Shown: in pieces, positions 1-63,668 of the stretch | How positions within the stretch are numbered: position 1 is the first letter of the stretch | Layout of the letters: each line of letters starts with the position of its first letter | NCBI GenBank assembly: GCA_031404155.1 | Contig: JANNGZ010000009.1 | Location: 1 to 63,668, forward strand | DNA: 63,668 bases | DNA from: Burkholderiales bacterium | Lineage (GTDB): Bacteria > Pseudomonadota > Gammaproteobacteria > Burkholderiales > Burkholderiaceae_C | Direction of reading: 5' to 3' | Notes under the pieces: model-generated | Told to the model about the DNA's origin: nothing | The model's input: the letters and a program-made list of their open reading frames with translations, nothing else | Database searches by the model: none | Program-made: the position numbers and the translations under genes

Positions 1-360
1 GCCAACACCGAAGCGCTGGCGATCGGCGTCAAGGAAGGCCTGACGCTGGAGCTGATGGTCGAGGTGATGAAGACCACGATGGCCTGGAACCAGCAGCTCG
101 CGGTGGCGATGCCGAAGAAGGCCTTCATCGGCGACGACAGCCCCGGCTTCATGGTCAAGCTCGCGGCCAAGGACGTGCGTCTGGCGGTGAACGCTGCCAA
201 GGCACTCGGCTTCCAGGCGCTGGTGGGCGAGGGCGCTCTGGCCACGCTCGACCGCGCGGCCGAGAAGGGCTATGCCGAGCGCGACACCGCGGCACTGATG
301 AAGATCCGCGAGGACGAGCTGGGCATCAAGGTCAGGCCGCAGGCTCCGAGGTCAGCATGA
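1..360 (+). CDS. beta-hydroxyacid (3-hydroxyisobutyrate-type) dehydrogenase family, C-terminal fragment (5' end outside window)
   Basis: Frame 1 is open from nt 1 to the TGA at 358-360. The translation (..FMVKLAAKDVRLAVNAAKALGF..LDRAAEKGYAERDTAALMK..) resembles the helical C-terminal domain of HIBADH/6PGDH-like enzymes. Confidence 0.55.
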   Translation, partial: ANTEALAIGVKEGLTLELMVEVMKTTMAWNQQLAVAMPKKAFIGDDSPGFMVKLAAKDVRLAVNAAKALGFQALVGEGALATLDRAAEKGYAERDTAALMKIREDELGIKVRPQAPRSA

Positions 361-471
361 GCGGGCCGAGCGCGGGGCCGCTCCCAAGCCGGCCCGCGTC
401 CCCAAGGCCACGAAGTGGCCCGTTCCGTGCCGTGGGGACCGACCGACGTACCCGTCGGGCGAGGGGCTGAC
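361..471. repeat. G+C-rich intercistronic junction element (REP-like), copy a
   Basis: It starts directly after the TGA at 358-360 (TGAGCGGGCCGAGCGCGGGGCCGCTCCCAAG..) and ends in a G-rich SD-like tract before the ATG at 472. The 5' core is shared with the elements at 1092, 19911 and 37121. It contains an 8-bp stem (361-368 / 390-397). Confidence 0.5.
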
Positions 472-768
472 ATGCCGCCTGCCTACGTCATCAACGACAT
501 GGAGGTCACCGACCCGGCGACCTTCGACGAGTACCGCAAGCTCTCGCCGCCGACCGTGGCGTTGTATGGCGGGCGCTTTCTCGCGCGCGGCGGCGCAACG
601 CGCACGCTGGAAGGCGGCTGGTCGCCCAAGCGCCTCGTGATCCTCGAGTTTCCGAGCGTCGAGCGGGCGCAGGCCTGGATCGACTCGCCCGAATACGCGC
701 CGGCGCGGCTGTTGCGCCAGGCTTCGACGCGTTCGAACCTGATCGTTACCGAAGGAGTCTCCACATGA
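472..768 (+). CDS. DUF1330-family small protein
   Basis: MPPAYVINDMEVTDPATFDEYRK..GGRFLARGG...LEG.W.P.R.VILEFPS.E.A..W..S.EY matches the typical DUF1330 pattern. I chose the internal ATG at 472 of ORF 415-768 because upstream is repeat-element sequence. The stop overlaps the next gene's start (ATGA). Confidence 0.7.
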   Translation: MPPAYVINDMEVTDPATFDEYRKLSPPTVALYGGRFLARGGATRTLEGGWSPKRLVILEFPSVERAQAWIDSPEYAPARLLRQASTRSNLIVTEGVST

Positions 769-1091
769 AGACGCATACCAAGCGCCTCGGCCTCGTGAAG
801 AAGCGCGAGGACATGACGCACGAGCAGTTCACCAAGCACTGGCTCGGCGTGCACGCCGGGCTGTGCGCCAAGCTGCCAGGCCTGAAGCGTTACTCGGTCA
901 ACCTGGTCGACAAGCAGCGTTTCCCGAAGTTCGGCTACGACGGCTTCTCCGAACTGTGGTACGACGACGAGCAGGCGCTATGGGCCTCGCTGGAAAGCCC
1001 CGAGGGCAAGACGCTGCTGGCGGACCTGCCGAACTTCGCGGGCTCGATCGAGCCGATCATCTCCGTCGAAACTCCGGTGATCTGGCCATGA
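765..1091 (+). CDS. EthD-domain protein
   Basis: 108 aa. HEQFTKHWLGVHAGL..LPGLKRYSVN...FDGFSELWYDDEQAL is the typical EthD pattern. Confidence 0.7.
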   Translation: MKTHTKRLGLVKKREDMTHEQFTKHWLGVHAGLCAKLPGLKRYSVNLVDKQRFPKFGYDGFSELWYDDEQALWASLESPEGKTLLADLPNFAGSIEPIISVETPVIWP

Positions 1092-1188
1092 GCGCCGCAC
1101 GGCCTCTCCGAAGGCGATTGCTCCCCAGCAGCCACGAAGGGGCTCCTTCGGCGCCCTGGGGGACGGCCCGTAGGGCCAAGGGGGTCGC
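1092..1188. repeat. G+C-rich intercistronic junction element (REP-like), copy b
   Basis: It begins at the EthD stop (TGAGCGCCGCACGGCCTCTCCGAAGGCGA..), closely resembling copy 3 of the tssK-tssL repeat (TGAGCCCGCACGGCCGCCCGAAGGGCGA..). It has a 6-bp hairpin (CGAAGG-ggct-CCTTCG, 1135-1150) and ends in GGGGG before the ATG at 1189. Confidence 0.5.
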
Positions 1189-1956
1189 ATGAACCAACTA
1201 CAAGGCAAGGTGGCCATCGTCACCGGCGCTGCGGGCGGCTTCGGCGAGGGCATCGCACGGCTGTTCGTTGCCGAAGGCGCTCGGGTGCTGATCGCCGACC
1301 TCGACGGCGACAAGGCTCAGACCGTGGCCGCATCGCTCGGCGCTGCCAACGCGCGCGCGGTGCGCTGCGACGTCTCCAAGCGTGCCGACATCGACGCCGC
1401 GGTGAAGGCCTGCGTCGATGCCTTCGGCGCACCCGACATCGTGGTCAACAACGCCGGCACCACGCACAAGAACCAGCCGATGCTGGAAGTTGACGAGGCG
1501 ACCTTCGACCGCGTGTTCGCGGTCAACGTCAAGTCGATCTACCACATGACGCAGGCCGTGCTGCCGCTGATGCGCGAGCGCCGAAGTGGCAAAAGCGCAG
1601 GCTCGATCATCAACATCGGCTCGACCGCCGGCATCCGGCCGCGGCCGGGCCTGAGTTGGTACAACGCCAGCAAGGGCGCAGTCAACATCTTGTCCAAATC
1701 GATGGCCGCCGAACTCGGCCCGGACAACATCCGCGTCAATGTGGTGTGTCCGGTGATGGGCGCGACCGGCCTTATCGAACAGTTCCTCGGCACGGCCGAC
1801 ACGCCCGAAGCGCGCGCGAAGATCGTCGCCGGCATCCCGCTGGGCCGCATGTCCACGCCTGAGGACGTGGCTCAGGCGACGCTCTACCTTGCCAGCGACG
1901 CGGCGCGCTTCATCACCGGCGTCGAGTTGCCGGTCGATGGTGGCCGCACGATCTAG
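1189..1956 (+). CDS. short-chain dehydrogenase/reductase (SDR, FabG-like)
   Basis: TGAAGGFG cofactor motif, NNAG, and the S...YNASK catalytic motif. 255 aa. Confidence 0.9.
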   Translation: MNQLQGKVAIVTGAAGGFGEGIARLFVAEGARVLIADLDGDKAQTVAASLGAANARAVRCDVSKRADIDAAVKACVDAFGAPDIVVNNAGTTHKNQPMLEVDEATFDRVFAVNVKSIYHMTQAVLPLMRERRSGKSAGSIINIGSTAGIRPRPGLSWYNASKGAVNILSKSMAAELGPDNIRVNVVCPVMGATGLIEQFLGTADTPEARAKIVAGIPLGRMSTPEDVAQATLYLASDAARFITGVELPVDGGRTI

Positions 1957-2272
1957 CTTCCACGGGCATTGCACGCTTTGAGCTGCGGCGAATCTGCAAC
2001 GGTGGCGAGCCCGTCGGCCGAGCCGGCACCCTCTCTTGGTGAGAAGCAAGACCGCCGGCCAGCTCCCAGGCGGGTGTCCGAACGGCACCCATTGGTGCTG
2101 CGCGCGAATCAGCGCTCGACGATCGCCTCGCGGTCAGCGCCGGGGAGCGATGCCGTGGCCGAGTTGTTCAGCGGAGCTCCCGCCCAAGCGTTCGGGCCGC
2201 ACAGCCGCGTAAGGGAGTGCTCGGGCGGCGCACGGTTCGAAGTGATCCGGCACGGCTATCGCAAGCTGCCGA

Positions 2273-2845
2273 TCACCGGGTCGTGACGATGGTCACGCGA
2301 CGATTCTCGGGTGCGTCGACGCGTTGGGTGTCCAGCAGTTCGCTGGAACCCTTGCCGACCGCAACCAGCCGTTCGGACAGGATGCCGCGCGCACTGACGA
2401 GGTAGTCCACGACCGCTTTGGCGCGCTGCTCGGACAGCGTCATGTTTCGCTCTGCCGCGCCTCGTGGATCGGCGTGGCCCTCGACGCGGAACGCGAAGCC
2501 CGCCAGCGTGTCCGATTGCAAAGCCCGGGCCACGGTGTCCAGGATCTTGATGCTGTCGTCGGTCAGCGTCGCGGAGTCGGTGAGGAAGGTGACCATCAGG
2601 TTCGCCTTTCCGGGGCCGGGCGCCCGGGCCGGATTGCCTTGGGCCGAGGTCGCCGGGCGGAAACCCCGCGTCTGGCCACCTTCGGCGGCCTGAGGTGCTT
2701 CGATCGCCAGCATGTCGACCAAGGTGTCCTCGGTGACCTGCGCGCCCTTCAGCACTTTGGCGGGCTGGGCCCATGCAGCCGAGGCCGGAAGTAGCAAAGT
2801 GGCCAGCAGGGCGGCCAGCCGGATGAATTGCGTCAAGGTCGACAT
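2273..2845 (-). CDS. secreted OmpA-like (peptidoglycan-binding) domain protein
   Basis: I chose the internal ATG at 2845 (MSTLTQFIRLAALLATLLLPASAAWA|QP, a signal peptide). The C-terminus (FRVEGHADPRG..NM.LS..RA.AV..YL......RL...G.G...........NRRV) is a classic OmpA_C-like fold. It lies 53 bp downstream of the TpsA gene on the same strand. Confidence 0.8.
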   Translation of the reverse strand: MSTLTQFIRLAALLATLLLPASAAWAQPAKVLKGAQVTEDTLVDMLAIEAPQAAEGGQTRGFRPATSAQGNPARAPGPGKANLMVTFLTDSATLTDDSIKILDTVARALQSDTLAGFAFRVEGHADPRGAAERNMTLSEQRAKAVVDYLVSARGILSERLVAVGKGSSELLDTQRVDAPENRRVTIVTTR

Positions 2846-2898
2846 CGTGTCTCTCCGCCGGTTGGGCTGTTGAAAGTAGTAGGGTGGTAACGCAGGCG

Positions 2899-5800
2899 TC
2901 AAGGCGCAAGCCCCTCGAGCCGGCGTTGCTCGAACAGGTAGTCGGACCCGGCTTCGTGGCGTGCGAGTCGGGCCGCGCCATATCGCGGGCGTTGCGGCAA
3001 CTCCCGCGCCACCGCGAACCGCACCTGTTCGAACACATTGCCGCCCGGGCGCCAAGTCGTCACCTTCTCGAGCGACCGCATCAGGTTCCAGGCAAAGGAC
3101 GAGTGGCCGTTCTTGCCGGCATCGGCGACCGGCTCGTTGCCGCCGGAGGACATCACGACCGCGGCGCGCCGGTTGAGCAGGACGCTCGGGTCGATCGTCT
3201 GCCCGAGGGCCCGGATGCGTTCGTCGGAGGCCAAGCTGCCCGAGAAGCAACTGTCGGAGATCAGGGCCACCTGGCTGGCGCCCATCTGGCCGAGCAACTT
3301 GCCGATGTCGTCGTTGGAGATCCAGGTCTGCGGCCGGGTTGCGTCGGCATTGGAGGGCTGCCAGTAGCCGAGCCCGGTCTTCTCCACCAACTCGCCGTGG
3401 CCGGCGTAATAGACCACCACCGAATCGTTGGGCTTGACCTGCACGGCCAGCCGATTGAGCGTGGCCAGGATCATCTCGCGCGTGCCGTCGCGGATGACCA
3501 GGGTTTCATATCCGAGTTCGTCGCCAAGGACCTTGGCGATGGCCTGGGCGTCCGCGCGCGCGTTGTCCAGCTTGGGAATACGCTTGTCTTCGAAGTTGTC
3601 GTTGCCAATGACGACGGCGATCTTGCGCTGGATTTGTGGCAGCGACGCTTGGCGCACGATGCGCTGGGACGGCAGGCTGACGACGACGGCGGGCGGGGCA
3701 GCCGCCGCGGTTGCTGTCCGTGCGGCAGCGGGTGCGGCAGCCGGCGCTGCAGGTGTCGGGGGCGCTGTCGCGGTCGCGGCCGTTGCGGGCGGTGGCGCGG
3801 CCGGCGCGGTGGTCGAGGCCACGGCGGCTGGCTTCGGCGCAGCCGAGGGCGACTCGATGGTCGCGGCTGCGGCGATCTGGGCCTTGAGTTCCTCGGTCAC
3901 GAGGCAGGTGCCGGTGTCGAGCTGCTCGACGGAGAGACACGCGGGCGCATCGGCCAGCGTCGGGTCGTTCTCGAGCAAGCGCACGGCTTCGCCGAAGAGC
4001 GACTTCTTGAACTTCCCGCGCGCGACGAGCAGGGTGGTCAGCTCTTCCAGCGACAGGTTGCCGACGTCCAGGCTTCCGAATGCGATCCTCCCGCCAGCCG
4101 GCTCGACGCTTATCGCCTGCAAGACGTCGAGGGTACGGCCGTCGGCGGGTGTGCTGAACCGCGCCGGCGGCAATACCGGCAGCTCGGTGAGGTCGGGCAG
4201 GATCGCTCGCGGTGACGCTGCGATCACCAGCGCCGTCGCATTGCCCGGGGCCTGCGCGAACGTGTAGTTCGCCGCTGTCAGCCCGGAGCCGGTCAGCGCA
4301 TAACTGCCCGGCAATTTCGGGTCCGCGGGCGTCAGCACGACAGGTGTTCCGCGGGTCGCGGTCGCCAGCGTGTCCGACCCGACGAGGCCCGTCACGTCGA
4401 CGCTCAAACCGGTCAGCGGTTGCCCCTCGAAGACGGTGACCGGCTTGGCCACATAGGTCAGCGTGGCTGGTGTGACCGAAGCCAGCGCGGTCGTGACCGG
4501 TTGAACCAGGCGGTAGTTCGCGCCGTCGCTGCCGCCCAGCGCCGTTGCGGTCGCGGTGACGGTTTTGACTTGCCCGACGTTCGGGTCTGCAAAGACACCC
4601 GAGCCGGATGCCACCGACACCTGATCTCCGGCGATGGCGCCGGACAAGGTCCAGCCGGTGACGGTTGCCGCCGCGCTGGCGTCGTAGATCTTGTCCGCGG
4701 CGGTCGCGGCCGTCACAGAAATGTCCCGCTGCGTGATGTTGGCGGTGGTGACCGTGCCGCCGCGCAGCGCGTAGTTGCCGGCCAGGCCGCCGTTGGTACC
4801 GTTGCCCAGGCCAGCGGTGATGTTCACGGTTTTGCCGGTGCCGGCGTTCTTGTTCTCGAACTGGGCACTGGGGCTGAAGGCCAGGCTTTCGGAGCCGACC
4901 AGGCCGGTGAGCGTGCCGCTGCCCACAAGCATGGCTGTGGTGTTGCCGTCATAGACCTTGTGGGCCGCGCTCACGCCGCTGAGCGTGAGCGGCCTGGGCG
5001 TGATGGCGGCCGTGGCGGTGACCACGCCGCTGCCGGGCAGCGCGTAGTTGGCCGCCAGGCCGCCGTTGGCGCCGTCCGCCAGCGCGACGGTGCCGGTGAC
5101 GGTCTTGCCCGTACCGGCGTCCTTGGTGTCGAACTGGCCGCTGGGGCTGAAGGTCAGGCGCTCGGAGCCGACCAGGCCGAAGAGCGTTCCGGTCAGCGTG
5201 GCCACGTTGTTGCCGTCGTAGACCTTGTCGGCCGCACTCACGCCACTTAGTGTGAGCGGCTTGCGCGTGATGTCGGCGGTGGTGGTGGCCGAGCCGCTGG
5301 CCAGCGCGTAGTTGGCAGCCAGGCCGCCGTTGGCGCCGTTGGCCAGCGCTCCCGCGAGGTAGACGGTCTTGCCGGTGCCGGCGTCCTTGGTGTCGAACTG
5401 GCCGGTGGGTATGAACGTCAAGCTCTCGGAGCCGACCAGGCCGCTGAGCGCGCCGCTGCCCAAGAGCGTGGCGGTGGTCGTGCCGTCATAGACCTTGCTG
5501 GCCGCACTCACGCCGCCGAGCGTGAGCGCCTGGGGGGTGACGTCGCCGATGACGTCAAAACCCGCCACGGTGTAGCCGTACGTGGTCTTGCCGTCCGCAT
5601 CGACGATCGAAGGCAGGCCGCCGAATCCGCTCACCGTGATCGACTTGGAGCGGCCGACGTTCTTGTCGGCGTAGCTCAAGGCGCTGTAGGTCAAGCTGCC
5701 GCTGGCGCGGTCGCTGTCGACGAGCCCGGTGAGTTGCAGCGACGCGCTTGTGGGCAGGACGGCCGTGTTGCCGTCGTATGTCTTGGTGATGGCTGCCCCG

Positions 5801-8800
5801 TTGACAACCGTCAGGGTGGGAGCCAAACCGAACAGCAGGCCGTTGCCGCTGCCGGCGGGGACCGCGGAGCCGTACAAGGCGTTGTACTGACGGAAATCGT
5901 GCACCAGACCGCCGGCATCGATCGAGCTGGGCCGGTCCGCATAGATCAGCCAGCGGCCATTCGGAGCGAACAGCGCGGTCGTGTTGGCCGAGTTGCCGAA
6001 GAAGTGGGTGTTCGGATTGCTGTTGCCGGCCACCGTGATGGCATCGCCGGTCGCGGAACCGGTCACGCGGCCACCGTAGATTTTCAGATCGTCGGCAAGC
6101 AGTTGGATCGGCGCGGAGATGTTGCTGATGCGGGGGAAGTCCTCACAGCCGCAACCGATCTGGATACTCGAGCTTTGAAGCCTCAGTGCAGCCGGGCCGG
6201 TGAAGCTCAGGTTGGAGGATCCCGTCACCCTGAGGGTCCCGGTGCCGCCGATGAAGGCTAGATTGGGCGAGCCTGCAATGGCGGCGCCGTCGATTCGGAT
6301 GTCGGCCGAAGCGATGTCAAGCCGGGTGGCGCCCCACGGGTTGCCGCTCCTGGGGGTCAGGATGCTGGTCAGCGATGTTCCCTCGCCATCGAAGTAGTCG
6401 AACAGCCCCACCGTGCCGTCCGGCGACCGGATCAGCAGGTTGCGCGCCCTGGAGGCATCGATCATCGAGGCCTGGCTGTAAACACCATAGTGGTAGCCGT
6501 TGTTGCTGGTGTTGTTGCCCAGAATCGTCAGGTCGGCGCCGTTCTTGGCGGTGATGCGCGAGAAGGGGTCGAGGTAAACGCCCGCGCGGTCCCTGTAGGT
6601 CGGCGCATCGGGTACCCGATCGTTCACCGTCCCGATCAGGGAGAGAGCCGGGTTGGACGAGTCGGCCGCGATGAGCGTGACCCCGCCATCGATCCGGGTT
6701 CCCGCCACCGAGCTGTTGGCGTGAAAGACGGGCGATATCGCCGTGCCCTCGACTGCCAGCGGCCCGGTCGAGGTCAGGTTGCCGCTGATCGAAACGCCGG
6801 TGCGGTTGGTGAAGTTCGCCGTTCCGATCACCGCTGAGCCGGCCGAATTTACCCAGCCTTTGATGTCCACGGCGGCGGCGGTGATCGTGCTGCCCGGCGA
6901 GACGCGAATCCCGTAGGCGTCGCTGTCGACGGCCGCGCTCGCGCCGCGCATCGTCAACGAACCCGAACCTGCGGCCAGCACGGATCCCACGATGCTGATC
7001 GCGGTACCGCGTGCATAGTTTGACCCCGGGTCGTTGTAGCCGACAGCGCCGGTGAAGGGCGAAGTCGCGGTCGGACCCACCAACTGCGTCAGGCCGCCCA
7101 GGTTGATGTTGCCGCCGGCGCTGGTGATCGTGGAGTTGTCGACGACGATCGTGCCGGCGCCTGCGGCGGCGGCGCGCAGATTCACGGCCAATGGTGAGCC
7201 GGCGCTGGAGATGGTCGAGTCGACGACGTCGATGTTCCGGCTCGCGGTCAGCGTCAGGCTCACCGGCGAGGAGGGCGCGACACTGAGGGTCGCCTGGCTC
7301 ATCGTGATGTCGCCGGCTTGGCTGCTCGGCGACGCCGAGCCGGTGGTGACCGTCACGTTGTTGCCGGCGTTCAGCGCCGAGACGATGCTGCTGCTGAGCA
7401 GGACGGCACCGTTCCCGGTCGTCCTGAAGTCCGGCCCGCCGGTGATGTTGGATTCGGGCGCGGCACTGTCGGTGATGAGGATGTTGTTCGGGTCCAGCAG
7501 CCAGGTTCCCGCGCGGCCCCTGGGTGCATCGGTGCGCACCGACGCCGGTTGGGCGTCGAGCCAGCCGCCCGAGGTCTCGATGAAGCCGCCGTTGCCGCCT
7601 CCGGGGCCGCCGCGGGCACTGAGGCTGCCGAACGCCCGCGTCGCCTGGTCGCTCCACAGGACGATTCGCCCACCGTCACCCAGCCCGGTGGCGTCGGCGC
7701 CGATGCTCGCCCCGGCCCCCATGTAAACCGCTTGCGCATTGGGTACCCCGGCGTCACGCCCCTGCACGCCGCCGCCGACCAGCACCTCGCCGCCGCCCTG
7801 AAGCCCCGAGGCGTCGACCACGGCACCGTCGACCATTCCGACCTGACGCCCGAGCAGCTTCACCGCGCCGCCCTGTGTTGCCTGGCCCACGGCTTCAACC
7901 CGGCCAGCGTGCATCGCCGTACCGCCGCCGGCGTCGAGCGTCACCTGGCCGCCTGCGCCGCCATTGGCGCTGGTCAAGCTGCCTGCTCCGGTGTTCAAGG
8001 ATTCACTGGCACGCAGCACCACCTGGCCGGCGGCGCCAGCGATCGAATCGGCACGCACGATCCCTTGCTGGTTGACGATCGCCGCGCTCAGGTCGACGAA
8101 GCCACCGCCGGCCGACAGGCTGCCCAGGTTCAGCGCCTGCCCCTGCGGCGCCTGCACGCGCACGGCCAGGTTGGGCAGGCCGGAGTCGACCAAATCCACA
8201 CTGTGACCGGCAGCGAGCACCACCTGCCCGCCGGGCGCCTCGACGAGGCCTTCATTGCGCACACCACCCGCACCACCGAGCAACAGAACCCGGCCGCCGG
8301 TCGTGGAGCGAAGCTCGCCCTGGTTGACCACTTCGGCGTGGCTGGCGCCAGGCAGGGTGCTGGACGACAGGCTCAGGCGCTGCGCCTGCCAGTTGGCGTT
8401 GCTGATGCTCAGCGTTGAGGTCACCAGCCCCGCCACATCGACGCGGGCGTCGCGTCCGAACAGGACACCGTTCGGGTTGAGCAACCACACCTTGCCGTTG
8501 CTGCTGATGCTGCCAAAGATGTTCGACGGGTCGTTGCCCACAACGCGGTTGAGCACCTGGCTCGTGGCGCTGGGCTGCTCGAAACGCACCGCATTGCCCG
8601 CGCCCACGGAGAAGGTCTGCCAGTTCAGCAACGCGTTGGCGCTGTTGGTCACCGTCATGCGGCTGCCGGTGACAGCCACGGAAGCTTGCCCCTGCACCAC
8701 GTTCAGACCGCTGGGCAGCGCTTGCGCGCGCACGTCCGCGGCGCCATACCGCAGCGCCAGCGGCGTGCCCATCGTGAGGGCCAGGGCCAGCGCCATCGGT

Positions 8801-8886
8801 TGAAGCCGGAAGCGGCGATGCGCACGGCGTGACGGCCCGACGCTCGCGGCTCTGGCCGTGCGGTGGCTGGTTGCAGTCTTGCTCAT
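2899..8886 (-). CDS. two-partner-secretion exoprotein (TpsA, filamentous-hemagglutinin family) with C-terminal caspase-like (peptidase C14) domain
   Basis: 1995 aa. Extended signal peptide, then a TPS domain (GLNVVQGQA..NWQTFSVG....V.F.QP......LNRVVG..PS.I.G.....G.VWLLNPNGVLFG). This is followed by long G/S/A/T-rich beta-helix sequence, about 90-aa KVYDG.. (YDG/MBG-type) repeats and an Ala/Pro-rich linker. The last 241 aa contain VVVYYAGHG (His codon 3397-3399) and ALISDSCFSG (Cys codon 3247-3249). Confidence 0.9.
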   Translation of the reverse strand: MSKTATSHRTARAASVGPSRRAHRRFRLQPMALALALTMGTPLALRYGAADVRAQALPSGLNVVQGQASVAVTGSRMTVTNSANALLNWQTFSVGAGNAVRFEQPSATSQVLNRVVGNDPSNIFGSISSNGKVWLLNPNGVLFGRDARVDVAGLVTSTLSISNANWQAQRLSLSSSTLPGASHAEVVNQGELRSTTGGRVLLLGGAGGVRNEGLVEAPGGQVVLAAGHSVDLVDSGLPNLAVRVQAPQGQALNLGSLSAGGGFVDLSAAIVNQQGIVRADSIAGAAGQVVLRASESLNTGAGSLTSANGGAGGQVTLDAGGGTAMHAGRVEAVGQATQGGAVKLLGRQVGMVDGAVVDASGLQGGGEVLVGGGVQGRDAGVPNAQAVYMGAGASIGADATGLGDGGRIVLWSDQATRAFGSLSARGGPGGGNGGFIETSGGWLDAQPASVRTDAPRGRAGTWLLDPNNILITDSAAPESNITGGPDFRTTGNGAVLLSSSIVSALNAGNNVTVTTGSASPSSQAGDITMSQATLSVAPSSPVSLTLTASRNIDVVDSTISSAGSPLAVNLRAAAAGAGTIVVDNSTITSAGGNINLGGLTQLVGPTATSPFTGAVGYNDPGSNYARGTAISIVGSVLAAGSGSLTMRGASAAVDSDAYGIRVSPGSTITAAAVDIKGWVNSAGSAVIGTANFTNRTGVSISGNLTSTGPLAVEGTAISPVFHANSSVAGTRIDGGVTLIAADSSNPALSLIGTVNDRVPDAPTYRDRAGVYLDPFSRITAKNGADLTILGNNTSNNGYHYGVYSQASMIDASRARNLLIRSPDGTVGLFDYFDGEGTSLTSILTPRSGNPWGATRLDIASADIRIDGAAIAGSPNLAFIGGTGTLRVTGSSNLSFTGPAALRLQSSSIQIGCGCEDFPRISNISAPIQLLADDLKIYGGRVTGSATGDAITVAGNSNPNTHFFGNSANTTALFAPNGRWLIYADRPSSIDAGGLVHDFRQYNALYGSAVPAGSGNGLLFGLAPTLTVVNGAAITKTYDGNTAVLPTSASLQLTGLVDSDRASGSLTYSALSYADKNVGRSKSITVSGFGGLPSIVDADGKTTYGYTVAGFDVIGDVTPQALTLGGVSAASKVYDGTTTATLLGSGALSGLVGSESLTFIPTGQFDTKDAGTGKTVYLAGALANGANGGLAANYALASGSATTTADITRKPLTLSGVSAADKVYDGNNVATLTGTLFGLVGSERLTFSPSGQFDTKDAGTGKTVTGTVALADGANGGLAANYALPGSGVVTATAAITPRPLTLSGVSAAHKVYDGNTTAMLVGSGTLTGLVGSESLAFSPSAQFENKNAGTGKTVNITAGLGNGTNGGLAGNYALRGGTVTTANITQRDISVTAATAADKIYDASAAATVTGWTLSGAIAGDQVSVASGSGVFADPNVGQVKTVTATATALGGSDGANYRLVQPVTTALASVTPATLTYVAKPVTVFEGQPLTGLSVDVTGLVGSDTLATATRGTPVVLTPADPKLPGSYALTGSGLTAANYTFAQAPGNATALVIAASPRAILPDLTELPVLPPARFSTPADGRTLDVLQAISVEPAGGRIAFGSLDVGNLSLEELTTLLVARGKFKKSLFGEAVRLLENDPTLADAPACLSVEQLDTGTCLVTEELKAQIAAAATIESPSAAPKPAAVASTTAPAAPPPATAATATAPPTPAAPAAAPAAARTATAAAAPPAVVVSLPSQRIVRQASLPQIQRKIAVVIGNDNFEDKRIPKLDNARADAQAIAKVLGDELGYETLVIRDGTREMILATLNRLAVQVKPNDSVVVYYAGHGELVEKTGLGYWQPSNADATRPQTWISNDDIGKLLGQMGASQVALISDSCFSGSLASDERIRALGQTIDPSVLLNRRAAVVMSSGGNEPVADAGKNGHSSFAWNLMRSLEKVTTWRPGGNVFEQVRFAVARELPQRPRYGAARLARHEAGSDYLFEQRRLEGLAP
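4600..5560. repeat. in-frame tandem repeats (period 267-270 bp, at least 4 copies) inside the TpsA gene
   Basis: The landmark (T/C)AGA(C/T)CTTG recurs at 4685, 4952, 5219 and 5489. The encoded units are KVYDG(T/N)..ATL.G...GLVGSE.L(T/A)F.P.GQFDTKDAGTGKTV......GANGGLAANYAL. Boundaries are approximate. Confidence 0.7.
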
Positions 8887-8943
8887 GATGGACCCTTAGA
8901 TGTCAGGCCGGCGCGGTGCTACGTGCGACGCCAGGGCGGTGGA

Positions 8944-10569
8944 TCAAATCGTGTAGACAACCGAGAAATGGGCCCGCGCGTCGTTCTTGCGGGTACGTAC
9001 CGCGTCGCGCAGCGCACCGGCAAGGGCCAGCCGCGCTTGCAGCCTGCCCCATTCAAAGCGGGAGCCGATCCCCAAGGACGCGAGCGAGCACCGCGCAGAG
9101 GTGCCCAGGCAAGGTGTGCCGAAGTGGTTGAAAGCCTGGCCGGCATCGGCGAAGGCGAAAATCCGCAGCACCCGGTCGGCCGGCCCGACCAGCGGCATCA
9201 GGTTCGGGCCGGTCAGTTCGACCGACACCAGCAAGCCTTGATCGCCCAGGACTTCGCGTTCTTGGTAGCCGCGCACGGAGTTAACACCGCCGATGCCGTA
9301 CTGCTCGCCGGGAACCAGCGCATCGGCGCTGAACTGACCCGCGAAACGCACGCGCAGGTCCCACGCCTCGGCCACCGCCATGCTGGCGAACGCGCCGTAG
9401 TGCAGCGCCGTGTAGCGCACCCTGGCGTCGGGCCGCACCGCCGCGAAGCTGGCGGCGTCGGAATAGCGACCGCCGAGTTTCAGGTTGGTCTGCAAGGACG
9501 CCGACAGCCCGAACGCGGGCGCCCCGCCTGACTGCAGGCTGTAGCCCAACGACAAGGGCTGCACCGACACGCTGGCGCCGGCTGTGCCGCAAGCACCCGC
9601 AGGCAGCCCGGCGATGCCGCAGCGGTTGAGGTATTCGCGGTTGTCCACACCGAGCGAAACGCGCTGGTCGGCTTCGCCAACACGGGGCAGATACCAGGTC
9701 CCGCGCACGCCAGCGATGCGGCCGTTGCCGTTGAAGCGCAAGTCACCCGCGGCCGTGGGGACGGACCCGCCGTCGACATCCGAGTAGGCGGCAAAGGCGT
9801 CGACCACCATCAGCTGCTTGTAGCGCGGAAAGCGGTATCCGGCGCTGAGGACCCGGACCCGGTCGGGTTGTGTGGGTGAGGTCTGGAACTGCGCCGTGAA
9901 CACGTCGTCGTGCCCGCTCAGGTTGGCGTGTTGCCAGGCGACGCTGGCGCGGTACTCTCCCGTGCCGCTGGTGCCCGTGTTGTCCAGGGCCAGCGTCACG
10001 TGCCGCAGCGACCCTTCCTGCACCGTCACCTCGGCTTCGGTCTCACCGGGGCCGCTTCCGGGTTTGAGCAGTACGCGCACCCGCTTGGACGGGTTCTCGT
10101 TGGAGATCTGCATCTGGGCGTCGATCCTGCGCATGCGCGGCGTGGCACCAACGACCAGATCGGGCAGGCTCGCCCGGATGTTGGCTTCGTTGAAAACCTG
10201 CGCGCCACGAACATTCACGGCCGAAACCCGGCCCTCCACCACCACCAGCGAGATGACGCCGTCGCTGCGGGTTTGCGGCGGCACGTAGGCGACCACGCCG
10301 CCATAGCCCATGTCGACGTAGAGCCGCTGCACCGCCCGAGCCGCTGCGCCAAGTTCCTCCAGGGTGCGCCGCCCTTTGAACGGTGCCAGCGCGCGCTCGA
10401 TCGCCTCAGCGGTCACCAGCGTGTTGCCGCTGACCTGGAATGCGGTGACCTCGACCGACGCGGGTGTTGCGGCGTCGGCAGCGTAGGCTGGCGACCCGCC
10501 GGCGATGGCAAGCACCAGGACGATCGACGCTGCGGCTCGCCGGCCGCGTACCAACGCCTCAATTGCCAT
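8944..10569 (-). CDS. TpsB outer-membrane transporter (ShlB/FhaC/HecB family)
   Basis: 541 aa. Signal peptide (..GGSPAYA|AD), a POTRA-like N-terminus (F.VSGNTLV....IE.AL.PF.GR..TLEEL..A...V...Y...GY) and a C-terminal beta-barrel with alternating aromatic pattern ending ..AHFSVVYTI. It lies 57 bp upstream of the TpsA gene. Confidence 0.85.
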   Translation of the reverse strand: MAIEALVRGRRAAASIVLVLAIAGGSPAYAADAATPASVEVTAFQVSGNTLVTAEAIERALAPFKGRRTLEELGAAARAVQRLYVDMGYGGVVAYVPPQTRSDGVISLVVVEGRVSAVNVRGAQVFNEANIRASLPDLVVGATPRMRRIDAQMQISNENPSKRVRVLLKPGSGPGETEAEVTVQEGSLRHVTLALDNTGTSGTGEYRASVAWQHANLSGHDDVFTAQFQTSPTQPDRVRVLSAGYRFPRYKQLMVVDAFAAYSDVDGGSVPTAAGDLRFNGNGRIAGVRGTWYLPRVGEADQRVSLGVDNREYLNRCGIAGLPAGACGTAGASVSVQPLSLGYSLQSGGAPAFGLSASLQTNLKLGGRYSDAASFAAVRPDARVRYTALHYGAFASMAVAEAWDLRVRFAGQFSADALVPGEQYGIGGVNSVRGYQEREVLGDQGLLVSVELTGPNLMPLVGPADRVLRIFAFADAGQAFNHFGTPCLGTSARCSLASLGIGSRFEWGRLQARLALAGALRDAVRTRKNDARAHFSVVYTI

Positions 10570-10827
10570 TGTCAGCGCCTCCGTGGCGACCGGTCACAGT
10601 CGCGTACCCCGCGTTTGTCGTTGTCATGCCGCACTCAAAGCCCCCGCGTCTTGTCCTGAGGACGACAGCGCAATCTACGCCACCGGACTTCGAACCAACA
10701 ACGGGTTTTCCGCCCGTAACTTCAGCTTAGGGGGAAGTAGGTGCCTGGCGGTGACCTCGGCGATGCGCGCTTGTCCAAGCCCCAACGAGCCGCGCGCCGC
10801 GTGGCCGGGCGTGTCCGGCCGCCGGCG

Positions 10828-12666
10828 TCAGCGAACCACTTCGACGGTGAAGCGCGCCGCGCCGTAGACGTCGCAGTTCGCGCCCACGCAATCGGCCTTA
10901 CCGGCCAGGGCCGAACCATTGCCGGCATGGGCGCGCGCCACCGTGAGCGTCGAGTCACCGGTATCGATCTTCAGGAACCCGTATGCGCTGACGACGGTAT
11001 GGCCAAAGCCGGAGAAGTCCCGCTCGTGCTCGGAAACGATCACGATCACCTGCGCAATGCCGATCGGCTCGGCCGCGACGATCGCCCAACTGGGTTGCGG
11101 CAATGCCAGGGTCTGCCCCGCCGCGATCCGGTTCTGGCTCGACTTGCCGTTGGGGAACATGCGGTACAGCGATCCGTCGGGGTCGTTCCAAAGTACGTAG
11201 ACAAATCCGGCCCGGCTGGACGTGACGGTGAAGGCCAGCTTGTCCTTGTCGATGCGCAGCAGCGTCCTGCGCGCGCTCGCCTCGACGCTGAAGCCTGCAG
11301 TCTGGGCGCCGACGATGCGGTCGAACTCGTCGGGCACCGAGAGCGGCCGCGCTGCGGCAGGCGTCACGGCGGCGGGCGGCACGGGCGCGGGGACAGCGAC
11401 CCTGCCCGGCAACGCCGCGTCCTGACCGCGCGTGGAGGCGTCCGGCGCAGGCCGAATGACGGTTGAACCCGTGGGCGGCCCGGCACCCGGGCGCAAAGCC
11501 AGAAACGCCGCGAGTCCCGCGACCGCGAGTGCGCTCGCGCCGACGCCGAACCAGATGCGCCCGCGGCCCTTGCCCGTGGCGCCAGCGCCGTTGTTTGCAG
11601 CACGGCGGCTGGCCGCGTCGCCGGGGCGAGGCGCGTTCGGTTCGCCGATGAGCGTCGAATCGAAGAACGATGCCGGAAGCGTCTCCAGGCCTTCGGCCAC
11701 ATGCACCGCCAGGCCGAGTTCCGCACGCAGGTCATTGATGGTCCGGGTGCGATCCTCGGGCTTGACGCGCAGTGCACGGTCGATCGCGCGCAGGAAAGGG
11801 TCGCTGTAGCGCCTCGCAGCCAGCTCCGCCAGCGGCACATAGGTGTCGCTCAGCATGCGGCCCACGGCCGTCGGTGGCGTCTTGCCCGCGATCGCGAAGT
11901 ACACGCAGGCGGCGAGCGCGTAGACATCGGTCCACGGGCCCTGTTTCATGCTGTCGACCTCGGCGTACTGCTCCACCGGCGCGTAGCCGGGCTTCAGGAT
12001 CACGGTGAGCGCCTGGGTCATGTCGCCGATCACGCGCCGCGCGGCGCCGAAGTCCAGCAGCAAGGGGCGCCCCGAGCCCTCCAGCAGGATCACGTTGTCC
12101 GGCGCGATGTCACGGTGGAAGCAGCTCTCGGCATGGATCACGTTGAGCGCCTCGGTCAGCGGCCCGAGGATGCCCATGAGCCAGCTCTCGTCCGGCGGGC
12201 CTGCGGACTCGCGCAGCTTGTCCTTCAGGGTGATGCCCTGGTAGAAGGGCATCACCATGTACGCGGTACCGTTGGCCTCCCAGAAACGGTAGACCTTGAC
12301 CAGCGCCGGGTGGTCGAACTGCGCCAGCAAGCGCGCTTCATTGACAAAGCTTCTCAGGCCGGCCGTGAAAGTCTCGCGATGCCGCTCCGACTTCACCACC
12401 ACCTGCGAGCCCCCGGTGCGCGCCGCGAGCGCCGAGGGCATGTACTCCTTGAGCGCGACGCGGCGGCCGAGCGAAAGGTCCATCGCCAGGTACACGATGC
12501 CGAATCCGCCTTCGCCCAGCACACGCGTGAGTTCGAACTCGGCAAGCCTGGTGCCCTCGGGCAGGGCGTTGCGATAGTCGATCGTCGGGGCGGCAGCGGC
12601 GGGCAGCGGCGGGCCGCTGTGTGCTGCTGGGCGGATCAGCGTGCGGTCGTCGTCGTCAGTGCTCAT
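10828..12666 (-). CDS. transmembrane Hanks-type Ser/Thr protein kinase with C-terminal DUF4384-like periplasmic domain
   Basis: LGEGGFGIVY..VALKEY (G-loop/Lys), HRDIAPDNVIL, DFGAAR and GYAPVEQY. One TM helix (IWFGVGASALAVAGLAAFLAL). The C-terminus (KLAFTVTSSRAGFVYVLWNDPDGSLYRMFPN......RIAAGQTLALP......AAEPIGIAQVIVIVSE) fits the DUF4384 pattern. Confidence 0.9.
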   Translation of the reverse strand: MSTDDDDRTLIRPAAHSGPPLPAAAAPTIDYRNALPEGTRLAEFELTRVLGEGGFGIVYLAMDLSLGRRVALKEYMPSALAARTGGSQVVVKSERHRETFTAGLRSFVNEARLLAQFDHPALVKVYRFWEANGTAYMVMPFYQGITLKDKLRESAGPPDESWLMGILGPLTEALNVIHAESCFHRDIAPDNVILLEGSGRPLLLDFGAARRVIGDMTQALTVILKPGYAPVEQYAEVDSMKQGPWTDVYALAACVYFAIAGKTPPTAVGRMLSDTYVPLAELAARRYSDPFLRAIDRALRVKPEDRTRTINDLRAELGLAVHVAEGLETLPASFFDSTLIGEPNAPRPGDAASRRAANNGAGATGKGRGRIWFGVGASALAVAGLAAFLALRPGAGPPTGSTVIRPAPDASTRGQDAALPGRVAVPAPVPPAAVTPAAARPLSVPDEFDRIVGAQTAGFSVEASARRTLLRIDKDKLAFTVTSSRAGFVYVLWNDPDGSLYRMFPNGKSSQNRIAAGQTLALPQPSWAIVAAEPIGIAQVIVIVSEHERDFSGFGHTVVSAYGFLKIDTGDSTLTVARAHAGNGSALAGKADCVGANCDVYGAARFTVEVVR

Positions 12667-13178
12667 CGAAATCGGTCACGCTCTTGTCCGAACCAACGTT
12701 TCAGGATTGTGGCCTACCGCTGCGCGGCAAACGCTCGGCGCACCGAGCGGTACCGAGACGAGATGCGTGCGATCCGGTTTGGCGCGCGGCAGCTGCGCCG
12801 TGCGCGACAGTGGCATCGACAGGGACGTGCTTGCAGGGTGGCGATGGCGAGCCTGCGATGAATGTCGAAGGGCGCCTTCGATCGAGCCCGGCGTCACCCC
12901 CCTAGTTCGAATCACTGACCGGCAGCCACGGTGAGGAAGCCTTGCGGGGTGCCTCGGCCAGCGAGTGTTTGCCCTGTCGTGCGATCAATATCGATTCAAG
13001 TAGATTCGGCGCATGTCGTGTGTTAGCTTGAGACGTCGCCTCGGTGCCTCAACCAAACTGCTGCGGGCATGCGTGGCCTCGGCAAGGGCTGCCAAGATCG
13101 CCATCTCGCTCGTAGCGCACGGCCGGTGTATCGATCGCGTTCCGGAAGAATTCAGCCAATGACGCAGAAGAGGAAGCC
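12667..13178. promoter_or_regulatory. divergent intergenic region between the kinase gene and tssB; presumed T6SS promoter/operator region
   Basis: 512 bp non-coding, with a locally A+T-richer stretch (about 12970-13030) and a 7-bp-stem hairpin TCGAAGG-gcg-CCTTCGA (12865-12881). No consensus promoter could be assigned by eye. Confidence 0.3.
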
Positions 13179-13685
13179 ATGAACAGTGTTCACGAAAAGC
13201 TCGCACGTGTCCGCAAACCTCGCGTGCATATCACTTACGACGTCGAAACCGAAGGTGCGGCGGTGACGCGCGAATTGCCCTTTGTCGTGGGTGTCTTGGG
13301 CGACTACGCAGGCGACCCCACGGAGCCGATCAAGCCCCTGGCGGAGCGGAAGTTCGTCCAGATCGACCGCGACAACTTCAACGACGTGATGGCGCGCGTG
13401 GCGCCCGGCTTGCGTCTGAAGGTGGACAACACGCTGGCGGGAGACGGTTCACAGATGGCCGTGGACCTGAAGTTCAAATCGATGGCGGACTTCGACCCGG
13501 CCAAGGTGGCAGAGCAGGTGCCCGCCCTGAAGGCGATGCTCGAAACGCGCTCTCGCCTGCGCGACCTGGTCAGCAAGGCCGACCTGTCCGAAGAACTCGA
13601 AAGCCTGCTCGAGCAGGTGCTGCAGGACAAATCGAAGCTGGACGCGCTGTCCGCCGAACTCGGCATCAAGAAGCAAGAGGGCTGA
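13179..13685 (+). CDS. tssB: T6SS contractile sheath small subunit TssB (VipA/ImpB)
   Basis: 168 aa. [11 protein letters not shown]...[13 protein letters not shown] is a canonical TssB signature. Confidence 0.95.
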
Positions 13686-13689
13686 ACCC

Positions 13690-15192
13690 ATGAGTGCGAC
13701 CAAAGCCAAAGGTGGTGACGCGTCCGTCGTCACCACCACCACCACCGAAGGCGGCCTGGGTCTGCTCGACCAGGTGATCGGCGCCACGAAGCAGACCGAG
13801 CGCGACCGCGCCGAAGAGCTGATCCGCGCGCTGACCGAAGAGGCGCTGAAGGGGACCGTCACCTTCAGCCGCAATCTGGTGGTCACCTTCGACCGCGCCA
13901 TTGCCGAGATCGACCGCAAGGTGTCCGAGCAACTCAACGCGATCATGCACAACGAGCGTTTCCTCAAGCTCGAAGGCAGCTGGCGCGGGCTGAGCTACCT
14001 CGTGATGAACAGCGAGACCGGCACCAGCCTGAAGATCCGGATGCTGCAACTGCCGAAAAAGGAGATGGCCAGGGATCTGCAGAAGGCGGTTGAGTTCGAC
14101 CAAAGCCAGCTCTTCAAGAAGATCTACGAGAACGAATTCGGCACGCCGGGCGGCGAGCCCTACGGCGCGCTGATCGGGGATTACGAGTGGACGGCCCACC
14201 CCGACGACGTCGAGACGCTGCGCCTGGTCTCCAACGTGGCGGCCGGCGCATTCGCGCCCTTCATCTCCGGCGTCGGCGCCGGCATGTTCGGCTTCGATAA
14301 CTGGAGCGAGCTGTCCAAGCCGCGCGACCTGGCCAAGATCTTCGAGACGGCCGAGTACACCAAGTGGCGCGGCTTCCGCGAAACCGAGGACTCGCGCTTC
14401 GTCAACCTGGTCATGCCGCGGGTGATCTCGCGCGTGCCCTACGGTGCTGCGACCAAGGCGGTCGAGGAATTCAGCTACGAGGAAGCGCCGGTCAACACAG
14501 ACGGCTCTGCCAAGGCGATGGATCACGACCACTACTGCTGGATGAATGCGGCCTACGTGATGGGCACCCGGCTGACGGACGCCTTCGCCCAATACGGCTT
14601 CTGTACCGCGATCCGTGGCGCCGAAGGCGGCGGCAAAGTCAACGACCTGCCCACGCATACTTTCACCTCCGACGATGGTGACGGCGACGCCAAGTGCCCG
14701 ACCGAGATCGGCATCACCGACCGGCGCGAGGCCGAGTTGTCCAATCTCGGCTTCCTGCCCCTTTGCCACTACAAGAACACCGACTACGCGGTGTTCTTCG
14801 GCGCGCAGTCGGCGCAGGCACCGAAGAAGTACGACCGGCCCGACGCCACCGCGAATGCGGCCATCTCGGCACGCCTGCCCTACGTCATGGCCACGAGCAG
14901 GTTTGCGCACTTCCTGAAGGTCATGGCACGCGACAAGATCGGGTCGTTCATGGAAGCCTCGGACTGTGAGATCTGGCTCAACCGCTGGATTCAGAACTAC
15001 GTGAATCCGATGGAGGGCGGCGGGCAGGAATCGCGAGCCAAGTACCCCTTGCGCGAAGCCAAGGTCGAGGTCAAGGAAATCCCGGGGAAGCCCGGCTCCT
15101 ACAACGCAGTTGCCTATCTGCGCCCCTGGCTGCAGATGGAAGAGCTGACAACGTCGATGCGAATGGTGGCGCGTATTCCGCAGAAGTCCTGA
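13690..15192 (+). CDS. tssC: T6SS contractile sheath large subunit TssC (VipB/ImpC)
   Basis: 500 aa. [30 protein letters not shown] and [10 protein letters not shown]...PGKPG.Y.AV..LRP..Q.E. Confidence 0.95.
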
Positions 15193-15213
15193 GCTGCGGG
15201 GACGCCCCGCGCC

Positions 15214-16737
15214 ATGGTCGATGCGGGCAAAGAAACGCTCCGGGAAACGGTGCTTTCCGGGCGTTTGCTGAGCCACGCGTCCGCCGCCTCCGATCTCGCG
15301 GTGCTGGTGGCCTCTTCTGATGCCGCTACGCACTTGCGGCTGTGGTTCGGCGAAGGGTGGCTCGCCTCTCTGGCGGCGCAGGGCCAGCCCGCGGAAGTCC
15401 TGCGCGCTGCGGTCGACAGGGACATCACCGCCATCGACGCGCTGGTGTCGAGCCAGCTCGACGCGGTGCTTCACCATCCCCGGCTTCGTCGGCTTGAAGG
15501 GTCCTGGCGCGGGCTGGCGTGGCTCGCGGGCCGCGTGCCCCAAACCGGCACCCGCATCCGCCTGAAGCTGCTGCACGCGCGGTGGGCCGAGGTTTGCCGC
15601 GACATCGAGCGTGCGCTCGAGTTCGACCAGAGCCATCTCTTTCGCAAGATCCACGACGAGGAGTTCGGCATGGCGGGCGGCGCACCCTTCGGGCTCATCG
15701 CTGCCGACTATGAAATCCGGCACCGGTCGGCGCTTCATCATCCCACCGACGACGTCGGTGCCCTCTCGGGTTTGGCCGGCATTGCAGCAGCTGCCTTCTC
15801 GCCGATGATCATCGGCGCTTCGCCGGAGTTTTTGGGTCTGGACAGCTTCGCCAATGCGTCGCCGAGTTTCGACCCCACCGTCGCTATTCGGGGGCCCGAC
15901 CATCAGCGTTGGCGAAACGCGGCGGCGCGCGAGGACTTGCGATTCATCGGTATCGCCCTGCCTCGCGTGTTGGCTCGCGCGCCCTGGGTTGACGATGGCA
16001 GTCGCGTCGACCGATTTCGCTATCGCGGTTTCACCCCTGGCGTGGCGCAACGGGTCTGGACGAGCCCGGTCTACGGCTTCGCCGCCGTCGCCATCCGTGC
16101 CTTCGACCGCTATTCCTGGCCGGCGGAGGTGCGCGGCGCCGATATCTCGGACGAGGCCCAGGGCGGCGTGCTCGATGGCCTGCCGTTCGAGTGTTTCTAC
16201 TCCGATCTTGCGCATGAAGCGCCGGCCAGGGCACCCGTGGAAGTTGCGCTCACCGACCAGCAGGAAGACCAGATCAGCGAGGCCGGTCTGATTCCTTTGT
16301 CCGCGCTCGATGGTCTGTCCGAGGCCTGTTTTGGCGCTTTACCGTCCCTGCACCGGCCGCCCTCAATGTCCACCTCTGTGGCGCAAGCCAATCAGCGTCT
16401 GTCGGCTCAACTCAACACGATACTGTGTGTCAGTCGCTTTGCCCATTGCGTCAAGCTGATGGGGCGCGACATGGTCGGCAGCTACGCCGAAGCAGGCGAA
16501 GTGGAGACTCGGCTGCAGCGTTGGCTCAACGGCTTCGTCAGCGGCATCGGTTCCGGAGGCGCCGAGGTCACGGCCAAGTACCCCTTGCTGGAAGCCCGGG
16601 TGGAAGTACGCGAACGGTCCGGCCGTCCCGGCGTGTACAACTGCACCGTTCACCTCAAGCCGCACCACCAACTCGACGACATTGGTGCTTCGTTCAGGCT
16701 GGTGACCGAATTCGTACCGCGACAGGCCGCCGCCTGA
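15214..16737 (+). CDS. second, divergent TssC-family sheath paralog (ImpD/TssC40-like)
   Basis: 507 aa. It aligns by eye to the preceding TssC ([15 protein letters not shown]; EEFGMAGGAPFGLIAADYE; KYPLLEARVEVRERSGRPGVYNCTVHLKPHHQL) but is clearly diverged. Confidence 0.85.
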   Translation: MVDAGKETLRETVLSGRLLSHASAASDLAVLVASSDAATHLRLWFGEGWLASLAAQGQPAEVLRAAVDRDITAIDALVSSQLDAVLHHPRLRRLEGSWRGLAWLAGRVPQTGTRIRLKLLHARWAEVCRDIERALEFDQSHLFRKIHDEEFGMAGGAPFGLIAADYEIRHRSALHHPTDDVGALSGLAGIAAAAFSPMIIGASPEFLGLDSFANASPSFDPTVAIRGPDHQRWRNAAAREDLRFIGIALPRVLARAPWVDDGSRVDRFRYRGFTPGVAQRVWTSPVYGFAAVAIRAFDRYSWPAEVRGADISDEAQGGVLDGLPFECFYSDLAHEAPARAPVEVALTDQQEDQISEAGLIPLSALDGLSEACFGALPSLHRPPSMSTSVAQANQRLSAQLNTILCVSRFAHCVKLMGRDMVGSYAEAGEVETRLQRWLNGFVSGIGSGGAEVTAKYPLLEARVEVRERSGRPGVYNCTVHLKPHHQLDDIGASFRLVTEFVPRQAAA

Positions 16738-16763
16738 TCCAACTTGATGAAGGACGCCTACTC

Positions 16764-17567
16764 ATGACCACCGCTGGTGATGCCCTTCGCTCCGGCGATG
16801 TCGCCGCAGCCCTTGCCGCCGCCACCGCCGCCGTCAAGGCCGCACCCACCGACGCCGATGCACGGTGGCTCATGGCCGAACTCCTGCTCATCACGGGCGA
16901 AGCGGAGCGGGCCGATCGCATGCTCGACGCGGCGGCGCTGCACGAGCCCAACCCCGCGGTGCTCGAGTTCCGCAAGCTTCTCAGGGCCGAAGTGTTGCGA
17001 ACACAGGTTTTGCGTGAGGGCAGGGCGCCGAAGTACCAGGGTGACGATGCCACGCCGGCACAGAAGGCTGCGCTGCGTGCGCGCATGCTGCTGCGGCTGG
17101 GCGACGCAACCGGCGCCACCGAAGCTGCGGCAGAGGTCGAGACCCTGCGAGCGCGGGCGCCAGGCCGGCTGGAGGGCGCCGACGGCAGCGCGGTGCCCTT
17201 CGACGACCTGCGCGATGTCGATGATTTGCTGGCGGCAGAACTCGAAGTGCTGACCACCGCAGGCGACTACATGCTGGTGCCCGTCGAGCGGGTGCGCTCG
17301 CTTGCCTTCGATGCGCCACGGCGCAGCCGCGACCTCATCTGGCGTCGCTGCGCCATCGACCTCAAGGACGGCACCGAGGGTGTGGTCTACCTGCCGGCGA
17401 TCTACCTCGGCGCGGTGGCCGAGACCGACAACGCACTTCGGCTGGGCCGCGCAACCGAGTGGACCGATCCCGCCGAGGGGCCGGTGCGCGGACGAGGGCA
17501 GCGAGTGCTGTTGGTGGGAGACCAGGCGCTTGCGTTCACCGCGGTCGAGACAGTGGTCTTCGATTGA
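16764..17567 (+). CDS. tagJ: T6SS accessory protein TagJ (ImpE family, TPR-like N-terminus)
   Basis: I chose the internal ATG at 16764. The ImpE-like pattern is L..G....A........VKA.P.DA..R....ELL...GE.ERAD..LD... with C-terminal LEV.T..G.Y..VP...V..L.F..P.R.RDL.W. Confidence 0.8.
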   Translation: MTTAGDALRSGDVAAALAAATAAVKAAPTDADARWLMAELLLITGEAERADRMLDAAALHEPNPAVLEFRKLLRAEVLRTQVLREGRAPKYQGDDATPAQKAALRARMLLRLGDATGATEAAAEVETLRARAPGRLEGADGSAVPFDDLRDVDDLLAAELEVLTTAGDYMLVPVERVRSLAFDAPRRSRDLIWRRCAIDLKDGTEGVVYLPAIYLGAVAETDNALRLGRATEWTDPAEGPVRGRGQRVLLVGDQALAFTAVETVVFD

Positions 17568-18076
17568 GCCAAGCCGGTACAACGCCACCAGGTTCGCGCC
17601 ACGCGCCCAAGCGCGTTCGCCTGCCGCTGCTGGACCGGCTGCTGGATGCCGATCCGGATGCGCCGGAATTACCGCCTCCCTCGGCGGCCGAGGCGCTGGA
17701 GAAGCTGCACCTGGCTGTGCGCCGCGACCTCGAGTCCTTGCTCAACGCGCGCCGCCGCCGCCAACCGCTGCCGCCGCACCTGCCTGAACTGGCGAGTTCG
17801 CTTGTCAACTACGGCATCCCCGACCCCAGTTCGGGCGCCTACTCGGTGCCGGCGTTGCGCGCTGCGCTGGTGCGCGAGGTTGAAACAACGATCCGTCGTT
17901 ACGAGCCTCGTCTGACCCAGGTTTCGGTGTTGCTGGTGGGTGAGGACGACGAACTTGGCGGGACCCTGCGCATGAAGGTCGACGCGGTACTGCGGGCCGA
18001 CCCGGTGCCCGAGCCGGTGAGCTTCGAGACTTTGCTCGAACCGGTAACGCGCGACGTCACGGTACGTGAAACCTGA
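17564..18076 (+). CDS. tssE: T6SS baseplate protein TssE (gp25-like)
   Basis: LLDRLLD......L......A...L...V.RDLE.LLN.RR.......L..S...YGIPD........VE..I.RYEPRL. The start is uncertain. I propose the in-frame TTG at 17564, which overlaps the tagJ stop; the ORF is open from 17459. Confidence 0.75.
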   Translation: MSQAGTTPPGSRHAPKRVRLPLLDRLLDADPDAPELPPPSAAEALEKLHLAVRRDLESLLNARRRRQPLPPHLPELASSLVNYGIPDPSSGAYSVPALRAALVREVETTIRRYEPRLTQVSVLLVGEDDELGGTLRMKVDAVLRADPVPEPVSFETLLEPVTRDVTVRET

Positions 18077-35782: not shown

Positions 35783-37123
35783 ATGTTCTGGTACGACAAA
35801 GTGGTGTGGCAGGAGGGGATGTTTCTCCGCGCCCAGCATTTCCAACAGCAGGATCGACATGCGGCGCATCAGCTGGAGGCGCGCACTGCGCCGCTGCGTT
35901 CGCATCCCTGGGGGGTGACCGAGCTGTCGGTCGACCGCGACCTGCTGGCGGCGGGTCGCTTCGCGCTCTCGGCCGCCACCGGCGTGCTGGAGGACGGCAC
36001 GACCTTCTCCATTCCGGGAGCCGCGGACGCACCCTTGCCGCTGGACCTGCCAGAGGGAACGCGCAACGCCGTGGTCTACCTGGCACTGGCCCTGCGGCAA
36101 GACGGCAGCCCCGAGGTGAGCTCGGCGGCCCTCGGTCCCGACGGGGTGCGCGCGCGCTACGCACTGCACAGCTTCGAGGCTTACGACACCCACAGCGACA
36201 GCACCATTTCGGCCGAGCTCGGCGTTGGCCGTCCGCGCCTGCGCTACCTGCTCGACTCCGACGAACTGGCCGGTTACTCGTGCCTGGGTCTGGCCCGCGT
36301 GGTTGAAGTCCAGGCCGACCGGCGCGTGCAGTTGGACGACCGGTTCATTCCGCCGTGCTTGCGCATCTCGGCCACCACCGTGCTGAGCAATCTCACCGCC
36401 GAGCTCGTGGGCATGCTCGGCCAGCGCGCCGAAGTGCTGGCCGGAAGGCTGGGCCAGCCCGGCACCCGCGGCGTGGCCGACGTTGCCGACTTCCTGCTGC
36501 TGCAGGCGGTGAACCGCTGGCAGCCGCTGCTCGCGCACTGGGCGGATTCGGGCAATCTGCATCCGGAGTCGTTGTTCTCGGCGCTGGTTCAGTTGGCGGG
36601 GGAACTGGCCACGTTCACCGCGCCGAACAAGCGCGCCAGCGCCTATCCGGCCTACCGCCACGACGACCTGCAACGCAGCTTCGCCCCGGTCGTCGCCGAT
36701 CTGCGGCGCTCCTTGTCCGCGGTCCTGGAAACCAATGCCGTCTCCATTGCGCTGCAGGAAAAGGGCCACGGTGTCCGTGTCGGCGCACTCACCGACCGCA
36801 CCCTGTTGCGAGGGAGCCAATTCGTGCTCACCGTCTCGGCGGACCTGCCCGGCGAGCAACTGCGTCGGCTGTTCCCCAGCCAGGTCAAGATCGGCGCGGT
36901 GGAACATATCCGGGAGCTGGTGAATGTGTCCTTGCCGGGCATCGCGGTGCGCGCCTTGCCCGTGGCGCCGCGACAGATTCCGTTTCACGCCTCGGCGGCC
37001 TACTTCGAACTCGACCGCGGCAGCCCGCACTGGCAGCAAATGCAGACCTCGGGCGGATTTGCGATCCACGTCTCGGGTGACTTCCCGAATCTGAGCGTCG
37101 AGTTATGGGCGATCCGCGCATGA
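35783..37123 (+). CDS. tssK: T6SS baseplate protein TssK (ImpJ)
   Basis: 446 aa. V.W.EGMFLRAQHFQQQDR is the canonical TssK N-terminus. Confidence 0.9.
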   Translation: MFWYDKVVWQEGMFLRAQHFQQQDRHAAHQLEARTAPLRSHPWGVTELSVDRDLLAAGRFALSAATGVLEDGTTFSIPGAADAPLPLDLPEGTRNAVVYLALALRQDGSPEVSSAALGPDGVRARYALHSFEAYDTHSDSTISAELGVGRPRLRYLLDSDELAGYSCLGLARVVEVQADRRVQLDDRFIPPCLRISATTVLSNLTAELVGMLGQRAEVLAGRLGQPGTRGVADVADFLLLQAVNRWQPLLAHWADSGNLHPESLFSALVQLAGELATFTAPNKRASAYPAYRHDDLQRSFAPVVADLRRSLSAVLETNAVSIALQEKGHGVRVGALTDRTLLRGSQFVLTVSADLPGEQLRRLFPSQVKIGAVEHIRELVNVSLPGIAVRALPVAPRQIPFHASAAYFELDRGSPHWQQMQTSGGFAIHVSGDFPNLSVELWAIRA

Positions 37124-37302
37124 GCCCGCCGGGCCGCCCCAAGGGCGAATACCGAAGTGCGCAGCACGGAGGTACACCAGTGAGCCCGCCGGGCCGCCCC
37201 AAGGGCGAATACCGAAGTGCGCAGCACGGAGGTTGCCTGATGAGCCCGCACGGCCGCCCGAAGGGCGACAGCACCGAAGTACGCAGTACGGAGGTTGCCT
37301 GA
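37121..37302. repeat. three tandem copies (60, 60, 62 bp) of the junction element between tssK and tssL
   Basis: Copies at 37121-37180, 37181-37240 and 37241-37302. Copies 1 and 2 are identical except for their last approximately 8 nt. Each carries hairpins CGCCC-caa-GGGCG and GTGC-gca-GCAC and ends in GGAGGT. Together they form an open mini-ORF from 37120 to 37302. Confidence 0.9.
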
Positions 37303-38684
37303 TGAGCGACAACCCCTTCAGCGAACCCGACGACGACGATCGCACCATCATCCGAAGCTCCGGCGGCGCGAAGCCTTCGCTGCGACCGCCGGCCGCAGCG
37401 CCGCTGCGCACCGCCGCGCCGTTTCCGCCGCCGCCCGCACCGATGGCGCAGCGTCTGGCAGGCGAAGCCGAAGCGCTGCCCAGCGTGGGCATCTCGCCGA
37501 TTGCCGCCGCCGCCGCACCGCTGCTCGACCTGCTCGGCCGCATCGGCGCCGGCGCTCAGGCCACACAGGTGAACAACGTCGAAGAACTGCGCGAGCGCGC
37601 GGTCCGCGAGTTGCAGGCCTTCGAAGCCCGCTGCACCGCGGCCCATGTCGCGGAGGACCAGCTTCGTGCATCGCACTACGCGCTCTGCGCCGCACTCGAC
37701 GACGTGGTGCTGGCCACCCCCTGGGGCCAGTCGAGCAGCTGGGGCACACGTTCGCTCAGCTCCACGTTCCACCAGGATGTGCGTAGCGGCGAGCGCTTCT
37801 TCGACCTTCTCGGCGGCATGCAGAAGGACCCCGGGCGTTACCGCGCGGCGCTCGAGATCTGCTACTTGTGCCTCTCGGTGGGATTTCGCGGCCGCTACCG
37901 TCTGGACAGTCGTGGCAACGCCGAAATCGATCGCATGCGCGAAGGGCTTTACCAGCTGCTCAGTCAATTGCGGGGCGGCTGGGAGCGCGAACTGTCGCCG
38001 CGGTGGCGCGGCGTGGATGCGCCGCACCGCGGCCCCGGGCGCAGCGTTCCGGCCTGGGTCGCGGCAGCGGTGGCGCTGGCCGTGCTCGCCTTCGGCTACA
38101 TGCTGGTCGCCAACTCGGTGAACAACACCGGCGATGCGCTTCAGCAGCGCCTGGTGCAGTTGCCACCAGCCACCTTGCCGACCATCGAGCGCAGCGCGCC
38201 GCTGATCGCACCGGCTGCGGCGCCGCCGTCCGGGCCCGACCTGGTCGCGACGATCAGCCAGTTTCTGCAACGCGAGGTCCGCGACGGCCTGGTCGTGGTG
38301 CAGGGCGACATGCAGCGCGTGCTGATCCGCGTCAAGGGCCGCGGCATGTTCGCTTCCGGCATGGCCGATGTCGAGCCGAGCTTCGTCGCGCTGCTGCAGC
38401 GCATCGGCGAAGCCTTGAAGGCCGAACCGGGCCAGGTCATGGTGCTCGGTCATTCCGACAACCAGCCGATTCGAACCGTGCGCTTCCCGTCCAATTTCCA
38501 GCTCTCGGCCGCACGCGCTGACTCGGCGAAGAACATCCTGTCCGCGGCGACCGGCCAGCCTGCGCGTTTCGCCTCGGCCGGACGGGCCGACAACGAGCCG
38601 CTGAAGTCCAATGCAACGCCCGAGGGCCGGGAAGACAACCGGCGCATCGAGATCCTGTTGTCGCGCAGCGGGGGCGCCCGGTGA
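37302..38684 (+). CDS. tssL: T6SS membrane-complex protein TssL (DotU/ImpK) with C-terminal OmpA-like peptidoglycan-binding domain
   Basis: I chose the ATG at 37302 (MSDNPFSEPDDDDRTIIR), preceded by GGAGGTTGCC. DotU region (A.YALCA.LDD.VL.TPWG...W...SL...FH.....GE.FF..L), one TM helix, then GHSDN.PI......SN..LS.ARA......L............GR....P........GR..NRR.EI. Confidence 0.85.
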   Translation: MSDNPFSEPDDDDRTIIRSSGGAKPSLRPPAAAPLRTAAPFPPPPAPMAQRLAGEAEALPSVGISPIAAAAAPLLDLLGRIGAGAQATQVNNVEELRERAVRELQAFEARCTAAHVAEDQLRASHYALCAALDDVVLATPWGQSSSWGTRSLSSTFHQDVRSGERFFDLLGGMQKDPGRYRAALEICYLCLSVGFRGRYRLDSRGNAEIDRMREGLYQLLSQLRGGWERELSPRWRGVDAPHRGPGRSVPAWVAAAVALAVLAFGYMLVANSVNNTGDALQQRLVQLPPATLPTIERSAPLIAPAAAPPSGPDLVATISQFLQREVRDGLVVVQGDMQRVLIRVKGRGMFASGMADVEPSFVALLQRIGEALKAEPGQVMVLGHSDNQPIRTVRFPSNFQLSAARADSAKNILSAATGQPARFASAGRADNEPLKSNATPEGREDNRRIEILLSRSGGAR

Positions 38685-41600
38685 AGGCGGTTTGGGCGGC
38701 ATTGATCTCGGTGGCCGGGCTGGGTGGCCTGGTCGGCGCGCTCTTGCTTTGCGCGGTGATCTGGTTCTTCGCGCCGGCCCTGCTCGGCGTGAGGTCGCTG
38801 GCCTTGCTCGCACTCCTGGCCGCGTTGCCGCTGCTGATCTGGCTGCTGGTGCTGGTGTGGCTGGTTCGGCGCCGCCAGAAGCGCGACGCCGCGCTGGTGG
38901 CCGGCGCGTCCCAGGCCGCTGAAAAGCCGGACGACAAGACCGTCAAGGCCGGCGCCGCGGCCGCTGCGGCGGCCGAGGAAGAGCGTGCGGTGGGCAGCCG
39001 CCTGGCCGAGGCGCTGAACGCGATGAAGGCGACCAGTGCCAGCAAGGGCGGCTACCTCTACGAGCGGCCCTGGTACGTGATCATCGGCCCGCCAGGCTCA
39101 GGCAAGACCACCGCCATCCGCAACTCCGGTCTCGGCTTCCCGCTGGAGGCGGGCCGCGTGGCCGGTGTCGGCGGCACGCGCAATTGCGACTGGTGGATTT
39201 CGGAACAGGCGGTGTTGATCGACACGGCCGGGCGCTACACCACGCAGGACAGCGACGCCGCGTCCGACAGGGCAGGCTGGGAGCGCTTCCTCGACCTGCT
39301 TCGCCGCCAACGACCCCGCCTGCCACTGAACGGCGTGGTGGTGGCCTTCGGTGCGGACATGCTCAGCCGGCTCGACCAGGCCGGACGAGAACTGCATGCC
39401 CAAGCGGTGCGGCGGCGGGTGCGTGAACTCGAACTGAAACTCGGCCAGCGCCTGCCGATCTACTTTCTGGTCAGCAAGGCGGACCTCATCGTCGGGTTCA
39501 CCGAGTTCTTCGACGACCTCGACCGCGATGGGCGCGCTCAGGTCTGGGGCTTGACCTTGCCCGCCGAGCCGGCGGCCGAAGGGCAAGTCGGCAAGTTTGC
39601 GGGCGAGTTCGCGGGCCTGGTGCAACGGCTGCAGGACCGCCTCCTGGAGCGATTGCAGGCCGAGCGCGGGCCAGAGCAACGTGTGCGCATCGCCGGCTTT
39701 CCGGCTCAGTTCGCATCGCTCGAGCCGCCGTTGGCGGCCTTCATCCAGGCCGCGTTCGGCGGCTCCAAACTCGATCCCGCGCCCTTCTTGCGCGGTGTGT
39801 ACTTCACCTCGGGTACCCAGGAGGGCACCCCGATCGACCGCTTGACCGGTGCGCTTTCGCGAGCCTTCGGCCTGGACTCGCGCCGTCCCGCGGCGGTGAT
39901 GGGTCAAAAGGGGCGCAGCTACTTCCTCGGCCGGCTGCTGCGCGAACTCGTCTTCAACGAGGCCCGGCTCGCTGCGCTCGACCGCGGTCAGGAACGTCGC
40001 ACTCGCTTCATCCAGATCGGTGCCTGGAGCTTGGCAGCGCTGGCCGTCATAGGCGGCGCCGTGTGGGCCTGGTCGGCCATGAAGGCCGAAACAGCGCGTG
40101 CAGAGCGGTTCGCTGCTGCCCTCGAAAGCGCCACGACCTCTTCGCAGAACTTGCCGCTCGACAGGATCACCGCGAGCGACGATCTCGTGCGCGTGCTCGC
40201 CTACCTCGATCGCGTGCGCGATGTTCCTCCGGCGTCCGCAGGCAAGGGCGGCGGCCTCGGCCTGAGCCAGGAAGACAAGCTTCTGAGCGCCGGGCAACTG
40301 GCCTACAAGCGCGCCCTGGAGCGGGTGCTGCTGCCGCGCCTCATGTCCCGGCTGGAGTCCCAACTCCGGGCCAGCATGCAGAACCCGGCGTATCTCTACG
40401 TCGCCACCCGCGTGTACCTGATGCTCGGCCGGCAGGGCCCGCTGGATCAGCCGTTGATCAAGGAGTGGATGGCGCTGGACTGGGAGCAGGCCTACCCCGG
40501 CGTGGTGGGTGCGCCCTTCCGCGATGCGCTCGGCGGCCATCTGCAGGCGGCCTTGGCCGAGGCCGCCAAGCCCGAGGGCCTGGAGAGCGTCGCGCTCGAT
40601 GGTGCCTTGATCGACCAGGCCCGCCGTGTGTTCTCGCGCCTGCCGATGTCAGAGCGTGTCTACGCCAGGATGCGCGGCACGGCCAGCGACGCTGCACCTT
40701 GGCGCGCGGCCGCGGTCGTCGGACCGGCTGGCCAGCGCCTGTTTACGCTGAAGGGCAAGCCCTTGACCGAGGCTGCCGTGCCAGGCCTGTTTACCGTGGA
40801 AGGACTGCACCGCACGTTTCTGCCGCGCCTGCCCCAGGCGATCCGCGAAGCCGCTTCCGAGAGCTGGGTGCTCGGCCCGGAGGCGGCAGCCACGGCATCC
40901 GACCCGCGGCAACTCGAGGGCGCGGTGCTGCGCTTGTACGCCGAGGATTACGTGAAGGCCTGGCAAGACATGCTCGGCAGCATCGACCTGGTGCCCTTCA
41001 GCAGCCTGACGCAGGCGGCCGAGGCCTTGAACATCCTGGGGGCTCCAAATTCGCCGATGCGCGACTTGCTGCAAAGCGTTGCCCGACAACTCTCGCCGAG
41101 CAAGCCGCCGACGGCGCCTGCCGCTGCGGCTTCGGCGGCCGCAGGCGCCGCCCAGGCCGCGGCGAGCGCGGCGATGGCCGCGGTGGCGGGCAAGTCCGCT
41201 GCCACCAGCCGCGTGGCCGAAGCGCTCGGGGTCAAGCTGGGGCAACCCGCGCCGGAGACGGTCGTCGCCGAGATCGTCGAAGCGCGGTTCCGCCCGCTGC
41301 GCGAGATTTCCGGCAAACCGCTCGACGGCATTCTCGCGGTGATGAGCGAGCTCTACGCCGAAGTGGCCAAGCTCGCCGCCGCACCGCCCGGCGGCCCGCC
41401 GCCGCCTGCGGCCCCCGGGCTGGACCCCGGGCAACGGCTGGCCGGCGAGGCGCAGCGCGCGCCGGAGCCGCTGTCCCGGTGGCTCCAGGTGGCAGTGCGG
41501 TCCGCGGGTGTGCAGCGATCCGGGGGCACCCGGGCCGCGGTGGCGGCGGCCGGGGCGCAGCAGTTGGCGCCGTTCTGCCGCGGCGTCGAGACGCGCTTCC

Positions 41601-42241
41601 CATTCCGTCAGGACGCCAGCGCACCGGACATGCCGATGGACGATTTCGCCCGGCTCTTCGGCCCGGGCGGCGTTTTCGACCAGTTGTTCGCGCAGACCTT
41701 GCGCAACCACGTGGACACGCGGCAGAAGCCCTGGCGTACCGTGGCCGTCGAAGGCTCGCCATCGCCGGTCGCCGCGGCCGACATCGCCCAGTTCCAGCGT
41801 GCCGCCACGATCCGCGACGCCTTCTTCCCCGCGCCCTTGCCCGGGCAGCCCCCTTCGGCATTGCGGTTCGAGCTCCTGCCGCTGGCCCTGAACCCGGCCG
41901 GGCGCGGCGCCACCTTGGAGGCCGACGGCGTCAAGACCGTGATTGCACCGGGTGCCGCCGGGGCCAGGGCGGTGCCGCTGCAATGGCCCTCACGCGGGGC
42001 CGTCAGCCTGAGCTTCGACGGCGACGCGCCGGGCGCGGGCCTGTTGAACGACGGCCCGTGGGCGGCACTGCGTTTCGTGTCGCGGGGGCGGCTTGCCGCC
42101 ACCAACACTCAAGACCGATTTCGTCTCAGCATCCAGCAAGGCGAGCGTTCGGCCGAGTTCGAGTTGCGCACCGGTTCGATCGTGCACCCCTTCATGCTGC
42201 GTGAACTCGCAGAGTTCCGCTGCCCGAAGCTGGCTCCGTGA
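38681..42241 (+). CDS. tssM: T6SS membrane-complex protein TssM (IcmF/ImpL)
   Basis: 1186 aa. GTG start overlapping the tssL stop (GTGA), N-terminal TM helices, Walker A GPPGSGKTT, and IcmF-related central and C-terminal regions. Confidence 0.95.
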   Translation: MKAVWAALISVAGLGGLVGALLLCAVIWFFAPALLGVRSLALLALLAALPLLIWLLVLVWLVRRRQKRDAALVAGASQAAEKPDDKTVKAGAAAAAAAEEERAVGSRLAEALNAMKATSASKGGYLYERPWYVIIGPPGSGKTTAIRNSGLGFPLEAGRVAGVGGTRNCDWWISEQAVLIDTAGRYTTQDSDAASDRAGWERFLDLLRRQRPRLPLNGVVVAFGADMLSRLDQAGRELHAQAVRRRVRELELKLGQRLPIYFLVSKADLIVGFTEFFDDLDRDGRAQVWGLTLPAEPAAEGQVGKFAGEFAGLVQRLQDRLLERLQAERGPEQRVRIAGFPAQFASLEPPLAAFIQAAFGGSKLDPAPFLRGVYFTSGTQEGTPIDRLTGALSRAFGLDSRRPAAVMGQKGRSYFLGRLLRELVFNEARLAALDRGQERRTRFIQIGAWSLAALAVIGGAVWAWSAMKAETARAERFAAALESATTSSQNLPLDRITASDDLVRVLAYLDRVRDVPPASAGKGGGLGLSQEDKLLSAGQLAYKRALERVLLPRLMSRLESQLRASMQNPAYLYVATRVYLMLGRQGPLDQPLIKEWMALDWEQAYPGVVGAPFRDALGGHLQAALAEAAKPEGLESVALDGALIDQARRVFSRLPMSERVYARMRGTASDAAPWRAAAVVGPAGQRLFTLKGKPLTEAAVPGLFTVEGLHRTFLPRLPQAIREAASESWVLGPEAAATASDPRQLEGAVLRLYAEDYVKAWQDMLGSIDLVPFSSLTQAAEALNILGAPNSPMRDLLQSVARQLSPSKPPTAPAAAASAAAGAAQAAASAAMAAVAGKSAATSRVAEALGVKLGQPAPETVVAEIVEARFRPLREISGKPLDGILAVMSELYAEVAKLAAAPPGGPPPPAAPGLDPGQRLAGEAQRAPEPLSRWLQVAVRSAGVQRSGGTRAAVAAAGAQQLAPFCRGVETRFPFRQDASAPDMPMDDFARLFGPGGVFDQLFAQTLRNHVDTRQKPWRTVAVEGSPSPVAAADIAQFQRAATIRDAFFPAPLPGQPPSALRFELLPLALNPAGRGATLEADGVKTVIAPGAAGARAVPLQWPSRGAVSLSFDGDAPGAGLLNDGPWAALRFVSRGRLAATNTQDRFRLSIQQGERSAEFELRTGSIVHPFMLRELAEFRCPKLAP

Positions 42242-42295
42242 GGCGGTAGCCGGCCGGCTCGGTTCCACGATCACGCGCCAACGGGGACCCGCGGC

Positions 42296-43537
42296 ATGAC
42301 AGGCGTCTACGGCAAGTTGCCGTCGCATGGCGACTTCGTCTTGCGTGAGCTTCCTCAGGACTTCGTGCAGCCTTGGGACCAGTGGCTGCAGGCTGGCCTG
42401 GTCCAGGCGCAGCGGGTGCTGGCGCAAGATTTTGCCGACGTTTGGGCGGCAGCGCCGCCGTGGCGCTTTCGCCTCCCACCGGGCAGTTGCGGCGATCGGG
42501 CTGTCGCCGGCGTTCTGCTGCCCAGCGAAGACTCCAGCGGACGGCAGTTCCCGCTGACGCTCGCCGCCTTGCTCGCGCCGGGCACGGCCGCGCCAGACAG
42601 CGCGTGGTACGCAGCGCTGGAGACGCTCGGTTGCACGGGGCGTGACCGCGGCGATTCGGTGGATGAATTGTTCGCCGCCTTGCCCTCCACCACCGCAGGC
42701 GGCTCGCCTTCCGTTGACGAAGAGGTTCCCGGCGAAGGCTGGTGGACAGACGAGCAGCAGCGCTGGGACCTCGCAGCCCTGCCGTCGGCCGCGCAGTTTC
42801 AGGCGCTGCTCCAAGGTGGCAGTACGGGCTATCAGCTGGTGTCTTTGGCGTTCAGCCATCGCGGCACGGTCCGCACACGCAACGAGGACGCCTTCGTCGA
42901 CCGTGCGGACATCGGGCTGTGGGCGGTTGCCGATGGTGCCGGGGGCCACGGCGCGGGTGACGTCGCATCGGCCGCGGTCATCGGCGCGCTCGCGGACCTC
43001 CCGCCGGGGCTGTCGGCAGCGGAAATGTTGGCTCAGGTGCGCCTGCGCATCGGCGCCGTCCATACCGCGCTCCAGCGCCGCGGTGAGGAGAGCGCCAACC
43101 GTGACCTCGTGGCCAGCACGGTGGTGGTGCTGCTGGCGCGCGGCACCCACTTCGCCTGCCTCTGGGCCGGAGATTCACGGGCCTACCTGCTGCGGGAGGG
43201 CCGCCTGTGTCAGGTGACGCGCGACCACAGCGTGGTGCAGGAGATGGTCGAGGCGGGCGCGCTGGCACCGGAGGATGGTGAGAAGCATCCGCAGGCGAAC
43301 ATCATCACGCGGGCCGTCGGGGCCGAAGACGCGCTCGATCTGGACAAAGTCTCGGGCCGCCTCGTGGCGGGCGACCGGCTGATGCTGTGCAGCGACGGCC
43401 TCTACAAGGCCCTGGCAGAGAGCGACATTGAAACCCGGCTTGCGGCCGGTGACGGACCCGATGAACTCGTTGCCGCGGCGCTGGCGGCCGGCGCGCGCGA
43501 CAACGTCACCGCCGTGGTCGTCAGCGCAGTCGTCTGA
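42296..43537 (+). CDS. TagF (DUF2094) - PppA (PP2C Ser/Thr phosphatase) fusion protein
   Basis: The N-terminus (GVYGKLPSHGDFV.R.LP..F...WD.WLQ) is the TagF signature. The C-terminal half (RTRNEDAF......LWAVADGAGGH..G..AS ... LCSDGL......D) carries PP2C motifs. Confidence 0.85.
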   Translation: MTGVYGKLPSHGDFVLRELPQDFVQPWDQWLQAGLVQAQRVLAQDFADVWAAAPPWRFRLPPGSCGDRAVAGVLLPSEDSSGRQFPLTLAALLAPGTAAPDSAWYAALETLGCTGRDRGDSVDELFAALPSTTAGGSPSVDEEVPGEGWWTDEQQRWDLAALPSAAQFQALLQGGSTGYQLVSLAFSHRGTVRTRNEDAFVDRADIGLWAVADGAGGHGAGDVASAAVIGALADLPPGLSAAEMLAQVRLRIGAVHTALQRRGEESANRDLVASTVVVLLARGTHFACLWAGDSRAYLLREGRLCQVTRDHSVVQEMVEAGALAPEDGEKHPQANIITRAVGAEDALDLDKVSGRLVAGDRLMLCSDGLYKALAESDIETRLAAGDGPDELVAAALAAGARDNVTAVVVSAVV

Positions 43538-43579
43538 AGGCCGCCATGCTGACTGGCTGGCTCGATTCCTGCCGCTGCT

Positions 43580-44524
43580 TCAGCGACGCTCGGCCCATTC
43601 CATCCGTGGTGCACCGTCGAGGAAGCGGCGCCGCATCGAGTCCAGCGTCCTCTCGTCGACGCCGAGGTCGGCCGCGCTGAAGGCGCGGGGGTCGGTGGAA
43701 TGCATCAGGAAGGCCTGTGCCTCGTTGATCATCAGCTCGTTGTCGCGCGGGTTGTAGCCGCGGCGCTCCAGATAGGCGACGAAGCGCTCGCGCTCGGCAG
43801 CGGTCAGCCGCTCGTGCCAGAAGCGACGGCAGTGGTCGGCATAAGCCGGCGTCGTGAAGTAGACGCCGTGGCTGAGTTCGTGGCGGGCGACGGACGCGCG
43901 CATCGCCGCGTCGAGGTCGGTGCCGGGCTGCGCGCGCGTGAAGGTGATCAGCACCGACGACGGCTGCCGAGCGCCTTGCTCGGCCTCGCCGTTCGACGCC
44001 AGCAGGCCGTGCCGCCGCAGGATCGACTCCAGCTGGCGCTCCTCGGCCGTCAGCACGATGTTCTGGCGCCCGGCGAGCGCGAAGAAGCGTCGAAGGTTTT
44101 GCGCCGTCTGGTCGTGGCCGTAGTAGAAGGTCTCGGGTGTCAGCTTCTGGCGTGCGATCAACGCGGACAGTTCAGCGTCATCGAGCACACGATCGCGCGG
44201 CGCGTCCGGCTGCTCGACGAGCGCGGCGGCGCGGTTGAGGGCTCGTGCCTGCGCCCGCAGGTCGGGGAACTGGATCACCAGCAATTCCGGATGGCTGTGC
44301 AGGCGGGCGAGTTGCCATCCCTCCGCCGGCGCTTGCGCCAACAGTTGCGTCAAGCTCAGCCGGGGCAAGGCGTCCGTCACCGAAGCGCGCGACCAGAGCC
44401 AAGCGGCCCAGAAAATGCCGCCCAGCACGACGGCCACTGCCAGAACAAACATCGCCTGGATCAGGCGACGTCGGGCGGAAGCTGTGACCACGGCCGCACC
44501 AACTGCGGCTTCACGCTCGAACAT
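43580..44524 (-). CDS. membrane-anchored hypothetical protein with HExxH motif (putative zinc metallopeptidase-like)
   Basis: 314 aa. N-terminal TM helix (LIQAMFVLAVAVVLGGIFWAAWLW) and VARHELSHGVYF in the C-terminal half. It is convergent with tagF-pppA across a 42-bp gap. Confidence 0.55.
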   Translation of the reverse strand: MFEREAAVGAAVVTASARRRLIQAMFVLAVAVVLGGIFWAAWLWSRASVTDALPRLSLTQLLAQAPAEGWQLARLHSHPELLVIQFPDLRAQARALNRAAALVEQPDAPRDRVLDDAELSALIARQKLTPETFYYGHDQTAQNLRRFFALAGRQNIVLTAEERQLESILRRHGLLASNGEAEQGARQPSSVLITFTRAQPGTDLDAAMRASVARHELSHGVYFTTPAYADHCRRFWHERLTAAERERFVAYLERRGYNPRDNELMINEAQAFLMHSTDPRAFSAADLGVDERTLDSMRRRFLDGAPRMEWAERR

Positions 44525-44803
44525 GGATCAACTCCCGGCGCGATGCTGCGGGTAGAAGTGAACGGCCAGCCTGAGCTGTCTTGAATCTGCAGCCCGCTGC
44601 GCTGCCCACAACGGCTCCGTTCGATTCGGCTCGGCGCGGGATGGTCGCATGGATTGCATGCTTCGTGGTCGCGCGGTTGTGCCCGGAAGCACCGGCGGAA
44701 GCCGCGCTTGATCCGTTGGTCGAAGGGTCGTGCTGTCGGGGCCTGCCAGGTTCGCATGCGAGATCGGCGGCTTGCCGCGCGCAAGCCAGGGGTCCGCGCG
44801 TCC

Positions 44804-45673
44804 TCACTCGAAGCGCTTGCCCAGCGCCAGCATCTCCGCTGTGCCGATGACGGCATTCAGGCCGTCGAAGTCGAGCATCTGGTCGCGCCACGGCGCGGTG
44901 CTGCCGTGCCGGTGCAGGCTGGCGTAAAAGCCGGCCAGCGTATGCGCCACCGCGCGCGCGGCGCCGCCGGGGAAGCTCACGATGCGAAAGCCGCGCGCGC
45001 CGAGTTCAGCGGCGGCTTGCAGCGGTGTCTTGCCACCTTCGACCATGTTGGCCAAGAGTGGCGCGCGGTGCGCAAAACGCCGGCAGGCGACGTCCATCTG
45101 CTCCGGGGTGCGCAAGGCTTCAATGAACAGCGCGTCGACCCCGCAATCGAGATACGCCTCGGCGCGGTCGAGCGCACTCACCAGCCCTTCCACCGCGAGC
45201 GCGTCGGTGCGCGCAAGGATCAGCGTGTCGGTGCTGGCGCGCGCGTCCAGCGCGGCGCGCAGCTTGCCCTGCATCTCGGCCACCGGCACCACTGCCTTGC
45301 CGTCGAGGTGGCCGCAGCGCTTCGGTGAGGTCTGGTCCTCGAGCTGGATCATCGCCGCGCCCGCGCGTTCGAAGCCGCGCACCGTGCGCTGCACATTCAG
45401 CGCGTTGCCGAAACCGGTGTCGGCGTCCACGACCACCGGCACTTGCACCCGCTCGGTGATGCGCGCGAGCGTGTCCTGCACTTCGCTGAAGGTGGTGAGG
45501 CCGATATCGGGTCGGCCGAGCCGGGTGTAGGCGATCGACGCGCCCGACAGGTACAGCGCCTCGAAGCCGGCCTGTTCGGCGATCAACGCCGAAAGCGCGT
45601 CGTAGACGCCCGGTGCGAGCAGCACGCGGGCTTCGGTCAGCCGCTGCTTGAGCGTTGCCTGTCTGAGGGTCAT
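44804..45673 (-). CDS. isocitrate lyase / PEP mutase superfamily enzyme (methylisocitrate-lyase / oxaloacetate-decarboxylase-like)
   Basis: I chose the internal ATG at 45673, which forms an ATGA overlap with the upstream stop. APGVYDALSA...E.AGF.ALYLSG, VVVDADTGFGNALN, IQLEDQ..PKRCGHL.GK and ARTDA are family hallmarks. Confidence 0.85.
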   Translation of the reverse strand: MTLRQATLKQRLTEARVLLAPGVYDALSALIAEQAGFEALYLSGASIAYTRLGRPDIGLTTFSEVQDTLARITERVQVPVVVDADTGFGNALNVQRTVRGFERAGAAMIQLEDQTSPKRCGHLDGKAVVPVAEMQGKLRAALDARASTDTLILARTDALAVEGLVSALDRAEAYLDCGVDALFIEALRTPEQMDVACRRFAHRAPLLANMVEGGKTPLQAAAELGARGFRIVSFPGGAARAVAHTLAGFYASLHRHGSTAPWRDQMLDFDGLNAVIGTAEMLALGKRFE

Positions 45674-47025
45674 ACCTTGCCTCCGAGTTGACCTGCCGCG
45701 GTACGCGCGGCGATGAAACCGCCGGCCACGGCGCTGAGCAGTCCGTTGCCCGACAGGTACCCCCACACTGCGTTGCCGGAGACGCCACGCGCGGCACCGC
45801 CCGCCGCGAGCAGGTTGGCCAACGGCGCGCCGTCGCCACGCAACACCCGGCATTGCGCGTCGATGTCCAGGCCGCCTTGCGTGTGGAACAGCGCGCCGGT
45901 GACCTTGATCGCGCAGTACGGCGCGGCCAGGCGCGTGCCGGCGAGCGTGGCCGCGAGCGTTGCCTCGTCGCATGCGATCCATGCGGCCAGCGCCGGCAGG
46001 TCGGCCGCATGGCGCACCGCGCCCGCCGCCTCGGCTGCGACGAAGTCCGGGAAGCTGCGACCGAGGGTGAGCAGCGGCGCGTCCAACACATTCCACGCGG
46101 TGCCGCCAGGCTGCGCAAGCACCTGCACCGCGGCCTCCGAATACCCGCCGGTCTCATCATGGAAGCGCCGGCCTTCGGCATTGACCTGCACGCCACCCTC
46201 CATCATCAGCGCCCACGAAATCAGTGCGCCCTGCGGCACCGCCCAGGAGCCGTGGCCCTGGTAGCCGCCCAGGTCGGCCAGACGCGCGCCGAGTTGCCGG
46301 CCCCAGGCGATGGCGCTGCCGTCGTTGCCGGTGTGGCCGGCGAAGTGAGCGTCGCGCATCTCCGGCAGCAGCTCACTGACCATCGCCGGGTTGCCGCCGA
46401 AGCCGTTGCAGGCCAGCAGCAGCACAGCGCAGGCCAGATGCTCCAGCGCACCGTCGGGCCGAAGGTAGCCGACGCCGAGCACCTGGCCGGCGTCGTCGCA
46501 CCACAGCTCGCGCACCAGCGCGTGGGTCACCAGCACCGCACCAGCGCGCAGCGCGGCGGCTTCGAGTGCCATCACCAACGCAGCACCGGTTCGCTGCGGC
46601 AGGGTGTGCATGCGCAGCCGGCTGTGGCCGGGGTAGAGGAATCCGTCGAGCAGTTCGAAGCGCAAGCCGTGGCGTGATTGCAAGTGGTCCAGCGCCGGTG
46701 CAATGGCCTGCGTGTACGCCGCCACGAGATGCGGCGCTGCGCTGCCCTGGGCTTTGCTCTGGATGTCCTGCGCGAAGCGCTCGGCGTTGTCGTCCCGCAC
46801 GCCCGCGTCGCGCTGAACTTGTGTGCCCGCCACGGGGATGAAGCCCGAGGACAAGGCCGTCGAGCCTCGCGCCTGCGCATCGCGCTCGAGCAGCACGCAG
46901 TCGATGCCGGCATCGCGCAAGGCCAGCGCCGCGCCCAGCCCGCAAGCGCCGGCACCGACGATCGCCACCGGCACCTCTGGCGTGCCGGGCGGCATCTGCG
47001 TGGCGCGGACGACGGTCGGGTTCAC
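45670..47025 (-). CDS. FAD-binding flavoprotein oxidoreductase (fumarate reductase/succinate dehydrogenase flavoprotein-like, FAD_binding_2)
   Basis: VAIVGAGACGLGAAL (dinucleotide fold), SSGFI, ACNGFGGN and HTQGGL.ID. Confidence 0.8.
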   Translation of the reverse strand: MNPTVVRATQMPPGTPEVPVAIVGAGACGLGAALALRDAGIDCVLLERDAQARGSTALSSGFIPVAGTQVQRDAGVRDDNAERFAQDIQSKAQGSAAPHLVAAYTQAIAPALDHLQSRHGLRFELLDGFLYPGHSRLRMHTLPQRTGAALVMALEAAALRAGAVLVTHALVRELWCDDAGQVLGVGYLRPDGALEHLACAVLLLACNGFGGNPAMVSELLPEMRDAHFAGHTGNDGSAIAWGRQLGARLADLGGYQGHGSWAVPQGALISWALMMEGGVQVNAEGRRFHDETGGYSEAAVQVLAQPGGTAWNVLDAPLLTLGRSFPDFVAAEAAGAVRHAADLPALAAWIACDEATLAATLAGTRLAAPYCAIKVTGALFHTQGGLDIDAQCRVLRGDGAPLANLLAAGGAARGVSGNAVWGYLSGNGLLSAVAGGFIAARTAAGQLGGKV

Positions 47026-47035
47026 GGCTGGAGGA

Positions 47036-48508
47036 TCAAGCGGTCGGACGGTGCAGGTACTCGCCGCGCGGCTTGCCGATCACCTGGCCTTCTTCGAAGA
47101 TCTTCATGCCGCGAAGGAAGGTGGCGTCCACGCGCGCCGACATCTCCAGCCCCTCGAACGGCGTGTAGCCCTGCGTCGACGGCGAGTCCTTGGCGGCGAT
47201 GGTCCAGGTGCGCGCCGGGTCGACCAGCGCGATGTCGGCGTCGAAGCCTTCGGCGATGTCGCCCTTGCGGTTGAGGCCGAAGCGCTGCGCCGGGTTCCAG
47301 CTCGTCACGCGCGCCATGTGGTTGTAGCTCATGCCGCGGCGCGTGCCTTCGCTCACCAGCGCGGGCAGCAGGTACTCGGTGCCGCCGAAGCCGCTCTTGG
47401 CCATCCAGATGTTGCCGAAGTAGCGCTTCGGAATCTTCATCTCGTGGCGGCAGCAGGCGTGGTCGCTGACCACCCAGTCGAGCTCTTCAGCCAGCAGTGC
47501 CTCCCACAGGAATTCCACGTCCTCGCGCGGGCGGATCGGCGGGTTCACCTTGGCCAGCTCGGCCGCCTTGGCCGTGGTGTCGAGCATCAAGTGGCCGATG
47601 GTCACCTCGCGCCGGAAGTCGATATGCGGGAACACCTCGGCCATAGTCAGCGCCGCCTGCACCGCTTTGCGCGAAGACAGGTGCAGCAGGTTGATGTTGG
47701 TCAGCGCGGTTTCGTGGGCCAGGTAACTGGCGATGAACACCGCCAGCCCTTCCGAGTGCTGCGGGCGCGAGGCGCTGTAGGCGGCCAGCCCTTTGAGCGA
47801 CCTGTCCTTCTCGACCAGCTTGGTGTAGGCCGTCATGATCTCGGCCGTCTCGCAATGCAGCGAGAGCGAGATCTGACCCGCGCGTTCGGGCATCTTTTCG
47901 CGCGCGGCCTGGACGCCGCGCATCACGAACTCGAAGTGCGCGAGGTCGTAGCGCTCGTCCTCGCCGATCATCAGGAACTCGCGCTGCGTGGTGCTCGCCC
48001 CGTGCAGCCCGTGCGAGCCGTAGAACATGAAGATCTTGAAGCTGGCCACGCCATGCTTCCCGATCAACATCGGTATCTCGTCGATATGCGTCTTGTCCAT
48101 CGGCGCCAGGTGGTAGCCGTAGTCGACGTGGAAGCGGTTCTTGCTGGCTTTCAGCACTTCGGGAAAAAACTTGGCGTAGCGCCCGCCCTTGTTGAGGTAG
48201 TACTGCCCGGTGCGGAAGTAGTTCAGGCTGGAGGTGACGCCGCCCATTGCCGCGGCCTTGCTTTCGCTCACCGCGTCTTCTTCCAGCGGCGAGTAGATGC
48301 CGCTGTGCATATGCGCGTCGACGACGCCGGGAAACGCGAGCCGGCCGCGGCCGTCGAACAATGCCTTGGCGCGTGTCACGTCGATCGCCGGCGCCACCTT
48401 GGCGATCTTGCCGGCGGTGACCGCGATGTCGGCCTCGTGCACCGTGTTGCCGTGCGGGCGCACGACACGCACCCCCTTGATCAGCAGGTCGTATTCAGGT
48501 CGGCTCAT
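47036..48508 (-). CDS. cyclic amidohydrolase (dihydropyrimidinase/hydantoinase family)
   Basis: 490 aa. DLLIKG..VV, PG.VDAHMH, GVTS and FKIFM.Y motifs. Confidence 0.8.
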   Translation of the reverse strand: MSRPEYDLLIKGVRVVRPHGNTVHEADIAVTAGKIAKVAPAIDVTRAKALFDGRGRLAFPGVVDAHMHSGIYSPLEEDAVSESKAAAMGGVTSSLNYFRTGQYYLNKGGRYAKFFPEVLKASKNRFHVDYGYHLAPMDKTHIDEIPMLIGKHGVASFKIFMFYGSHGLHGASTTQREFLMIGEDERYDLAHFEFVMRGVQAAREKMPERAGQISLSLHCETAEIMTAYTKLVEKDRSLKGLAAYSASRPQHSEGLAVFIASYLAHETALTNINLLHLSSRKAVQAALTMAEVFPHIDFRREVTIGHLMLDTTAKAAELAKVNPPIRPREDVEFLWEALLAEELDWVVSDHACCRHEMKIPKRYFGNIWMAKSGFGGTEYLLPALVSEGTRRGMSYNHMARVTSWNPAQRFGLNRKGDIAEGFDADIALVDPARTWTIAAKDSPSTQGYTPFEGLEMSARVDATFLRGMKIFEEGQVIGKPRGEYLHRPTA

Positions 48509-48995
48509 CGTGTGGCTCCGGTGGGCAATTCAAGCGTCGTTTGAGTTGGGGCAGGAGGCCGCCGGCTTCGACCATGTCGAGCAGGAAGCCGGGGATGGGA
48601 TTGCAGCGCAGCGTGCGGCCGTCGGCGCGTGTGACCACGCCGGCGCGAGCGTCGAAGCCGAGGGCTTCGCCGTCGTCGATCTGCTCTGCTTCCGAGCAGG
48701 TGAGCAGCAACAAGCCTACGTTGAAGGCGTTGCGAAAGTAGAGGCCCGAGTACGACGGTGCGATCACCGCCGCCACGCCCAGATGCACCAGCACACTCGC
48801 CGCCTGCTCGCGCGACGAACCGATGCCGAAATGCGCGCCGGCCACCAGCACGTCGCCGCGCCGCGCCGCGCGCGCGAACTCGGGCCGCAAGGCTTCGAGG
48901 CAATGGCGCGCAGTGACCTCGATGCCGTGTTTCATCGTCGCGCCTGGCGCGAGCTGGTCGGTGTCGACATCGGCGGGGAGCTTCCAGGTTCTCAT
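48495..48995 (-). CDS. aconitase-family small subunit (LeuD-like swivel domain)
   Basis: 166 aa. DVDTDQ..P, G.NFG.GSSREQA and NF..N..N.G. Confidence 0.8.
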   Translation of the reverse strand: MRTWKLPADVDTDQLAPGATMKHGIEVTARHCLEALRPEFARAARRGDVLVAGAHFGIGSSREQAASVLVHLGVAAVIAPSYSGLYFRNAFNVGLLLLTCSEAEQIDDGEALGFDARAGVVTRADGRTLRCNPIPGFLLDMVEAGGLLPQLKRRLNCPPEPHDEPT

Positions 48996-49203
48996 GTCAG
49001 CGGTCCGATTGCGCTGCTTGAATGCCGGTGCTCATGAGACGAGCCTGTGCTGGGGGCAGGCAGTGCCCGGCAGGGGCTCATTCTGGGTCGGCCGCAGGCC
49101 GACCGGCTCAGTCGCACGCCGTGGGCTGCCCGGGTGCGGCTTTGCCGCGCCGACGCTTCGCCTGGAAAATCCGACCCACCCTCAGCAACTGATGCAGCGC
49201 GCA

Positions 49204-50505
49204 TCACTCCGGCTCCTCGCTCGCCGACCCGGTCGCCCGCTCCGCCAGCATTTCCCGCGCATCGCTGATCGAACCGCGTACCGCGGACGCGGCCACGGTG
49301 TACGGCGAGCCGAGGACCACCTGCGCGGTGGCCGCGCCCATGCGGCCCTTGAAGTTGCGCGCGGTCGACGAGATCACGGTGCTGCCTTCGGGAATGCTGC
49401 TGCCGTAGCCGGCGCAGGCGCCGCAGGCGCTGGGCAGCAGCGTGGCGCCGGCATCCAGCAGCTGGCGCATCACGCCTTCGGCTTCGGCGTCGGCCGCATC
49501 GCGCACGCTGGCGGGTGCGACCAGCAGCTGCACATGCGCTGCGATGCGGCGCCCGGCGAGCACACGCGCCGCGGCGCGCAGGTCGTCCAGCTTGGCGCCG
49601 GTGCAGGCGCCGATGTAGGCGATGTCCACCCGCGTTGTCGCCAGCGTGTCCACGCCCACCACGTTGGCCGGGCTGTGCGGCAACGCCACCTGCGGCGCGA
49701 GGGTCGAGGCATCGAAGTCGTGGCGGGTGCCGGGCGCGAGGTCATCGCTGTACCAGGGCTCGATCTCGACCTCGGGCGCGCCATGTGCGGCGAGCCAGGT
49801 GCGTGTGGTCTGGTCGGGCGCCACCAGCCCGACCTGCGCCCCGAGCTCGGCGCTCATGTTGGCCAGGGTCATGCGCTCTTGCATCGGCAGTGCCCGCACC
49901 GCTTCGCCGCAGAACTCCACCGCCTGGTAGGCGCCGCCGTTCATGCCGTGGCGGCCGAGCATCGCAAGCATCATGTCCTTGGCGCTCACCCCGTCGATGA
50001 GGCGGCCGCGCCATTGCATGAAGATCGTCTCGGGCACCGTGAGCCAGATCTCGCCGGTGCACACCACGCCGAGCATTTCGGTGGCACCGATGCCGAACAT
50101 GTAGGCACCGAACGCGCCGCCGGTGGGCGAGTGGGAATCGCCGCCGACGCAGAACATGCCCGGGCGCAGGTGGCCGTGCTGCGGCACCACCACATGGCAG
50201 ATGCCCAAGGAGTCGTAGACATGCGGCAGGCGCTGCTCGGCCGCCCAGCTGCGCGCGATGCGCACGATGCGGCGCGACTCGTCATCCGCCTCGGGCACAT
50301 AGTGGTCGATCACCAGCACCACCTTGCTCTTGTCCCAGATCTGTGCCCCCAGTTCGGCCAGCATCGGCTGCAGGCGGCGCGGGCCGCTGGAGTCGTGGAA
50401 CATCGCCAGGTCGACGCGGCAGGTGACGACCTCACCCGGCACCACCTGGGCTCGGCCGGCTGCGCGGGCCACCAGCTTCTGGGCGAGCGTGGTGGGTTCA
50501 CTCAT
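49204..50505 (-). CDS. aconitase-family large subunit (LeuC/homoaconitase-like dehydratase)
   Basis: 433 aa. DLAM.HD, VIDH..P, G.CH, VGGDSHS...GA.GA...G.G and IGACTG..L.DLR.AA. Confidence 0.85.
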   Translation of the reverse strand: MSEPTTLAQKLVARAAGRAQVVPGEVVTCRVDLAMFHDSSGPRRLQPMLAELGAQIWDKSKVVLVIDHYVPEADDESRRIVRIARSWAAEQRLPHVYDSLGICHVVVPQHGHLRPGMFCVGGDSHSPTGGAFGAYMFGIGATEMLGVVCTGEIWLTVPETIFMQWRGRLIDGVSAKDMMLAMLGRHGMNGGAYQAVEFCGEAVRALPMQERMTLANMSAELGAQVGLVAPDQTTRTWLAAHGAPEVEIEPWYSDDLAPGTRHDFDASTLAPQVALPHSPANVVGVDTLATTRVDIAYIGACTGAKLDDLRAAARVLAGRRIAAHVQLLVAPASVRDAADAEAEGVMRQLLDAGATLLPSACGACAGYGSSIPEGSTVISSTARNFKGRMGAATAQVVLGSPYTVAASAVRGSISDAREMLAERATGSASEEPE

Positions 50506-50521
50506 GGCCTACAAGCATGGC

Positions 50522-51232
50522 TCACAAGCCCAGGTAGGCGCGCCGCAGCTCATCGCTGGCGAGCAGCTCGGCCGGCAGGCCGGAGAATCGCACGCTGCCG
50601 TTTTCGAGCACATAGGCGCGGTCGGCGATCTCAAGGGACTGGCCGACGTTCTGCTCCACCAGCAGCACGGCCAGGCCCTCGTCGTGCAGGCGGCGGACCA
50701 GCTTGAACAGGTCTTCCACCAGCAGCGGCGACAAGCCGAGCGAGGGCTCGTCGAGGATCAGCAACTCGGGCTCGGCCATCAGCCCGCGGCCGATCGCGAG
50801 CATCTGCTGCTCGCCGCCGCTCATCGAGGCCGCCTTCTGCGCCACCCGTTCCTTCAGGCGCGGGAAGATCGCGAAGGCGCGTTCGAGGTTGTTTGCGCGG
50901 CGCTCGCGCCCGCGTGTGAACGAGCCAAGCTCCAGGTTCTCGCGCACCGTCAGGTTGGGGAAGATCTTGCGGCCTTCGGGCACCTGGATCAGCCCGGCCT
51001 TGACGATGTCGCGGTAATGCGCGTTCGTCAGGTTGCGCCCGCCAAGATGCACCGTGCCTCTCCAGGCGCGGTGGATGCCGCAGACGATGTTGTTCAGGGT
51101 CGATTTGCCCGCACCGTTGCTGCCGAGCAGCGCCACGATCTCGCCGCGGTTCACCACCAGGTCCACGCCGCGCAGCACCTCGACGCGGCCGTAGCCACCG
51201 CGCAGCTGGCGAACTTCGAGCAGCGGTGTCAT
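50522..51232 (-). CDS. ABC transporter ATP-binding protein (LivF-like)
   Basis: Walker A GSNGAGKST, signature MSGGEQQMLAIGR and Walker B LLILDEPS. Confidence 0.9.
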   Translation of the reverse strand: MTPLLEVRQLRGGYGRVEVLRGVDLVVNRGEIVALLGSNGAGKSTLNNIVCGIHRAWRGTVHLGGRNLTNAHYRDIVKAGLIQVPEGRKIFPNLTVRENLELGSFTRGRERRANNLERAFAIFPRLKERVAQKAASMSGGEQQMLAIGRGLMAEPELLILDEPSLGLSPLLVEDLFKLVRRLHDEGLAVLLVEQNVGQSLEIADRAYVLENGSVRFSGLPAELLASDELRRAYLGL

Positions 51233-52002
51233 GCGCTGACCCCGCGCAAACGCGCCGCGGTGCCGTGGCCGAGGTAGGCCTCGATCACCTGGTCGTTGTT
51301 CGTCACCTCGGCTGGCGTGCCGCTGGCAATCAGCTCGCCTTGCGCCAGCACCCAGACATGTTCGGCCAGGTTCATCACCGCCTGCATCACGTGTTCGATC
51401 ATCAGCACGGTCACGCCGCCTTTCACGCCGCTCGCCGGGTCCCCGTGCGCGATGGCGCGCACCACCGGAATCATCTCGGCGATCTCCTGCGGGTTCAGGC
51501 CGGCCAGCACTTCGTCAAGCAGCAGCAGCTTCGGTTGGGTGGCCAAGGCACGCGCCAACTCCAGGCGCTTGCGGCCGGCCACGGTCAGGTCGCCGGCCGG
51601 CTTGTCGAGCAGGGCACCGAGGCCGACACCTTGCGCCACACATTCGGCAGCGGCGAGCGCGGCGGCGCGGCGCGGCTCGTGCAGGTGCGCGCCGACGGCG
51701 ATGTTCTCGCGCACCGTCTGCGCTGCAAACGGCTGCACGATCTGGAAGGTGCGGGTCATGCCGGCGCGTGCGTTCAGGTGCGGCGGCTGGCCGGTGATGT
51801 CGCGGCCATCGAACAGCACCGTGCCCGCGTCGGGCTTGAGGAAACCCGACATCAGCGCGAACAGCGTTGTCTTGCCCGCACCGTTGGGCCCGATCAGCGC
51901 GGTCAGCGTGCCCGGCCGCAATTGCAGGCTCACGTCGTGCACCGCGCGCAGGCCGCCGAAGGCGATCGACACGCCGCTGAGCGACAACAGCGGCTCAGCC
52001 AC
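51229..52002 (-). CDS. ABC transporter ATP-binding protein (LivG-like)
   Basis: Walker A GPNGAGKTT, Walker B LLLLDEVLAGL and the LivG-type C-terminal extension. Confidence 0.9.
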   Translation of the reverse strand: MAEPLLSLSGVSIAFGGLRAVHDVSLQLRPGTLTALIGPNGAGKTTLFALMSGFLKPDAGTVLFDGRDITGQPPHLNARAGMTRTFQIVQPFAAQTVRENIAVGAHLHEPRRAAALAAAECVAQGVGLGALLDKPAGDLTVAGRKRLELARALATQPKLLLLDEVLAGLNPQEIAEMIPVVRAIAHGDPASGVKGGVTVLMIEHVMQAVMNLAEHVWVLAQGELIASGTPAEVTNNDQVIEAYLGHGTAARLRGVSA

Positions 52003-52954
52003 GGCGGCCCCGCAACAGGTCGCGCAGGCTGCGCCCGACGCCCGAGAGCCCGCGCGGCATGAACATCACGATCAGCACCAGCACCGAGCCGTAGACCACC
52101 ATGTTCAGCCCGGGCAACTGGCCGAACAGGTTGCGGGTGAGTTCGGCCAGCAGGTGCAGCACCGCGGCGCCGAGCAGCGGGCCCCACAGCGTGCCCATGC
52201 CGCCGACGATCGCGGCCACCAGCGCCTCGACCGAACTCGCCGGGCCGAAGGCCAGGCCGGGGTCGATGTACTGGAACACCTGCACATAAAACGCGCCGCC
52301 CGCGCCCATGAATGCGGCCGAGAGCGTGATCGCACCCAGCTTCACCGCCCAGGGGTCGACGCCGATCGCACGTGCCGCGTCTTCGTTGTCGCGCACCGCC
52401 TGCAATTGCGCGCCGAAGCGCGAATGCCGCAGCCACGAGGTGACGCACAGTGCCGCGACCACGAAGCCGAGCACCAGGCCGATGTAGCCCTTGCGCGAGC
52501 CGAACTGCAGGTTCGCGAACGACTCGCGCAGCGGCAGCATCAGCCCGACACCACCGCCGGTGAAATCGACCGACACCGCGAGGATGCGGAACACCTCGGC
52601 GAAGGCCAGGGTGACGAGCGCGAAGTAGGAGCCCTTGAGCCCGTAGCGAAAAGTCAGCGCGCCGACCAACGCGCCTACCGCGGCGGCCACGAGCACCGCG
52701 GCGGCCAGGGCCAGCCACGCGTTCCAGCCCCAGCTCAGCTGCGCCATCGCCTGCACATAAGCGCCGCTGCCGAAGAACAGCGCATGCCCGAACGAGAATT
52801 GCCCGCCGTAACCGCCGAGCATGTTCCACGACTGAGCCAGCAGTGCGGCGTACAGCGCCATCATGATGAAGGTGAGCCAGACGCCGGAGTCCAATGCCAG
52901 CGTCAGACCGCCGACCGCGGCGGCAAACGCGGCGATGGCGGCCAGGTCCTTCAC
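51995..52954 (-). CDS. branched-chain-amino-acid-type ABC permease (LivM-like)
   Basis: Multi-TM protein. I chose the in-frame GTG at 52954 (VKDLAAIAAF..), which overlaps the upstream stop as GTGA. The ORF-track start at 53221 would overlap the LivH-like gene. Confidence 0.8.
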   Translation of the reverse strand: MKDLAAIAAFAAAVGGLTLALDSGVWLTFIMMALYAALLAQSWNMLGGYGGQFSFGHALFFGSGAYVQAMAQLSWGWNAWLALAAAVLVAAAVGALVGALTFRYGLKGSYFALVTLAFAEVFRILAVSVDFTGGGVGLMLPLRESFANLQFGSRKGYIGLVLGFVVAALCVTSWLRHSRFGAQLQAVRDNEDAARAIGVDPWAVKLGAITLSAAFMGAGGAFYVQVFQYIDPGLAFGPASSVEALVAAIVGGMGTLWGPLLGAAVLHLLAELTRNLFGQLPGLNMVVYGSVLVLIVMFMPRGLSGVGRSLRDLLRGRRG

Positions 52955-53823
52955 ACGCGGGCTCCGAACAGGCCCTGTGGGCGCAACAGCAGCACCGCGA
53001 TGAAGACCACGAAGATGCCGATCTGCCCCAGCGATTCGCCCAGGACCAGGCCACCGAGCGACTCGACCACGCCGATCAGCAGCCCGCCCACCAACGCGCC
53101 GACAAAGCTGCCCATGCCACCCAGCACCACGATCGTGAAGGCCACCGGTACGAAGCCCGCACCCACCTGCGGGTTCACGTAGTAGGCCGGCAGCAGGAAA
53201 CACGCCGCGGCGCCAAGGCAAGCCAGGCCGATGCCGAAACTCATCGCGTAGACATGGTCGACGTCGATGCCCATCAGCTTGGCGCCGTGTTTTTCCTTGG
53301 CCACCGCGCGGATCGCGCGGCCGAGGTCGGTGCGGGTGAGCACCAGCAGCAGCAGCGCCGACGCTGCCAGCGCGCCAACGAAGGCCACCAGCTTCGGCAG
53401 CGCGATCATGGCCGGGCCGATGGAGATGGTGGTCAGCGTGTAGGCCGTCTCGATGCTGCGGGTGTCGCTCTTGAACACCAGCAGCGCCAGGTTTTCGAGC
53501 ACGATGGAAATGCCCAGCGTGACGAGCAGGATGTTCTCGTCCTTGCCGTGGCCGGCGCGGTTGATGATGCCGCGCTGCAGCGCATAGCCGAACACGAACA
53601 TGCCCGGCACCACGATCGGCAAAGCCAGGTAGGGGTCGATGCCGAGCTGCACCTTGAGCAGGTACACCGCGTACAGCGCCACCATCAGCGCCGCGCCGTG
53701 GGCGAAGTTGATGATGTGCAGCACACCGTAGATCAGCGTCAGCCCGAGCGCGATCAGCGCGTACACCGCGCCGGTGGTCACGCCGTTCAGGACCGACGAG
53801 AAGAGGATGCCGAAGTCGAACAC
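52951..53823 (-). CDS. branched-chain-amino-acid-type ABC permease (LivH-like)
   Basis: 290 aa. MFDFGILFSSVLNGVTTGAVYALIALGLTLIYGV..IINFAHG is the canonical LivH N-terminus. Confidence 0.9.
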   Translation of the reverse strand: MFDFGILFSSVLNGVTTGAVYALIALGLTLIYGVLHIINFAHGAALMVALYAVYLLKVQLGIDPYLALPIVVPGMFVFGYALQRGIINRAGHGKDENILLVTLGISIVLENLALLVFKSDTRSIETAYTLTTISIGPAMIALPKLVAFVGALAASALLLLVLTRTDLGRAIRAVAKEKHGAKLMGIDVDHVYAMSFGIGLACLGAAACFLLPAYYVNPQVGAGFVPVAFTIVVLGGMGSFVGALVGGLLIGVVESLGGLVLGESLGQIGIFVVFIAVLLLRPQGLFGARV

Positions 53824-54026
53824 CTGGAGTTCACGCCTCGGCTTCGTACCGGGCCGCGGTCCGCTCAGAGACTGAGAGTCTTTCGAGCGTGTCCGAGCAG
53901 CGCACCAGGGTGTGCCCGATCTAGGCGCAAAGCACAGCCAAAGCTCGGGCTATGGCGAGCATTTGCAACGACGAGCGGGCGCCTTGTGGGGTGCTGAGCG
54001 GGCATGATCGAACGATTCTCAGACTC

Positions 54027-55226
54027 TCAGGCCTTCATCGGGAAGACCGGCTCGGCTTCGCGGTAATCGCGCGGCACGATGACGCGGATGTCGCCCTTGA
54101 TCACCTGCGTCATCAGCGGCTGCGCGCCGGTGTTCTGGCCGTTGACGAACTTGGTGGCGCCGTAGGGCATGAAGTGGTCGCTGAAGGTGCTGTTGGCGAG
54201 CGCGTCGTTGATTGCGGCGCGCTCGCTGCTCTTGACCCGTTCGACCGCGTCGGCGAGCAGGCGCACCGCGGTGTAGGTGTTGAAGACTTCGTAGGTGAAG
54301 AACAGGCCCTTGGCTTCGACGCGCTTGCGCAACTCCGCGGCGCGTTTGTCCTTGGGATTGAACCAGTGGTTGCAGTCGATGATGCCGTCGGCCGCGTCCG
54401 GAAATTCCTTCAGGAACTTGTAGCTCGAGGCCGCGCCGCCGAGCACCGAGTAGATCGCCTTGGGCGCCACCTTCTGCTGCTGCATCGTGCGCACCAGCAG
54501 CGCGTACTCGTTGTAGTAGTTGGCCGGGATCACGAGGTCCGGGTTGAGCGCCTTCATGCGCAGCACGATGTTGTTGAAGTCGCGGGTCGGGTTGGCGTGT
54601 TTGATGACCTCCTTGACCTCGAAGCCGTGGCCCGGCAGTTCGCGCGCCAGCAGGTTGGCGGTACCGGTGCCGAACAGGCTTTCCTCGTGGATGATCATCA
54701 CCGTCTTGGCCGGCTTGCCGGCGATGGTGTTGAGCACGCGCAGGTTGCTCACCGCCACCTCGGCGCAGGTGCGGTAGCCGGGGCCGAAGCGGAAGGTGTT
54801 CTTCAAGCCACGCTCGACGATCTGGTCGGCCACGCCCACGTCCACCACATGCGGCAGGTTGTACTTGGCCGCGGCCTGCGTGGTGGCCAGGCAGATCGCC
54901 GAGGCGTAGGCGCCAACGACCGCCGCGCAGCCGGCCTCGTTCATCTTCTCGATCTCGGCCGCGCCGGCCTGCGGCGCGCTTTGCGCGTCGCCGAGCAGGG
55001 TTTCGAACTTGGCGCCGCCGAGCGACTTGATGCCCGCCTTGTTGATGTCCTCGATGGCCATCAGCGCCCCTTCACGGCACTGCTGGCCCGAGAACGCGAG
55101 CGCGCCGGTCACCGGGTGCAGGATGCCCACCTTGATGGCCTTGGGCTGCGCGCCGCCCACGAGCGGGAAGGCCAGCGCAGAAGCGGCAGCGGCCGATTGC
55201 CGGATGAACGAGCGGCGGTTCTTCAT
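54027..55226 (-). CDS. periplasmic substrate-binding protein of the Liv-type ABC system (type 1 PBP)
   Basis: 399 aa. Tat/Sec-like leader (MKNRRSFIRQSAAAASALAFPLVGGAQ) and IKVGILHP.TG..A..G. Confidence 0.85.
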   Translation of the reverse strand: MKNRRSFIRQSAAAASALAFPLVGGAQPKAIKVGILHPVTGALAFSGQQCREGALMAIEDINKAGIKSLGGAKFETLLGDAQSAPQAGAAEIEKMNEAGCAAVVGAYASAICLATTQAAAKYNLPHVVDVGVADQIVERGLKNTFRFGPGYRTCAEVAVSNLRVLNTIAGKPAKTVMIIHEESLFGTGTANLLARELPGHGFEVKEVIKHANPTRDFNNIVLRMKALNPDLVIPANYYNEYALLVRTMQQQKVAPKAIYSVLGGAASSYKFLKEFPDAADGIIDCNHWFNPKDKRAAELRKRVEAKGLFFTYEVFNTYTAVRLLADAVERVKSSERAAINDALANSTFSDHFMPYGATKFVNGQNTGAQPLMTQVIKGDIRVIVPRDYREAEPVFPMKA

Positions 55227-55259
55227 GGAAGTTCTCCTGCGCTTTGCGCTGAATAAGGG

Positions 55260-63668: not shown

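What the first reader, a model, noticed from the sequence alone, without database searches (positions are those of the whole stretch)
2273..12666. Co-directional four-gene module: DUF4384-kinase, TpsB, TpsA-caspase, OmpA-like protein
All four genes are on the minus strand with short gaps (258, 57 and 53 bp). This suggests one functional unit linking a transmembrane Hanks kinase, a two-partner-secretion pair and a periplasmic peptidoglycan-binding protein. The kinase's periplasmic domain is DUF4384-like, a domain that as I recall from Pfam co-occurs with caspase and kinase domains. The secreted partner carries a caspase-like domain. I know of no experimentally characterised system that combines TPS export, a caspase-type protease and transmembrane Ser/Thr phosphosignalling. 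Possible roles are regulated surface or periplasmic proteolysis, contact-dependent competition, or a programmed-death/conflict module. The module sits immediately next to a T6SS that has a phosphatase and an FHA protein but no other kinase.
Basis: partly seen in the sequence, partly recalled or inferred. Interest (0 to 1): 0.8.

Follow-up and report, generated by a model that had tools for sequence, protein, structure and literature searches.

The report
Caspase-tipped filament, kinase and T6SS module
A gene set conserved in environmental Burkholderiales links a giant exported filament protein ending in a caspase-like protease, a cell-wall-binding protein and a membrane kinase to a type VI secretion "spear-gun", and it is probably an undescribed way of switching that weapon on.

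Summary
Four minus-strand genes, with gaps of 258, 57 and 53 bp, encode a Hanks kinase with a periplasmic DUF4384 domain, a TpsB transporter, a 1995-aa TpsA ending in a Peptidase_C14 domain with an intact His/Cys dyad, and a 190-aa exported OmpA-family protein.

The association is not strain-specific. TpsB–TpsA-C14–OmpA is a conserved cassette: 264 genome hits, and OmpA is present in 26 of 29 well-covered loci. The kinase (10/29) and T6SS genes (9/29) recur beside it in several different gene orders.

Seeding from the kinase shows that it is mainly a T6SS kinase. Fifteen of 23 loci carry T6SS genes, typically as tssK-tssL-tssM-tagF-kinase. It therefore supplies the kinase missing from the neighbouring Fha/TagF-PP2C T6SS.

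This is an uncharacterised membrane-anchored HExxH protein ("Fam3"), which lies at 43580–44524 at the far end of the T6SS.

A distant variant (PP2C–OmpA–Fam3 / DUF4384-kinase–CHAT lipoprotein–TpsA) keeps the same logic without adjacent T6SS genes.

Best reading: a periplasmic, protease-coupled envelope or contact sensor feeding the T6SS threonine-phosphorylation pathway. The module is well supported. The mechanism is inferred. I found no published description.

The parts
10828..12666 (-). Transmembrane Hanks Ser/Thr kinase (612 aa). Kinase domain aa 45-266, TM helix about aa 373-393, Pro/Ala-rich linker, periplasmic DUF4384 beta-sandwich (aa about 440-612) with a conserved Cys593/Cys598 pair. 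Proposed PpkA/TagE-type kinase of the adjacent T6SS.
   Evidence: Pfam. The catalytic K73, HRD184-186, N191 and DFG205-207 are invariant in 60 homologues. The AlphaFold model of the periplasmic part has pLDDT 90.5 and only weak Ig/MG-like PDB matches. Homologues sit after tagF in T6SS clusters.
8944..10569 (-). TpsB outer-membrane transporter (541 aa; signal peptide, POTRA_2, ShlB/FhaC barrel).
   Evidence: Pfam. Found upstream of TpsA-C14 in essentially all loci that have enough sequence.
2899..8886 (-). TpsA exoprotein (1995 aa; a gene caller in the database starts it at Met31, giving 1965 aa). Parts are:
- TPS domain, aa 54-268 (nt 8083-8727, NPNG at aa 137)
- long central region
- YDG/MBG_2 repeats, aa about 1100-1550 (nt 4237-5589)
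- conserved linker with Cys1650/Cys1661 (nt about 3892-4089)
- Pro/Ala-rich stretch, aa about 1671-1735 (nt about 3682-3876)
- C-terminal Peptidase_C14 domain, aa 1754-1970 (nt 2977-3627), with catalytic His1830 and Cys1880
   Evidence: Pfam. His/Cys are invariant in 22 homologues. Motif and Cys positions. C14 lies in one ORF with the TPS domain in 50 of 56 cases. The top 150 cluster representatives all carry C14 at the extreme C-terminus of 1200-3600-aa proteins.
2273..2845 (-). Exported (non-lipoprotein) OmpA-family peptidoglycan-binding protein (190 aa). Its conserved N-terminal segment includes the motif G-x-T-R-G-F-R-P.
   Evidence: Pfam. Present in 54 of 74 evaluable loci, and in 42 of them immediately downstream on the same strand. 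Motif conservation.
43580..44524 (-). Fam3: uncharacterised 314-aa protein with an N-terminal TM anchor (periplasmic orientation is predicted, not shown) and invariant HExxH (H215, E216, H219) plus E268. It lies convergent with tagF-PP2C at the far end of the T6SS and is the fifth member of the module.
   Evidence: No Pfam, NCBIfam or PDB sequence hit. Directly follows OmpA in 22 of 78 caspase-seeded loci, plus L009, L088, L089, L171 and L172. Invariant residues. Model pLDDT 90.4, with only weak zincin matches.
42296..43537 (+). TagF-PP2C (PppA-type) fusion, the antagonist arm of the phosphorylation pathway.
   Evidence: Pfam and NCBIfam TIGR03373.
34337..35725 (+). T6SS Fha/TagH phosphothreonine-reader scaffold, the likely downstream target of the kinase.
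   Evidence: Pfam FHA plus T6SS_FHA_C. NCBIfam TIGR03354.
12667..13178 (.). 512-bp divergent intergenic region between the kinase gene and tssB. The same arrangement occurs in the 84%-identical relative.
   Evidence: No sigma-70 consensus match was found.
13179..43537 (+). T6SS cluster: tssB, 2x tssC, tagJ/impE, tssE, tssF, tssG, methyltransferase, unknown ORFs, tssA (minus strand), clpV, hcp, vgrG, PAAR, fha, tssK, tssL-OmpA, tssM, tagF-PP2C.
   Evidence: Pfam. The tagJ/impE assignment is by position only, from the ImpE gene at the equivalent site in the 84%-identical relative L004/L005; the window ORF I tested there (16777-17253) had no Pfam hit.

Best explanation
The four genes are part of a larger conserved envelope-signalling module. 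Its members are TpsB, TpsA with a C-terminal clan-CD (caspase-type) protease, an OmpA-like peptidoglycan binder, the HExxH protein Fam3, a DUF4384 Hanks kinase and a PP2C phosphatase. In this genome the module is wired into the neighbouring T6SS as the input branch of its threonine-phosphorylation pathway.

Proposed mechanism:
1. TpsB exports the TpsA filament to the cell surface. The Pro/Ala-rich linker and the folded C14 domain stay in the periplasm, as the FhaB prodomain does.
2. In the periplasm the protease meets the OmpA-like protein, Fam3 and the DUF4384 domain of the kinase.
3. An event at the filament, such as contact or envelope stress, changes periplasmic proteolysis or binding and activates the kinase.
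4. The kinase phosphorylates Fha and/or TssL and so licenses T6SS assembly.
5. TagF-PP2C resets the system.

Shown: gene content, domain content, catalytic residues, conserved linkage, and the T6SS association of the kinase family.
Inferred: the periplasmic location of C14, any protease-kinase contact, the substrates, and the signal.
For: 1. All domains and catalytic residues are present.
2. The window's T6SS has Fha and TagF-PP2C but no kinase other than this one.
3. In a kinase-seeded scan, 15 of 23 well-covered DUF4384-kinase loci carry T6SS genes, mostly as tssK-tssL-tssM-tagF-kinase. Three others flank TPS genes. An OmpA protein is nearby in 14.
4. In a caspase-seeded scan of species-representative genomes there were 264 hits, of which 78 loci were read. 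OmpA was present in 26 of 29 well-covered loci, the kinase in 10 and T6SS genes in 9. The arrangements differ: the kinase can be divergent, co-directional or convergent. The cassette lies inside the T6SS in L018 and L025, next to tssA-tssB in L047, L057, L076 and L080, and next to tagF in L060 and L063. Proximity kept through shuffled gene order is the classic signature of functional coupling.
5. Fam3 follows OmpA in 22 loci. In the window it brackets the other end of the T6SS. In a relative whose T6SS proteins are 68-82% identical (L063) the order is C14-OmpA-Fam3 followed by tagF-PP2C.
6. An OmpA-Fam3 pair also sits inside a T6SS cluster of the same layout in an alphaproteobacterium (L088).
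7. A deeply diverged variant in three contigs reads PP2C-OmpA-Fam3, then convergent DUF4384-kinase, CHAT protein and TpsA. The kinase is only 30% identical to the window's. The protease belongs to a different Pfam family with no BLAST similarity. The two full-length copies (L089, L172) carry a lipoprotein signal peptide and so are periplasmic. The logic is kept although components were replaced.
8. DUF4384 is documented as an accessory domain of orthocaspases and of one proteobacterial STK family (PMC7475262; bioRxiv 10.1101/2025.01.12.632604).
9. Precedents exist. The FhaB C-terminal prodomain, with its proline-rich region, is retained in the periplasm and relays information across the outer membrane (PMC4542190). 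The upstream input to T6SS PpkA differs between species and acts through its periplasmic domain: TagQRST, RtkS and TssW (PMC6082577; PMC12607579).
Against: - There are no experimental data of any kind, and topology and substrates are inferred.
- Twelve of 29 well-covered TpsA-C14 loci have neither the kinase nor T6SS genes within 10 kb. The cassette can therefore be encoded apart, and perhaps act apart.
- The CHAT-variant loci show no T6SS genes in the flanks that were read, so the kinase output need not be a T6SS.
- Some T6SS clusters have the kinase and an OmpA protein but no TPS cassette nearby.
- The DUF4384 model is a generic beta-sandwich with no informative structural match. DUF4384 may simply be a shared ligand-sensor domain, not a protease partner.
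- A C-terminal caspase could equally be exported and act outside the cell.
Confidence: 0.45

Rival explanations
1. Two separate systems share a competition island. The kinase is purely the T6SS's PpkA. TpsB/TpsA-C14/OmpA is an independent surface adhesin or exoprotease (or contact-dependent weapon) that is co-located and perhaps co-regulated with the T6SS, with no direct signalling between them.
For: The kinase family is mainly inside T6SS clusters without TPS genes. Twelve of 29 TpsA-C14 loci lack both the kinase and T6SS genes nearby. C-terminal caspase-like domains are recognised as toxin or releasing-peptidase domains in polymorphic toxins (PMC3482391). YDG/MBG repeats are typical of adhesin-like exoproteins.
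Against: The kinase lies directly beside the TPS cassette in loci with no T6SS genes in range (L007, L014, L024, L033, L056). The CHAT variant again pairs TpsA and a clan-CD protease with a DUF4384 kinase, PP2C, OmpA and Fam3, without T6SS genes. OmpA-Fam3 also occurs inside a T6SS cluster without TPS.
Confidence: 0.25
2. The clan-CD protease is a maturation or release protease for the TpsA filament itself: cis-acting C14, or trans-acting CHAT lipoprotein, comparable to SphB1 acting on FhaB. The OmpA-like protein anchors the secretion complex to peptidoglycan. The kinase and PP2C regulate secretion or release and do not receive a signal from it.
For: Caspase-like domains act as autoprocessing peptidases in large surface proteins and toxins (PMC3482391). 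The CHAT versions are lipoproteins encoded immediately after TpsA, with a 1-nt overlap in L089 and L172. OmpA proteins recur in metacaspase operons (PMC3501461). There is a weak NCBIfam resemblance to the adhesin-anchoring protein TpgA, below cut-off.
Against: It does not explain the recurrent embedding in T6SS clusters or the sharing of Fha/TagF-PP2C. A periplasmic sensor domain on the kinase suggests that signal flows inwards. This reading is partly compatible with the main model, since processing could itself be the signal.
Confidence: 0.2
3. CDI-like contact-dependent toxin system: the C14 domain is delivered into neighbouring cells and the downstream gene confers immunity.
For: TpsB/TpsA architecture with a distinct C-terminal enzymatic domain. 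Tox-caspase domains exist in other secretion contexts.
Against: There is no VENN or related pretoxin motif and no Fil_haemagg repeats. The C14 domain is the most conserved segment (about 54-72% identity, against 27-54% for the central region) and is not polymorphic. The downstream gene is an exported peptidoglycan binder that also occurs without TPS genes.
Confidence: 0.05
4. Programmed cell death, abortive infection or intracellular conflict module driven by a bacterial caspase.
For: Caspase-family proteases act in several bacterial defence systems. The best NCBIfam hit is the 'caspase, EACC1-associated type', but it falls below cut-off (71.8 bits against 140).
Against: Every version of the protease is exported: on a TpsA, or as a lipoprotein. 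No NTPase, STAND or nucleotide-signalling partners are present. All partners are envelope proteins.
Confidence: 0.03

Closest known systems
T6SS threonine-phosphorylation pathway with species-specific periplasmic inputs (TagQRST-PpkA-PppA-Fha1 in P. aeruginosa; RtkS-PpkA in Serratia; TssW-PpkA-Fha in Acidovorax citrulli; PpkA-TssL-Fha with TagF-PppA in Agrobacterium)
   Same: A single-pass Hanks kinase with a periplasmic domain is encoded in or next to the T6SS cluster, together with Fha, PP2C and TagF. The TagF-PP2C fusion matches the Agrobacterium type. Accessory periplasmic and outer-membrane proteins are encoded beside the kinase (PMC6082577, PMC12607579, PMC13584744).
   Different: The periplasmic domain is DUF4384. 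I did not compare it directly with any PpkA sequence. No TagQ/R/S/T-, RtkS- or TssW-like annotation turned up for the candidate input proteins, which instead comprise a TPS pair, a clan-CD protease, an OmpA-like protein and an HExxH protein. The 2026 review of T6SS accessory factors mentions no caspase, two-partner or DUF4384 component.
FhaB/FhaC two-partner secretion of Bordetella
   Same: Both have a TpsB plus a giant TpsA with an N-terminal TPS domain. The C-terminal region contains a proline-rich stretch followed by a conserved extreme C-terminal domain. In FhaB that region stays in the periplasm and relays information across the outer membrane (PMC4542190).
   Different: Here the extreme C-terminus is a catalytically intact caspase-family protease and not a degradable prodomain. 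Its retention in the periplasm is untested. The repeats are YDG/MBG rather than FhaB-type.
CdiB/CdiA/CdiI contact-dependent inhibition
   Same: A TPS pair in which the TpsA ends in a separate enzymatic domain.
   Different: There is no VENN/pretoxin motif, no variable tip and no cytoplasmic immunity gene. The C14 domain is the most conserved part of the protein.
Bacterial orthocaspases/metacaspases (Peptidase_C14), including those fused to DUF4384, and Tox-caspase/releasing peptidases of polymorphic toxins
   Same: A p20-type domain with a His-Cys dyad. DUF4384 is a known companion domain (PMC7475262). OmpA was noted in 14 metacaspase operons (PMC3501461). C-terminal caspase domains occur on large secreted proteins (PMC3482391).
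   Different: Here C14 is fused to a type Vb exoprotein, an export route not listed for Tox-caspase in PMC3482391. DUF4384 sits on a separate kinase and not on the protease.
Small OmpA/MotB-like T6SS accessory proteins (TagI of Burkholderia T6SS-6; peptidoglycan-anchoring TagL/TagN/TagP types)
   Same: A small peptidoglycan-binding protein encoded with T6SS genes (PMC13584744).
   Different: TssL here already carries its own OmpA extension, so anchoring the membrane complex is unlikely to be this protein's role. It has a signal peptidase I-type signal and no lipobox. It carries a conserved N-terminal TRGFRP segment and travels with Fam3 and the TPS cassette. No sequence comparison with TagI was possible.

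Membership tests
Two-partner (type Vb) secretion system | TpsB transporter with POTRA domains and an Omp85/ShlB-type barrel | tested here: met
   POTRA_2 6.5e-14 and ShlB 4.9e-27.
Two-partner (type Vb) secretion system | TpsA with an N-terminal TPS domain (NPNG motif), encoded next to TpsB | tested here: met
   TPS 1.8e-29; TIGR01901 8.6e-23; NPNG at aa 137; 57-bp gap to TpsB.
Two-partner (type Vb) secretion system | TpsB-dependent export of TpsA | not testable with these tools
   Needs secretion assays.
CDI (CdiBAI) | Pretoxin VENN (or NxxLYN) motif marking off a variable C-terminal toxin | tested here: not met
   No VENN, VDNN or LYN in the TpsA. C14 is the best-conserved region across loci.
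CDI (CdiBAI) | Small cognate immunity gene immediately downstream | tested here: not met
   The downstream gene is an exported OmpA-family protein that also occurs without TPS genes.
T6SS threonine-phosphorylation pathway (PpkA/TagE-PppA/TagG-Fha/TagH) | Membrane Hanks kinase with intact catalytic motifs and a periplasmic domain | tested here: met
   Pkinase 1.3e-25. K73, HRD, N191 and DFG are invariant. A TM helix and a periplasmic DUF4384 domain are present.
T6SS threonine-phosphorylation pathway (PpkA/TagE-PppA/TagG-Fha/TagH) | Kinase encoded with T6SS core genes, Fha and PP2C | tested here: met
   In the window the kinase is divergent from tssB, and Fha and TagF-PP2C lie in the cluster. 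Fifteen of 23 family loci carry T6SS genes.
T6SS threonine-phosphorylation pathway (PpkA/TagE-PppA/TagG-Fha/TagH) | Orthology to characterised PpkA proteins, including the periplasmic domain | not tested
   No characterised PpkA sequence was available for direct comparison. The periplasmic domain hits DUF4384 only.
T6SS threonine-phosphorylation pathway (PpkA/TagE-PppA/TagG-Fha/TagH) | Kinase-dependent phosphorylation of Fha or TssL that is required for T6SS activity | not testable with these tools
   Needs genetics and phosphoproteomics.
Orthocaspase/metacaspase (Peptidase_C14, clan CD) | p20-type domain with the catalytic His-Cys dyad | tested here: met
   Peptidase_C14 1.1e-20. YYAGHG (His1830) and SDSCFSG (Cys1880) are invariant in 22 sequences. 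There is distant similarity to PDB 3BIJ.
Orthocaspase/metacaspase (Peptidase_C14, clan CD) | Proteolytic activity and Arg/Lys specificity | not testable with these tools
   Needs enzyme assays.
Zincin metallopeptidase (for Fam3) | HExxH motif with a third ligand in a zincin fold | tested here: inconclusive
   HExxH and E268 are invariant in 57 sequences. The model is confident (pLDDT 90.4), but its best PDB matches (anthrax lethal factor, BACCAC_01431) are not significant (E >= 0.19). No Pfam or NCBIfam hit.

The most novel reading that the evidence does not exclude
A two-partner-secreted filament acts as an outer-membrane-spanning contact sensor. Its periplasmic caspase domain (or a partner CHAT lipoprotein), together with an OmpA-like protein and a new HExxH protease, converts a surface event into periplasmic proteolysis. 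That proteolysis switches on a DUF4384 Hanks kinase and so aims or licenses T6SS firing. This would be a proteolytic, caspase-based signalling route across the Gram-negative envelope and a new class of input to the T6SS phosphorylation pathway. Versions without a T6SS would use the same sensor for other outputs.
Probability: 0.25. Interest if true: 0.9.

Novelty: new variant of a known kind. Interest (0 to 1): 0.7.

Why it matters
How T6SSs decide when and where to fire is an open question. The known inputs to the PpkA/Fha switch (TagQRST, RtkS, TssW) are lineage-specific and mechanistically unclear.

This module would add an input built from parts not previously linked to T6SS control: a type Vb exoprotein, a caspase-family protease, an OmpA-like protein and an uncharacterised HExxH family.

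It would also give a concrete, testable extracytoplasmic role to bacterial orthocaspases and to DUF4384, both of which are widespread and functionally obscure.

The family is large: 1255 cluster representatives at E <= 1e-30 for the C14 domain, and all of the top 150 are giant proteins with C14 at the C-terminus. Cultured carriers exist, including Piscinibacter sakaiensis 201-F6, Roseateles agri, Roseateles toxinivorans, Aquincola tertiaricarbonis and Pseudorhodoferax sp. Leaf274, so experiments are feasible.

Tried and rejected
1. 'Stand-alone 250-aa caspases' in the protein search looked like a separate gene class. ORF tracing showed most are contig-truncated ends of TpsA genes: 50 of 56 C14 copies are in one ORF with the TPS domain.

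2. The OmpA+C14 'fusion' protein P0172 looked like a Rosetta-stone link. The alignment shows it joins the C14 C-terminus to OmpA residue about 70 in a locus whose TpsB and TpsA are also fragmented. It is probably a deletion, a pseudogene or an assembly problem, and I did not use it as evidence.

3. Fold searches gave no informative match. DUF4384 gave only generic beta-sandwich hits (E >= 2.7e-3, TM about 0.3). Fam3 had no significant hit. Sequence searches of the PDB were likewise empty or trivial.

4. The promoter and terminator scan of the module gave nothing above shuffled background, so operon structure cannot be settled from the sequence.

5. A. citrulli TssW was considered as a possible equivalent of OmpA or Fam3. 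The paper gives no domain or sequence that allows comparison.

6. My recollection that P. aeruginosa TagR carries an FGE-sulfatase-type domain would parallel the FGE-sulfatase/DUF4384 alternatives in the 'Proteo1' kinase family. I could not verify it in the held literature, so it is not used.

7. Literature searches for DUF4384, TPS with caspase or CHAT, and T6SS accessory factors found no description of this module.

Full report
**1. The observation**

ORF listing and translation place four minus-strand genes at 10828-12666, 8944-10569, 2899-8886 and 2273-2845, with gaps of 258, 57 and 53 bp.
- Kinase: Pkinase plus DUF4384.
- TpsB: POTRA_2 plus ShlB.
- TpsA: TPS, five YDG repeats, MBG_2 and a C-terminal Peptidase_C14.
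- Fourth gene: OmpA.

The kinase has an intact catalytic core, with K73, HRD, N191 and DFG invariant in 60 homologues. The C14 domain keeps the His1830/Cys1880 dyad, invariant in 22 homologues.

The T6SS starts 512 bp beyond the kinase gene on the other strand. It contains Fha and a TagF-PP2C fusion but no kinase. A tblastn search of the whole window finds only this one Hanks kinase.

What the sequence does not settle is whether the kinase is co-transcribed with TpsB. The scan of the 258-bp gap found nothing above shuffled background.

**2. Is the association conserved?**

The closest relative (kinase 84% identical; two metagenome contigs) has the same order: tssB, then divergent kinase-TpsB-TpsA-C14-OmpA. 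Its far flank differs, which puts the module boundary just after OmpA.

I then seeded a scan of one genome per species with an alignment of the C14 domain. It returned 264 relatives. The best 78 loci are almost all labelled Burkholderiales or betaproteobacteria of the Rubrivivax/Roseateles/Aquabacterium/Piscinibacter group; a few MAG contigs carry other taxon labels. Mapping the window's proteins onto these loci gave the following:
- TpsB-TpsA-C14 is essentially invariant.
- OmpA is present in 54 of 74 evaluable loci, and in 26 of the 29 loci with good coverage on both sides.
- The DUF4384 kinase is present in 10 of those 29, and T6SS genes in 9 of 29.
- 17 of 29 have at least one of the two.

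The arrangements differ:
- The kinase can be divergent upstream, co-directional upstream (as in the window) or convergent downstream.
- The cassette can sit inside a T6SS cluster between tssK/tssL and tssA-tssB (L018, L025).
- It can be divergent from tssA-tssB-tssC (L047, L057, L076, L080).
- It can abut the tagF end (L060, L063).

Linkage that survives this much rearrangement is strong evidence of functional coupling.

C14 is part of the same ORF as the TPS domain in 50 of 56 cases. In a search of 1.8 billion cluster representatives, the 150 best C14 matches all lie at the extreme C-terminus of 1200-3600-aa proteins. All five that I sampled begin with a TPS domain. TpsA-C14 is therefore a large, real protein class.

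**3. What the kinase is**

The nearest kinase homologues on long contigs sit at the end of fha-PP2C-(DUF4280)-OmpA-tssK-tssL-tssM-tagF-kinase clusters with no TPS genes. A kinase-seeded metagenome scan generalises this. Of 23 well-covered DUF4384-kinase loci, 15 carry T6SS genes, 3 carry TPS genes and 5 carry neither. An OmpA-family gene is nearby in 14, often as kinase followed by convergent OmpA-PP2C-Fha.

The kinase is therefore best read as this T6SS type's PpkA/TagE equivalent. It supplies the activity that the window's Fha/TagF-PP2C cluster otherwise lacks.

**4. A fifth member, and a second version of the module**

Clustering all ORFs in the fetched loci revealed a family I call Fam3: about 315-380 aa, with an N-terminal TM helix. 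It directly follows OmpA in 22 of the 78 loci. In the window its member lies at 43580-44524, convergent with tagF-PP2C. The T6SS is thus bracketed by kinase-TpsB-TpsA-OmpA on one side and Fam3 on the other. The 89%-identical relative is arranged in the same way. In L063, whose T6SS proteins are 68-82% identical to the window's, the order is C14-OmpA-Fam3 followed by tagF-PP2C.

Fam3 has no Pfam, NCBIfam or PDB match. It does have an invariant HExxH plus a downstream Glu. Its model is confident, and the only hints from fold search, all non-significant, are zinc proteases.

Neighbourhoods of distant Fam3 homologues were the most informative result:
- In a Falsiroseomonas contig, OmpA-Fam3 end a T6SS operon with the same unusual layout as the window: two tssC genes, impE and a methyltransferase. 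There are no TPS genes.
- In three other high-GC contigs the order is PP2C-OmpA-Fam3, then convergent Pkinase+DUF4384, TPR-CHAT protein and a giant TpsA.

In that second version the kinase is only 30% identical to the window's. The protease belongs to a different Pfam family with no detectable sequence similarity. OmpA and Fam3 are clearly orthologous, at about 43% identity. Both complete CHAT proteins start with a lipoprotein signal peptide, so the protease there is periplasmic.

The same cast recurs with replaced parts: TPS exoprotein, clan-CD protease, DUF4384 kinase, PP2C, OmpA and Fam3. No T6SS genes are in range in those three loci.

**5. How it most likely works**

Established precedents:
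[quoted passage not shown] Information passes both ways across the outer membrane along the polypeptide (PMC4542190).
- T6SS PpkA kinases are controlled through their divergent periplasmic domains by lineage-specific envelope proteins: TagQRST, RtkS and TssW (PMC6082577; PMC12607579).

The window's TpsA ends with a conserved Cys-pair linker, a 65-residue stretch that is 22% Pro and 48% Ala, and then the C14 domain. The kinase's DUF4384 domain is a disulfide-containing beta-sandwich on a similar Pro/Ala tether. DUF4384 is a documented companion of orthocaspases (PMC7475262).

I therefore propose that the filament is displayed by TpsB while the C14 domain remains in the periplasm. There, with the OmpA-like protein and Fam3, it converts a surface or envelope event into proteolysis or binding that activates the kinase. 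The kinase then phosphorylates Fha/TssL, opposed by TagF-PP2C.

One lead concerns the TPS/Fam3-type OmpA proteins. They share an N-terminal G-x-T-R-G-F/I-R-P motif whose first Arg is at least 90% conserved. The T6SS-only OmpA proteins did not match the motif pattern. Orthocaspases cleave after basic residues (PMC6426788), so this could be a cleavage or recognition site.

All steps after 'the genes are linked' are inference. I put 0.45 on this mechanism, about 0.8 on the kinase being the T6SS kinase, and about 0.75 on real functional coupling between the cassette and the kinase/phosphatase pair.

**6. Rivals**

- The two systems may merely share an island (0.25).
- The protease may only mature or release the filament, with OmpA as an anchor (0.2; partly compatible with the main model).
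- A CDI-type toxin is disfavoured. There is no VENN motif. The C14 domain is the most conserved segment, not the most variable. The 'immunity' position is held by an exported peptidoglycan binder.
- An intracellular death or defence role is disfavoured, because all protease versions are exported.

**7. Comparison with what is known, and novelty**

The parts belong to known families: type Vb secretion, Peptidase_C14, OmpA_C-like domains, Hanks kinases and the T6SS phosphorylation pathway. The assembly does not appear in the literature I could search:
- A 2026 review of T6SS accessory factors contains no mention of caspase, two-partner secretion or DUF4384.
- The polymorphic-toxin survey lists Tox-caspase for T2SS, T6SS, T7SS and PVC export, but not T5SS.
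- The prokaryotic caspase survey notes only that OmpA occurs in 14 metacaspase operons.

I rate it a new variant of a known kind: a new input branch of the T6SS phosphorylation switch, and a new TpsA class. It includes one wholly uncharacterised protein family, Fam3.

Interest is 0.7. The module is robust, widespread and testable in cultured strains. The mechanism is still conjecture.

Noticed in passing
window 13690-15192 and 15214-16737: Two tandem tssC (VipB) paralogues. The same duplication is present in the close relative L004/L005 and in the Falsiroseomonas T6SS (L088), so it is a feature of this T6SS type.
   Followed up: partly
window 21052-22599: A SAM-dependent methyltransferase with a MethyTransf_Reg domain is encoded inside the T6SS cluster after tssG. 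It is conserved at the same position in L088, where OmpA-Fam3 follow it.
   Followed up: no
window 22000-26500: GC drops to about 0.63 here. ORFs 22701-23360, 23494-24987(-), 24977-25636 and 25579-26454(-) have no Pfam hit. This could be an effector/immunity region or a foreign insertion between the methyltransferase and tssA.
   Followed up: partly
window 42296-43537: TagF and a PP2C phosphatase are fused in one protein, the arrangement reported for Agrobacterium. Many related clusters have them as separate genes.
   Followed up: partly
window 2273-2845 and homologues: A conserved N-terminal motif, G-x-T-R-G-F/I-R-P, occurs in OmpA proteins that accompany TPS/Fam3 (the Arg is at least 90% conserved in 67 sequences). 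The T6SS-only OmpA proteins did not match it. It may be a protease recognition site.
   Followed up: partly
L047 5390-17376; L054 1553-10804: Tandem duplicated TpsA-C14 genes. In L054 each copy has its own TpsB.
   Followed up: no
L007 5005-11671; L008: TpsB and TpsA are split into several ORFs, and a C14-OmpA fused ORF (P0172) is present. Both features are reproduced in two assemblies. This may be a decaying copy of the module or a systematic assembly error.
   Followed up: partly
L019, L030, L035, L037, L071, L074, L077, L082, L087: A subgroup of TpsA-C14 loci lacks OmpA. These loci are followed by ferrochelatase, an adenylate-cyclase/FHA-domain protein, rpoD and dnaG. The FHA protein may be coincidental synteny.
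   Followed up: no
window 37233-38684: TssL is the long form, with its own C-terminal OmpA peptidoglycan-binding domain. I identified no TssJ among the ORFs that I scanned.
   Followed up: no

Follow-up and report, generated by a model that had tools for sequence, protein, structure and literature searches.

The minus strand of the window, the whole 63,668-nt stretch of DNA analyzed here, encodes a two-partner secretion exoprotein (TpsA) that ends in a caspase-like peptidase domain. This architecture had been proposed in an earlier note made from the sequence letters, and it is confirmed at a level far beyond chance. A Pfam match to the TPS secretion domain and a cognate tpsB gene directly upstream identify the protein as a TpsA, and both the secretion domain (PF05860) and the peptidase domain (PF00656) scored above threshold. 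Profile search, catalytic-residue alignment and structural model could each have spoken against a caspase; all three returned one. The coordinates of the features are collected in Table 1.

The polypeptide is organized as a TPS domain, a β-helix, YDG/MBG repeats, a small domain with a Cys-x10-Cys loop, a 66-residue linker and the C-terminal Peptidase_C14 domain. The public gene call (P0136) starts at Met31 (8794-8796) and yields a protein of 1965 residues. The N terminus reads MALALALTMGTPLALRYGAADVRAQA and, together with a basic extension before it, resembles a signal peptide. The TPS domain matched PF05860 with 103.8 bits (threshold 33.5) and contains the NPNG-type motif LLNPNGVLFG. The YDG motifs begin at residues 1037, 1133, 1223 and 1312, and Pfam places MBG_2 at residues 1476-1549. 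The Ala/Pro/Thr-rich linker that the earlier note had seen ahead of the caspase is present and consists of 41% Ala, 23% Pro and 12% Thr. Linker length ranges from 20 to 156 residues across the family (median 63.5), and the Ala/Pro richness is not constant, with short linkers lacking the enrichment.

Table 1. Features of the tpsA-caspase locus (window coordinates).
Feature	Position	Strand	Details
tpsA-caspase ORF	2899..8886	(-)	1995 aa; coordinates include stop codon
TPS secretion domain, aa 54-268, NPNG motif	8083..8727	(-)	Pfam PF05860 E 1.8e-29; TIGR01901 E 8.6e-23
YDG / MBG_2 repeat stalk, ~aa 1000-1556	4219..5889	(-)	Pfam YDG x5 stretches, E 3.8e-67
Small folded Cys-loop domain, ~aa 1592-1677	3856..4113	(-)	AF2 pLDDT 86-92 over core
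Disordered A/P/T-rich linker, aa 1680-1745	3652..3849	(-)	Composition and AF2 pLDDT ~50
C-terminal Peptidase_C14 (metacaspase-like), aa 1742-1995	2902..3663	(-)	Pfam envelope aa 1754-1970
Catalytic His1830 codon	3397..3399	(-)	Aligns with metacaspase 'SGHG' His (predicted catalytic)
Catalytic Cys1880 codon	3247..3249	(-)	Aligns with AtMC4 'DSCHSG' and AtMC9 C147A position (predicted catalytic)
Three invariant acidic residues, predicted S1 pocket	span 3121..3552	(-)	Asp1779 (3550-3552), Asp1878 (3253-3255), Asp1922 (3121-3123)
tpsB, Omp85-type transporter (POTRA_2 and ShlB/FhaC barrel), 541 aa	8944..10569	(-)	Pfam ShlB E 4.9e-27, POTRA_2 E 6.5e-14
Gene for 190-aa secreted OmpA_C-like peptidoglycan-binding protein, downstream, co-directional	2273..2845	(-)	Pfam OmpA E 2.7e-19

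The Peptidase_C14 profile matched the C-terminal region at 74.7 bits (gathering score 21.4; E 1.1e-20), and the match spans profile positions 1-224 of 233. An AlphaFold2 (AF2) model of residues 1742-1995 has a caspase fold (pLDDT 90.4, pTM 0.90). Its top Foldseek match in the PDB is the MALT1 paracaspase (E 6.5e-12, TM 0.68), and the best matches also include the Yca1, Candida glabrata, AtMC4 and AtMC9 metacaspases, GSU0716 and caspases 9, 3, 7 and 6. The Pfam scan (E ≤ 0.01) returned only Peptidase_C14 in the C-terminal region, with no match to Peptidase_C80 of the MARTX/TcdB type. Two narrower assignments were rejected. The EACC1-associated caspase model (NF047832) gave 71.8-75.8 bits, below its NCBIfam cut-off of 140, and the PADLOC anti-phage defense caspase gave a weak generic 'caspase' match (24.5 bits, E 3.5e-6) with the partner genes absent.

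The motifs on which the earlier note had based its assignment are all in the domain. VVVYYAGHG and ALISDSCFSG place the His and Cys codons exactly where it had put them, and the SSGGNEP...GHSSFAWNL segment is present as well. Profile-to-PDB alignment sets GHG on the AtMC4 'SGHG' and DSC on the AtMC4 'ISDSCHSG', and Cys1880 coincides with the Ala that replaces the active-site Cys in the AtMC9 C147A mutant, in keeping with an apparently intact dyad. Among the acidic residues, Asp1779 corresponds to the Asp in Yca1 'GCIND' and Asp1922 to that in the p10 'SAD' of Yca1, and Asp1878 belongs to the 'DSC' motif of metacaspase type. From this alignment and the pocket residues of TbMCA2, these three Asp residues are predicted to form the S1 pocket. 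His1830, Cys1880 and the three Asp (D38, D137 and D181 in domain numbering) do not vary in any of the family representatives (144/144), which diverge down to about 47% identity. The invariant dyad and the acidic pocket-like residues point to an active protease, and an acidic S1 pocket would probably direct specificity to Arg/Lys. The domain is best described as a metacaspase-like C14 protease, probably catalytically competent and with a predicted preference for Arg/Lys at P1. Bacteria do have pseudo-orthocaspases (PMC6426788), and a non-catalytic caspase fold serving merely as a structural plug or binding module would be their counterpart here. Such pseudo-variants carry Tyr and Ser in place of the His-Cys dyad, whereas all five active-site residues are retained across the divergent representatives, and we regard a non-catalytic domain as very unlikely.

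The domain shares the C14 fold and the His-Cys dyad in 'GHG' and 'DSCxSG' with type I metacaspases and their bacterial homologues (Yca1, TbMCA2, AtMC4/9, GSU0716 (PDB 3BIJ) and the orthocaspase MaOC1). Further metacaspase-like features are a basic pair ahead of strand 1, the p10-like segment 'SGGxxEPxxD' and the predicted acidic pocket residues. In the region of the metacaspase Ca-binding loop 'DExDGxDE' the sequence is 'GLGYWQPSNAD'. Orthocaspases usually carry their extra domains C-terminal to p20 (PMC5756287), and unlike metacaspases the domain here is the extreme C terminus of a secreted TpsA of ~2000 residues. It is predicted to be exposed to the envelope or the exterior, in contrast to the cytosolic metacaspases.

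The TpsA-caspase proteins are a large conserved family and not a one-off. Clustering at 50% identity divides the family into at least 145 clusters, which come from alpha-, beta- and gammaproteobacteria, and its cultured carriers include Azospirillum lipoferum 4B, Solimonas aquatica DSM 25927, Curvibacter cyanobacteriorum HBC61 and Pseudaquabacterium pictum W35. One ORF encodes everything from the TPS domain to the caspase in Rubrivivax, Aquabacterium, Pseudaquabacterium, Curvibacter, Solimonas and Azospirillum, and Pfam shows the same architecture in A. lipoferum 4B, S. aquatica and Curvibacter. The Azospirillum variants have an Ig-like domain in place of the Cys loop and no adjacent tpsB or ompA. 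Many database matches are annotated as 'caspase family proteins' of 240-270 residues, and in three loci (L001, L010 and L002) the caspase lies in another frame than the upstream TpsA. Both could hint that the long ORF joins a TpsA gene to a separate caspase gene through loss of a stop codon, frameshifting or faulty assembly. Against such an artefactual or decaying fusion, the ORF is uninterrupted in 7 genome loci from different genera (1737-2801 residues), and an N-terminal TPS domain is combined with an extreme C-terminal caspase in 97 of 105 long metagenomic cluster representatives. The split loci are from MAG assemblies and contain several frameshifts, in L001 and L010 including the linker, the short matches sit mostly on contigs of 1-3 kb, and partial proteins of 380-440 residues span the Cys-loop domain, linker and caspase in one frame. 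The artefact reading is effectively refuted. Stand-alone caspase genes of ~250 residues were also considered as an ancestral state and rejected because their loci show frameshifts or are contig fragments.

The gene order tpsB, tpsA-caspase, periplasmic OmpA-like gene is conserved. The gap between tpsB and tpsA is 57 nt, and tpsB lies upstream of the tpsA-caspase gene in 10 related loci as well. The ompA-like gene begins 53 nt past the tpsA stop codon with a GGAG-like ribosome-binding site, and it is found directly 3' of tpsA in 10/10 clade-1 loci with visible downstream sequence. Its product has a signal peptide ending in AWA-QP and the conserved N-terminal motif VLKxxQVTE...GxTRxxRP. In clade 2 the OmpA partner is missing, and the neighbors are a secreted protein of 261-283 residues and CHASE2 membrane proteins. 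A Ser/Thr kinase-DUF4384 gene was rejected as a system component and treated as a neighbor because it lies beside tpsB solely in the closest relatives (L002 and L003). A periplasmic OmpA_C-like peptidoglycan-binding partner is also encoded in the AtaA-TpgA operon, whose adhesin is a trimeric autotransporter. That resemblance is an analogy only, since AtaA belongs to type Vc and the present system to type Vb secretion, and the TpgA model (NF047726) gave a weak generic match to the OmpA-like protein (26.8 bits against a cut-off of 350). Other possible roles of the OmpA-like protein are to anchor TpsB generally in the envelope or to confer immunity in the periplasm.

The domain ahead of the linker is predicted by AF2 to fold as a β-hairpin, a long helix, the Cys1650-x10-Cys1661 loop and a further helix, with the two Cys bordering a loop closed by a β-bridge. 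Its invariant positions are L67, C79, G88 and C90. A Cys-x(5-20)-Cys pair upstream of the caspase occurs in 140/140 representatives, with a spacing of exactly 10 in 127, and the median Cys count of these whole proteins is 3.5. About 330 residues follow the loop in this TpsA. The domain had no Pfam match at E ≤ 1 and no structural relative in the PDB by Foldseek (best E 3.2), and tblastn on plasmids gave nothing. Searches of large databases with the single sequence and with a 37-sequence alignment also returned nothing, which probably says more about the word-index method and the shortness of the query than about true absence.

Three groups of TpsA proteins offer partial parallels. FhaB has no protease of its own and depends for its processing on DegP, CtpA and SphB1 acting in trans. 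In Bordetella FhaB the prodomain that follows a Pro-rich stretch stays intracellular or periplasmic and governs maturation or release (PMC5422565; PMC8263021). The caspase likewise lies in a C-terminal region after a Pro-rich stretch, and no sequence similarity between this TpsA and FhaB was detected. In HMW1 and HxuA a periplasmic disulfide-bonded loop is proposed to lock the C terminus in or under TpsB (PMC5422565). The conserved Cys pair in the C-terminal part of this TpsA may form a comparable loop; the HMW1/HxuA anchor occupies the final 20-66 residues, whereas a spacer and a 250-residue enzyme lie beyond the loop here. LepA, of the LepA/LepB pair in Pseudomonas aeruginosa, is a TpsA whose function is proteolysis (PMC5422565). 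It is not described as caspase-fold, and the parallel concerns function.

Clan-CD peptidases are also found within very large secreted proteins of polymorphic toxin systems and in the MARTX/TcdB C80 proteins. Zhang et al. 2012 describe Tox-Caspase and releasing caspase-like peptidases in polymorphic toxins and propose self-processing or a C-terminal toxin role for them (PMC3482391). Together with the position of the caspase at the extreme C terminus and the small gene directly downstream, this class makes a CdiA-like system conceivable, in which the caspase would be a contact-delivered toxin and the OmpA-like protein its periplasmic immunity protein. Several observations make this decidedly unlikely. 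Far from being polymorphic, the C-terminal domain changes in identity along with the TPS domain (Spearman 0.69, p 1e-15), which argues that the caspase module is a fixed part of the TpsA and no swappable toxin. This TpsA has no VENN or pretoxin motif and no Pfam match to FHA-1/FHA-2 or DUF637, and the window contains neither orphan caspase/immunity cassettes nor a second caspase copy. The downstream protein has a generic peptidoglycan-binding OmpA_C fold that is kept across genera, an Imm36-type neighbor is absent, and the peptidase is C14 proper. The clan-CD toxin peptidases are given for T2SS, T6SS, T7SS, PVC and TcdB-type export, Tox-Caspase itself for the first four and not for T5SS, and the T5SS list holds HINT only (PMC3482391).

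For the location of the protease, the earlier note had raised both periplasmic retention and delivery as the last part to be exported. Our preferred reading, which we put forward tentatively and as a whole, is that of a three-gene two-partner (type Vb) secretion operon of tpsB, tpsA and ompA-like, whose passenger is a long β-helix and YDG/MBG-repeat surface filament and whose caspase is a processing or tethering module retained in the periplasm. The TPS domain would dock on the POTRA domains of TpsB, and the filament would be threaded out through TpsB and fold outside the cell. The loop domain, its two Cys presumably joined by a disulfide, would stall translocation and so keep the spacer and caspase on the periplasmic side of TpsB. 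There the caspase would serve as a built-in processing or tethering module with the co-transcribed OmpA-like peptidoglycan binder, and may cut after basic residues in TpsA itself, for filament maturation or shedding, or in periplasmic partners. A conserved dibasic site, Arg1906-Arg1907, is a candidate for autoprocessing. The alternative that the whole TpsA, caspase included, crosses TpsB as an exported effector protease is somewhat more doubtful, yet a serious contender. The enzyme would then act at the distal filament end or after release, and its targets would be proteins of neighboring bacteria, of hosts or of prey, or else surface proteins of the producer itself. Most TpsA proteins leave the cell completely, even CdiA C-terminal toxin domains eventually pass TpsB, and a protease TpsA is known in LepA (PMC5422565). 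The strictly conserved active site suits an effector, and the sole Cys of the caspase domain is the catalytic one, which leaves nothing in the domain to block unfolded passage. C-terminal caspase-like domains have been proposed as toxins in other secretion systems (PMC3482391). The HMW1/HxuA anchors are at the extreme C terminus, unlike the Cys loop here, and neither the Azospirillum variants, which lack the loop and the adjacent genes, nor the OmpA-less clade 2 fit retention readily. Set against export are the invariant Cys-loop domain directly before the spacer, the periplasm-facing products of the conserved partner genes and the precedents for C-terminal retention in FhaB, CdiA and HMW1. 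On our reading, the conserved loop and these partner genes tilt the balance towards retention.

The same parts could instead make up an outside-in 'receptor-caspase' device, which we consider improbable. The filament would be a contact or tension sensor, and its periplasmic foot a caspase specific for Arg/Lys, latent and restrained by the Cys-loop plug together with the OmpA-like wall anchor or, in clade 2, coupled to the CHASE2 sensors. Engagement of the filament would switch on the protease, which would cut envelope tethers or signaling proteins and bring about filament release, envelope remodeling or regulated lysis. If true, type Vb secretion would here underlie a bacterial counterpart of death-receptor-to-caspase signaling.

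Known TpsA cargoes are adhesins, cytolysins, CDI toxins, one heme-binding protein and one exoprotease. Literature searches combining two-partner secretion or filamentous hemagglutinin with caspase, metacaspase or orthocaspase returned no description of a TpsA with a C-terminal caspase and no functional study of such proteins. Papers joining two-partner secretion and caspase concern host caspases, TpsA/TpsB with metacaspase terms found only Zhang 2012 (PMC3482391), the combination of a CHAT domain with hemagglutinin was not found, none of the papers retrieved named both Peptidase_C14 and Haemagg_act, and surveys of prokaryotic metacaspases make no mention of hemagglutinin or TPS architectures.

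The family described here physically links a C14 protease, predicted to be active from its invariant catalytic residues, to a defined secretion machine and a defined partner gene. Bacterial caspase homologues are abundant, yet a substrate or a role in the cell is known for hardly any of them. The metacaspase field thus gains a tractable predicted envelope enzyme with TpsA itself and the OmpA-like protein as candidate substrates. For the type V secretion field, the protein may be a self-processing counterpart of the FhaB prodomain; if it is exported, it would be the first caspase-type effector delivered by a T5SS.

The window TpsA is a passenger that runs from an N-terminal TPS secretion domain to a C-terminal Peptidase_C14 domain, and its identification as part of a TPS system with a repeat-rich filament as passenger is firmly supported. 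The Pfam-blank region after the TPS domain is presumably a β-helix. It contains a CGC motif (Cys912 and Cys914; aa 912-914, window 6142-6150); besides this pair the protein has only its Cys-loop cysteines and the catalytic one. The tpsB, tpsA-caspase and ompA-like genes are co-directional on the minus strand and separated by gaps of 57 nt (tpsB/tpsA) and 53 nt (tpsA/ompA-like), with Shine-Dalgarno-like sequences ahead of tpsA and the ompA-like gene. These short gaps, compared with the 258 nt between tpsB and the upstream kinase gene, suggest a single operon of all three. The kinase domain is similar to those of two defence kinases, PD-T4-6 and Mad6 (E 1e-39 to 1e-42), which is generic kinase similarity, and kinase-DUF4384 homologues adjoin the operon only at loci L002 and L003. 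The tpsA start is ambiguous (window 8794-8886), and the public gene call begins at Met31 to give 1965 aa. In many homologues the hydrophobic signal sequence is likewise preceded by a basic N-terminal stretch, which speaks for the longer form, with an extended signal peptide, being real.

Features of the tpsA-caspase operon, its product and neighbouring or related genes (window coordinates unless a locus or aa is given)
Feature	Location	Strand	Matches and remarks
Ser/Thr protein kinase with C-terminal DUF4384	10828-12666	-	directly upstream of tpsB
tpsB, 541 aa	8944-10569	-	POTRA_2, ShlB, Omp85
tpsA-caspase, 1995 aa	2899-8886	-	ORF
TPS secretion domain	aa 54-268	-	Pfam E 1.8e-29; TIGR01901 E 8.6e-23
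Long Pfam-blank region	between TPS and YDG repeats	-	no Pfam matches
Five YDG stretches and MBG_2	up to ~aa 1556	-	Pfam
Cys-loop domain, ~85 aa	aa 1592-1677	-	conserved, between repeats and spacer
A/P/T-rich spacer, 66 residues	aa 1680-1745 (3652-3849)	-	41% Ala, 23% Pro, 12% Thr
Peptidase_C14	aa 1754-1970	-	E 1.1e-20; 74.7 bits (gathering score 21.4)
Secreted OmpA_C-like protein, 190 aa	2273-2845	-	domain match
VipA	13179-13685
VipB paralogues, two in tandem	13690-15192 and 15214-16737
TssF	18066-19910
ClpV-like AAA+	28078-30765
VgrG	31468-33432
TssM	38681-42241
Clade-2 partner genes	L013 11015-11800; L015 10808-11659 and 13046-14530; L014 1452-3560

An earlier note, made from the sequence alone, had described the TpsA C-terminus as an apparently intact caspase-like domain, and the Pfam profile and structural modeling bear this out. 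The codons it gave for the His of VVVYYAGHG (His1830, 3397-3399) and the Cys of ALISDSCFSG (Cys1880, 3247-3249) are exact, the p10-like SSGGNEP...GHSSFAWNL segment follows the Cys motif, and the A/P/T-rich linker of about 60 residues corresponds to the spacer. AlphaFold2, run with 57 homologues, modeled aa 1742-1995 confidently (pLDDT 90.4, pTM 0.90). The top Foldseek matches in the PDB were solely clan-CD C14 enzymes, with MALT1 paracaspase the best (E 6.5e-12, TM 0.68) alongside yeast and Candida metacaspases, AtMC4, AtMC9, GSU0716 and caspases 9, 3, 7, 6 and 11. Alignment of the family profile with PDB sequences places 'yaGHG' on metacaspase 'ySGHG' and 'isDSCysG' on 'ISDSCHSG', and Cys1880 falls where the active-site mutant AtMC9 C147A has its Ala. 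None of the three outcomes that the note had named as fatal to its reading (no significant C14/clan-CD match, a His-Cys pair out of register with the dyad, another fold) was observed.

Active-site conservation was analyzed across 144 representatives of the family, whose caspase domains have diverged as far as ~47% identity. The His, the Cys and their flanking Gly/Ser residues are invariant (144/144), as are Asp1779, Asp1878 and Asp1922. Asp1779 falls on the Asp of metacaspase 'GCxND' and Asp1922 on that of 'SAD' in p10; Asp1878 belongs to the 'DSC' motif itself. The Asp1779 and Asp1878 positions are reported to form the acidic S1 pocket in the TbMCA2 structure. Cleavage after Arg or Lys, owing to an acidic pocket, is the rule for all characterized C14 enzymes other than caspases (PMC5756287), and the predicted specificity of the TpsA domain is therefore for a basic P1 residue. 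That selection has kept the enzyme catalytically intact is firmly supported, and by its residues the domain looks like an active, probably Arg/Lys-directed protease. Where the p20-like part gives way to the p10-like part, a dibasic pair (Arg1906-Arg1907) keeps its basic character in all but one of the representatives (143/144); that it might be an autoprocessing site is speculation.

The Cys-loop domain has neither a Pfam match nor a structural match in the PDB. AlphaFold predicts a β-hairpin and two helices, the first of them long, with a loop between the helices that Cys1650 and Cys1661 enclose (core pLDDT 86-92), followed by a disordered spacer. Both cysteines and one Gly in the loop are invariant. 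The Cys pair is found in 140/140 representatives with enough upstream sequence, with a spacing of exactly ten in 127, and the median Cys content of these proteins is 3.5 in total. The spacer is variable (20-156 aa, median 63.5) and its short versions are not A/P-rich, so the constant unit is the Cys-loop domain, a spacer of any length and the caspase. The Curvibacter cyanobacteriorum spacer (L015 ~9400-10000) is a long, perfect run of Pro-Ala dipeptides, a hexanucleotide-type repeat whose length may vary. The passenger ahead of this module is highly variable, with total lengths of ~1300-3600 aa among the long representatives, most of which have YDG repeats; Solimonas and Curvibacter have other repeats.

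The first homology search returned mostly 240-440-aa proteins from short contigs, and some MAG annotations split the caspase off as its own gene, which raised the possibility of an artefactual fusion. This was ruled out by uninterrupted ORFs, long cluster representatives and Azospirillum megaplasmid copies. A single TPS-to-caspase ORF of 1737-2801 aa is present at seven reference-genome loci, including Rubrivivax sp., Aquabacterium sp., Pseudaquabacterium pictum W35, C. cyanobacteriorum HBC61 and Solimonas aquatica DSM 25927. When 1.84 billion cluster representatives were searched exhaustively with an HMM, the best 150 matches (all E < 1e-94) included 145 new proteins; 105 of these reach 1300 aa or more and end in the caspase, and 97 of the 105 have a recognizable N-terminal TPS domain. 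The split loci L001, L002 and L010 carry frameshifts, some elsewhere in the gene. At these three MAG loci the caspase is out of frame with the upstream TpsA through a shift inside the GC-rich linker (L001 9773-10049; L010 ~10285-10546; L002 5120-11167), so that it appears in public data as a stand-alone 250-390-aa 'caspase family protein'. The shifts are probably assembly indels, with real pseudogenes or slippage a lesser possibility. The 267-aa P0028 from Piscinibacter sakaiensis is a C-terminal caspase fragment of the family, and its NCBI/UniRef name 'polysaccharide deacetylase' looks like a mis-annotation.

The TPS...Peptidase_C14 architecture was also detected by tblastn on Azospirillum megaplasmids at 40% identity, under the RefSeq name 'filamentous hemagglutinin N-terminal domain-containing protein'. 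In the divergent 1769-aa copy on A. lipoferum 4B plasmid AZO_p4 (L019 7405-12714, WP_275451551.1), an Ig-like Glucodextran_B-type domain stands where the others have the Cys-loop domain. Its gene adjoins neither tpsB nor ompA, and its neighbours are ParA and metabolic genes. The family is thus not uniform.

In the Burkholderiales loci of clade 1, the next gene downstream encodes the same secreted OmpA_C-like protein in 10/10 cases with visible downstream sequence, whose peptidoglycan-binding domain follows a conserved N-terminal motif (VLKxxQVTE...GxTRxxRP). Clade 2 (Solimonas, Curvibacter and L014) has neither YDG repeats nor the OmpA partner; immediately downstream it encodes a secreted, conserved protein of 261-283 aa and unassigned family, with one or two CHASE2-domain membrane proteins nearby. 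The partners of both clades all face the periplasm. A metacaspase survey recorded 14 operons with OmpA genes, as well as a fusion of caspase and CHASE2 (PMC3501461), so these associations recur beyond the family. A complete-looking type VI secretion cluster adjoins the window operon (13.2-43 kb; 13179-42241), and T6SS genes are also near it in L001, L002 and L004, a proximity that may simply reflect synteny between relatives. Beyond the cluster, ~40 kb from the operon, a gene at 43607-44386 on the minus strand encodes a product with no Pfam match and 46% identity to the 339-aa, unannotated protein encoded next after the OmpA-like one in L001.

In HMW1 and HxuA a disulfide-bonded anchor holds the C-terminus in the periplasm (PMC5422565), and the invariant Cys loop is similar to it; the FhaB prodomain, which stays inside, contains a Pro-rich region (PMC5422565), as does the TpsA C-terminal part. 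These likenesses, the periplasm-facing partners and a module tied to the TPS domain whereas passenger length and repeats vary favour a model in which the caspase domain would be retained at TpsB on the periplasmic side. There it would be a built-in processing or tethering device, cutting TpsA itself for maturation or shedding or else cutting partners in the periplasm, for example the OmpA-like protein. We favour this full model tentatively, at somewhat under even chances. The main alternative is an effector protease comparable to LepA, exported last and working outside the cell or on contact; it fits the Azospirillum variants better, as these are without the Cys loop and adjacent partners. The Cys loop and partners favour retention over such export, which is only somewhat less likely.

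Caspase-like releasing peptidases and a 'Tox-Caspase' class are listed by Zhang et al. 2012 (PMC3482391) for T2SS, T6SS, T7SS and PVC; the T5SS entry gives HINT only, which argues against a CDI-type polymorphic toxin. Such a toxin is also unlikely because the window TpsA has no VENN/pretoxin motif and no FHA-1/2 or DUF637 match, and no second caspase or orphan cassette was found within the window. Caspase-domain identity to the window protein tracks TPS-domain identity across 100 representatives (Spearman 0.69, p 1e-15; medians 53% and 55%), which indicates that the two ends were inherited together and not recombined. Toxin/immunity, artefact and pseudo-enzyme readings are all unlikely.

TpsA and C14 caspases are both well-known kinds of protein and their combination is already in public databases, auto-annotated; a literature search found no paper describing or studying the architecture. 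Accessory domains of bacterial caspase homologues usually lie C-terminal to p20 (PMC5756287), a placement that the TpsA-caspase contradicts. The support for this picture so far is architectural. The TpsA-caspase may be a counterpart of the FhaB prodomain that processes itself, and the family offers a tractable entry into what bacterial metacaspase-like enzymes do.
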